From positions 1 to 64,000 of the forward strand of contig NIVC01002331.1 in assembly GCA_002269645.1 (NCBI GenBank): a stretch of DNA of 64,000 nt. The letters run 5' to 3'. This document shows positions 1 to 64,000 of this stretch, in pieces. The stretch is from Macrostomum lignano. Lineage: Eukaryota. Below the pieces are notes generated by a model. The model did no database searches and was not told the DNA's origin. It saw only the letters and a program-made list of their open reading frames with translations. The position numbers and the translations under genes are program-made. The first letter of the stretch is position 1; the number at the start of each line of letters is the position of its first letter.

Positions 1-2888
1 CTCTTTGACTCCCATCTTAATGAGTTTCCTCTAGCACCAACTCTACCTAGATAAGTGCTTTGGCAACTCCCTATACTAAGTGACATTACTATACTGTGCC
101 TTTAAGACCTCCATAGCTTAGACTTGCACACATCTTAAGTATGCCTTAATAAACTCATTTTGGTTCATTTGTTTAGAATTTTGGTGTCAAAATAATGTAA
201 TAGAAGAAACTAGGACATGGCCAAATAGTATTGCATGGCCTATATTGGTTGTAGGGCTATCATTTTATGCTAAATATTAATAAATAAATTGCACTTATTT
301 ATTATAATTATACTTTGTTTAATGCAATTTGTTTACAAACAAAAATTTCCCCTATTGTTAATTCCTGCATGCACTCAATATGATTAGGAATATGGCATCA
401 ATGATATGTTTATCTATAATTATTTTAATATCTTTTTATTAAAAGGTATTTTGTAAATTTTTTAATTTTGTAATTCTATTCTGAATTTTTAAGTTCCAAC
501 TATTTCAATATTTTACCATAGACAGTGATTATTCCCATAGCCCCATGCCAAAAATGACAATATTATCTATATAAAATCATGCCAACAATACTCTGCTTAT
601 TTGTATAGCCTAGGCCTACTGTATAGCAGCTTAATTATAATAGGCCTACTTAATATTACCTTGGCCAAGGTGAAATTCATCCTAAAAAATAATTTTGTAT
701 AGAAAAAAAAATTAAATGTATATATATGCAAAACTTTATTAATTTTTTCTTTAGCCCTAAGAGAGTTTAATAAATTAATATTAGTTTTAGTATTTACTAT
801 TGCTATATTTAAATGGGTCATTCCACGAAAGAGACCTATTATGTTTTTGAACTTTAAGCACTTGTAACTTTTGAACCATAATTCAAAAGGTCCTATTAGA
901 TAAAGCTACAAAAAGCAATCTATGTCAAACTTCTAGTTCTATATTTTTCACATAGCTGCTTATGAAGTCTAAAACAATTGAAAAAATAGCAGAGCATAAA
1001 CTATGTTGATTGTTGATGGCTATTTGGTAACAAAAAAGGAGTCATGCATACCAACTCAACTGTGCATACCTAACTTTTGGTATACTAGGCAAATGCATAC
1101 CCAAATTTTTGGGTGTATTGTATACTACATGATCTAAGTATAGCATATAGATAATATTTTCATTATTAGCACGAGACCATGGGAATAAGCACTGCCTTCA
1201 CTATATACTTTTAGTAGACATTGACTTGTCCTGACCTGAATTAAGTATGCTAAAAAAGAATAGTTATACCATAATGGCTATATATACTATATAGGATATA
1301 TATGGCTATATGGTATGGACCTATGGTTATACCATAAGAAATTAAATAAGTCATAAAATATAATAAAATGATCCTACCTAAGCCTAAAGTTAAGCGCTTG
1401 ACTAAAAATAGTAATACTATTAACCTTAACTAGCGTGGCGAGTTAAGAAAGCCCAAAATTCCTAATGAATTCAGAATTGAAACAATGAAGCATGCATGTC
1501 AAATGGCTGGCTTGAACATCATTGACAATTTGTGCAGGCTAAGACTAGCAGCATAGTTTTTAAAATGGTCATAGACAAGGATGAAATAATTTAAGCAAAT
1601 TTGTGCTTTTAGCTATTCTTTTTATAAGCCGTATGAATTTTGCTTTTCCCTCGGTTTGGGTTTAGTCGTTAAGTTTATATATTGGAAAATGTGTTTTTTG
1701 TGGAGGTAATTCATTTCTTAGAAAATCTGTTCAATTTACATTTCAAATTATCTGCATGTTTTACAGAAAACCAAAAGCTAAATACTTGCCTTTTTGTTAT
1801 TGATAACAGAAAATAAAAGCGTTTATTTTTTAGTCTGTAACTTGATTTTAGTAGTTTGATTGATCTTTTGTCCTTACGCTTAAAAAATTATTTGTTTCTC
1901 ATTACGAGTAAACCTGCATACTTGTAGAACGAATTTGTCAAATGGAGATTCTTCCGCGACTAAGAAAGCATAAGTCACACCAAATGCATTATCGAGTAAA
2001 GTACTCGGAGATAGATTATTCTGTTAGTAAAATTGATCATGTATAAGTGTAATACTTTTGGAAATGTGAATCGTGGCACAATACAGCACATCGATCATAT
2101 AATTATGCATGTACATGTAATAAGTTCTAAGCTGTTAGCGTGCTTTCTGAAAAACCTACCCACTCGGGCAAAAATTTTGCGAAGCGTCTCTATTTAACTT
2201 TAAGATTTCGAAAACCAATTTTTGCTCTAGATGTACGAGCAATATGCTAGGATCGAACTACATGCAGCTGTGTGGGCGTAGACGCATTTGTGCAATACAG
2301 CATATCCACTGTAACAGCATGTGTACACCCTCTTCATTCAAAAAAGGTAATCTCTATATATATGCACTGCAACAGGTGAAAACTCGTAAACTACCCCATA
2401 CAGAGGTAGATCACAAAGTCAGCGGGCACATTTGAACAATATTAGACTTTTTCGGCACCGTTTTGTGCTATAGGAAAACGAAAAAATCAATAACTCACTC
2501 CATCAAACACCCAAACAGGCCGGGCCGGACAGCACAAAATAGGAGGCCATTTCTTAAAAATCCTTTAAAATCATTTGCACTGAAAAACAGTAAATATAAA
2601 TGAGAATGCGATGGATTTTGTTGGATATTCATTTTTAGATCCCGAGAATATGCTGCTAGCTGTTTATTCACATTTATTAAAAGACGGCTTATGTTTTTCC
2701 CATCCAGTCTAAACTTTGATTTTCTGATTAAATCGACTCTGACTATCAAATATCTATGGTAGTTAGTTAGATCGATCTTAGCATACATTTAACTTTTAGA
2801 ACACTTTTGCATCGAAGAATCCGAGAAATTTTTAAGTAGCAGAAGCATCTAAAAAGCAATTACAATTACTATACTGAAATTATAGATC

Positions 2889-5118
2889 ATGGATGGCCTG
2901 GATGAACAGGATTTGAAGCGAGCGGAGCTTGATTACTGCCTAAAAAATAGTCTGAACTTCGTAGACACACAGGCGCTTGCCGAAGCCAGGAAAGGTAACG
3001 GCGACGTCAGCGAAGCGGATAATGAAGAGGAAACACCGGATGAGTGGCTCGTGGACGTTCGCTATACAAGCCGGCTGCTCAAGAAGGCAAACGAAATGCG
3101 CATTAAAAAGCGCCTCTGCGACCTCACCATTGGCTTGAAAGACGGCAAGCTGGAGGCGCACAAAAGCATGCTGGCCGCCGGTTCACCTTTCTTCAAGCAT
3201 TTGACGGAAACGACTCGCGCTTCTACGTTAAATTTCTTCCACGTGACCTGCAGCGTGGCGGACATCCTGTTCGACTTTATGTACACCGGTGAGGTCAGCA
3301 TAGAGAAGGCGGAGAAGCTGGGCCGCTCGGAGCGACAAATGCTACGCGAGAAAGCCGAACTGTTCGAAGTTGACCAGCAGCTTCAAGCGCTGTGGGATCG
3401 GCTTGGAGTCGCTACTAAGAACTCCGGCAAGCAGAGCCAGCAGGCAGAGCACCAAGAGGTGCCATTGGAGGATGCCAGTGAAATAGTAAAACGCAAGGTG
3501 AGTTAGCAAGTGCTATTCTTGTAGCACGAAACAAGGCTTGGAGCTGCTCCGGTAAAGTACAAAGTATTGTACATACTCGGCCACTTCCCCGCAGGTTCTC
3601 TACATGAACGATCGTCGAAAACAGGGCGACTTCGCGGACTGGAAGATCCGCATCAGCGCCGTAGACATTCCTGTCAGCAAGGTTTTCCTGGCCGCTAGCA
3701 GCACCTATTTCGCCGACTTCTTTGCCAGAAATCCCATGGAGGCCAAGTCTGAAACTTACACTTTGACGGAGCTTAATCGTCGAACTTTTCGAAAGGTGCT
3801 CAACTTTATTTATACTGGTCACGTGATCACCACGGGACGAGACCTGGCCGAACTCAAGGACCTCCTGTTTCAGGCTAGCTACCTGGGCGTAGGCGATCTA
3901 TCTAGCCGACTTGTGGAGGAGTTCGAGTCGCGTCTTACCACCGAGAACTGCTTTGCAATGTTCTCTTATTCGAACAGCATAAACTGCCGTCAGTTATTTA
4001 AATCGGTCTCGCACTTCATTGGTCGCATGGGCGCCAAGTGGTCTCATAACTCTGGCTTCCTGGGTCTTGAATTCAATGATCTGCGCGCTGCGCTGCTGAA
4101 CCCGGATCTGCGATTCGATGGCGACGACTCTGACTCTGATGAGGAATGCAGCTGCCTTCCCTGGCCAGTCGACTTTGAGTCGCGCACGCTTGACTTGCTC
4201 ATTGCTTGGATCCGCGTTGATCGCGTCCGACGATCAAGTCACGTGACTGAACTGTTCGACCTGGTTGACCGGCTGGGCAGGCTACCGTACACCGGCCGGA
4301 GAGAAGAGATGCACCAACGGCTGCCAGCAGAACTGAACAATGTGATGTCTGCGTACTACTTGAAGCTAATAAAAGAACAGCAAGGAAAAACTTGCCCAAC
4401 CAAGCAACCATCGCCGCAGACCAAACAGTCGCCCATCCGAGCTCGTCGCTACCTGTTTCCCACCCAGCTGCTCATGTCCCGGGAGTTTCACCTAGCGGGT
4501 CCTCAGCTGCCGGGCTCTGCCCTGCTTCCGACAAAATTACAGTCCTCTCCGGATGAGGAAGAGCTCAGAGGCTGCTGGCAACTGTCGCCAACTGAATGGC
4601 GCTTGCAGTCGATTGAAATTCAAGCGTCCGATCAAGAGCTGACTTGGCTATCTGGCCTCAAACTGATCTATCAGCGGTACCCAATGCTCGCTAAGTCTGA
4701 AGATCCCCCAACCGAACTGCGCACCTTCTGCTGCGGTTACCGCGGCTCGTTCCAGCACAGTATCGAACTGGACGAGACGGAGAGAGTGGTTCAGCTTGGC
4801 CTTGGCAGCGCGACTGCTGGCAGCAGCGGCCGCAGAAGTTATATCAGCTGGTTGAAGACCTGCAAGGGTCGACGACTTCAAGTACCAGTGGCGGCGGCAG
4901 CGTCAGAGACGACGAGTGTCAGCAACAGCAACCAGAGCGCCGACGAGAACCCAACTACAGTTGTCAAATCACCGAAGAAAAGTCACGGCTTCTTGCACGG
5001 CTTTGGATTGCGCTTCAGCGAGGCTGGAGGCGGCGCCATGACCATTGTCTGGGCAGTCGAAACCGACGTTGACGGGCTGGGCGACTCTCCTTGGAGCTCT
5101 GTGGTCGAGAATGAATGA
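2889..5118 (+). CDS. Tandem BTB-BTB-BACK protein with C-terminal jacalin-like (beta-prism) domain, 710 aa; exons 2889-3497 and 3595-5118
   Basis: ORF 2889 has BTB motifs (CDLTIG..AHKSMLAAGSPFF..FDFMYTG). Intron 3498-3594 (AAG|gtgagt...ccccgcag|GTT) joins in phase 0 to ORF 3604. That ORF carries a second BTB (FADWKI..VSKVFLAASSTYF..VLNFIYTG) and a BACK region (LTTENCF..LIAWIRVD..). The C-terminal ~170 aa match the jacalin pattern by eye. Confidence 0.88.
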
Positions 5119-5498
5119 GTAGGCACTCATAACCACAACACTAGCTGTAGATCTACTAATTCTGGATTAGGACTGCTACAAAAGGTGAAGCAACGTCCAA
5201 CTAATCGTAGAAATTGTACTAAGCTAAAAGCACTCCTCGTCCAAATAATTTATAATATTTTTATAATTTTGTTTTTTTCAGCAAAACAATCCCATCGCTT
5301 TCTACTAACAGTAGCTAATATGTCTCGTAGAAATGAATATATGCTACGCTCGTAGGCACAAAAATCTTTAAACTCTTGAACCACATCCAAAGCAGGCGTC
5401 GAAACAGTGAGCAACTTTTAAAAATAGAACACTGTGCTACCCTACTTGAGGGTCTTCGTTTTTTGCAATTATATTTTACTTCTGTCCTCGATCTAGTT

Positions 5499-5839
5499 CA
5501 GGGGTCGGCAAATGCGTTTCGCGAGTCACATGCGGCCCGCAAAGACTCTCTATCCGGTCATCGGGTCCTTCGAAACTTCACAATAGCAATCTAGCCCGCT
5601 TAAGGTTTGTGTCTCTTCTCAGCTCACTTTCTCTTCTCTCCTCTCTGCTCTTATCTCTCCTCTCTCCTTTCTCTCCTCTCTCCTTTCTCTCCTCTCTCCT
5701 TTCTCTCCTCTCTCCCTTCTCCTCCTCCTCCCCTCATCTCTCATTTTCTATTCCCTCCTCCTTTTCTCTCTCATCTGGCCCGCAGCCATGAGCTTGATTC
5801 TTAATCTGGCCCTTGAGGTAAAAAAGTTGTCGACCCCTG
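5499..5839 (+). mobile_element. Non-autonomous hAT-type MITE with internal TC-rich tract
   Basis: TIRs caggggtcggcaa / ttgtcgacccctg. Flanks atctagtt (5491-5498) and ctctagtt (5840-5847) form an 8-bp TSD with 7/8 identity, resembling the Charlie-type NTCTAGAN target. Confidence 0.85.
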
Positions 5840-6805
5840 CTCTAGTTCCACCGGTGGTAAGCCCTCCGCAAATGAAGGTAACAATTATTAACACGGCAGA
5901 GATTCTGGGTGTACGCTTGAATGGCTCGCTATGTAGTAATATATCGAAAATTGGTATTTCAATTCCGTCTGCAGCTTTCACTGGTTAGAATGCTAAATAG
6001 CCCGTGTGGGTGGGCTCACCAGCTCATCATCCAGGCACTGAAGTATCAACTCGTGCAGTCAGGCAAACCGGAGTCTGGAATTCATGGAATTTAGGTTTTG
6101 AGACGAGAACTTTCGGGAGAAAAAATACCATCTATAAAAGATTCAGGGATCCTTATCTGCCTGCAGAAGAAAAATACATTAAAAGTACATTGAAAGCAAA
6201 GACATGCTGGGCTAATTGGAGCACAGAAAAAGCCCCTATATAGCAACTAACTAAATAGCATCAATCAATTTATGCTTGTGTGCGTTGCTCCCAGAGCCAG
6301 CTGCTGCGAAGGCTTGTAGGGCGATAGGAGTTACAAATTCATGAAGAGTCTGAGCCGCTGAGTCGGACGCCTTTAGCTGGCGTGCGAAACTTTGCTGTGA
6401 CAGGAAACACACCAACCCCTGTGCTATGTGTGCCTACATAGAATATTTGCTAGCTAGAAAAAAAGTCAAAAGGCAAATGGCTCGCACAACCACTTCTAGC
6501 GAATCAATCAAATCCTGTCATTCATTCTCGATGAGGCTGCAATACATGCAGGCGCAATTTAATGCACTGTAAGCCCCTGACTTGCATGGCGGAGAAAGAG
6601 ATTACGAGTTAGAGTTCTCCGAAGTGCCTTGCTTAGAATGTAACATTTACTGGGTGTGTTGTAACAGTACGCGCTAGAATTACGAAATTGGGAATGTAGC
6701 TACCCTATATATAACGATCCTCTTCTCAACTGCACCAGAGAAGAGGGCTTGCAGCCAAACAGCCAAACATTATTCAACGGATGTTCAATCAAGAAATCGT
6801 TGAAT

Positions 6806-7366
6806 ATCTCTACGAGGGTGAATGATCATGACATGAAACTGTGAGGATGCGTCGTTATCTCTACGAGGGTGAATGATCATGACATGAAACTGTGAGGATG
6901 CGTCGTTATCTCTACGAGGGTGAATGATCATGACATGAAACTGTGAGGATGCGTCGTTATCTCTACGAGGGTGAATGATCATGACATGAAACTGTGAGGA
7001 TGCGTCGTTATCTCTACGAGGGTGAATGATCATGACATGAAACTGTGAGGATGCGTCGTTATCTCTACGAGGGTGAATGATCATGACATGAAACTGTGAG
7101 GATGCGTCGTTATCTCTACGAGGGTGAATGATCATGACATGAAACTGTGAGGATGCGTCGTTATCTCTACGAGGGTGAATGATCATGACATGAAACTGTG
7201 AGGATGCGTCGTTATCTCTACGAGGGTGAATGATCATGACATGAAACTGTGAGGATGCGTCGTTATCTCTACGAGGGTGAATGATCTTGACATGAAACTG
7301 TGAGGATGCGTCGTTATCTCTACGATGGTGAATGATCTTGACATGAAACTGTGAGGATGCGTCGTT
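6806..7366. repeat. 51-bp minisatellite, 11 near-identical copies
   Basis: Unit atctctacgagggtgaatgatcatgacatgaaactgtgaggatgcgtcgtt; on the minus strand it reads RRDNDASSQFHVMIIHP. Confidence 0.97.
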
Positions 7367-9139
7367 TCGTACAGGCGTTATGCCAGTCGAGCAGTCGGCG
7401 AAGTCGAAGGGGTGGGTTAAAAGTATTGATAACACTCGCAAGAGGGCTGTGGCCCCCTGGCCCAACGCTGGCAATTCTGCCCATTCCGCCCGTTTACCGC
7501 TGAGCTGCCCTGCCTCATGAAGTCCGGCGGAAGAAATTCCACAAATTTCCATCCACTATGGTTTCATTTTAAAGCAGAAAAACAGCTTGGAATTGCTACA
7601 GCTGAAGCTGCATGGATTCTGTTCAATAATGGTACTCAACTATAGACTAGTGTGTCACCCGCACACTGGTGTCACAGTGTTACAATGGATGCTTTTGCAG
7701 TTTACAGAGAGCACAATTTTATGATTTTATGACAGAGCGACGACGGAGCTATGAATATTAAAATACATGCCACAGCCCTGTACAGTAGGATGCAGACACG
7801 GAGCCAACACAAGACAGCCAGCCATTACGTCAATTACTTCGCGTGCACTTTTAGCTTGTATCACTAAGGTGGCGCGCAATTTTGCTGATTTGCTTTGTTT
7901 TGAAAAGGAATTTTTTACAAATTATTAAGTATACATGTAACTGTGTAGTTTTGTTCTGGATGATGGAATGATATACCATTCTCAGTATAGATTTCTATCT
8001 ACTGTTTTGACCCTCTCCTCTGTCTACCCCGTCCATCACTCATGTTTAAAGTGTCTTCCCAAGTAGAAAAGTGCAAATCAGCAGCGAATATTCTCGCACA
8101 GGGCACGGCTTGTAGATAGGGAGAAACTTCCAGCCGATCGCGAAGTTTTACAGCGCAACGACCGTGTGCGGTGATCCAGGAAAGTCAATAAACAGTTGTG
8201 CATCAGGGCCGGACCAGCTTACATTCGGAAGAGAGGGTTGGTAACTTTGGAAGAGAATATGCAGTGCAGGAAAAGATGCACTAAAATTTATACATAGTCG
8301 AATGTACATACCATGCCGTGTTTGGTGCACGAATTAGTTTATAGTGCACAGTGAACGCATTGGTGCTGTTTTGGTTGCATTAGCTAGTTGGAAGATAAAA
8401 TAGCGATCCGATCTGAAACGTAAGACAAGGCAAGATAGATGGAGAGAGAAAGAACTATAGCTGGAACTCGATTTTTCGAGTTCCAATTCGGCAGACTGTT
8501 GCCATTCAAGCAGCCGCATTGAGATGCTGGAGCAAGTCATGCACGGAACGCGAGGACTTGGAGAGGGGAGAGTATGGGATTCTGTGGGAGATAGTTCCCC
8601 AAGTCCATAGCCATCGGGTACCGCCGGATTCTCAAGGCTTAATTGGCAGCCCGCCAGACGAGACTGTGACGGTCCAAGTCCCATGAGGGAAAAGTGCAAC
8701 TGGGTGCAGACTGAGCGCAGTTCGGATTTTCTCATCGTTGTGGGAGTGACAGCGGCATGGCCATTTATTGATCCAACGGGATCAATGGCCAATTGATTGA
8801 GCAGTTTGGGGGGCGTCGGCTGCAGCTGTTGTCAGGCTGCCCTGAACCAGCAGAGCTCGTTAACTCGCCGGCTTTTTCCTTGCATGCAGTTGATCGAAAA
8901 TTTCGAAAGTATGAAAAGTCCATACATTTTTGCTAATCAAACGCAAAAGTTCATTAAATTGAGCTAATTTTATAGGGGCGGGTGGGTCATCTCTAACCGA
9001 GAAAGTAGTTAATGAGGATGTTAGGAAGGAAAAATACATTGATATAAAGGTGAAAGTTCAGAATTTTTATCAAGTAAAAGTGTAATAAATTACTTCGTAG
9101 TCTTTAGCTGAAAGTGTCTGTAGCAGCACTCCTTAATCA

Positions 9140-9387
9140 CGGATGTTCCGACAGCTCATGTGTAACCGACAGCTAAGCCACAGCTATTGCGCGGCGCATC
9201 TGAAGGCTGCGTACGGCCACACACCCTCAATTACCCCAGCTAATGCTGGCACCCATTTTACAGCTGGGTGAACTGAAGCAACGCAGAGTTAAGTGTCTTG
9301 CTCAAGGACACAAATTGTTCCCAGTGAGTCGAGAATCGAACCCCCGACCTTCAAATCGTGAGTCCAATGCTCCATGCACTAGGCTAC
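9140..9387 (-). mobile_element. tRNA-derived CORE-type SINE (family 1)
   Basis: The minus strand reads gtagcctagtgc (A box) and ggttcgattctc (B box), then tgtgtccttgagcaagacacttaac...cagctgtaaaatgggt, which resembles the MIR/CORE domain. Related copies occur at 46180, 55277 and 63444. Confidence 0.8.
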
Positions 9388-10250
9388 ATTCCTTGTGTGA
9401 ACATACATGAATATAAATTACATGATAAACGGCGGCCACCTGTTGCCTCAATAAACTTTTGCATAATTTTCAGGACGTAAGAATAGAAAATCAATACAGA
9501 TTTTGATTGCATCATCATCCAGCTATTTCTCTAGCTATCTAACACACTTCACTCTCTGTCGGCAATGAAACCAGCATTACGCAATAGTTAGTTATCTTTT
9601 AAAAGTTGATGACGCGGCTTCTTCTCCGTCGCCAGCCAACTCGAAGGATGCTGATAGCGTTTTATCGCAGGATAGGGTTTCGCAGCTTTCCCTGTCACGT
9701 CGGCCCCTAGCTGTATACCATCGTTATACTGTGAAGGACCGACCGCCCAGCCCTCACTTGGATCCTCATTAACGATAGCCGCGTGCAGTTCCGCCTGCCA
9801 GCTGGGCCCTGCCAGATAAAACCAGCAGCCCAAGGAATTACAGTGGAAGCCACAGACAGACAGGGCCTATAGGCGCAGGGGTCAAACTGGCAAATGGGGA
9901 ATGGCGTCAAGCGTCTATTCCTCTCTTATATCTCCCTACCCACTCAGCGATATACGCAAACAAGCATCTATAGTAGGCAAGTTTGGTTGAACTAACATTT
10001 ATCCTGCAGCCGCCGCGCACAATCATTATGATATTGCCAACTGCCCTCCTAACGATGACTCATTCAATACCAAGATAGGAGGCAAATTTTGGAATAAGAA
10101 TATAGAACTCTCTGACCATGTTGCTTTGCAGAAAAGAAATTACAAGTGGAGTTCAAAATTCAATGGCTTCTGTAATCGCTCCGACCCTTCAAATTAGTGA
10201 AGCTTAGGTAAGGGAGCGAAACAGCATAGCAACTCGAGAGGGCTGAGAGT

Positions 10251-10254
<4 letters not shown>

Positions 10255-10306
<52 letters not shown>
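10255..10306. repeat. Compound (TC)n(TA)n microsatellite
   Basis: Directly visible dinucleotide runs. Confidence 0.97.
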
Positions 10307-12181
10307 CACGCTCGACACTTGAGACACCTGGATGAAGGAGGAGGGACAGCAGCTTTATAAATATTTGCTTGGAAGCCCGCCTGATCTGTGCGCGAGCGCG
10401 TCTTGTTGCGGGCCTGAGCCTGGGGGGGGGGGTTACCGAATAATAAGCTTTAAGCTGCCGCCTCCCACCCCGATTGCGTCATCGGCAAACCGACCATAGA
10501 CAGGCAGCAGTGGGCCTCATCTAGCCCCCCCCCCTCCAAGCGGGTGAGTCAGCGAGAACCGGGTCAGCAGTGTCTCTGGCTGCAGCGGCTGGGCCTCGAA
10601 CAAAAGTTCTAAACTGGGCCCGCTCGGCGCTCTAGAAAATTCAATTTCCTGCCTCGCGCTGTTTTCTTTGGAAGCTGCTGTCTCCGCTGCTTCTGCAGCT
10701 CATCTCAAAGCGCTCTTTTTCCTAATGGCAGGTGGCGGAAAATTGGCAATAATAATAATAAGAAGAATAATTCTGACCTGTCACGAAAGCGAATCAACTG
10801 GAATTCATTGGCCAAAATTGCGTGCTGCGCTTATTTTGGTTCGCTGGGATTTTCTTCGAAATAATAACATTTTGAGGCCAGGAGCTTGAGTTGCTATGTA
10901 TCTGAGAAATGAAACCTTCCTGCATTAGCTACAGTCTTTTTTAATGAGGCTGAGAAGCAACATACAATTAAAATTCTATGACAGTCGCTAGAAAGTACAC
11001 TTAAAGAAGCTTTCTCGCTGTCATGAGGACACCCGCACTCGAACCAGTATTTGGCCTCCTTTAGAAGAGGGCAGCTACATGGCCAAAGGCAATTAGTTTC
11101 CAGCCTGACTAAGGCCTTGAACTCAAAATCGTATCTCTTCCCAGACTTGGGTATCGAGGATCCTTATAAACCCGATAAAGAGACAACTGCGAGTCAGCTA
11201 TTCTGCAAGTTAGTACAAGATCTACTAACATAATTTGTAGCAGCACTAACAATACTAACTGGGCTTGTTGCGGCGATTCACGCTCATGAGGGCAAGCGTT
11301 CACGGGTTCAGAGAGTGTGAGTGTACATACCTGACGATTAGAAAGTGACGATTAGATTGTACACCCTGAGTGATTGCTCCTCATGGCCAGCAGAATGGGC
11401 ACCTGGGTGGGCTTCGGTTTTACTGTTGTCTTGACTCTTGCTGCAGTGCACAATCCCCCCCCCTCCCTCGTTGCGAACTAACAGGCACCATTGTTAAAAA
11501 GAAATTATTCATTCGGTATGTTCAAAAAAGCAGCACTACAAGCAATGGGGCCGCGCAGCGTTGCAAGTCGCCCACGAAGTTTTGCTTTTCAGATACAGAA
11601 AGTAGCTTCTGCTTCTGCTTGAGTGATGCCTATAGCAACCAGCAGCCACCCAGCTAGCTATTGGTAACGGATGCCGCTGCAAAAACACGAACAAGTTTGA
11701 TACAAGCCAAATGCAAGCAAAGGCTGTGGCTCGGCCTGACGCGCACTGCATAGCCGGTCATTGGCTTTTTTATCGCTAAGCTCTGGGAAAGATCGGAGGT
11801 TAGAAAAACATTGCTAGCTTTAGTGCTTGCATGTGTAGTGCGGGTGCATGTAACGCATGTAGTAAAAGGAACCGATGCAGCTGCTAAGCATAATTTTGCT
11901 ATTCCCACGAGCTTCTAGGTTCGTTAAGTGGATTTCGAAACTTGGCGCTAAGGGCCTTCATTCTGCGAGGTCAGTGGGTCCAAACCGTCCTGCTCTGCAA
12001 CTCAGAGACTTGATCCTGGCCCAGCCCCTCCAAGCGACCTGTTGCGTCGTAGGTGACTTCTCGTCTTGAGTCCAATCTTACAATCTTTAAAAATCGTATT
12101 TTTGTTTTTGTGTTGGTCCCTAGGACTTGCAAAAATCTTTAAATCTCTAGATCTCTATCAGATTTTTACAAAACTTTATTT

Positions 12182-12590
12182 CAGGAGCCGCCGTCAAATT
12201 TATTAATCTAAAGGACAAGATAGAGAATCTTGTCGTGACTGCGGACCAGAGGAGGGGAAGAGGAGAGGGTCAAAGAGAATAGAGAAGAAATAAAAGAGAT
12301 AGGAGAAGGGAGAGAAGCGAGAAGCGAGAAGAGAGAAGAGAGAAGAGAGAAGAGAGAAGAGAGAGGAGAAGAGAGGAGAGGAGAGGAGACGAGGAGAGAA
12401 TGGAGAGGAGAGGGGACAGGAGATGGGAGAAAAAGAGGAGAGAAAATAGAAAAAATAAATGAGCTGAGAAATTGGAGATTAGAGATAAGAGAGTTGAGAA
12501 GCGACACAAACCTTAAGCGGGCCAGAATCGCTATTGTGAAGTTTCAAAGAACCCGAGGGCCGGATAGAGAGGCTTTGCGGACCGGACCTG
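12182..12590 (-). mobile_element. Diverged copy of the TC/GA-tract hAT MITE, inverted relative to 5499-5839
   Basis: cacaaaccttaagcgggc and gctattgtgaagtttc are reverse complements of segments of the 5499 element. Termini are cagg.../...cctg, and flanks ctttattt / ctctattc match at 6/8, consistent with a decayed TSD. Confidence 0.7.
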
Positions 12591-14090
12591 CTCTATTCAA
12601 TTGATTGTATCTACGAGTATCAAACACAAAATCAAATATCAAAGCGTTTACTGCAGTTAAAAACTTCGAAACATGAGGCATGAGATGTTTTATTGTCGCT
12701 TAGGACGCGAAACTGTTACAGCAAGTTCAGTAAGTGTCGTATTTGCTTGATAATTCCATGCAACTAAACTGCAATCTTATAAAAAAACAGAATTCATGCA
12801 ACAGATATTTACAAACAAAAACAGAAAAAACAGTTGCACAGGGTTCAATTTTGCGTAGTCTTATTGATTTATGATAGGATCGAAAGTGTGTACGGGACGA
12901 AACTAACGCGTTGAAAGAGAAAAACTGTGACAGAACTAATATGAGACTTGCTCATATCTGAGACAGACCATGGGAATTTCAACAAGCATTTCTACACAGT
13001 TCGTAGGGTTATCGCTGCACGTAAAGCAAAGAAAAACATTAAAATCTCACCGTTCATTAAGAGTGTACACTGAAGTACCGAAAATGGCTTTCTATGAAAC
13101 TGTGAGACACATTAAACACAGTCCCAACGCGCTGCGTCGCACGGAGCTCACTGAAAGTGAGTAAATAGCGGTGTGCAAACCATACAAGGCCGAAGTAAAG
13201 AAGAAAGCAATGCCCCACTTGAATTTCATAGCAGGCCCTAAAGCGCTATAGGCAAACAGAAAGTTATTCTAAAGTTAGTATAGAATTGGTGGCTCAGTTT
13301 GAAACTGATCCTATAGAGCTCCCTCGAAAATGAGCTCTGCTGCTTTGATCGATTATAAAAGCGGAGATTCAACCGGAAGCAGTTTTACTATTTCCTGGAT
13401 TTTGTTTGGCTCTATTTTACTTTTGCCGAATAAACATTTAGTTTTAGTCCGCCTCCTTATGTCTGTTTCTCTGTACTTCAGGTCCCTCAGGGAAAGCTGC
13501 TCAATTGAAAAAAAAGTGGGGCATTGCGAGTACCTGGAGAGTTCCGCAGTTTCCAGCTGCATCTCTCCCGGACTATTCGGTAGGGCGAAAGGCGACCGGG
13601 TTTTTTCACCTTTCGCTACCTTTCGTCAGCCGTAGCCAAATTGAAATCAGGTGAGGAAATCGCGTCAGTACAACAAGTTCGAAAGCAGGACTTGCTACGC
13701 AGAAAATAAAAAAGAACGGAGATGCCTTCAAGCGGCTGGAAAAATAGCGGCCGAAAATTAGCTAATATTTATCCCCTCCGGATGTGGGATTAGAAAATAA
13801 ATTAGCAATAACAAGTCCAATGTCTCAATGCTAATTAATGATCGAAGGAAAATGTCCGTCCTGTTGTAGATCTTATTTCTACGAAACTTCTGCAATGAAT
13901 ATTCTGGTCTAGCGCACTAGTTATTGGACAATGCAATAAAACTGCCTTTCCCGAACAGAAAATTTCTCGAGCTTAAAAAGTGCGATCGGTACTATTCGTG
14001 CTAATACTAATTTCATTCTCGAGCTGCCAACGAAATGCCTACCACGTTACTAACAGAGGGAATGAGGACCAGACACAGAGAATGAAAATC

Positions 14091-16643
14091 TCATACGTAG
14101 CCACTCGGCATCAAGCGATAGTCACAGTTAGTTCTCATGGCCTCGGATTTCGCCCGCCAGAGCCGCTGCTGCGAGCCGCCAGCGGAGGAAATCGTCTCAG
14201 GCGTGGCCGCCCCGCTCCAGCCGTAGGAGGCCGATGACGATAGGAAGAGCAGGTCCCGATGGCTTCTCGCCTCGTGACCGCCTCCGCCACCGTAGCCGCC
14301 TGTTGAAGGCGAAGACGACGCGGTAGTTTCGCTGCGGCTGTCTGCGGCAGCTCGGCTTAACCGCCTGCTGAGCGTGTGCCGCTCCTGGATCTGCTTTTGC
14401 AGGCCGACCGTCTCCTCGCTGGTAGTGAGGTAATAGAGAAAGCGCTTCACGTCTCTGAGTCGCGGCCCTGCCACCTCTACCCGGCGCAGACCATCCGGCA
14501 GGTCTTCCGCCTCTTCTGGCGGGAGCAGACGCAGAGTGCAGCTGTGCCGGCTGGCCAGAGATGCTACCACCGGGTCTAGCAGGAACGCCTCGCTCTGAGC
14601 CAGGCTGCCGCCCGCCCGGATGTGGAAGAAGTAAAACGCTCGCTGACCCGCGGCGCGTCGCTCCACCGGGAGAGGACTCTTGGGCGCCGGGCCGTCGCGC
14701 GGCTGACCGCGCACAGCTGAGAAGGTTCGGCAACGGCGGCGCATCTCAGCTGCGTGACGGACATCCGCGATGCGTCGAGGCTGTGCCGGTGGCTGGCCAA
14801 CAAAGTCCGGCTCCTGTTGTCGATACTGTTGAATGGGCCGGTCCTCGCCGTTAAGCTTTCCGGGACAAGAGTCGCGTCGAACACGGGGCCTGCGCTGGTG
14901 CTCGAAGACCCCAGCGTCGTAGTAGTCGTTGTCTCTTTCGGTATCGATGCACTCGTCGTCATCGTCGCAGAACATGTGCAGCCGCTCAAGGCCTTCAACT
15001 AGTGAGCGACGCTGAGCAAAGTAGCGCGGCCGGTAGAGCACAGTTGGTTGGCTATCAAACACGCGATGACCGCGGCCAGACGCATTTACCGCTGTCTGCG
15101 TCAGCGCCGGAAGAAGGCGCATCCGGGGAACGTCTCGCCTACGCTGGCTGCGGCTGCGACTACGCCGAAGCGTAATGCGGAGCTGCGGAGGCGACGGCGA
15201 TTCTCTGCCGGTATTTGTCCCTACTGTTGACGATGCTTTCGTTGTGGCTGCCGCTGTCTGGCAGGCGTCATCTCGAGAACTTGGTGGCTGGGGACGTCGT
15301 TCAGCTTGAGCCCGAACTGTGCTTCTAGTTTTGGTTCGGCCTCTGGATTGTTCTGTGTTTGTTCGCATTGAGTTGGACGCATCTGCTTCCCGCTCGGATT
15401 TTACTGCCTGCGACTGTTGCCATTGGTCACGCTGTTGTGGCTGCTGCTGTTTTTGTTGTTGTTGTTGTTGTTGCTGTTGCTGTTGTTGCTGTTGTTGCTG
15501 TTGTTGTTGCTGTTGTTGTTGCTGTTGTTGTTGCTGTTCTTGTTGTTGTTGTTGTTGTTGTTGTTGCTGCTGCTGTCGTTGTTGTTGCTGCTGCTGCTGT
15601 TGCAGCTGATTTTGCATTTGCCTTTGTAGCAACTGTTGCTGCTCAAGCATCTTCTGTTGTAGCAGTTTCTGTTGCTGCTGTTGAAAGATTTGAAGCTGAT
15701 GTTGATGCAAGAGGCGCTGCTGTTGAAGCAGCTGCTGCTGATGAGGCGCTTGCTTCAGCTGCTCTTGGTGCTGTAGCAACTGACAATTTGATTGTCGAAA
15801 TGATCTCTGTGTGTTTAACGTCGATTGCCGCTGCTGTTCTGGCTGAGAATTGCACTCCGGCAGTGGCGGGGCGCCCCTCCGACCGCGAATTACAGTCTCA
15901 CTACCCCGCGGCCCAGCTGCAGCTCTGAGAGTGCGGTCATCCGCTGCTTTCTGCTCTATGATTGTGTCAACCTCCAAGTCCATAGCTGACGAATCGTCCT
16001 CCTCTTCCGCTTTAGGCATGACCCGATCGATGCTGCTAGGAAATTGTTGGTGGGCAATTTGCCGCAGCAGGCGCTGCTGTTGCTGCTGTTGCTGTTGGCT
16101 GAGCTGTCGCCTCGGACTCAGCCCATAGTTACCGTGGACTGGACACGGCCGACTATGAGCTGCAGCTGCCGAAGACTGACTTCGCTTAGGGGGCTGATTT
16201 CGACCGGCGCTGGCACTGTCGGACCGCTGCTCAGCTGGCTGAGTACGACCGTCATTGTCGGAATACTCTGGTGGTGGAGGCAGCATCGGTGGCGGAGGCA
16301 GCGGGCGCATTGGTGGCTGAAGGATTGACAGGTCTTCCGTCTGCCGCTTGGCCTGGCCATTTTCAATACAGACAGCGGGAGCAGCAGGCGCATCGGCTCT
16401 AGCAGCACCACCTTGGCCACCGTTGACTCCTTGAGCATCCTGTCGACTCTGATGATGATGCCGCGGTTTGTACAGCGGAGACTCGCAGCCGCCATTGTCA
16501 ACTATGTAGTCTGTGATGACGAAGTTGTAATTCGGCGTCGGCTTCTGGTCGGCTGGCGACACGCCGACTCCGCCGCTGCCGTTGCCAGCGGATCTCTGCT
16601 GCTGGCCGGGCCGTTTGCTCAGTCGAGACTGGCGTGCTCCCAT
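14091..16643 (-). CDS. Intronless 850-aa Gln-rich, largely disordered protein; MGxxxS N-terminus; possible degenerate KH-like domain near the C-terminus
   Basis: 2.55-kb GC-rich ATG-initiated ORF, of which only part is simple repeat. It has a mixed CAA/CAG poly-Q tract (longest run 28 Q, 15453-15536). No family recognised. Confidence 0.8.
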   Translation of the reverse strand: MGARQSRLSKRPGQQQRSAGNGSGGVGVSPADQKPTPNYNFVITDYIVDNGGCESPLYKPRHHHQSRQDAQGVNGGQGGAARADAPAAPAVCIENGQAKRQTEDLSILQPPMRPLPPPPMLPPPPEYSDNDGRTQPAEQRSDSASAGRNQPPKRSQSSAAAAHSRPCPVHGNYGLSPRRQLSQQQQQQQQRLLRQIAHQQFPSSIDRVMPKAEEEDDSSAMDLEVDTIIEQKAADDRTLRAAAGPRGSETVIRGRRGAPPLPECNSQPEQQRQSTLNTQRSFRQSNCQLLQHQEQLKQAPHQQQLLQQQRLLHQHQLQIFQQQQQKLLQQKMLEQQQLLQRQMQNQLQQQQQQQQRQQQQQQQQQQQQEQQQQQQQQQQQQQQQQQQQQQQQQQQQQKQQQPQQRDQWQQSQAVKSEREADASNSMRTNTEQSRGRTKTRSTVRAQAERRPQPPSSRDDACQTAAATTKASSTVGTNTGRESPSPPQLRITLRRSRSRSQRRRDVPRMRLLPALTQTAVNASGRGHRVFDSQPTVLYRPRYFAQRRSLVEGLERLHMFCDDDDECIDTERDNDYYDAGVFEHQRRPRVRRDSCPGKLNGEDRPIQQYRQQEPDFVGQPPAQPRRIADVRHAAEMRRRCRTFSAVRGQPRDGPAPKSPLPVERRAAGQRAFYFFHIRAGGSLAQSEAFLLDPVVASLASRHSCTLRLLPPEEAEDLPDGLRRVEVAGPRLRDVKRFLYYLTTSEETVGLQKQIQERHTLSRRLSRAAADSRSETTASSSPSTGGYGGGGGHEARSHRDLLFLSSSASYGWSGAATPETISSAGGSQQRLWRAKSEAMRTNCDYRLMPSGYV

Positions 16644-18087
16644 TCAGTCTGGCTGGCTGAAGGCGGAAGTCCGGCTGAGCGACAGAATTCAGTCGGCCAT
16701 GGCCCGCGCCACAGATGAAAAATTCCTCAGCAACTTCTTGCTCTTTCTCTCTGTCTGCCTCCACAGTTTTCCACCCAAGTGTGGCAGGCCGGCCCGGTTG
16801 TCAAGCGAAGCGAGAACAAGGGATTTGGGGGGATCTTCACGCTGTAATTCACTTTATTCCTTTGCCACCTTGGATTTTCTACCCTCTAGCCTTGTAGATT
16901 GGTGCTGTCGGGTAAGAAAACACGCGCCAGTATCAGGAGAGAGAGGAGGAGAGCAGCCGTGGAGAGCAATAAGTCGCTTGGTAGGAGGTTGCGCAGGTCA
17001 GGAGGCGTTCGCTCTTTTCTCGCCGGAAGACAAGACGGGGGCTGTACGGCCAGTGGTTGGCAGCAGTACTTTTGTCTACGGAGGGGAGTTGGGAACTTCG
17101 GTTCCAATTTTAGAGAACTGCGAGCAAGAGAGAGGAGGGCGACGAATAAGGCAACGACCAAAATGGGAATTCTGTGTGGTTCTTTCTCGCTAAGCTGCTA
17201 TGGAAAGCCAAGTGCTTGGGAGAGAGAAGGAGAGAGAACGCATGCGCGCATTAATACACTGGCCAGGCCAGAAAGTCGCCTGCCCCAGCCTTAGCTGCGC
17301 CACCATTGGCTGCTGCGGCAAGTAGGACTGGAAGCATGCGTGCAGCATTAGCAATGGGCCTTCCGATTCGCCCAATGCCTTCAAAGCCCATCGTGGCTGC
17401 CTCATTTTCTCTTCTCCGCAACTGTAGGAAAATCCGTTCTACTGGCTGTGACGGGGTTGGGGCCTACCAGCCTTAGCTGTCAAAAGTTCTGAACTGTGGA
17501 GGAAGGGTTCTTTGGCCAAGGGCGGTTCCCACCGCGGTTGCATGACCTGTCCACCTGTCCACCAATGGAAGTTCCAAGTGCGTGCTTCTTTTTAGTCCAA
17601 TTTTCATAACTTCTCATCAACTGCGGGTTTCTTTAGGCCCAAAGATTGGAGCTTCTGGGTAAGGGGAATAGTTTTGGAAATGGGAAGGGAGACGAAAGAG
17701 AACGTGGGATTATAGATTTAGCTAGCCATGTGGACTTGCAGCGGGATGCAGCGGAGCTATAACTGGGCGTAGCCGCAAGGACAACAATTGTCATTGTCCT
17801 TAAAATGCACCCAAATCTGCCGTTTTTCAGCCCGCTTTCTTGGAAATACTTCTAGAAGCGAATATCCTGCGGAATTTCACATGCAATTATAGTTTTCATG
17901 CGTGTTTTTCTCGTACGTATTTTAAGCCTTCAACACAAACAAGGATAAATGGCCACTCCACAGGTGTCGCCTTGGACTAGGGGGGGGGGCAGAGGGGCAA
18001 AGGGGGGATAGTGGGGACAGATCCAAGAATCATAAAGGAAAACTTCGTATATCATTTTGGGAATCAGTGTTTTTAGTAAGTATTCTT

Positions 18088-18550
18088 GGCGCCACAGTCA
18101 CTCATTTTGGCGCCACAGTCACTCATTTTAGCGCAGCAGTCACTCATTATAGCGCAGCAGTCACTCATTATAGCGCAGCAGTCACTCATTTTAGCGCAGC
18201 AGTCACTCATTTTAGCGCCACAGTCACTCATTTTAGCGCAGCAGTCACTCATTTTAGCGCCGCAGTCACTCATTTAAGCGCAGCAGTCACTCATTATAGC
18301 GCAGCAGTCACTCATTTTAGCGCAGCAGTCACTCATTTTAGCGCCACAGTCACTCATTTTATTAGCACCGCAGGCACTCATTTTAGCGCAGCAGTCACTC
18401 ATTATAGCGCAGCAGTCACTCATTTTAGCGCCGCAGTCACTCATTTTAGCGCAGCAGTCACTCATTTTAGCGCCGCAGTCACTCATTTTAGCGCCGCAGT
18501 CACTCATTTTAGCGCAGCAGTCACTCATTTTAGCGCTGCAGGCACTCATT
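18088..18550. repeat. 21-bp minisatellite, ~22 copies
   Basis: Unit agcgcagcagtcactcatttt with point variants. Confidence 0.96.
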
Positions 18551-18789
18551 CTTGATTTCCATGACGGGTCACAAGGTGTGGGGGCTGGAGGACAAAGCCC
18601 CCATGTCCCCCTACAGCTTTTACAGGCCTGTACACAGTCTATACACAGTATTATCCAAAGTTCTAGCTAAATTGCTAGCTAACTGACTACCCATCTGCAG
18701 TCGGAAGTGAATAATGTTAAGCATAGCTAATTGCGCAATTTGAATAAAAACTCATTACGCAATGGTTGGCGATGAGATCAATGCCCCTG

Positions 18790-19345
18790 AAAGATACCCA
18801 ACTTGAAAGGCTATCCAGGTCTGAAATGCAATTTCTCCTCAGACAGAATGTTTTTCTCAACGACTTTCTGCTAAGCTAATATTCGGGACAGGAGGCATGG
18901 GGCCACACCAATCTTGGTGCACACTACTGGCACTCCCTCATCAGTACACTATTTACTTAATCCCGATTTGCATAGCTTCTGGATCTTACTCGGCCACTTT
19001 ACTGATGCTTGCTCAGCTCACTGAGCCAGATTTTTCCATCTAGATTATTCCTTCTCGCTTGGTAGAATTTTTCCCATTAATATTTATCCCTGACCCGATT
19101 TCCCTTAATTTCGATGCGGGTAAGCTCATAGGTTCTTGGTCACGAGCTCGAGTTTCCGGACCTCCCGGTATGTAAAACTTCTCGAAATCTCATGCTTAGC
19201 TTGCAAGAGCGTTTCATCCGCGAACATAGCGGTGAGGCTCCGCACCCAGATGGCTTGGAAGTGTAAAGTAGCCTAGCAGCAACCCGTCTCTGTTGTCTCG
19301 CGTCGAATTAACGCGGGTTTAATAGTGCACGATCAGCACACATAC
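18790..19345 (-). mobile_element. Degenerate BEL/Pao LTR-retrotransposon remnant (integrase end / DUF5641-like region)
   Basis: Frameshifted minus-strand peptides ALLNPR, W..LSELSKHQ*KW and VLMRE..CAPRLVWP..LSRKSLRK follow the order of the BEL motifs AILNSRP, W..EYLSELQKRQKW and DIVL..PR..WP..R. Judged by eye only. Confidence 0.4.
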
Positions 19346-20197
19346 AGAGTTAGCCAGTACAATACCCTGTGCGTGTACATGTATCCATGTGCTTGTGCGT
19401 GCTCAGGGATCAGCAAAATGTTGATTTACGGCAGTATCCAAAGCTCTCTGTGAAATAACTATAGCAACTAAGGCTTCTGATTACTGGCTTTTATGTATAG
19501 TCCAATTTTTAAGGCACTTTAGTCTGGACACTGCAAAGGACCTTGGCTTCATTGTTTCATTTCCTGTTTCTTCTTGATTCAACTTTTCTACTGTATTAGG
19601 CAAAACATACAAAAGCAATACATCATCAGGCTGCACACATGCAGCAATGGTTTATTTCCTTACAGAGAAAAAACAGGAAAGCCACGTTTTAACAACCGAA
19701 TAATGACTGATAGACTGGCTGACTACTGACCGATCGCTGGGACATTTTGAGTGACTGACTACTGCTGTAGTCGCTTTATCGATCTAACATCAAGGACAAC
19801 TAAAGCAACGTATATACTTTAGTAGTCCTTGTCTAACATGAGTGTCTGATTGTCCTACATTGTTAACATTTAAGTCAACAATTTTATTGACTTCCGAGTC
19901 TAAAACTTTTTTTGTTGGGGCGTTTCTCAAGCTAGAAACTTCCCAAGTTTGATATTGTACATCGTCGAAAAGTCTTGCTAGTCAACTTTGTCAGTTTACA
20001 AGCCAAACTACATACACGATTTCGCGATGATGTAAATTTTCGAGCTTGTGTCCTAATTTGCGGTCCTAAAAACGAATGCCACATCAAATGCAAGCCCAAC
20101 GCTAACAAGAAGATGAAGCAGATGACCTCCATGGCCTTCACATTTAGAAGCAATTACAAAACGCTGGGGTTGATGTTTTGTTTGACAACAAAACGAT

Positions 20198-20676
20198 GTA
20201 TGGAGGTTTCTGTAACTTTACGGAGGCCCTGTAGCTCTATGGAGGTCCTTGTAACTCTACAGAGGTTACTGCACGTATCTATACGAAGGTCCCTGTATCT
20301 ATACGGAGGTCCCTGTATCGATACGGAGGTCCCTGTATCTATACGGAGGTCCCTGTATCGATACGGAGGTCCCTGTATCGATACGAAGGTCCCTGTATCT
20401 ATACGGAGGTCCCTGTATCAATACGGAGGTCCCTGTATCTATACGGAGGTCCCTGTATCTATACGGAGGTCCCTGTATCGATACGGAGGTCCCTGTATCT
20501 ATACGAAGGTCCCTGTATCTATACGGAGGTTCCTGTATCTATACGGAGGTCCCAGTATCTATACGGAGGTCCCTGTATCCATACGGAGGCCCTGTAACTC
20601 TACAGAGGTCACTGTATCTATACGGAGGCCCTGTAACTCTACAGAGGTCCCTATAACTCTACAGAGGTCCCTATAA
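20198..20676. repeat. 20-bp minisatellite with degenerate edges
   Basis: Core unit tatacggaggtccctgtatc, grading into diverged units at both ends. Confidence 0.95.
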
Positions 20677-21720
20677 CTAAAGCGCCAAAAAATTGACAAT
20701 AAATATGACTTGACACGGACTAAAAGCAGATATAGAATACGTACTTCATGTTGTTGTAAATAGTAAATTATATCGGGTAGTCATGTACAATATTGGAATT
20801 TGATTTAGCACCGGAGTCATATCAAGGTCACAGATAATTTGGCAGGACACACTTGTTTTCCCAAGGAAACCCGGGATATTTCATATTTTATCGTCGTAAC
20901 TAAAATGTACCAAAACGTGGAGCACTCATCGAGTCTGCCTGCCTTGATTTTGACAGATTTATCGCGTGCTCATTGTTGGCCTAACAAGAGGAACAAATAC
21001 ATATTCCTGGGAATACGTTAGTCGTGCAATTTAAAAACAAAAGAGCGTTTTGAAAATAGAAAACAGGTAGAGCTAAGTGTAACTTCTATTCGGTAGTGCA
21101 ACAACAGAAGGGAATCGTTGCGTAAAATTACAGGCCAATGAGATTTCGGTGCGTCAATCATACGAGTTTGCTCCATATGTAATGACCCCCCGCGTCAAAG
21201 ATAACAAGGCTCGATATATATAGTTGAAAAAATAAGCTGCATACATTCACATGTAGCCAGAGATAAGGGCTTGCATGTTACATAGCCTATAACGCCGTTC
21301 GTTACCTTTCTGAGATTCTGAGGATAAGGGAGGGATGACCGAGGTCATTTAAGAATAGATCTTAGGTTTGATCGGCATCGGTGCCATGCGGTTTGGCGTT
21401 TGCAGCTACACGCTGGCCCGACCCTGCCTTATCTCTTTGTCAGGCCCTGTCAATCAACTGTTGGGGCTACACTGTACACGACCAGCGAACACAAAGTATT
21501 ACGTCATCGCTGAGCTTTTTCTGTTTTTGAAAATGACAGCCTAGGCCCTCTACAATAGACCCATCTATCACTCTCTGAGGCAGGAATGTAGATTGCTAAA
21601 ATAATGCTCGTCGCAAAAAAACTGTGCAGATAGTTTTCTGTACAAAATCAGCTTTTAATTTGTTTTAATCCAACAGAATTTGATGCATATATAATGGCAG
21701 TGTAGCATAAAGGCAAAGAG

Positions 21721-21810
21721 CTGTGCTGTCTGGTCTATGGCAGCGGAGAATATGGAGAGTGCTGTCTGCAGTCTATGGCAGCGGAGAATATGAAGAGTGC
21801 TGTCCATGGC
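21721..21810. repeat. Short direct repeat, ~39-bp unit x2
   Basis: gtgctgtctg(ca)gtctatggcagcggagaatatg(g/a)agagtgctgtc is duplicated. Confidence 0.85.
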
Positions 21811-23036
21811 AATGCGATCCAATTCAGAATTGTTCAGTGTTAGATCGGTGCAAAACGATTTAAAACAAAGAATAAAACGTTGTACATCAAATCGCATAAC
21901 CTTAACTTATAGCTTGAATTTGCAGTCAGCTTGCAGGTGAAGCACAAACTCAGAGTTTTGTTAGAGTGGATAAATCTCTTCTCGCATTGTGTTCGTTTAA
22001 TTAGTGACCATTGATTACATGTACAGTATGTTGATTTTTCAGTGTACTCGACGCTCCTTGAACTTAATATACATGTATATGCATGGTTTGGTTGATTTTT
22101 TAAAATATGCGTGCTCAGATGTCAGTGTGACGAAACTCTTAGGCTATAAGCCTATAATAAAAATCTAAGTTTGTGTTAACATTCATTTTTCTCCTTTGTG
22201 GGGGTATACATGTACATACATGCAAATGTAACATCAATCATTGTAGTTGCAGTAGTTGTGTAGTTGTAGTTGTACTTGCAAAAATCTATAAAAAGTAACT
22301 TTTATATTGAATGATGTAAATATATTGAATATAAAAATATTGAATATTTTCAATTGGTGCAAGTTGTTGAAAATAAAGCAGAACGTAGTGTTCCACCAAA
22401 GAAAACTTGATAAATTTATTTACATTGATAATTTGTAGATTCATTACTAAAGCTAACTAAAACGTACTAAATAGAATACCACTTAAAAGAGCAATTTACC
22501 ATCGTCTTAATATATAGTAAGTCTAAATCTATTTCAAGCAACATTTTAAAAGTCAATTACATACAAATAAACATCTAGAGTTTTCGTTTTGTTGTTAAAA
22601 TTTTGATTTAGAAAATTTGCGTATGTTTAACAGTGGGTAAATTTGCGAAATTTGCAATATCAAGTAGGCCGCGACCCGCATTATAAATTGTGTTGAGGCA
22701 AAGTTTTGGCGAAAATAAGTCGTGTAATAAATATACTTGTGATTACTTTTTATGAAATATTATCAACATCTAAATAATAAATAAAGTCGTATAAAGCGAC
22801 AAAACTATATTTTATAGTAGCATTATTCATTATATCCATCACTATCACTATATCAGTGCCAGTCATGAGTCAACCAGTGGAAGGTCAAAGCAATTCAATA
22901 ACCAATGGCCATAGCTTATTCATTGACAGTAGGCCTACGGGCCCTAGTGCCTAGAACTAGAATATAATAAAATAAAAAAATTCAAATAAGGAGCTTCTGG
23001 TTCATTCAGTATAGAAGTTACTATTATTAATGTTAT

Positions 23037-23482
23037 GGCAGTTATTATTTGTCCGGTGACCGGACAAATAGCAAAAAGGCTATTTGTCCGGTTAAATTGC
23101 TAACACAAGTATCTTATTTGTTTCGTGATGAATATTCTAGATTTTTAAGACCTTTTCTCATATATTGATTAATATTTTCTTGTATACTAGAGTGTAAGCA
23201 AAACAGTGTATTCAATTTGGCACAATTTGGTGTATAAGACACATACTAGTATAACAATATAATAATCAAGATATGAGTAAGAAGTCTTTGAAGTCTAAGA
23301 ATATTTACCCTTGTGGTTTTTATGAACTAGATATTATAACATTATCAATTTAACCGGACAAATAACAAAATGTCTATTTGTCCGGTATTAATCGGATGAA
23401 TAGGAAAGCATGGTCAGGATCTAGTAACCGGACAAATAACCACATTGCTATTCATCCGGTCACTGGACAAATAACAACTGCC
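23037..23482. mobile_element. MITE with ~36-bp imperfect TIRs (possibly PIF/Harbinger-like)
   Basis: Left end ggcagttattatttgtccggtgaccggacaaatagc; right end gctattcatccggtcactggacaaataacaactgcc. The subterminal motif accggacaaata recurs in both orientations. Flanks are tat/taa. Confidence 0.7.
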
Positions 23483-24052
23483 TAATAGTATTATTAAGCC
23501 CATTGGCTTTGATATTAATAATAATTAATATTTAATCATTTTAGTATTTAATATTTTAATATTTATCTTTTATCATCATTATATTAATCTTTTAATACTC
23601 TTTTTAATTTATTAATTCATGGCTTTATCCTTCAAAATATACCAAGCCATAGAATGAATTCATCAAATTTTGGAAAATATTTACATTAAAAAGTTTAGAT
23701 TCTAAAAAATGTTCAACTTTCAAATACACAATTCTCCAAAACTGCTTGGATCAAATTAATATTAGTTACATAGGACTATAGGAATGCTCACAAATCAACC
23801 TACTATTACCTCTGAGGGTAATTTTTTGCAGTTTTTTGCTTTATTATCATTTTGGATAGCCTCTAAGACTCTGGCGAAAGTTTCAGAAAAATTGAAAAAT
23901 TGGAAGTATTTTATGTACCTAAAGTTCAAGAAGGCCACAACCTTGGCTTGGCTATTAGTATTAGGGCCTATAGGGTTATATCTTTTAAATAGTTGAATTT
24001 CTAGCCTTTTGCTTTTTTTCTATCTAGTAGGCCTACATAGGCTTAAACTATT

Positions 24053-24310
24053 TCTAACTATAAAAATCAAAACTCTGTGTGTGTGTGTGTCTGTGTGTGG
24101 ACAATTTTGATTGCTATGGACTCCCAAACCGCTCAACCAAATGACACCAAATTTTACACCCACCTTAAACTTACTACGGAGAATGTCTTAGGCTACCTTT
24201 TAATTTCCTAGACTCAAGTCTTCCTACCTAAAAGTACAAAAAACTGCTCAAAATGCGCAATTTTTTCACTAAATCCTCCATAGCGCTGCTCCACTTCTAC
24301 CGATTCTCTT
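24053..24310 (+). mobile_element. Probable non-autonomous Helitron/HINE-like 5' region
   Basis: tctaactataaaaatcaaaa is followed by a (tg)n/tctg microsatellite and then ctcccaaaccgctcaaccaaatgacaccaaatttt. This layout is typical of invertebrate non-autonomous Helitron-type repeats; no 3' end was identified. Confidence 0.4.
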
Positions 24311-25508
24311 CAAATTTGACACAAGCAATTTTCAACTATTTTAGCACAATCATGTAAAATTTCGAGTCTCAAAGTTAATCCTGAGCGGTGCTGTGCACTT
24401 TTAAAATTAGGCTGTTTTTTTTCAATGTAGCAACCACCCCAACCTCCACCCGCCTGCCTCTCTTTCCCGATACCGATCTGGGCCCAGATGTGTAAAAGGG
24501 TTTCAAAATTGACTTTCAGCTGCCATAAGTTTGCTCCACGTAAAGCGATTGACTTCAAACTTAACACAATTCTTCATTGACTCATTCTCTATCTAAATGT
24601 AAAGTTTCAACTCTGTAACTCAATCAGAACAGAAACTGTAAGCATGTGAAGTTTGTCTGCTTTTTCTGTTGTTTGTGCCACTCACTCACTCATTCCCCAG
24701 AGCCAGACGAAGGGTCAGGCGATAGGACTGAATGTACATAGCAAATGTACAGTGTTTTGGAATACTTTATTTATAACTTTCTCTGCACCCCGAGAGTGGA
24801 GAGGCTACGTTTAGCCATAACCGTTTAGTGAGAAATTCTAACCACTGCCCTCCCCTCTGTATTGGCAAACTCTGCAGAGTTTAACACTGGATAGCAATTG
24901 GCAAATCGAGGGAATCCAGCATGGTTTGTAAGAGCGAAAGATTTATGAAAAGGCGATGCGATGCAATGCAATACAACCCTACTAAATTAGGCACACCATG
25001 GAAATTTTAGGTTTCTTTTAAAGGTACTGTGTAAATTTTAAATGGCCTCCTAAGAAATCATATATGCGCAACCTCCAAAATTCGGTTGGCCGTGCGACTT
25101 AGTTTTAACAAAAATGCGACGTAGTTATTGGCCAAAAATGCAACTTACATGTAAAAAAAACCCGAAAGCAAAATTAACGCAACTATGGGTAAACGGCAGG
25201 AGTAACTATAACTGTCTTATAAAGCCAAAATGCCTCGTCAGCTACTTAGTACTACTACTTAGTGTTCTTTTAGGTGGGCATTTTTGCGACTTCTTTGGTT
25301 GGCCGCCAAATCGGTCGGCCGGATCGGCCGACTGTTGCGCATGTATGTAAGAAATGCATATTTCCTTGGTTGTTAGACTGATGCAGACTGCAGTGGAGCT
25401 AAAGATACACAAATTCCTTTCAGGGCTGTAAATTGGCAAGAAAGATGACGTGATCAAAGCATGAGAACAACCATGAGAGTACTACGTCCCACAAACTGGC
25501 TTTCCAAG

Positions 25509-26762
25509 CAGGGATGGGCAGACTTTTACCTCAAAGGCCAGATAAAGAATCCAGCTCATAGCTGAGGGGCAGATGAAAGTGGAAAGAAGAAGGAATAGAC
25601 AATTCGAAGAGAGGAGAGGCGACAGAGGGGATAAAAGAAAAGATGAAAGATAATAGGAGAGATGAGGGGGTGAGGACGATGAGAGAGAGGGGAGAAGAGG
25701 GGAGAGAGGAAAAGCGAGAGGAGAGAGTAGAGATGAGAGAGCAGAGAGTAGAGATAAGAGAGCAGAGAGCTGCAGATGAGAGGAGAGAGGAGACAGCAGA
25801 GAGGAGAGCAGAGAGGAAACAGGTGAAAGAAGAGATGAGAGAGTAAAGGGAAGAGAGAAGAGATAAAGATACATCTCTACATCTCTAAGGTTCTAGAGAT
25901 GAGAGAGGTGGAAGGAGAGATAAGAGATAATGGAGAGAGGAGAGTGGAGTGAGAGAAGAGAGGGAGACAGAGTATAGAAAAGGGAAGAGAAGAGAAAAGA
26001 AGAAAGGAGAAAGGAAAGTGAGGAGTCAAAAGAGGGGAAAGAAAAGAGTACAGAGGAGAGAGGTGAGAGAACATATAAGACATAGATGCCAGATTAAAGA
26101 GGGGGATGAGAGAGCAGAGACGAGAGTGAACAGATAAAAGATGGGAGAGTAGAGAGAACAGAGGAGAGGTTAGAGAGGAGAGAGGAGAGACAAAGGTAGA
26201 GAAGTGAGTGAGGAGAGAGGAGAGGAAAGAGGAGAATGGAGGGGGAGAGAGTAGAGAGAGAAGGAGAGATAAGAGAAAAAGACAGAGAGAGAGAGAGAGA
26301 GGGGGGAGCAGAGAGAAATGAGAAATGAGAAGAGATAAGAGAGAAAAGATAAAAGAAGAAAAAGGAAAGATGAGAGAGCAAAGACGAGAGAGCAAAGACA
26401 AGAGAGAAAAGAGGTGAGGGAAGAGGCGAGAGAAGAGGGGAGAGATGAGAGAGTAGAGGAGAGAGTTAAGAGTAGAGAGAAAAGAATAGAAAGGAGAAGG
26501 AAGATAAGAGAGAAGAGGGGGTGAGAGGAGAGAGGAGAGGAGAGAGAAAACGAAAAAGTAGAGAGGAGAAAGGAGAGGAGAGAGAAAAGAAGAGAGATGA
26601 AAGAGAAGAGAGATGAGGGAAGATACGAGAGAAGAGGGGAGAGAGGAGAGAGGAGAGACGACGGACGAGAGAGATGAGAGGAAACAAAGAGACAATAGAA
26701 ATTTTAAAGGATCCAAGGGACATAGGGAGAGTCAGGGAGAGGCCAGAGTTTGCCAATACATG
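25509..26762 (-). mobile_element. hAT MITE copy with internal GA tract expanded to ~1.1 kb
   Basis: The start cagggatgggcagacttttacctcaaaggccagataaagaatccagctcat aligns with the reverse complement of the 5499 right end. The far end ...gtttgccaatacatg aligns weakly with the other terminus. Confidence 0.65.
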
Positions 26763-27657
26763 TTTTAGAGTCAGACAGACATTGCCTGGCATTCTGTGGA
26801 GTACCCCAGCAAACAATATCAACATTTGCCTCAAACCCTAATTTTACACGAATGTGCTCCATTTTATGTCTACCTCTATCCTACTAACATTAATTTGTTT
26901 GTGTATGGCGTTAGATTTCAGAATACATGCAAAAGTAGTTCCCGGGATTGGAATTCCCCGGGTTCAAAATCCGCGGGTTTCAACAGCTTGTTTATTATAA
27001 TTAGCCCTAAGCCTATACTATAATAACAACTATATTTTAATAAATTATATAAAATTTAATAGGCCTAACTCAATATTATCTCAACAAATGATAAAATTTA
27101 TTATAAATTTATATGCCATAGGCCTAGGGCCTAATTCTAGTGGCATAACTAGAAGGCAAGGGGCAGTTTCCTTTCCCCTTAAGCAGAGACTAGAAAAAAG
27201 GGGATCTTAGTCAAATTGTCAATTGGCATTTTGTCAACTATAGAGCCATTGTTCTCTCTTAGAGCACTTTGTCAATTGGCCAATTAGTAGACCTAAATAT
27301 GGTCACTTTATCACTGTGTATTATATACATATATGCAATTTAATATTTTATACACATGTTTATTGCTATATTTATACCAAGAATTGTTCTGTTAAACTCT
27401 CTTAAATGAAAGAAGAAAGTCAAGCAGGTTAATTATTTCAAAGTGCAATATATTGAATTGACCTATTGTTTCCAAAATATATAAATAATGTATGTTTGAA
27501 TTTTTTGAAGGTTTTCAAATGTTTGAAGTGTTTTTACATGTTTTTACATGTTTGAAGATATTCAAATTTAGATTTAAATAAAAAATCAACATTAAATTAC
27601 AACAAAGTATATACATACTTAAGAAAGAATGATAGTGACAAACAATTAACTATTTAA

Positions 27658-30600
27658 CAGTAGGAATACCAAGCCATTTTTCCGCCCGTCAAACTACCAA
27701 GAGGGGGGGGAAAATTCCCCCCCCCCTGACAATTTTTTTTGCTGCGCCGGAACGGAGCAACGCAGGCACACAAAATTCAAGAACACGGGCTAACTTTTTG
27801 TTGCGCACCTTCTCAAACAAGAATCAAGTCGCCAGCCCTTGGGACCATCGAGATATTTGACAATTCTACCAGAAGGTCGGATTTTTCCCATAAGCGCCAG
27901 TGTATTCAGTACACCCCTGTGCGCCAAATAGCACTGCGCCTCAGTGCAGCCTTGCCAAGTCTCCAAATTTCATCAGCACGTCGACCAAATGTGTCTGCAT
28001 CAGTTCTGACTTCGTTGGTTACTGGCCTTCACCGAGACAGAGCTTCTAGACCTTCAACAGGTGGCACCAGGTGACTATGAACACCTTGATGCGAATTTCT
28101 CTAGTTTCACCGATCAAGCCTCGACAGTAGGCAAGCCTCGACAGTAGGCAAGCCTTAACTGCCAGACACCCTCAGCTAGTCTCCTGAGCATTCCTTCATC
28201 ATCCCGACACCGTCGGCTCCTTCAACAGATTACACCAGGTGACTATGGACAGCCTGTTGCAAATATGTCAGTTTTTTCTTATCAAGCTTCAATAATGAGC
28301 AAACCTCAACTGCTGGACATCCTCAGCTAGTCAGTCAAGCATTCAGCCATCACCCCGACGCCGTCAGCACCTTCAACAGGTGGCACCAGGGGAGTAAGGA
28401 CACCTGAGCGTGATTTTTCATCATGCTCTTAACATTTCTGAATCATTAAAAAATGAAAAAAACGGATTGAATTTACTGGCTTCTGTAGGGCATAGGCCGT
28501 GCGCTGCACTCTCTGCCCCACATTATTATTCATGACTCATTCTCTCGCCTAAACTTGTTTACCAATTCTCGACCAATTGCGCATCGCTGCACCCCACCCC
28601 ACAATATTGACTAATAAATATATTGAGTAAACAGAGCCATACAGAGGCCACCTTTTCGGCACGCAAACCCAGACTTCACAGCTTCTTAGAAGCATAACCC
28701 TTTCTGCATAAAAATTGGGTTCAATATTATAGTTGAATAAACTAAACAGCTTTTCGAATAAAATATGTATGTAGCTCGTATGCATAAAAGTATGTGTAAT
28801 AATAATATAAATATACAGCAACATGAGTTCAAGCTTAACTATAGCAATGTCCGTGCTTTAAAAATTTTGAGAGCTTCAGAAATGTTAAGAGCATGATGAA
28901 AAATCAGGCTCAGGTGTCCTTACTCCCCTGGTGCCACCTGTTGAAGGTGCCGACGGCGTCGGGGTGATGGCTGAATGCTTGACTGACTAGCTAAGGATGT
29001 CCAGCAGTTGAGGTTTGCTCATTATTGAAGCTTGATAAGAAAAACCTGACATATTTGCAACAGGCTGTCCATAGTCACCTGGTGTAATCTGTTGAAGGAG
29101 CCAACGGCATCGGGATGATGACGGAAGGCTTGAGAGACTACTGAAGGTGTCCGGCAGTTGAGGCTTGCCTACTGTCGAGGCTTGATCGGCGAAACTAGAG
29201 AAATTCGCATCAGGGTGTCCATAGTCACTTGGTGTCATCTGTTGAAGGAGCCGACGGCGTCGGGATGATGACGGAAAGCTTGAGAGACTAGCTGAGAATG
29301 TCCAGCAGTTGATATTTGCCCACTGTCGAGGCTTGATTGGCGAAACTAGAGAAATCAGCATCAGGGTGTCCATAGTCATCTGGTGTCATTTGTTGAAGGT
29401 GCCAACGTCATCGGGGTGATGACGGAATGCTCGAGAGACTAGCTGACAATGTCCGTTGGTTGAGGTTTGCCCATTATTGAAGCTTGATAAAAAAGACCTG
29501 ACATAGTTGCAAAAGGATGTCCATAGTCACCTAATGCCACCTGTTGAAGGTGCCGACGGTGTCGGGATGATGACGGAATGCTTAGGAGACTAGCTGAAGG
29601 TGTCCGGCAGTTGAGGCTTGCCTACTGTCGAGGCTTGATCGGGGAAACTAGAGAAATTCTTATCAGGCTGTCCATAGTCCCCTGGTATAATCTGTTGAAG
29701 GAGCCGACAGCGTCGGGATGATGGCTGAATGCTTGACTGACTAGCTGAGGATGTCCAGCAGTTGAGGTTTGCTTATTATTGAAGCTTGATAAGAAAAACC
29801 TGACATATTTGCAACAGGCTATCCATAGTCACCTGGTGTAATCTGTTGAAGGAGCCGACGGCATCGGGATGATGACGGAAGGCTTGAGAGACTAGCTGAG
29901 AATGTCCAGCAGTTGATATTTGCCCACTGTCGAGGCTTGATTGGCGAAACTAGAGAAATCAGCATCAGGTTGTCCATAGTCATCTGGTGTCATTTGTTGA
30001 AGGTGCCGACGTCATCGGGGTGATGACGGAATGCTCGAGAGACTAGCTGACAATGTCCGTCGGTTGAGGTTTGCCCATTATTGAAGCTTGATAAGAAAGA
30101 CCTGACATAGTTGCAAAAGGATGTCCATAGTCACCTGATGCCACCTGTTGAAGGTGCCGACGGTGTCGGGATGATGACGGAATGCTCAGGAGACTAGCTG
30201 AAGGTGTCCGGCAGTTGAGGCTCGCCTACTGTCGAGGCTTGATTGGCGAAACTAGAGAAATTCGCATCAGGGTGTCCATAGTCACTTGGTGTCATCTGTT
30301 GAAGGAGCCGACGGTGTCGGGATGATGACGGAATGCTTGAGAGACTAGCTGAAGATGTTCCGCGGTTGAGGCTTGCCCATTGGCAAGGCTTGATCAGCGA
30401 AAGTAGAGAAATTTGCATCAGGGTGTTCATAGTCACCTGGTGTAATCCGTTGAAGGTGCCGACGGCATTCGGGTGATGATGGAAGGCTCAAGAGACTAGC
30501 TGAGGATACCTAGCAGTTGAGGTATGCCCGCTGTTGAGGCTTGATCAGCGAAACTTGAGAAATTTGTATCAGAGTGTCCATAGTCACTTGGTGCCACCTG

Positions 30601-30970
30601 TTGAAGGTCCAGAAGCTCCGCCTGGGTGAAGGCTAGTGACCAACGAAGTCAGAGCTGATGCAGACACATGTGGTCGACGTGCTGATGAAATTTGGAGACT
30701 TGGCAAGGCTGCACTGAGGCGCAGTGCTATTTGGTACACAGGGGTGTACTGAATACACTAGCGCTTATAGGAAAAATCCGACCTTCTGGCAGAATCGTCG
30801 AATATCTCGCCAGTCCGGAGGGCTGGCAACTTGATTCTTGTTTGAGAAGGTGCGCAACAAAAAGTTAGCCCGTGTTCTTGAATTTTGTGTGTCTGCGTTG
30901 CTCCGTTCCAGCGCAGCAAAAAAATTGTCAGGGGGGGGGAAATTTCCCCCCCCCCTTGGTAGTTCTACTG
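27658..30970. mobile_element. Foldback-type DNA transposon: inverted arms 27658-28442 and 28875-30970 around a ~430-bp spacer, with 151-bp internal tandem repeats
   Basis: The arms are reverse complements from the termini (ttaa|cagtag ... ctactg|ttaa) to the inner ends (catttctgaa / ttcagaaatg). In the right arm, repeat starts fall at 28999, 29149, 29300, 29451, 29602, 29753, 29904, 30055, 30206, 30357 and 30508. The left arm has ~2 units. Confidence 0.9.
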
Positions 30971-31096
30971 TTAATCACTGAATATTGATCTTAGAAATCA
31001 CAAATGAAAAATTTTATACCAAGGCAATATATATTTATCATTAAAGTAACCATAATTAAAAATGAGATCATAGTTTCATCTATTGCAAATTCTGTG

Positions 31097-31828
31097 GGGG
31101 GGGGGGCGCTTCATAAGACCTAAATTTCACAACACCTAAAGCACATGACTTCACATCACCTGAATTTCATAACACCTAAATTTAACAACGCCTAAAATCG
31201 AAAATGCAGCCTCCTTCACAACGCCTACATTTCACATCGCCTAAATTTCTCAACGCCTAAAATTTCTGCATGCTCTTTCACATCGCCTAAATTTCATATC
31301 GCCTAAATTTCATAGCGCCTAAAACCGAAAATGCATCCTACTTCATATCGCCTAAATTTCATATCGCCTAAATTTCACAATGCCTAAAAATCTGCATGCT
31401 CTTTCATATCACCTAAACTTCATATCGCCTAAATTTCACAACACCTAAAACTGAATGTGAAGGAGAGAAGCAAAGATTTTAGGCATTGTGAAATTTAGGC
31501 GATATGAAATTTAGGCGATGCGAAAGATGCTGCATTTTCGGTTTTAGGCGTTGTGAAATTTAGGCGATATGAAATTTAGGTGTTGAAGGAGGCTGCATAT
31601 ATTTTAGGCGTTGTGAAATTTAGGCGATATGAAATTTAGGCGATGTGAAGGAGGCTGCACTTTTGATTTTAGGCATTGTGAAATTTAAGCGATATGAAAT
31701 TTAGGCAATGTGAAAAAGCGTGCAAATATTTTAGGCGTTGTGAAATTTAGGCGATATGAAATTTAGGCGTTGTGAAGTGTGGTAGTTTTAGGCGTTGTGA
31801 AATTTAGGTCTTATGAAAGCGTCCCATA
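31097..31828. mobile_element. Palindromic foldback MITE built from ~16-bp cgcctaaatttca repeats
   Basis: Left arm gcgcttcataagacctaaatttcacaac...; right arm ...gttgtgaaatttaggtcttatgaaagcgtccc. Strand polarity switches at ~31450-31477. A possible 5-bp TSD is ctgtg. Confidence 0.85.
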
Positions 31829-32574
31829 CTGTGATCCCTTTTAAATAATCACTTTGTCAATTGCAAATGCTGTTACCCTTATCAAATAGTCACTTTGTCA
31901 ATTTCAAATGCTGCTACCCTAACCAAATAGTCACTTTGTCAACCATTTGAAAAAATGCCAGTTGATAAAATGACTAGCACCCAAAAAGCCTCCCTTTCTA
32001 CCTTCCTTGGGCTTAGCCTTAGGTTTTTACCTTCAAAATCTGCTTTTTTACTCAACAAATTTCTAGTTGTGCTACCATATAATTTCAAGTTTACATTAGA
32101 TTAATCTTTTAATATCATTTTAGGGAGTCTATTTTTCATCCCCTTTCAATTTTCTTTTAGATTAGTCTCCTTTTCTATACAAGGCCTACCTATAGAGCAA
32201 AAGTAACTTTTGTGGCGATATTAGATAATTTTATGAATGAATTTATAAATTTAAAGATATAGAAACCTTTTGATTGCCATAAAATAGCTTATGTGTTATT
32301 ATTTTATAATTGATATCAATTTATTTTTTACAAAAGTGTAATAAAGGGGTTTGATGAGTTTTTTTATTTAAAAAAATATAGAAATATTTGCATTTCATTA
32401 TGTTGACCTATCTCATTGAGAGATCTTCATAAAAATCTAGTTTATAAAAACTAGCAATCTTTGCCCCCCAATAAGAGACATCTGGATAGAATCTTTGTTC
32501 TTTACAAGTAACAAATAGACAGCGAAATAAAGCCTTCAAAAAACAACAGACATTCCCTCTAAAAAGAAACCATC

Positions 32575-33950
32575 CCAAGAGAGCAAGCATCCCCAGAAAG
32601 CATGCAAGCATCCCCCAGATAGCAAGCATCTCCCAGACCACAAGCATCCCCCCCAATAACAAGCAACCCCAGATAGCAAGCATATCCCAGTTAGCAAGCA
32701 TACCCCAGATAACAAGCATCTCTCAGATAGCAAGCATCTCTCAAATAGCAAGCATACCCAAGATAGCAAGGATCCCCTAGACAGCAAGCATCCCCCCCCC
32801 CCAGATAGCAAGCATCCCCCAGACAGACAGCAAGCATCCCCAAGATAGCAAGCATCCCCAAGATAGCAAGCATCCCCAAGATAGCAAGCATCCCCAAGAT
32901 AGCAAGCATACCCCAGATAGCAAGCATACCCCAGATAGCAAGCATACCCCAGATAGCAAGCATCCCCAGATAGCAAGCCTACCCTAGATAGCAAGCATCC
33001 CCTAGACAGCAAGCATCCCCCAGATAGCAAGCATACCCCAGATAGCAAGCATACCCCAGATAGCAAGCATACCCCAGATAGCAAGCATACCCCAGATAGC
33101 AAGCATCCCCCAGACAGCAAGCATCCCCCAGATAGCAAGCATCTCCCAGATAGCAAGCCTACCCTAGATAGCAAGCATCCCCCAGACAGCAAGCATCCCC
33201 CAGATAGCAAGCATCTCCCAGACAGCAAGCATACCCCAGATAGCAAGCATCCCCCTAGATAGCAAGCATACCCTAGATAGCAAGCATCATACCCCAGATA
33301 GCAAGCATCTCCCAGACAGCAAGCATACCCCAGATAGCAAGCATCCCCCTAGATAGCAAGCATACCCTAGATAGCAAGCATCATACCCCAGATAGCAAGC
33401 ATCATATCCTAGATAGCAAGCATCCCCCAGACAGCAAGCATCCCCAAGATAGCTAGCATCCCTAAGATAGCAAGCATCCCCCCAATAGCAAGCACCCCCC
33501 TAATAGCAAGTATACCCCAGATAGCAAGCATCCCCCAGACAGCAAGCATCCCCCAAATAGCAAGCATCTCCCAGACAGCAAGCCTACCCCAGATAGCAAG
33601 CATCCCTTAGACAGCAAGCATCCCCCAGATAGCAAGCATCTCCCAGATAGCAAGCCTACCCTAGATAGCAAGCATCCCCCAGACAGCAAGCATCCCCCAG
33701 ATAGCAAGCATCCCCCTAGATAGCAAGCATACCCCAGATAGCAAGCATACCCCAGATAGCAAGCCTACCCCAGATAGCAAGCATCCCTGGATACAAAGAG
33801 TCCTTATAGATAGCTAGCAAACCCCTCTCAGATAGCAAGTACCCACCATCCCCCAAGAGCAAGCATCTCCCAATAACAAGTTACCCCAGTAGCAAGCATC
33901 CCTCAGATAGCAAGCATCCCCCTGATAGCAAGTATCCATCCTTAAATAGC
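32575..33950. repeat. 18-19-bp minisatellite, ~75 copies
   Basis: Unit agatagcaagcat(a/c)cccc with variants. Confidence 0.97.
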
Positions 33951-34059
33951 AAACATCTACCAGACAACAAGTAGCTAGTGCAACAATTTCCATAGCTTTA
34001 TAATGGCTCCATTTTGTTTGGCATGATGCTTCTTTTTTCATTTCAATTTCTATCTCTTT

Positions 34060-34300
34060 TACGTTTGACATGGCATCTCTTTTATGTTTGACATGGCGTC
34101 TTTTATATGATTGACATGATGGTTCTTTTATGTTTGACATGGTGCCAATTTTATGTTTGGCATGGTGGCTCTTTTATGTTTGACATGGTGGCTCTTTTAT
34201 GATTGACATGGTGGCTCTTTTATGTTTGAAATGGTGGCTCTTTAATGTTTGACATGGTGCCAATTTTATGTTTGACATGGTGCCACTTTTATGTTTGACA
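34060..34300. repeat. 23-bp minisatellite, ~10 copies
   Basis: Unit tttatgtttgacatggtggctct. Confidence 0.92.
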
Positions 34301-34789
34301 TAGCACTTCCTTTATGTTTAGCAGTTTTGTGTTTTTAAAGTGTTTAAAGTTTTTAAAGTCGAAATTATTTTGCACTACTAAGATGCAAACCCAGGTTGCT
34401 ACATTAGCAGTCTAGTCTGTTCGCATCTAGGCTATCTATTTTCAATTGGAGAACTTAAACTGTGGCCCTTATAATTCAATTCTTACAGCAAGTCGGTTAG
34501 GGTAAAAAGGGTAAACATAATCAATTTCTCAGTCAGCCAGTATCAGTCTCAATTTAAGTTAGCAATATAGTTACGCAATTTGTGTCAAGTTGTATGTGCT
34601 TTTCTCTGGCACTGTTTTCAACTTGGTGTGATGTAATCTTTATCAGAATTGAAATTCAGTCAGTCAGTTTTTTCTCTAGTATTCTTACAATGCATTTAAG
34701 TTGAAATTTTGCTTGACCTTTGCGAAAAAGCATGTTTTTCAAATATTTTATCCCTTTAACATTGAGCAATTTCTTAGCTAAGATGCATG

Positions 34790-35165
34790 TACTGTCCCAC
34801 GAACATTTCTGATCAAATGGTGCAAGTTTGACGAAAATTGGTTGAGCTGTTTTTTCTGAAATCTATCGCATACCTACCTACCTACCCACAGAAACTCATT
34901 TTTAGTATATCTGATGACTGATTTTTAGTATATCTGATGACTGATTATGACTGAATGAAATTGGCTGTGAATTCTCTTGCTGTGTGCAGGCTGATAAAAT
35001 TTGCATTAAAAATGCCCATTTAAAACAGTTTTTCAAATATTTAATCCCTTTAGCAATGAGCTAAAGCTTAATAAAAATACATGTACCAATTTGGGAACAT
35101 TTGACATCTTTTGGTGAAGAAACAGCAAAAATTAGTTGAGCCATTTGGGAGATAATCAATTGCAT

Positions 35166-35198
<33 letters not shown>

Positions 35199-35275
35199 AT
35201 TTTCATTTTTAGTATATAGGAATGCATACATACAAACATACAAACATAATTTTTTCATTTTTAGTATATTAGACT
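34790..35275 (-). mobile_element. Two adjacent Helitron/HINE-like fragments with tetranucleotide microsatellites
   Basis: The minus strand has atatactaaaaatg followed by (gtag)n or (cttg)n, then ...cagctcaaccaatttt or ...ctcccaaatggctcaactaatttt, similar to the 24053 element. Confidence 0.35.
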
Positions 35276-35956
35276 AGATTTGTCTAGAAATGAAAAAAAA
35301 AATATTTTTAATGACAATTTTTACTTTTGTAATGATAGAATATTTTTCTCTTACTTTGATCTATTAAAATACATTCACAATTTGTGCTCCTATATTCCTA
35401 TAATATTGAATATCCTTTTAAAATCATTCAATTTTTCTACAATTTTGTGCCTTTAATAGCTAATATGTTTGCTTTTATAATTTTTTGGCCAAATATACTT
35501 TCACATGAATTATATTTATATTTTTTAAGGTAGATACATTTTATATCCCATTTTGATAGAAATACTTATATGCATATTAGAAAGGCATTTTTAACTCTAA
35601 TGCAAGTAAAATAGAAGGTAAGAAGTATGACACATTAGAAATAATTTCTATGGAAATTTCTAAATCGAAATTGGTACTAAATTTTTTGGGCTCTAGATTC
35701 ATTAAAGTTTTTAAACATAATTTTACAATGTATAGAAAGCTATTGACCTATTTTCAACCTATTTTCATTAGCATTGTCCTATTAAACCTTTTCTTTTTTA
35801 TGTTTTGTTACTTTTTAGATAAAAAAATATTGTTTTAAAAAATGCATAACTTTTTCAAACATGTATTTAAAATGAAACCTTATAATATTTTTTAAAATCT
35901 TATCATTCTTATTCAATAAAAACTTCTTATGAAGATCATAACTACATTTAACTAGG

Positions 35957-36524
35957 TGTATGCCATGAGGCCAGGAACAAGCCCAGAATTCAGATTTATT
36001 TCAATGAAGCCAAAAAGTTGTCTCACGCTCCTGTCTACTAACTTGAGTACTTTTAATCGCTGCAATACTTTAGCACTTAGACAGAATTACAAAAACATAC
36101 GATTGTAGAAACACAAACAGAAACAATAGCATTTTTTTATTAGAGGCAGGGGGGTTGTGTGCACCCTGGCGCACTTTAAGCGACATAGGCACACAACCGG
36201 CGAGAGGCATTGCTGCCCATTCCGCCGACTCCCCTGAGCAGGCATACAAGCGCGCGGATACGTACGCAGGCACACACTCACACAGGAGTGTACAGCGGCC
36301 CTAACTTTATTTTATCGTTAGGCATGTACACTTCACTGCGCCTTGGGGGGTTGGCTCTCAAGGCCATTAATTGCACAAGCAGAGCCAAGCGGATATTCCA
36401 ATTCAGCCCCAAATTAATGTGACTGCACTTGGAATCGAGCCTGGGTCGCTGGCACACCAGAGCAGCTGCGCTACCACTGGGCTACGGCCCCCCGTTGAAA
36501 CAATAGCATAGCCGATCTTTGTCA
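35957..36524 (-). mobile_element. Probable 3' LTR of a Gypsy element, interrupted by a SINE
   Basis: On the minus strand a purine-rich ccggagggggcg precedes TG at 36524, downstream of the pol C-terminus. aataaa lies near 36000, and the CA end is at 35957 or 35966 (uncertain). Confidence 0.5.
36133..36496 (-). mobile_element. Full-length tRNA-derived SINE (family 2) with 13-bp TSD
   Basis: A box tagcccagtgg, B box ggctcgattcc, A-rich tail aataaaaa. The TSD gaaacaatagcat occurs at 36120-36132 and 36497-36509. Confidence 0.9.
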
Positions 36525-36684
36525 CGCCCCCCTCCGGAGTAAAGCCCTCTTAGATTATACATGTAACAACGATTATAAACTAAGGAAAGCGTCTGGAAGC
36601 CTGAACACGTGGCTCTGATCGCTTAAAGTAGTCTGCGATCAACATAGTGAGTTATTAACCTGGTTCGTTGGGACGTGTCCGATT

Positions 36685-36992
36685 CTATGGCCTGTAGCGG
36701 TCGGGTTCCCTTCGAATTCGCTCGCTCCTCCGTGTTGGTATGGCCTGTGCAACCTGTGGCTCCGGTGCAGCTGGTCTCTGACCTTCCACATCCGTCTCAT
36801 CGGTTTCTTCATCAGAAAGAGTGCGAGGCGCGAGTTGATTGTTGCTGACCAAGCGTAGTGGTTAGTGGATCTCAAACTTTCGACCTTGTAGGTAATTCTT
36901 TAGACGAGAGACAGCCCAGACAATGGCTAGGGCTTCTCTTTCAATATTGGAGTAATTTTCCTCTGCCTTCGGTAGTCGATAGAGTCCTGGAA
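36685..36992 (-). mobile_element. Ty3/Gypsy pol remnant: RNase H fragment joined to the pol C-terminus
   Basis: SRTL/..AEENYSNIEREALAIVWAVSRLK/YLQGRKFEI (frameshifted) is a classic Gypsy RNase H motif. It is followed within ~100 bp by RRSERIRREPDRYRP*, a typical post-integrase tail. Confidence 0.82.
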
Positions 36993-37237
36993 ATATAAAT
37001 TAGGTGTTAGGTGTGATCAATTTTTTAGTCTTCCAATCTGATTCTGTCTATGCCATATAAATTTATCATTATGCAAAAATTTAATTTAATAATATGTACT
37101 GTAAATAAAGAATAATTCAATTTAGTAGATCCTGAAGGTTCTGTTAAAATTATACATAGTTTTTGTTTTTTATTGCAAGGATTGAGACAATATATTTATT
37201 TTTCTTAGCAAGCTTGACAATTTTCAAATCATGCCTC

Positions 37238-40200
37238 ATGAGCAGCAGCTGCCAGGCAAACCAGCTGCCATTGTCAGCTAAGAAGCGCCATAATGGCGCG
37301 CCCACCGCCGCCCATACTCAAGAGCCAGCTCTGCCAGAACTTGGCCCGGGCGCCAGAATTTGCGCCATGGCAACCTGCTCTACTGCGGCGCTGCAAAATT
37401 TTTTACTTAGCGCAGGCGCTGGCGCCGCCATTTGCTCGTCATCATCGGCGCCCGCTTCGGCCAGCTGCTCGCCCTGCAAACCTCCGCCTGTCTGTGCTCG
37501 CAACAATTTGACAGCGGCGTCGACTACAAAGACGAATACGGCGGCAACTGCGGGATCGTCGGCTTCGTCTGGCGCGTCAGCTGATTCGTCGGAGTCGCCG
37601 ACGCCGGAGCTGCTGCTGTCAGATGAAGAAGCGGAGGTGAGCGTCGGAGGAAATCAACTGTCTGGTGTGGTGCCGTGAACTGATAAGCTGACGAGGCAGA
37701 CAGCCATAGTTACTCCCATTGGAGTAACTATTGGAGTATCTAACCTCTCTCTCCAGGTGTGCCCCCATGATCCCACAGGATTCTCTCTCTCCAGGTGTGC
37801 CCCCGTGATCTGATTTAATTCTCTCTCTCCAGGTGTGCCCCAGTGATCTGATTTGATTCTCTCTCTCCAGGTGTGCCCTGTGATCCCACAGGATTCTCTC
37901 TCTCCAGGTGTGCCCCCGTGATCCCACAGGATTCTCTCTCTCTCCAGGTGTGCCCCCGTGATCCCACAGGATTCTCTCTCTCTCCAGGTGTGCCCCCGTG
38001 ATCTGATTTGATTCTCTCTCTCTCCAGGTGTGCCCTGTGATCCCACAGGATTCTCTCTCTCCAGGTATGCCCCCGTGATCCCACAGGATTCTCTCTCTCC
38101 AGGTGTGCCCCCGTGATCTGATTTGATTCTCTCTCTCTCCAGGTGTGCCCCCGTGATCTGATTTGATTCTCTCTCTCTCCAGGTGTGCCCCCGTGATCCC
38201 ACAGGATTCTCTCTCTCCAGGTGCACCCCGTGATCCCACAGGATTCTCTCTCTCCAGGTGTGCCCCCGTGATCCCACGGGATTCTCTCTCCCCAGGTGTG
38301 CCCCCGTGATCCCACAGGATTCTCTCTCTCCAGATGTGCCCTGTGATCCCACAGGATTCTCTCTCCAGGTGTGCCCCGTGATCCCACAGGTTTCTCTCTC
38401 CAGGTGTGCCCGTGATCCCGGCTATTTCTGAAAGTATGCGCGACTAATAAAACGTCATTCTCCCATCGCTTTCAAATAACCGCGCAGTCCAAGTCGCAGC
38501 CCGGAGCCGCCGATGACGCCTGCCGCTGCCGGTCCTGCCGATCCCGACGCGCCGCCCAACGGGTCCGCCGGGGCCTCGACCGGCCGAAGCTGCAGCCCGA
38601 AGCGGAGGCCCGCCTGACCGCCCTTGCCGACTGGCTGGCCGAACGGGACCCCGGCGCTCTCTATTCGGCCGCAGAAGAGTTGGGTAGGCAACTGGCGCGC
38701 GAGGCCGGCGCCAGGCTGGCCGAGGCGCTGAAAAAGCTGGCGCCAACTGGCGAGTACAACCGAGACTGCTGCCGCTCCATGACCCGGATACTGCGCGAAG
38801 AATACGAACGGATGCGTAAGGATGCCACTAGGCAGGCTGCGGTTCTCAAGTCGCTGGATACTGCTCATCTCACGCAGTGCGGCCTCAGCTGGCAGTTCAT
38901 GTGCGAGCACTGGTTCCAGAGCCTGGCCTACGGTTGCGCCGAGCTGCGCCAGCTGCAGAACATCATGATGGAGCGCTTGAAGCCCCGGCCGGAGGATCGG
39001 GAGACCCCGTCGCCTATGAAGCTCTACTTAGAGCTGGACGCGAACATGTCGGAGGCTGAGAGTCGATGGCGGCTGGTCCGGCCCCGCCTGCAGAATTGGC
39101 GGGCGCAGCACTGCGCCGTCGGCTTCAGTGGCCTGGCTGAGGAGCTGGCCGGCACTCTGCTCACTGATGAATCTGTTGTACAGCAGCTGTACAAACTGCA
39201 CGTGCAGAGCTCTAGCGAGACGCCTGCTCAGACTTACACCTGCACCAAGTGCAACAAAACTCTATGCGGCTGCTATATGTGCTCATTTACACACTGCGTC
39301 ACCTGCGGCTTCGAGGAGGCCGGCGGAGGCGGCGACGGCGCCGGCAGCAGCAGCGGCGGAGGACGGCGTCGCAAGCGGCACAGCGACGTTGAACTGCGCG
39401 GCTGCTGCTCATCTGGCGAGGAAGAAGCTGCCGACGCTGCGGGCGACTCCGCCGACGCCCATCGCCGTAAAACTGACATCGCCGCCGCCCTGGTTTCGTC
39501 TTCGCTGTGCAAGTCGACGTCGGCTACTGACGCCGCTGTCGTGTCGTCAAATTCAAAGGGCGGCGGCGGCGGCAGCGGCTGCTGCGCCTTTTACTCCGAG
39601 GCCGAGGAGTTCATCAAGGGCAGCAGCGGCGGCCGGTGCCAACATCAGCACCTGCTGCTAGACGCTGCCCAATACCCGCAGAATTATCAGGTGCCGCAGC
39701 ATCAGCATTCGCATCATCAGCCAGCAGCTTCTGACGCCGACAAGGCAACAGGAGACTCGACAACTGGCAATGAAAATGGCCGATTCTGCGACTGCTGCTA
39801 CTGCGAGGTGTTCGGCCACAGCGGCGGACAGCAGCCGGCTGTGCCGCCAAAATTTTTTGAGAAGCGCGAACAGTTGCGCTCGAAATTGCTCCGCAAAAAG
39901 CAGCAGTCGAAGCAGGGGCAGCAGAAGCATCAGCAGCAGCAGCAGCCCGAGCCTCCAAATGACGCTGCTGGTGTCGGTGGCGGCGTCGGAGCGATTTGCC
40001 AATCGTCATCGACCGATATCGACGCTTTAGTGGAGTTCATTGAGGGCGCCAAGGCTGGCAAGGAGCGCGCAGCGAAACGCGAAGTGAAGAAAACCAGACA
40101 GAAGGCGGCGCGCAAAGCGGCTGAACCAGCAGCCACGTCGCCGGCAGCTGGTCGCCAGCGGCAGCAGCAGCAACGTCAGCGAGATGTTGAAAATCAGACT

Positions 40201-41724
40201 CCAGTTCGAGGCGGCAAGCTTCAAGATGCAGCAGACCCCAACAGCGGCAATGGCAGGTCAGCTAACGGAGACAGACAGCGGATGCTGGGCCGCCAGGAAC
40301 TTGGTAATTTTACACTCTAGCTTTTTTCTTTGTTTTATTTAATAAATTAAAATTTATGATTCTCATCACATTCGGAACATTTTCTCTTTTATCCTAAACT
40401 TCCGTTCTTCAATCCTGAACTTCCGTTTTTCTATCTTGAACTTCGGTTCTTCAATCCTGAACTTCCGTTCTTCAATCCTGAACTTCCGTTCTTTTATCCT
40501 GAACTTCCGTTCTTCAATCCTGAACTTCCGTTCTTCAATCCTGAACTTCCGTTCTTCAATCCTGAACTTCCGTTCTTCAATCCTGAACTTCCGTTTTTCT
40601 ATCTTGAACTTCGGTTCTTCAATCCTGAACTTCCGTTCTTCAATCCTGAACTTCCGTTCTTTTATCCTGAACTTCCGTTCTTCAATCCTGAACTTCCGTT
40701 CTTTTATCCTGAACTTCCGTTCTTCAATCCTGAACTTCCGTTCTTCAATCCTGAACTTCCGTTCTTCAATCCTGAACTTCCGTTCTTCAATCCTGAACTT
40801 CCGTTCTTTTATCCTGAACTTCCTTTTTTCAATCCTGAACTTCCGTTCTTCAATCCTGAACTTCCCTTCTTCAATCCTGAACTTCCGTTCTTCAATCCTG
40901 AACTTCCGTTCTTCAATCCTGAACTTCCGTTCTTCAATCCTGAACTTCCGTTCTTCAATCCTGAACTTCTTCCGTTCTTCAATCCTGAACTCCCGTTCTT
41001 TTATCTTGAACTTCGGTTCTTCAATCCTGAACTTCCGTTCCTCTATCCTGAACTTCCTTTCTTCTATCCTGAACTGCCGCTCTATCCTGAACTTCCGTTC
41101 TATCCTGAACTTCCGCTCTTGTATCCTGAACTTTCGTTCTTCTATCCTGAACTTTCGCTCTTCTATCCTGAATTTCGGTTTTTCTTCTGAACTTTCGCAC
41201 CTCTATCCTGAACTAAGTTGATCTCACGCACTCTTTACAGAAGGCTTAAACCGGCGCGATGACCTTGACGACGACCAGCTGTTCGATGACGACGATGTTG
41301 ACCCTGTGGTTGAGCAGTTCAAAAGGTGAGCCTATTATGACGCGTCAGTTCACTCAGTACACTCAACAGTGACCTAGTACACTCAACAGTGACCCAGTAC
41401 ACTCAACAGTGACCCAGTACACTCAACAGTGACCCAGTACACTCAACAGTCACCCAGTACACTCAACAGTGACCTAGTACACTCAACAGTCACCCAGTAC
41501 ACTCAACAGTGACCTAGTACACTCAACAGTCACCCAGTACACTCAACAGTGACCTAGTACACTCAACAGTCACCCAGTACACTCAACAGTCACATAGTAC
41601 ACTTAACATTGACCCATGGCTCTGTATCCGAATTTGCAGTTTTGTGATGAACTGCCAGACGCCAAAGGAGCGCCAAAAAGTGCGACTGGACTTGGACAGC
41701 TTGTCAATGTTAATGAAAAAGTGA
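37238..41724 (+). CDS. FAM193A: FAM193 family protein, ~794 aa; exons 37238-37636, 38488-40303, 41241-41325, 41640-41724
   Basis: All three GT-AG introns join in phase (0, 1, 2) to give 2385 nt. Hallmarks: FCDCCYCEVFGH..KREQLRSKL, IDALVEFIE..RAAKR, DPGALY and the C-terminal VEQFKSFVMNCQTPKERQKVRL, which parallel FAM193A CDCCYCEFFGH..MREKLRLRL, VEDLLQFIN..RAAKR and VEYFKRFCLDS. An additional upstream exon (acceptor at 37208) is possible. Confidence 0.85.
37742..38420. repeat. 37-42-bp minisatellite in FAM193 intron 1
   Basis: Unit (ct)nccaggtgtgcccccgtgat followed by either cccacaggatt or ctgatttgatt. Confidence 0.96.
40396..41212. repeat. 21-bp minisatellite in FAM193 intron 2, ~38 copies
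   Basis: Unit aatcctgaacttccgttcttc. Confidence 0.97.
41352..41605. repeat. 20-bp minisatellite in FAM193 intron 3, ~12 copies
   Basis: Unit agtacactcaacagt(c/g)acc(c/t); same family as 51220-52299. Confidence 0.96.
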
Positions 41725-42359
41725 ACAGAATCTGAACTTTTTTTCTTGGTCTGCAACACAGTTTGAAGCAAGCTGTCCTGCAGAAGGCACTAGAATTATT
41801 AGAAATATATTTAATAAAATTATTTCTTTTATTTAGTTATTTTATTAGAACTCTTGTTAACAAAAAGTTGAAAAACCTGCTTGCTAATCGAGGACAGACA
41901 ACTCTTACTAATTAGCCTGGGTATGCTGTGAAATTCAAGGCTAATAATTTCCTCTTTTGTACCTAGACTTGCATCCCCGTTTCTTTGGTTTGAAAAAAAT
42001 TTAAATCAGTTTATTGCTCCTCATCATTTAGTATATTTTGTATTGAAGGATAGGCCTTCGAATATTGGATTTATTGTGCTCAGTAGCGTCTCACCTGCTC
42101 CCTGATATTTTGTGTGTACGCAATTAAAAGTACATCTCAGCTGCCCTGTCCGTGTGTGCTACTAACACTACTATTATTATTATTTATTTACGATTGGTAA
42201 ATTAGTGAGCTGCTGTGTTTATTTTTATTAGTTAGACCGTTTTTTCAACCAGTATGTAAATATTTATCGCTTTTGCGTCTCCGCTCCACCTGACTGTCGG
42301 CCCACAGACTCTGTTGTGGAGCGGCCGGAGTCCTTTATTGTCGGCTTGGTTTGCGCTTT

Positions 42360-42635
42360 GGCAACTCTTTGTCTTGTCTGTCCTGTCCGCCTCTGTCTGT
42401 GTGTCCGCCTGCTTGTCTTGTCTGTCCTGTCCGCCTCTGTCTGTGTGTCCGCCTGCTTGTCTTGTCTGTCCTGTCCGCCTCTGTATGTCCGCCTGCTTGT
42501 CTTGTCTGTTCTGTCCGCCTGCTTATCTTGTCTGTCATGTCCGCCTGCTTGTCTTGTCTGTCCTGTCCGCCTCTGTCTGTCTGTCTGCCTGCCTGTCTGT
42601 CTGCCTGTCTGCTTGTGTCCGTCTGTTTGCCTGCG
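42360..42635. repeat. ctgtc/cttgt-based degenerate tandem repeat
   Basis: Repeated gtccgcctgcttgtcttgtctgtcct units. Confidence 0.9.
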
Positions 42636-43283
42636 TGCCCTGTATGTTTTTATACTGTTTCTTCGTGTTTTCAAATTTTTCAGCCATTGTTCACTACCCG
42701 CTCACTAGACTACTAATAGCTGTTGGCTAGTAGTATGCGTTGAGAATTTCGACTTCGCCTTCTCTCATACAGATTGTTCACTTTGCGTGCAGTGATGAAA
42801 TCGACAGCTTGTTGTGTAGGTGATAAACAATCATTGCACCATCGGTGTTCATAGTGTCTAAATGCTGGTTTTTTTAAGTTAATTTTATTTGTTTAAATGC
42901 TGACTTGTGCGTAAGGGTTTTCCCCTCATTTTTAAAATTACTGCGAGCTGGCTAATGCGAAATTCTCTATTGATGAGCCCTGCCAGTTTTTGTACTTTCA
43001 CTCCGTTTTTTGTGCTTACATGAATGAAGACTTTATAAATTTGAAGTGAGGCGGCTTTGCAAAAATGTTATAACTGCCGCCTGCGCTGCTCGCGATTGGG
43101 TTAGAAATCTTTGTAGCTCAGCCTTCTTTTTATATAAATATACATACTGCAGCCCCATCTGCCCGGAACAAAGTGAAGCTGTTTTTTACAATAAAAATGC
43201 CTAATTTACACTTTTACCTGCCTTCTGGCATTGGCTTCTTGTTTCATTTCTTTGCCTTTCTTTTCAACTGAGCACAGTTTGTG

Positions 43284-44164
43284 TCACGCTGCAGTTAGCA
43301 CACGGGATGTTAGTGAGGCAGTGCTAATCACACTGCAGTTAGCACACGGGATGTTAGTGAGGCAGTGCTAATCACACTGCAGTTAGCACACAGGAAGTTA
43401 GTGAAGCAGTGCTAATCACACTGCAGTTAGCACACGGGATGTTAGTGAGGCAGTGCTAATCACACTGCAGTTAGCACACGGGATGTTAGTGAGGCAGTGC
43501 TAATCACACTGCAGTTAGCACACAGGAAGTTAGTGAAGCAGTGCTAATCACACTGCAGTTAGCACACGGGATGTTAGTGAGGCAGTGCTAATCACACTGC
43601 AGTTAGCACACGGGATGTTAGTGAGGCAGTGCTAATCACACTGCAGTTAGCACACAGGAAGTTAGTGAAGCAGTGCTAATCACACTGCAGTTAGCACACG
43701 GGATGTTAGTGAGGCAGTGCTAATCACACTGCAGTTAGCACACGGGATGTTAGTGAGGCAGTGCTAATCACACTGCAGTTAGCACACGGGATGTTAGTGA
43801 AGCAGTGCTAATCACACTGCAGTTAGCACACGGGATGTTAGTGAGGCAGTGCTAATCACACTGCAGTTAGCACACGGGATGTTAGTTAGGCAGTGCTAAT
43901 CACACTGCAGTTAGCACACGGGATGTTAGTGAGGCAGTGCTAATCACACTGCAGTTAGCACACGGGATGTTAGTGAAGCAGTGCTAATCACACTGCAGTT
44001 AGCACACGGGATGTTAGTGAAGCAGTGCTAATCACACTGCAGTTAGCACACGGGATGTTAGTGAAGCAGTGCTAATCACACTGCAGTTAGCACACGGGAT
44101 GTTAGTGAAGCAGTGCTAATCACACTGCAGTTAGCACACGGAGTGTTAGTGAAGCAGTGCTAAT
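43284..44164. repeat. 44-bp minisatellite, 20 copies
   Basis: Unit tcacactgcagttagcacacgggatgttagtgaggcagtgctaa; it contains the internal inverted pairs gtgctaa/ttagcac and gcagtg/cactgc. Confidence 0.97.
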
Positions 44165-44721
44165 CAGACTAGGTTTATCGCAGTCAACTTGGCTCAAATA
44201 TTATTCATAATCTTTTCTGTCATTTGGTAGCTCAGACGTACCTACTAAAAGTGCAACTCTGTTGTCTGTTTGTTTGTCTGAATTGCATTTTGATAAAAAA
44301 TGCATAAATAAAGGTTATCTTTCTGCAGCACAGTACTGTATGCATAGGAATTATAAGGTAGACAGAACTGCAAGCTCACAGAGAATGTGTAATAAACTAA
44401 AATGTTTTAGAAAAGTAGAAGTAGAACTTTTGTTAAACTTAGTTATCGTTAGTTGTGCGCTATTGTTAGAGTTTTCTAGTCTCAGAAAATGAACCGCTCA
44501 AAAAGAAGCAAAAAAGAAGGCAATAGAAAAGTCCAAAACAAGAATTGCTTGAATTATCGGCCTGCCTTGCAACTGGCGGTTTTACACACCTACAGCTGCA
44601 ATGATATCAAACTGGTAGGCACATATCTGTATGACAGTCAACCCTTCAATTTTGGAGGGGACACGAACATTTGTATCCTAATTAGGATGGCAGCTCAACA
44701 TCTCATACGAGTACAAGACAC

Positions 44722-44825
44722 AGCGGGTTGTAGCCTAGTGCTCCGAGCATCGGACTCAAGACTGAAAGGTTGGTGCATGGTTCGATTCACGACCCACCCG
44801 AAACAATTTTCGCATCTTTTGTAAG
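44722..44825 (+). mobile_element. Truncated SINE family 1 tRNA-like head (duplicate at ~53833-53930)
   Basis: gtagcctagtgc and ggttcgattc match the 9387 SINE head, followed by aaacaatttt and loss of the core. Confidence 0.65.
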
Positions 44826-45423
44826 CTGGCTAATAGCTGTACACGTTTACTTGAGTCAGCTAGCTTAGTTTAGACAATTTCATTGCTAAAATCTTCTACC
44901 TTTCTGACTATAACGACGACTTCAAACGACTTGATTAACTTCAGTGCTACAAGTCTGACATGGTGACAATTGAACACCGACTTCTGTAGCCAATTTCCAA
45001 GGTCTGCTGCTGCAGTTAACTGAATATTCGCTGTATTTAAGCAAAGTTAATTGAATTTGCTGGCTCTCAGCCTTTGACAAAAGTCTAGCTGGCTTGAATG
45101 TCCAATCCGAGGACTGCTTGCTGGTTTATGAGTCGAGAGTTTCTCAGTTAGAAATCTGCGTGTTGACGTCCATGGCCCTACCTGTTTTTGTTTATCAAAT
45201 ATCTGCTTTTGACCAAGGACCACTAGAAGTTACCGATGTCTCATCAGGACATTTAACGAGGTTTTGCCTTTAAAACAGACTTCATAGTCGTCTGTTGGAA
45301 ATAAACTGATCCATTTAGTTATAAGCTGTTCCTGAGTGTCCCTGATAACAACGGTAACTCCTAGTGGTCCTTGCTTTTAGCTTTGGAGGCCAACAGGCCT
45401 GATCAAATCCTGCTGCCACGCCG

Positions 45424-46828
45424 TCAGGCCCAGCTGGCGAGGTCGCTGCTGATTCTCTTCCGCCAGGCCGCCATCTCGGCTCCGCTGTCGTAGGGCAGAT
45501 CAACCGTGGCGTCGAAGTGCGGCAGCAGGACGCAGTGTTTGCGCAACGGGTTACTATAGAAACCAACGCAGCCGAGGCGCCATTTGCAGGCGAGAGCGCA
45601 GGCCGCCTCGGTGATCTCGCCGTAGGCGCTGACGTCGATCGTCTCGCTGCAGCCCGGCCCGGTCTGCGAGTAGCCTACAATGTCCGCCTGCTCGAATTCG
45701 GCATTGTGCAGCGGCACGCAGCCTGCACCTCCGGCGCCGCCGATGCAGCTGCCAGCCGGGTGCTCGCAGTGGTAGCGCGCGTCCGTCCAGCAGGGGACAT
45801 CGTGCAACCGGTTGGACTCGTTTATGTGCAGCACGCAGTTCTGCACGCCTCCCTGATTGCCGGGCTCTCCGGAGGCCCACCAAGCGGAGCTGGTCAGGTT
45901 CATCTCCCGCAAACCCGGCATCACCTGCGAACATCCGGTTTAGAAAAGAAAACTTTCACTTATATATCAGGATCTTGGAGCCATCATCTCTCAGCAAGGT
46001 TAAACAGTTACTTGTTGAACGGAGGCTTCGGGCTTACCAAGTGAAGCCTCTTTGTTGGCTTTGCGACCAAAGTTCACTTGCAAATGATGCAGCAATGATA
46101 CATACATGTACAACATGCAGTAATATGTACAACATACATGGCAATGCATACAACATACAACTGATAACTAACTGAATACATCTGCCCTAGTGGCCAGATG
46201 TGCAACCGACAGCTCAGCCGCAGCTATTGCGCGGCGCATCTGAAGGCTGCGTACGGCTGTTCAGTCCAAGGACTGGGGGGTCGCCACACACACCCTCAAT
46301 TACCCCAGCTAATTCTGGCACCCATTTTACAGCTGGGTGAACTGAAGCAATGCAGAGTTAAGTGTCTTGTTCAAGGACACAGATTGTTCCAGTGGGGTCG
46401 GTAATCGAAGCCTCGACTCCTATTTTTACATGTAGATAAATACAACATACAACAATATGTACAAAATACACGGCAATGCAACAAACAATCCGCATCACCT
46501 GCCAACCATCGCGACTTCGATTCCGTTCGCGCAGCGCGTCAGTGACGCCCAGGAGAATCCAGCCGCTGGTGAACTGGGGCAGCGGCCTGGCTCGGGCGTA
46601 GGTGTTCGGCGTGAGCAGCCGGTGGCCCAGACGGGCGCAGACGTCCAGAGCGTCGCAGAATTTCAATGTACCGTTGGACACCGGGCTGAGGCAGGTCGGG
46701 GGACCGGCGCTGTCATTCAGTAAGGAGTAACCGGGACTACAGGCGGCATTAGCCGCCGTCTGCTGCGGGAGACACGACAGCAGAAGCAGCAGACACGGGG
46801 CCGCGATGGCAGACACTTTGCACAGCAT
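45424..46828 (-). CDS. Secreted C-type lectin + PAN/apple domain protein, 276 aa (copy A); exons 46828-46499 and 45924-45424
   Basis: Signal peptide MLCKVSAIAAPCLLLLLSC. CTLD cysteines with WILLGVTD..GWQ|VMPG..WASGEPGN..QNCV..LHDVPC..YHCE. PAN pattern AACALACKWRLGCVGF..HCVLL. The intron 46498-45925 is GT-AG, phase 0. Confidence 0.88.
46180..46412 (-). mobile_element. 5'-truncated SINE family 1 inside the lectin intron (duplicate at ~55277-55506)
   Basis: Near-identical to 9140-9330 across the CORE-like and tail regions. Confidence 0.8.
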
Positions 46829-47519
46829 TTTCTCGCCGGCAGTAAGCTTGTCTCGGTATTGGCAAAGCAAACCCTCAAACATTGAAGAGTAATGATGAAT
46901 TGTCTCGGAAAGGCATTTATAAAGAAAGGATGGAGTAAAAATTCTCAGCCAAAGAAGCGTTCTCTCTGCGTCCCCCCCCCAGCCTCTTTTTGTTGGCTGT
47001 TTCTGAGAAATTGCAGCTGCTCTCTCCCCCTCCATAGCCGCCCCTAAGGGATTTTAGTGAAGCAATTGCGGTTGCTTAGCAACATTGCTGTAGCTCTGCA
47101 TCCGTTAGCATTAATTAGTCAGGCAAACTGAACCAACCGTATAGGGACTGAGAAGGATTTGGGCTTGGTAAAATTAAAAATAGGAAGGCAGTAGACTACA
47201 GGCAAAGGCAATCATGCAATCAAAGAAATTTCAATGCATGTAGATTTAAGACTTTATATAGTTGTTTTCCCATTCCGGAAATTTCATTAAATGAGTTTCT
47301 AAGTTCGAGGCTCTTGGTGGAGGACGCTTGCAGTTTGGCTTTACACGATGTGGTAACCATTACCGTACTTTCTGATTATCATCTTCGTGTATTTTATGAG
47401 GTCATTCAACTTGGTTCTCAGTTTCATGCTACCAGCAGTGATACTCCGAGTGCAGCTGCAGTGTCATCCAGTGAGGTATGCTGTTGACGTTCCTGTTTAG
47501 TTTTTAACGTTCTTCCTGC

Positions 47520-47795
47520 CGAAGCGATACGACCCCTGGTTCGATTCCCTTACGCTGCCACATTCATTTGTGGCAATTGTGCACGAAAATTGGCCATGGG
47601 AAGCTTGTCGTACGATTCATACTCACGAGGGCCACGTCCCAAGGCACAGAGAGTGCACATGCTTGACATTTAGACAGTCAGGGCCGCTGTACACCCTGTG
47701 TGAGCGTGTGTGTGAGTGCGTGCTCAGGAGTCAGCGGAATGAGCAGAATTCCCTCAGCGCTGGTTATGGGACATTGTCGCCGAAGGCGTTCATCT
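47520..47795 (+). mobile_element. Diverged SINE family 2 copy (duplicate at ~56595-56878)
   Basis: B box ggttcgattcc. It shares gggccgctgtacac..tgtgtgag..tgctcagg..gcggaatg..gcag with the 36133-36496 SINE. Confidence 0.65.
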
Positions 47796-49714
47796 ATTGA
47801 GACAATATTATTATTGATTTTATCTGCAACAACGATATGGCTTTCTGCTGCGGCGATGCGTGGATGGATACAAATTATAGGACAGCTGCGGCTTCTGCAA
47901 ACTTTTTCTACGCCTACGATCTCGCCCTGCTGTCCACGACCGCTAAAAGGGCGCCTAGACAGCTGAGCAGCCTGTTTGCACCGTTGCGCCTGCATGGATA
48001 TTTTTTGTATTCCATTCGCGCATTGCCAGCAGGGCACGCATGCACCGTGTGTTGCAGAAACGTGACCGAATCACTAACTCTGTCTATTCAGCTGGGCAAA
48101 CGAAACCAGCTATATATGCAAGCTATATACTATATACATATATCTGCATGTATTGTGCAAACCTTGTGGAAATAAATAATCCATTTTTTCTCGTTTAACA
48201 ATTTCTAAGGCATATCATATAGTTGAAACTACATTATAACATTATCGATATTGTGTTAGTATGTGATTATCGAGCGGGGAAAATAAACACTGCATAATAT
48301 TATACATGTACATATACTCTTAGCTCGGTTACGTCATATCATTGCGGCAGGTGTTGCATCTACTATACCCACATGCAGTTTACGGTAAAATGCAGTTGTG
48401 TATTTTTTAAATCTTAATTGAATCTTTATTTGCATGCATGCATACAATACCTTTCATGGGTATTGTAATTTTTGGGTAAAAAAGCGAGTCAAAAAGGGGG
48501 CAGGATCCAATACATGTGGACAAGCCGTTTATTAACTGAACTCAATTTTGAGCTTTTAAGATTCTGCTTCTTCCTCTTCCTGTTTCTTTCTTTAAGGTCC
48601 ACTTATAATAGCATCGTGCGATTGTGTATATGTAAAGACTGTATGCAAATACTACTGAAATACTGTATACGGCTAGGGGCAGGAGACAAACAATTTATGC
48701 GAAATTTATTGAATGCGAATTTTATAAATTATTTACAAATGTCATTGTTTCATGCGGAGCTTCATTTTTACTAGAAAATTCCTCTTTCTTCAAATCCTGA
48801 AGTTGGACTTTCAAAATAACTGTTTAAGGTGCCTTAAAATTTAATGATTAAATTGACGTCGCTGGAAACAGGCAAAGGGTAATAATTATCAGAACTGATA
48901 AGAATATTAGTAGTAGAATAGTAGTAGTAGAATAATAAAAATATGAAATAAATGTAATAATCTAGGACAACTAAAGTAACGTATATTGAGTAGTCCTTGG
49001 TAATAATATTAATATTATTATTTATAAATGTAAGTTAGCGAACAGAATGTTATTTGTTAATTACTTCTGTATTTTATACTACTTCAAGCATTTTCTCACG
49101 GATTCGTTGAACATTAACGTATACATTATAACAAAGAGCAGCAAATCAATCTTTGATCGTGCAGTGTATTTACAAAAGATACTACACAAAAACGTAGAAG
49201 CATGTTATATTTTAGTTTAGTAAATAGATTACTAAAGATTTTTGCTAAAATTACAATCATTTATTTCTAACCAAGCTACACTTTTGATACGGTTTCCGAT
49301 TTACATTTTATGATGTTAGAACATTACATTGAGTGGGCGCATGACCAAGATGGCCACATACCAAGATGGCCACAGCTCTGAATGGCTGCTTGGATAGGAA
49401 TAGGTCTATATATTTCCTCATTTCCTATTGGCTGTGATTGGGGTGGGGTATGTCTAGCTTCAAGTCTCGGAGAAAACAGATTTTGTTAGTGAAATTAGAT
49501 TAGTAAAACAAAAAACACTTCCCTTTACAGCAGGTATTACTACCTACTAAAGCTAGTAGCACTACTAGCACAAGACATTTGATTTTTGTATCATGGATAA
49601 TAGTTTCTAACCTATCTCAATATACCAAAACTGACGTATTGTTTGTATATGTTAAAAGTTAAAGGTAGAGGGTAAAGGTATTAGTTATGATAGAAGTAAG
49701 CAAAAATTGGAGTG

Positions 49715-50321
49715 CCCTCTTGTCTCTCATCTTTTCTTTTATCTCTGCACTCTTGTCTCTTATCTTTTCTCTCTCATCTATGCCCTTTAGTCTCTAATCT
49801 TCTCTCTCTCATCTCTGCCCTCTCCTATATCATCTTTCTCTCTCTCATCTCTGCCCTCTCCTCTCATCTTTTTTCTCTTATCTCTGCCCTCTCCTCTCAT
49901 CTGTTCTCTCTCTCATCTCTTCCCTCTTGTCTTCTATCTTTTCTCTCTCTCATCTTTGCCCTCTCCTCTCTCCTTTTCTCACCTCTATCCTCTCCTCTCT
50001 CTTCACCTCTTTCTTCTCATCTCCCTTTTCCTCTTCATTTTCTTCTCCCTTCTCTCCTCTCTCCTCTCTATTAATCTCCTTTCTCCTCTCTCTCCGCTCA
50101 TATTTAATCTCTCCTCTCATCAACTCTCTTCTCCTTTATTCCTTTGCCTCTCCTTTATCCTATGCTCGTATTTCTCTTCTCTATTCTTTACCCTCTCTCT
50201 TCACCTCTGGCCCGCACTGTCATCAGGACTCCTTGCTTCGCTTAGGGGCCCAACGAAGCGGACCCAGAAGGGCAGTCGTGAGCTGGGTTCTCAATTGAGG
50301 TAAAAAGTTTGCCAACCCCTG
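49715..50321 (+). mobile_element. hAT MITE copy (right end intact) with ~500-bp TC tract
   Basis: tctggcccgca...gaggtaaaaagtttgccaacccctg matches the 5499 element's right end; the left terminus was not found. Confidence 0.7.
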
Positions 50322-51219
50322 CACAAAAAGCGCCTGGCTTAGTCACATTAGATAAAAACTATAGTGGAATGGGGTTGACAACAACGTGAACTAATGTATG
50401 TCCACATACCCGATTGAGGTTGACGGCACCTATACAACCAAGCAGTAATGGGGACAGAGAAAGAAGAAAGGAATAAGGCTCTTCAGGAAGGGAGCAAGCA
50501 ATGCGCAAACCTCTACTGCCCACTGGCCACTGTACATTCTTTATTCTTATATCTACATTGATCTCTAGGGTGTGGATAGCAATGGTGCCCTCTTGCTCTA
50601 GCTTGTAACCTTAGCTCCCAAGATAGAAATTGTTGGCAATTTGATGGCAGTGTCGCTCCTGGGTAGCACCTTTCTAACTGGCACTTGTGCCATTATAGAT
50701 AGGACCAAGAAAGTTTATTTATTAGGAGTTAGTCTCCCATTCGACCCCCGCTGAGTGGCAGAATGGTAGTCAGCCTGTGATTGCTTAATCTTCTCCCAAT
50801 TAACATATTGAAAGTTTGCTTGTGTTGCCCCATTGGATATTGCTTTTCGCTTATTTATGTACACTTTCCATTATATTCTATCTATGTTGTGACTCCATGC
50901 TCACGTGGTAGCAAAGTTTAAATATTTAGGATTTGAGCTCGAAAATTAGGCCCGTACAGTATTTGTTTATTCCCTATAAGTCAATATTATCTTGGAAACC
51001 AGAAAAAATTTCTATGGGTCTGCTCCACAGGAGGTCCTGCCCTGCTGTTTAAAATTTTGTAGGAACAATGGAAGTCTGGGACTGTTAAAATTAGCACATT
51101 TCAGTTTGATTTCTTATGTTTGTTTGCACCTCGTAGGTCAGTGAAAAATTCTCTCTATTCTCTCTCCTCTATCGTCTCGACCCTCTCTTATTATTATTTT
51201 TCTATCTTATCTCCTCTTT

Positions 51220-52299
51220 CAGTCACCCAGTACACTCAACAGTCACATAGTACACTCAACAGTCACCCAGTACACTCAACAGTCACCCAGTACACTCAAC
51301 AGTCCCCCAGTACACTCAACAGTCACATAGTACACTCAACAGTCACCCAGTACACTCAACAGTCACCCAGTACACTCAACAGTGACACAGTACACTCAAC
51401 AGTCACATAGTACACTCAACAGTCACCCAGTACACTCAACAGTCACCCAGTACACTCAACAGTCACATAGTACACTCAACAGTCACCCAGTACACTCAAC
51501 AGTCACATAGTACACTCAACAGTCACCCAGTACACTCAACAGTCACATAGTACACTCAACAGTCACCCAGTACACTCAACAGTCACCCAGTACACTCAAC
51601 AGTCACATAGTACACTCAACAGTCACATAGTACACTCAACAGTCACCCAGTACACTCAACAGTCACCCAGTACACTCAACAGTCACCCAGTACACTCAAC
51701 AGTGACACAGTACACTCAACAGTCACATAGTACACTCAACAGTCACCCAGTACACTCAACAGTGACACAGTACACTCAAAAGTCACCCAGTACACTCAAC
51801 AGTCACCCAGTACACTCAACAGTCACCCAGTACACTCAACAGTCACCCAGTACACTCAACAGTCACCCAGTACACTCAACAGTCACATAGTACACTCAAC
51901 AGTCACATAGTACACTCAACAGTCACCCAGTACACTCAACAGTCACCCAGTACACTCAACAGTCACATAGTACACTCAACAGTCACCCAGTACACTCAAC
52001 AGTCACCCAGTACACTCAACAGTCACATAGTACACTCAACAGTCACATAGTACACTCAACAGTCACCCAGTACACTCAACAGTCACCCAGTACACTCAAC
52101 AGTCACCCAGTACACTCAACAGTGACACAGTACACTCAACAGTCACATAGTACACTCAACAGTCACCCAGTACACTCAACAGTGACACAGTACACTCAAC
52201 AGTCACCCAGTACACTCAACAGTCACCCAGTACACTCAACAGTCACCCAGTACACTCAACAGTCACCCAGTACACTCAACAGTCACCCAGTACACTCAA
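51220..52299. repeat. 20-bp minisatellite, ~54 copies
   Basis: Unit agtcacccagtacactcaac, with cacatag and gacacag variants. Confidence 0.97.
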
Positions 52300-52444
52300 T
52301 ATACATACTGCAGCCCCATCTGCCCGGAACAAAGTGAAGCTGTTTTTTACAATAAAAATGCCTAATTTACACTTTTACCTGCCTTCTGGCATTGGCTTCT
52401 TGTTTCATTTCTTTGCCTTTCTTTTCAACTGAGCACAGTTTGTG

Positions 52445-53190
52445 TCACGCTGCAGTTAGCACACGGGATGTTAGTGAAGCAGTGCTAATCACACTGCAGT
52501 TAGCACACGGGATGTTAGTGAGGCAGTGCTAATCACACTGCAGTTAGCACACGGGATGTTAGTGAAGCAGTGCTAATCACACTGCAGTTAGCACACGGGA
52601 TGTTAGTGAGGCAGTGCTAATCACACTGCAGTTAGCACACGGATGTTAGTGAGGCAGTGCTAATCACACTGCAGCTAGCACACGGGATGTTAGTGAGGCA
52701 GTGCTAATCAGACTGCAGCTAGCACACGGGATGTTAGTGAGGCAGTGCTAATCACACTGCAGTTAGCACACGGGATGTTAGTGAAGCAGTGCTAATCACA
52801 CTGCAGTTAGCACACGGGATGTTAGTGAGGCAGTGCTAATCACACTGCAGTTAGCACACGGATGTTAGTGAGGCAGTGCTAATCACACTGCAGTTAGCAC
52901 ACGGGATGTTAGTGAGGCAGTGCTAATCACACTGCAGTTAGCACACGGGATGTTAGTGAGGGAGTGCTAATCAGACTGCAGTTAGCACGCGGGATGTTAG
53001 TGAGGCAGTGCTAATCACACTGCAGTTAGCACACGGGATGTTAGTGAGGCAGTGCTAATCACACTGCAGTTAGCACACGGGATGTTAGTGAAGCAGTGCT
53101 AATCAGACTGCAGTTAGCACACGGATGTTAGTGAAGCAGTGCTAATCAGACTGCAGTTAGCACACGGGATGTTAGTGAAGCAGTGCTAAT
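52445..53190. repeat. 44-bp minisatellite, 17 copies
   Basis: Same unit as 43284-44164 with a lower copy number. Confidence 0.97.
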
Positions 53191-54520
53191 CAGACTAGGT
53201 TTATCGCAGTCAACTTGGCTCGAATATTATTCATAATCTTTTCTGTCATTTGGTAGCTCAGACGTACCTACTAAAAGTGCGACTCTGTGTATCTATGCAA
53301 TACTCTAAGGCATGTAAGTCCTTAGAATTTTTTAGAATTTCTGTCGTGGATTTCAGGTAGTTACCTGAAAATTCTGTTTGTCTGTCTGAATTGCATTTTG
53401 ATAAAAAATGCATAAATAAAGGTTATCTTTCTGCAGCACAGTACTGTATGCATAGGAATTATAAGGTAGACAGAACTGCAAGCTCACAGAGAATGTGTAA
53501 TAAACTAAAATGTTTTAGAAAAGTAGAAGTAGAACTTTTGTTAAACTTAGTTATCGTTAGTTGTGCGCTATTGTTAGAGTTTTCTAGTCTCAGAAAATGA
53601 ACCGCTCAAAAAGAAGCAAAAAAGAAGGCAATAGAAAAGTCCAAAACAAGAATTGCTTGAATTATCGCCCTGCCTTGCAACTGGCGGTTTTACACACCTA
53701 CAGCTGCAATGATATCAAACTGGTAGGCACATATCTGTATGACAGTCAACCCTTCAATTTTGGAGGGGACACGAACATTTGTATCCTAATTAGGATGGCA
53801 GCTCAACATCTCATACGAGTACAAGACACAAGGGGTTGTAGCCTAGTGCTCCGAGCATCGGACTCAAGACTGAAAGGTTGGTGCTTCGATTCACGACCCA
53901 CCCGAAACAATTTTCGCATCTTTTGTAAGCTGGCTAATAGCTGTACACGTTTACTTGAGTCAGCTAGCTTAGTTTAGACAATTTCATTGCTAAAATCTTC
54001 TACCTTTCTGACTATAACGACGACTTCAAACGACTTGATTAACTTCAAGTCTGACATGGTGACAATTGAATACCGACTTCTGTAGCCAATTTCCAAGGTC
54101 TGCTGCTGCAGTTAACTGAATATTCGCTGTATTTAAGCAAAGTTAATTGAATTATGCTGGCTCTCAGCCTTTGACAAAAGTCTAGCTGGCTTGAATGTCC
54201 AATCCGAGGGCTGCTTGCTGGTCTATGAGTCGAGAGTTTCTCAGTTAGAAATCTGCGTGTTGACGTCCATGGCCCTACCTGTTTTTGTTTATCAAATATC
54301 TGCTTTTGACCAAGGACCACTAGAAGTTACCGATGTATCATCAGGACATTTAACGAGGTTTTGCCTTCAAAACAGACTTCATAGTCGTCTGTTGGAAATA
54401 AACTGATCCATTTAGTTATAAGCTGTTCCTGAGTGTCCCTGATAACAACGGTATCTCCTAGTGGTCCTGGCTTTTAGCTTTGGAGGCCAACAGGCCTGAT
54501 CAAATCCTGCTGCCACGCCG

Positions 54521-55917
54521 TCAGGCCCAGCTGGCGAGGTCGCTGCTGATTCTCTTCCGCCAGGCCGCCATCTCGGCTCCGCTGTCGTAGGGCAGATCAA
54601 CCGTGGCGTCGAAGTGAGGCAGCAGGACGCACTGTTTGCGCAACGGGTTACTATAGAAACCAACGCAGCCGAAGCGCCATTTGCAGGCGAGAGCGCAGGC
54701 CGCCTCGGTGATCTCGCCGTAGGCGCTGACGTCGATCGTCTCGCTGCAGCCCGGCCCGGTCTGCGAGTAGCCTACAATGTCCGCTTGCTCGAATTCGCCA
54801 TTGTGCAGCGGCACGCAGCCTGCACCTCCGGTGCCGCCGATGCAGCTGCCAGCCGGGTGCTCGCAGTGGTAGCGCGCGTCCTTCCAGCAGGGGACATCGT
54901 GCAACCGGTTGGACTCGTTTATGTGCAGCACGCAGTTCTGCACGCCTCCCTGATTGCCGGGCTCTCCGGAGGCCCACCAAGCGGAGCTGGTCAGGTTCAT
55001 CTCCCGCAAACCCGGCATCACCTGCGAACATCGGATTTAGAAAATAAAATTTTCACTTATATATCAGGATCTTGGAGCTATCATCTCTCAGCAAGGTTAA
55101 ACAGTTACTTGTTGAACGGAGGCTTCGGGCTTACCAAGTGAAGCCTCTTTGTTGGCTTTGCGACCAAAGTTCACTTGCAAATGATGCAGCAATGATACAT
55201 ACATGTACAACATGCAGTAATATGTACAACATACATGGCAATGCATACAACATACAACTGATAACTAACTGAATACATCTGCCCTAGTGGCCAGATGTGC
55301 AACCGACAGCTCAGCCGCAGCTATTGCGCGGCGCATCTGAAGGCTGCGTACGGCTGTTCAGTCCAAGGACTGGGGGGTCGCCACACACCCTCAATTACCC
55401 CAGCTAATTCTGGCACCCATTTTACAGCTGGGTGAGCTGCAGCAATGCAGAGTTAAGTGTCTTGCTCAAGGACACAGATTGTTCCAGTGGGGTCGGTAAT
55501 CGAAGCCTCGACTCCTATTTTTACATGTAGATAAATACAACATACAACAATATGTACAAAATACACGGCAATGCAACAAACAATCCGCATCACCTGCCAA
55601 CCATCGCGACTTCGATTCCGTTCGCGCAGCGCGTCAGTGACGCCCAGGAGAATCCAGCCGCTGGTGAACTGGGGCCTGGCTCGGGCGTAGGTGTTCGGCG
55701 TGAGCAGCCGGTGGCCCAGACGGGCGCAGACGTCCAGAGCGTCGCAGAATTTCAATGTACCGTTGGACACCGGGCTGAGGCAGGTCGGGGGACCGGCGCT
55801 GTCATTCAGTAAGGAGTAACCGGGACTACAGGCGGCATTAGCCGCCGTCTGCTGCGGGAGACACGACAGCAGAAGCAGCAGACACGGGGCCGCGATGGCA
55901 GACACTTTGCACAGCAT
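54521..55917 (-). CDS. Secreted C-type lectin + PAN/apple domain protein, 274 aa (copy B); exons 55917-55594 and 55021-54521
   Basis: Same structure as copy A with an intact frame. It has a 6-bp in-frame deletion (RARPLPQF to RARPQF) and five amino-acid changes in exon 2. Confidence 0.88.
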
Positions 55918-58900
55918 TTTCTCGCCGGCAGTAAGCTTGTCTCGGTATTGGCAAAGCAAACCCTCAAACATTGAAGAGTAATGATGAATTTTCTCCGAAA
56001 GGCATTTATAAAGAAAGGATGGAGTAAAAATTCTCAGGCAAAGAAGCGTTTTCTCTGCGTCCCCCCCAGCCTCTTTTTGTTGGCTGTTTCTCAGAAATTG
56101 CAGCTGCTCTCTCCCCCTCCATAGCCGCCCCTAAGGGATTTTAGTGAAGCAATTGCGGTTGCTTAGCAACATTGCTGTAGCTCTGCCTCCGTTAGCATTA
56201 ATTAGTCAGGCAAACTGAACCAACCGTATAGGGACTGAGAAGGATTTGGGCTTGGTAAAATTAAAATAGGAAGGCAGTAGACTACAGGCAAAGACAATCA
56301 TGCAATCAAAGAAATTTCAATGCATTTAGATTTAAGACTTTATATAGTTGTTTTCCCATTTCGGAAATTTCATTAAATTTCTAAGTTCGAGGCTCTTGGT
56401 GGAGGACGCTTGCAGTTTGGCTTTACACGATGTGGTAACCATTACCGTACTTGTTGATTATCATCTTCGTGTATTTTATGAGGTCATTCAACTTGGTTCT
56501 CAGTTTCATGCTACCAGCAGTGATACTCCGAGTGCAGCTGCAGTGTCATCCAGTGAGGTATGCTGTTGACGTTCCTGTTTAGTTTTTAACGTTCTTCCTG
56601 CCGAAGCGATACGACCCCTGGTTCGATTCCCTTACGCTGCCACATTCATTTGTGGCAATTGTGCACGAAAATTGGCCATGGGAAGCTTGTCGTACGATTC
56701 ATACTCACGAGGGCCACGTCCCAAGGCACAGAGAGTGCACATGCTTGACATTTAGACAGTCAGGGCCGCTGTACACCCTGTGTGAGCGTGTGTGTGAGTG
56801 CGTGCTCAGGAGTCAGCGGAATGAGCAGAATTCCCTCAGCGCTGGTTATGGGACATTGTCGCCGAAGGCGTTCATCTATTGAGACAATATTATTATTGAT
56901 TTTATCTGCAACAACGATATGGCTTTCTGCTGCGGCGATGCGTGGATGGATACAAATTATAGGACAGCTGCGGCTTCTGCAAACTTTTTCTACGCCTACG
57001 ATCTCGCCCTGCTGTCCACGACCGCTAAAAGGGCGCCTAGACAGCTGAGCAGCCTGTTTGCACCGTTGCGCCTGGATATTTTTTGTATTCCATTCGCGCA
57101 TTGCCAGCAGGGCACGCACGCACCGTGTGTTGCAGAAACGTGACCGAATCACTAACTCTGTCTATTCAGCTGGGCAAACGAAACCAGCTATATATGCAAG
57201 CTATATACTATATACATATATCTGCATGTATTGTGCAAACCTTGTGGAAATAAATAATCCATTTTTTCTCGTTTAACAATTTCTAAGGCATATCATATAG
57301 TTGAAACTACATTATAACATTATCGATATTGTGTTAGTATGTGATTATCGAGCGGGGAAAATAAATACTGCAGAATATTATACATGTACATATACTCTTA
57401 GCTCGGTTACGTCATATCATTGCGGCAGGTGTTGCGTCTACTATACCCACATGCAGTTTACGGTAAAATGCAGTTGTGTATTTTTTAAATCTTAATTGAA
57501 TCTTTATTTGCATGCATGCATACAATATACCTTTCATGGGTATTGTAATTTTTGGGTAAAAAGCGAGTCAAAAACGGGGCAGGATCCAATACATGTGGAC
57601 AAGCCGTTTATTAACTGAACTCAATTTTGAGCTTTTAAGATTCTGCTTCTTCCTCTTCCTGTTTCTTTCTTTAAGGTCCACTTATAATAGCATCGTGCGA
57701 TTGTGTATATGTAAAGACTGTATGCAAATACTACTGAAATACTGTATACGGCTAGGGGCAGGAGACAAACAATTTATGCGAAATTTATTGAATGCGAATT
57801 TTATAAATTATTTACAAATGTCATTGTTTCATGCGGAGCTTCATTTTTACTAGAAAATTCCTCTTTCTTCAAATCCTGAAGTTGGACTTTCAAAATAACT
57901 GTTTAAGGTGCCTTAAAATTTAATGATTAAATTGACGTCGCTGGAAACAGGCAAAGGGTAATAATTATCAGAATTGATAAGAATATTAGTAGTAGAATAG
58001 TAGTAGTAGAATATTAAAAATATTAAATAAATGTAATAATCTAGGACAACTAAAGTATCGTATATTGAGTAGTCCTTGGTAATAATATTAATATTATTAT
58101 TTATAAATGTAAGTTAGCGAACAGAATGTTATTTTGTTAATTACTTCTGTATTTTATACTACTTCAAGCATTTTCTCACGGATTCGTTGAACATTAACGT
58201 ATACATTATAACAAAGAGCAGCAAATCAATCTTTGATCGTGCAGTGTATTTACAAAAGATACTACACAAAAACGTAGAAGCTTGTTATATTTTAGTTTAG
58301 TAAATAGATTTTTGCTAAAACTACATTCATTTATTTCTACCCAAGCTACACTTTTGATACGGTTTCCGATTTCCATTTTATGATGTTAGAACATTAAATT
58401 GAGTGCCTGCGCAATACAGGGCTAAATTTATAATAGACAGACCATGGGGGTCGCTGGTGGCGGGCAGGTATCTCAATTTAGATTGCCAAATACAGTGTTT
58501 GATCAATATGGGAGAAATTTATGCTAAAGCTTACTTATTCCTGGTGAAAGAACTCCATTTTTATTCATATTCGTACTTCATTCTGCAATCAGAAAACTAA
58601 AGCTTAAATCGGTCAAATTGCAACAAAATCTTATTAATTTCATAAAATACTATGGTTTAGAATCAAATAAGACGGAGAAGAGTTGTACAATAACCCAAAA
58701 GGCTTGTGTTTATTGTAAACTTTATTCCGAACTCGTCTGTACACTACAACTTTTGTACGTGCATCTGACTTTATCGCTTATAAAACTTAAATACAAAAAA
58801 GGTTTAGGCTTAGTTTTACAGTAGTTGAAACTAGTGTTTTACTTTTCGCTATATTTATAGATTGTATTCACTGAAAATAAAATGCATTTTAACCAAAAAT

Positions 58901-59927
58901 TTAGCAGTACAAAGTAGTAATTAGTTTTAGAAAGCATAAATTCACTCTAGCTTATGAATTAAAAAATGTGATTATTATGTAGTAACATGCATATTTAGGC
59001 GTTTGAAAATTTAATATTTTATTTCTACAGTATGGTATAAAGTATTTTACATTATCATTACATCGTTTGATAACACTTTGTAGGCCTAGCTCAGCTAAGT
59101 GGAATATAATTTGCATCCGATATAGCCTAGCAGAATTTATGACCAGACCCAGCAGTTTACGTACACATTATCTAAATAAGACCTAGCTTCTCCTTTGGAT
59201 AAGTTGGGTTGGAATTGTTAATAAAATATATTGTTTACATAATCTAGAAGTTAATTGTCTAGAAGTACAAAGTATATTGTCTAGAATTAAAAAGCTATCA
59301 CTTTCAGACATTTTTACTATGATTATTAATTTCCCTGCTTCACAACAAGCTAAATGGCTAACCTATACAAGTATAATAATAATGCTTATTGAAAGCAATT
59401 TTTAATTCCTGAATGCACTATTTGTTATGTGGGCCATGAAATTTCATAGCACAGTCTATGAAGAGACTCGCACTTATAAGCAAAAAGAATTTTAGGCTAC
59501 AAGTACATTTGAATAAATTGTAAGCTAAGAAGCTCCTTAAATCGCTGATAATAACTTGAAGTTTGTTTATTAACATGCACAACAATCAGTCAATTAAATT
59601 GCAGTTACATTGGATATTAATGAATTTATATATGGTTAGTTTCTAAGCTATCTGTGGATATTTCCGATGAAACTAACTTAGAATGTTGCTGATTGAGTAC
59701 GGTACTGACCCAATACTACTATAAGCCTAAGCCTACAAATCATTTCATGCCAGAGAAACTGTGGAGAAATGGCTGAGTGGCTCGCAGCCCGATGGCCAAT
59801 GGCTGCTCAGCAGTTGAGCATTCGCTCTCGAAAATGCGGCCTCGAGCTTTCTAAAGCAAATCCGAAGCCTCTCGCGTCCAAGCTTCTCTGCCATAAAATC
59901 AATCGAGTCCAGTTCAACTGATCAGCA

Positions 59928-61658
59928 ATGTCCGTCATCATTCCCGACGGCTTCACCCAGCTGCTGCAGGAGTTCACCGTGGCCGTCCTTCGCACCCGGC
60001 CTCCAAATTTGATCGAATTCGCTGCGGCGCATTTCAGACGGCTGGAGCAGCAGCAGCCCGGCACCGCGTCGAAGGTGCAGTTCCAGCCGGCCCAGGAGCA
60101 GCAGCGGCGGCGCCACTCCGAATCTGACGCCGAAGACGAAGAGGCCCAAAAAAACGAGGACGACTCGGAAGAGGTGAGCGACGCCGACGCATCCCCACCG
60201 CCGCCGCCTCGTTCGGCCGCTCGGGGCGCCGGAGGCCGCCGGGTCAGCGTAGCGGCGCCCTCCTTCGACCCGGAGCAGCACGAGGCCACCTACGAGCGTC
60301 GTGTTGTGCCTAAAAGCGACGAACAACGCCGACGCTTGATGGAGGCGATGCGGCACATCCTGCTGTTCCGCAGTCTGGAGAGGGCCGATCTTGGTCACGT
60401 GATCGATGCCATGGAGGAGCGCCTGGTGTCAGCTGGGACCTGCGTGATCGAGCAGGACCAGGAGGGCGACAATTTCTACGTTGTCGAAAAAGGCATCTTC
60501 GAGGCGTTCGTACGCGACAGAGCAACCGGCACCAGCCGCCACGTGCTGACCTACAAGAACGAGGGCTCGTTTGGCGAGCTGGCGCTGATGTATTACTGCC
60601 CAAGGGCCGCCACCATTGTGGCCAAGACTGACGGCGTGCTGTGGTCGCTGGACATGGAGACCTTCCAGCAGAAGGTGCTCATGGCGGCTTTCAAGCACCG
60701 CAAGAAGTACGAAGCCTTTCTAGCGGCCGTGCCGCTGCTGGACGAGATGACGCAGTACGAACGGCAAAATGTGGCGGATGCGCTGAGGTACGTCCTGTCA
60801 GCTCTGCCCACTTCACACTAATCTACCCCACTTCACACTAATCTACCCCACTTCACACTAATCTACCCCACTTCATTCCAATCTACCCCACTTCACTCCA
60901 ATCTACCCCACTTCACACTAATCTACCCCACTTCACACTAATCTACCCCACTTCACACTAATCTACCCCACTTCACACTAATCTACCCCACTTCACACTA
61001 ATCTACCCCACTTCACACTAATCTACCCCCTTCACACTAATCTATCCCACTTCACACTAATCTACCCCACTTCATTCCAATCTACCCCACTTCATTCCAA
61101 GCTACCCCACTTCACACTAATATACCCACTTCACACTAATCTACCCCATTCACACTAATCTACCCCCTTCACACTAATCTATCCCACTTCACACTAATCT
61201 ACCCCACTTCATTCCAATCTACCCCACTTCATTCCAAGCTACCCCACTTCACTCCAATCTACCCCACTTCGCCTCGCAGGGAGCGCGAATTCTCGGATGG
61301 CGAGCCCATTATCCTGCAGGGCGACGTCGGCAACGAGATGTTCTTCATCGAGGACGGCAGTGTGCGGGTGATGCGCCGGCACAACGCCGCCGACAGCGGC
61401 CTGGAGACTCAGGTGAACCTGCTCGGCAAGGGTGCCTATTTCGGCGAGCTGGCGCTCATCACCAAGCAGCCGCGAGTCGCCAGCTGCTACGCCGTGGGCC
61501 CCACGCGGGTCTGCGTGCTGCACGTGTCCGACTTCGAGCGCCTGCTCGGCCCCTGCCTGACGGTCATGCGTCGCAACATTGACGCTTATAAGCGGCAGCT
61601 GGCCGAAATTTTTGGCGGCGATGAGGCGAGCGTACCGCTGCCCAGGGCCGATTGTTGA
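59928..61658 (+). CDS. PRKAR2: cAMP-dependent protein kinase type II regulatory subunit, 412 aa; exons 59928-60787 and 61280-61658
   Basis: RII D/D domain [29 protein letters not shown], inhibitor site RRVSV, and two CNB domains ([15 protein letters not shown]; [15 protein letters not shown]). The intron 60788-61279 (AG|gtacgt...ctcgcag|G) is phase 2 and in frame. Confidence 0.95.
60808..61270. repeat. 20-bp minisatellite filling the PKA-RII intron, ~23 copies
   Basis: Unit cccacttcacactaatctac. Confidence 0.97.
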
Positions 61659-61745
61659 GAAGCGGCAGTTGCTTAGCGACGGAGTTTTTACCTTGGATAC
61701 GTTGTGTTTAAATTTATAGTATGCTTTAATTTACGTATAAATTCT

Positions 61746-61970
61746 GCCTGTTAGATATGACAGTTATCTACCTGTTAGATATGAGTGTGTTTGACAGTCA
61801 TCTACCTGTTAGATATGAGTGTGTTTGACAGTCATCTACCTGTTAGATATGAGTGTGTTGACAGTCATCTACCTGTTAGATATGAGTGTGTTGACAGTCA
61901 TCTACCTGTTAGATATGAGTGTGTTTGACAGTCATCTACCTGTTAGATATGAGTGTGTTGACAGTCATCT
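61746..61970. repeat. 33-34-bp tandem repeat, ~6 copies, just 3' of the PKA-RII stop
   Basis: Unit acctgttagatatgagtgtgtt(t)gacagtcatct. Confidence 0.93.
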
Positions 61971-62784
61971 ATAGTACTCGAAAACTGTTTAAATGTTGGA
62001 CACGATACACTCTGATTAAGGACCCTTTGCAAATCCATAAAATATTTGTTTGAACAATGATAACATCAATTTAAAATTTTTCACGAGAATTTATGTTGAA
62101 CCTTTGCCCTTTTAGCTGTTTACATTGTCCAACACACAAAATTGTCACGAACTGACTGACACATTCAATGAAACTTACCCCATAAATTTATTTTTGTCTC
62201 TAAGAATATTAACCCGATTGAAGAAAAGTCGTTTCATACTGTTTGTATAGTCCTTGTCCGAGCGTATTTATTTATTTGTTTTGTTTTAACAGTGTCCTAT
62301 TAGGCACAGTGTTGGGCCTAATCCGTAGCCTTGCTAACCAGGCATGTCAATCGCTTGGGATTCTTTTTGATAAGCCGGGGCGCAGGATTTTATCTGGGAA
62401 GATTATCTATGGAACAGATCTCCTCTCTCTGCTGTCCCCTGCTCAGATGAGCTGCTCAGGTTCGAAGGCAGCAGAAATTGGTACTCGATGAAGCGGCGGC
62501 TGGACAGCTTGTCTGAGTCAGCTCAAGCTGCAGTCTCTCTCTGTTCCTAATTACTGCAGTCATCGAATGGCCTCCTCTTCCTTTGTGTTCTCTCTTCTTC
62601 TGCCTCTTCCTCTTTCGCAGTGAAGGCGCATGCTGTTTTTCAAGCTTTCATAGCATAATATCTAGCCATGTGTGTGCCGGCATGACGATCTCTGGGTAAT
62701 GCTTAGCGACTATTCTTGCTGTTCTGTCTACAACACAATAGATTTGTTATCTTGTGTTCAAAGGATTGTCAAGTGAATCAGTAA

Positions 62785-62935
62785 GACTGGGACAGGAGTG
62801 ACAGAAGTGAGAGACAGGAGTGAGAGACAGGAGCGACAGGAGTGACAGGAGAGACAGGAGTGAGAGACAGGAGTGACAGGAGTGACAGGAGTGACAGGAG
62901 TGAGGGAGAGAGTGAAATGAGTGAAGGACTGAGTG
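62785..62935. repeat. gacaggagt-based 9-bp degenerate repeat
   Basis: Directly visible. Confidence 0.85.
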
Positions 62936-63443
62936 AGATGAGTGTGGGAGAGTGACATGAGAGATCGAGAAAGTGACAGGTGAAGGACAGAGATAGGAAG
63001 CAAAAAAGGTGAAGGGCAAAGTTATGAGGCGGATGCACAACGGAGATGCTCAGCACTTACTGTAGCAGAAAACAGCAGGGACTCGCAGTCAAACTTCGAA
63101 CTATCAGAATTCAACTCAACCTTTCGCTTTCGTCACCTCAATCGACCCCACCGGTCCGAAGCATCTGTCTCAGGGATCCTTGATCCGCCTTCTTTCTATC
63201 CATCTGTTCCTCTAGTTTTTGCCGGTCCCAATGTAGATCCTTTTTTTCCGTCGCTAATCCAGTAAATCCACAGAGATTGCAGCATATGGGTCATTGTATT
63301 TTGACTTTACTAGTCAGGAATAAGCCACTTCTGAGTATTTTTTGTTATGAAACTATTAGCAAAGTATGAAGAAGCTTTACCAAATAATTTGGCAGGGAAA
63401 ACTGGATTATATTTTAAAACAATTCACTCGATTTCTTAGAAAT

Positions 63444-63620
63444 GAGCTGGAGGCGGGCCAAGAGGTCAGAGCGTCGGACTAACGACTTGCAGGTCGGTGG
63501 TTCGATTCTCAACCCACCCGGAACAATTTGTGTCCTTTTGTCAGCCAGAAGCACATGACTCTGCATTGCTCCAGTTCACCCAGCTGTAAAATGGGTGCCA
63601 GCAATAGCTGGGGTAATTGA
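63444..63620 (+). mobile_element. SINE family 1 copy (head + CORE-like domain, 3'-truncated)
   Basis: ggttcgattctc B box, then ggaacaatttgtgtcc..cagttcacccagctgtaaaatgggtgccagcaatagctggggtaattga, matching 9140-9387. Confidence 0.8.
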
Positions 63621-64000
63621 ATCTCACATCGCTATTGCATTTAGTACGCTCTCGGGAAATCGGATTTTTCTCGATTGGATTTGTCTATGGTAAAACCCCA
63701 TTCAGCGCTATGCATTCTCGAGAGCACACTAAGTGCACTGGCGATATAACAAATAAATGTTCCTTACCTGCCTCTAGTGCATTTCTAAGAAAATTGAGTG
63801 CCTTCTACTTCAGTTGTGCGTGTAATTCTGTTTGATACATAACCTAAAAAAGTCTAAATCCTTAATCTAAATCCTAAGTGACGCTAAGTAAACAGCCGTG
63901 ACGTTGTCCTGAATCTAAATCCTAAGTGACGCTAAGTAAACAGCCGTGACGTTGTTTTTATCAAAAATAAAGTTGAGCCATTTTAAATTAAGAACCGATT

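What the first reader, a model, noticed from the sequence alone, without database searches (positions are those of the whole stretch)
2889..5118. BTB-BTB-BACK protein whose substrate module is a jacalin-like beta-prism instead of Kelch repeats
Seen: one phase-0 intron fuses two complete BTB domains, a BACK region and a C-terminal block. That block has the jacalin strand pattern in order: RLQSIEIQ / LSGLKLIY / HSIELDETERVVQLGLG / ISWLKTCKGRR / GFLHGFGLR / MTIVW. Established: BTB-BACK proteins are Cul3 adaptors, usually ending in Kelch or PHR domains, and lectin-type E3 adaptors are known mainly as F-box Fbs proteins. Inference: this could be an undescribed Cul3 adaptor with a lectin fold. The canonical GxxxD sugar loop is not evident, so it may bind protein rather than glycan.
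Basis: partly seen in the sequence, partly recalled or inferred. Interest (0 to 1): 0.72.

Follow-up and report, generated by a model that had tools for sequence, protein, structure and literature searches.

The report
Flatworm tandem-BTB protein, orphan C-terminal tail
This is a real two-exon gene of the flatworm Macrostomum lignano encoding a BTB-BTB-BACK protein, probably a ubiquitin-ligase adaptor, whose C-terminal third has no detectable relatives anywhere; the proposed jacalin lectin fold could be neither confirmed nor excluded.

Summary
The gene model is correct. Exon 1 (2889-3497), a 97-nt GT..AG phase-0 intron and exon 2 (3595-5118) give a 710-aa protein identical to GenBank PAA58793.1 of Macrostomum lignano, whose annotation is RNA-seq based. 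Pfam confirms two BTB domains (68-163, 207-312) and a BACK domain (from 322), with no Kelch repeats. BTB2-BACK aligns with the Cul3 adaptors KBTBD2 and KLHL3.

The C-terminal block (about 527-700) is an orphan. An exhaustive phmmer search of 1.84 billion representative proteins found only the protein itself and one spurious hit. Pfam, NCBIfam, PDB sequences and a metagenome scan gave nothing, and Pfam Jacalin did not hit even at E<=10.

AlphaFold2 had no alignment to work from and failed (pLDDT 33), so the fold test could not be made.

Standard scoring does not make it significant (p about 0.06-0.11). Loop-tolerant scoring does (p about 0.005), but only with plant banana-lectin-type sequences. 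The independent tests failed: bacterial-type profile p about 0.33, human ZG16 p about 0.15.

Verdict: an ordinary lineage-specific BTB-BACK protein with a tail of unknown fold. The jacalin reading is an unproven lead (about 0.2).

The parts
2889..3497 (+). Exon 1 (codons 1-203): N-terminal acidic leader plus BTB domain 1
   Evidence: ORF with an in-frame upstream stop and a GTGAGT donor at 3498; matches PAA58793.1
3090..3377 (+). BTB/POZ domain 1 (residues 68-163), most similar to ZBTB-type BTB domains
   Evidence: Pfam PF00651 E 1.2e-14, 54.8 bits, profile 2-97 of 110; PDB hits to Kaiso, ZBTB17 and PLZF over residues 55-141
3498..3594 (+). Phase-0 intron, 97 nt, GT..AG, with an in-frame TAG after two codons
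   Evidence: Against three other genomic copies it carries 2 substitutions and a 6-bp indel in 97 nt, versus 8 substitutions in 2133 exonic nt
3595..5118 (+). Exon 2 (codons 204-710 plus stop)
   Evidence: continuous 504-aa ORF in frame with exon 1
3604..3921 (+). BTB/POZ domain 2 (residues 207-312), KLHL/KBTBD type; the loop that holds the phi-x-E Cul3 contact reads P250-M251-E252
   Evidence: Pfam PF00651, 65 bits, profile 1-105 of 110; alignment to KBTBD2 and KLHL3
3949..4263 (+). 3-box/BACK domain (residues 322 to about 426), interrupted by an acidic insert DGDDSDSDEE
   Evidence: Pfam PF07707, 30 bits against cut-off 20.9, two stretches; PDB alignment to KLHL3 and KBTBD2 reaches residue 415-426
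4381..4563 (+). P/Q/S/T/K-rich linker (residues 466-526), probably disordered
   Evidence: Composition: G+P+S+T fraction 0.38, few hydrophobic residues; no family hit
4564..5085 (+). Orphan C-terminal block (residues 527-700) holding the six quoted motifs; fold undetermined, presumed substrate-binding module
   Evidence: No relatives among 1.84e9 representative proteins; none in PDB, Pfam, NCBIfam or metagenomes; AlphaFold2 pLDDT 33; weak plant-jacalin-like colinear alignment
4876..4986 (+). Low-complexity A/S/T/N-rich insert (residues 631-667) inside the C-terminal block
   Evidence: Sequence; mostly unaligned in the jacalin alignments: its central 26 residues fall in a gap

Best explanation
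This is a genuine, expressed, two-exon gene of the flatworm Macrostomum lignano (Mlig019819). It encodes a 710-aa protein with two BTB domains, a 3-box/BACK domain, a disordered linker and a roughly 175-residue C-terminal block restricted to this lineage. Most likely mechanism, inferred by homology and not shown: BTB2 with the 3-box/BACK dimerises and docks on Cullin-3, as in KLHL and KBTBD adaptors. The extra ZBTB-like BTB1 adds a second self-association surface. The C-terminal block is the substrate-recognition end. The fold of that block is unknown. Its resemblance to jacalin-related lectins is a weak lead that was not replicated, not an assignment.
For: Gene model: canonical splice sites and phase; exact identity to the GenBank protein, whose annotation derives from RNA-seq-guided transcript assembly plus TransDecoder (PMC5730564). 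Sequence differences between genomic copies are concentrated in the intron. Domains: BTB twice and BACK, all above Pfam cut-offs. BTB2-BACK aligns over about 200 residues with the Cul3 adaptors KBTBD2 (E 1e-12) and KLHL3 (E 4e-11, an entry solved with Cul3), with the Glu of the phi-x-E loop conserved. No Kelch, PHR, MATH or other domain was found. Orphan tail: exhaustive phmmer returned only the protein itself and a helical-repeat artefact; PDB, Pfam, NCBIfam and metagenome searches were negative. The long open frame, with stops in the other frames, shows the tail is coding.
Against: Cul3 binding is inferred only. The phi position of the phi-x-E motif is Pro (P250-M251-E252), which is atypical. 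BTB1 resembles transcription-factor BTBs. No orthologue was recovered even for the N-terminal part, so no conservation argument is possible. The genomic copies are identical across the tail, so selection on it cannot be measured. The colinear match to plant jacalins (z about 3.5) could mean the tail is in fact a jacalin-like domain.
Confidence: 0.6

Rival explanations
1. One reading: the C-terminal block (about 527-700) is a highly divergent jacalin-like beta-prism with three enlarged loops. That would make the protein a Cul3 adaptor with a lectin-fold substrate module, which binds protein or glycan.
For: Loop-tolerant alignment beats shuffles (9 of 2000), block shuffles (2 of 300), the reversed sequence and 72 natural decoy windows, scoring 28.6 against a decoy maximum of 26.7. 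With the plant-only profile z is 3.5-4.2. After removing the three loops (567-575, 608-616, 633-658) the length of about 130 residues fits a jacalin domain.
Against: Pfam Jacalin gave no hit at E<=10, with or without the loops. Standard scoring is not significant (p 0.06-0.11). The signal is confined to plant banana-lectin-type sequences, the consensus that prompted the finding. The non-plant profile gives p=0.33, hhalign P=0.6 and a different register. Human ZG16 gives phmmer p=0.155 and z 0.35-1.4. The loop trimming that raises the score was guided by the alignment itself. The GG loop and the GxxxD sugar-binding loop are absent. A p of about 0.005-0.01 for one family chosen post hoc out of about 25,000 carries little weight.
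Confidence: 0.2
2. The tail is not an autonomous known domain. It is either a new small beta-rich fold or a largely disordered region with short interaction motifs, which arose and evolves fast within Macrostomum.
For: No homologue in 1.84e9 representatives. About a third of the block is G/P/S/T, and it contains low-complexity stretches at 608-616 and 631-667. AlphaFold2 gives no confident structure.
Against: Single-sequence AlphaFold2 also failed on the bona fide BTB domains, so low confidence says nothing about disorder. The block has regularly spaced hydrophobic segments, and the ORF is kept intact in all four genomic copies.
Confidence: 0.45
3. The protein is not a Cul3 adaptor but a BTB-mediated oligomeric scaffold or nuclear regulator.
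For: BTB1 is closest to ZBTB transcription-factor BTB domains. The phi residue of the Cul3-contact motif in BTB2 is Pro.
Against: There are no zinc fingers or DNA-binding domains. BTB2 is followed by a 3-box/BACK, the hallmark of Cul3-binding KLHL/KBTBD proteins, and aligns best with them.
Confidence: 0.15

Closest known systems
KLHL/KBTBD BTB-BACK-Kelch Cul3 substrate adaptors (e.g. KBTBD2, KLHL3, gigaxonin)
   Same: BTB2, the 3-box and BACK align over about 200 residues (E 1e-12 to 4e-11). The Glu of the phi-x-E Cul3 contact loop is conserved.
   Different: No Kelch propeller. An additional N-terminal BTB domain. An orphan C-terminal block. Pro at the phi position.
Tandem-BTB proteins (BTBD7, BTBD8, LZTR1, IBTK, ABTB2), recalled from my own knowledge
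   Same: Two BTB domains followed by a BACK-like region in one polypeptide.
   Different: No sequence relationship could be tested, because searches returned no orthologues. Orthology is not claimed.
Jacalin-related lectins (banana lectin 1X1V, ZG16 3APA; Pfam PF01419)
   Different: Below every standard threshold. Not reproduced with bacterial-type or animal ZG16 sequences. The GG and GxxxD sugar-binding loops are absent. The alignment needs three inserts of 9, 9 and 26 residues.
Lectin-type E3 substrate receptors (F-box Fbs/FBXO2 family with the FBA sugar-binding domain), a conceptual analogue from my own knowledge
   Same: If the jacalin reading were true, a cullin-RING adaptor would use a lectin fold for recognition.
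   Different: Different cullin adaptor class (F-box/Skp1/Cul1 versus BTB/Cul3) and an unrelated fold. No evidence here for glycan binding.

Membership tests
BTB/POZ domain proteins (PF00651) | Match to the BTB profile above the gathering score | tested here: met
   Two domains: residues 68-163 (54.8 bits) and 207-312 (65.2 bits), cut-off 20.5
BTB-BACK (KLHL/KBTBD-type) proteins | BACK/3-box domain (PF07707) directly after the BTB | tested here: met
   Starts at residue 322; 30.1 bits against cut-off 20.9 on the isolated segment and 24.2 bits in the whole protein. Aligns with KBTBD2 and KLHL3 BACK.
BTB-BACK-Kelch (KLHL) family | C-terminal Kelch-repeat propeller | tested here: not met
   No Kelch family hit at E<=10 in the whole protein or the tail
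Cul3 substrate adaptors | phi-x-E motif in the BTB alpha3-beta4 loop and a 3-box contacting Cul3 | tested here: inconclusive
   The aligned motif is P250-M251-E252: the Glu is kept but phi is Pro. The 3-box region aligns with KBTBD2.
Cul3 substrate adaptors | Physical binding to Cullin-3 and substrate ubiquitylation | not testable with these tools
   Needs a pull-down or two-hybrid test
Jacalin-like lectin domain (PF01419) | Match to the family profile at or near the curated threshold | tested here: not met
   No Pfam Jacalin hit at E<=10 for the tail or three loop-trimmed variants. My own 49-sequence profile scored -0.4 bits, p=0.063; hhalign probability was 0.5%.
Jacalin-like lectin domain (PF01419) | Similarity reproducible across independent subfamilies (plant, bacterial, animal ZG16) | tested here: not met
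   Plant profile p=0.01, z 3.5-4.2. Non-plant profile p=0.33, z 0.1-2.0. ZG16 p=0.155, z 0.35-1.4.
Jacalin-like lectin domain (PF01419) | Beta-prism I fold (three four-stranded Greek keys) | tested here: inconclusive
   AlphaFold2 without an alignment gave pLDDT 33 for the whole protein and for residues 520-710. The models were too poor for Foldseek.
Jacalin-like lectin domain (PF01419) | Sugar-binding loops: N-terminal GG and C-terminal GxxxD | tested here: not met
   In the hhalign and Smith-Waterman alignments the GG loop is deleted or replaced (GCWQL). GDFID aligns with GL(R)FSE in hhalign and is largely gapped in the Smith-Waterman alignment; neither gives a GxxxD.

The most novel reading that the evidence does not exclude
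The orphan tail is a very divergent jacalin-like beta-prism fused to a tandem BTB-BACK module. That would be an animal Cul3 adaptor recognising its substrates, protein or glycan, through a lectin fold, a combination not described in the papers I could search.
Probability: 0.17. Interest if true: 0.55.

Novelty: new member of a known kind. Interest (0 to 1): 0.22.

Why it matters
BTB-BACK proteins with non-Kelch, lineage-specific C-terminal ends are common. They are how Cul3 ligases acquire new substrates, so one more uncharacterised flatworm example is of modest interest. It would matter more if the tail proved to be a lectin fold: that would extend lectin-type substrate recognition from F-box (Fbs) ligases to Cul3 ligases. 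There is also a methodological point. The motif-by-eye match to the plant jacalin consensus survives only when tested against that same consensus. It fails against independent jacalin subfamilies.

Tried and rejected
(1) Word-indexed homologue searches with the full protein and with residues 51-465 returned only the protein itself and two Kelch proteins at E 0.08, so no orthologues and no alignment for modelling.

(2) Exhaustive phmmer on residues 471-710 gave one extra hit, P0004. It is a GBP-like protein with eight helical repeats, whose score is inflated by the repetition. I rejected it as spurious.

(3) AlphaFold2 on a single sequence, run on the whole protein and on residues 520-710, gave pLDDT 33 both times. 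Even the BTB domains failed, so the result is uninformative. I did not run Foldseek on such models.

(4) I chose not to feed AlphaFold2 an alignment that forces the tail onto jacalin sequences. The alignment would dictate the fold.

(5) The sub-threshold Pfam hit to EACC1 (E 0.01) vanishes when the low-complexity loop is trimmed, so I treated it as chance.

(6) Trimming three loops raises the jacalin score (7.2 bits, hhalign P 0.004). I discounted this because the cuts were guided by the alignment.

(7) Hydrophobic-moment and Chou-Fasman propensity profiles did not separate the tail from the helical BTB/BACK regions.

(8) A metagenome scan found no relatives. NCBIfam found nothing.

(9) Comparison of the four genomic copies showed no substitutions in the tail, so no dN/dS estimate is possible.

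(10) Literature searches for BTB + jacalin and for Mlig019819 turned up nothing relevant.

Full report
**Source and gene model.** The window is genomic DNA of the free-living flatworm Macrostomum lignano. The region holds a two-exon gene.
- The ATG is at 2889, preceded by an in-frame TAG at 2883-2885.
- Exon 1 runs to 3497 (609 nt, 203 codons).
- A 97-nt intron follows (3498-3594, GTGAGT...CCCCGCAG). It is phase 0 and has an in-frame stop after two codons.
- Exon 2 runs from 3595 to the TGA at 5116-5118.

The spliced 710-aa product is identical to GenBank PAA58793.1, 'hypothetical protein BOX15_Mlig019819g1', which UniRef names a BTB domain-containing protein. The GenBank annotation of this genome comes from a genome-guided RNA-seq transcript assembly (StringTie/TACO plus a mapped de novo transcriptome) with ORFs called by TransDecoder (PMC5730564). 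The junction therefore has indirect RNA support.

Three other genomic copies (contigs NIVC01004564, NIVC01000803, NIVC01005005) encode a protein that differs at two residues, H188R and M348I. At the DNA level they differ from the window by 8 substitutions in 2133 exonic nt. The 97-nt intron alone carries 2 substitutions and a 6-bp indel, as expected for an intron.

**N-terminal two-thirds.** Pfam finds two near-complete BTB domains and a BACK domain:
- BTB1: residues 68-163, profile positions 2-97 of 110, 54.8 bits.
- BTB2: residues 207-312, profile positions 1-105 of 110, 65.2 bits.
- BACK: begins at residue 322, 30.1 bits against a cut-off of 20.9. It is split by an acidic insert.

No Kelch, PHR, MATH or other domain appears, even at E<=10. 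In the PDB, BTB1 is closest to ZBTB-type domains (Kaiso, ZBTB17, PLZF). BTB2-BACK aligns over about 200 residues with the Cul3 adaptors KBTBD2 (E 1e-12) and KLHL3 (E 4e-11). In that alignment the Cul3-contact phi-x-E loop reads P250-M251-E252, so the Glu is kept but phi is Pro. A Cul3-adaptor role is therefore a reasonable inference from homology. It is not shown here.

**C-terminal third: searches.** After a P/Q/S/T/K-rich linker (residues 466-526) comes a block of about 175 residues (527-700). It also contains a low-complexity A/S/T/N-rich insert at 631-667. The block is an orphan:
- Exhaustive phmmer with residues 471-710 against 1.84 billion representative proteins returned only the protein itself and P0004. 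P0004 is a GBP-like protein whose eight helical repeats inflate a spurious local match.
- No PDB sequence matched at E<=10.
- Pfam and NCBIfam gave nothing. The one exception is a sub-threshold EACC1 hit that disappears when the low-complexity loop is removed.
- A metagenome scan found no relatives.
- Word-indexed searches found no orthologue even for the BTB part.

**Fold test.** It could not be done. With no homologues, AlphaFold2 ran on a single sequence and failed for the whole protein and for residues 520-710 (mean pLDDT 33 in both). The bona fide BTB domains failed too, so the low confidence says nothing about the tail. I did not run Foldseek on these models.

**Sequence tests of the jacalin idea.** I built a jacalin profile from 49 domains related to banana lectin.
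- *Standard scoring is not significant.* hmmsearch with filters off gave -0.4 bits, with 63 of 1000 shuffles doing as well. hhalign gave probability 0.5%, P=0.11, with 23 of 300 shuffles doing as well.
It needs inserts of 9, 9 and 26 residues.
- *Loop-tolerant scoring does better.* With my own dynamic-programming alignment the real sequence beats 1991 of 2000 shuffles (9 scored as high or higher) and 298 of 300 block shuffles. It also beats its own reverse and 72 windows of unrelated natural proteins. The margin over the best natural decoy is small, 28.6 against 26.7.
- *Deleting the three loops raises the score.* It reaches 7.2 bits and hhalign P 0.004. Those cuts were guided by the alignment, so the gain is biased.

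**The signal does not replicate.** Splitting the profile shows that it comes only from plant banana-lectin-type sequences.

| Comparison | hmmsearch/phmmer shuffle p | hhalign P | Loop-tolerant z |
|---|---|---|---|
| Plant-only profile | 0.01 | 0.07 | 3.5-4.2 |
| Ten bacterial/metagenomic jacalin domains | 0.33 | 0.6 (different register) | 0.1-2.0 |
| Human ZG16, the animal jacalin-like lectin | 0.155 | not run on the untrimmed block | 0.35-1.4 |

The loop-trimmed construct is also null against both independent comparators: hhalign P is 0.67 for the bacterial profile and 0.27 for ZG16.

The plant consensus is what a reader would recognise by eye, so its p-values are post hoc. The independent subfamilies are the fair test, and they fail. 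The GG and GxxxD sugar-binding loops are also absent. A p of 0.005-0.01 against one family picked out of about 25,000 is weak evidence. I put the jacalin reading at about 0.2: not excluded, not supported.

**Conclusion.** This is a real gene for a tandem BTB-BTB-BACK protein. It is most likely a Cul3 adaptor or BTB scaffold, with a fast-evolving, lineage-restricted C-terminal block of unknown fold that presumably binds its targets. BTB-BACK proteins with non-Kelch ends are a known kind, and the protein is already catalogued as an uncharacterised BTB protein. Whether BTB+jacalin architectures exist elsewhere could not be checked, because no architecture search was available. Literature searches found none. 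The way forward is an alignment of Macrostomum orthologues for AlphaFold and HHpred, followed by biophysics of residues 520-710 and a Cul3 pull-down.

Noticed in passing
window 6805-7366 (within minus-strand ORF 6785-7552): A 51-bp tandem repeat, 11 copies at 99% identity, lies inside a 255-aa ORF on the minus strand. 51 is a multiple of 3, so it could encode a 17-residue peptide repeat. It gave only sub-threshold Pfam hits.
   Followed up: partly
window 5630-5742: A (TCTCCTC)n / 16-mer CT-rich microsatellite lies about 500 nt downstream of the gene's stop codon.
   Followed up: no
window ~43150-48800 and ~52300-57850: A tandem segmental duplication of about 9.1 kb at 98-100% identity. Each copy begins with a 44-bp satellite array (43152-44287 and 52313 to about 53100). 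A long 20-bp satellite array (51080 to about 52400) lies between them. This fits the known redundancy of the M. lignano assembly.
   Followed up: partly
window 59928-60821 (+): An exon-like ORF encodes a PKA regulatory-subunit-like protein, with an RIIa dimerisation/docking domain (E 1.7e-14) and a cyclic-nucleotide-binding domain (E 2.4e-15).
   Followed up: partly
window 14091-16643 (-) and 38680-40320 (+): Long ORFs of 850 and 546 aa have no Pfam match at E<=0.001. Their nature (gene, repeat element or chance) was not examined.
   Followed up: no
window 4780-4950 (protein residues ~599-655): A sub-threshold Pfam hit to EACC1 (PF19953; E about 0.01, 16 bits, cut-off 23.6) overlaps the low-complexity insert. 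It disappears when that insert is removed and is probably a composition artefact.
   Followed up: yes
L001-L003 (NIVC01004564, NIVC01000803, NIVC01005005), gene at 3001-5236: Three further genomic copies of the gene are identical to each other over the gene. They differ from the window copy by 8 exonic substitutions and a 6-bp intron indel, consistent with recent genome duplication or assembly redundancy in M. lignano.
   Followed up: yes
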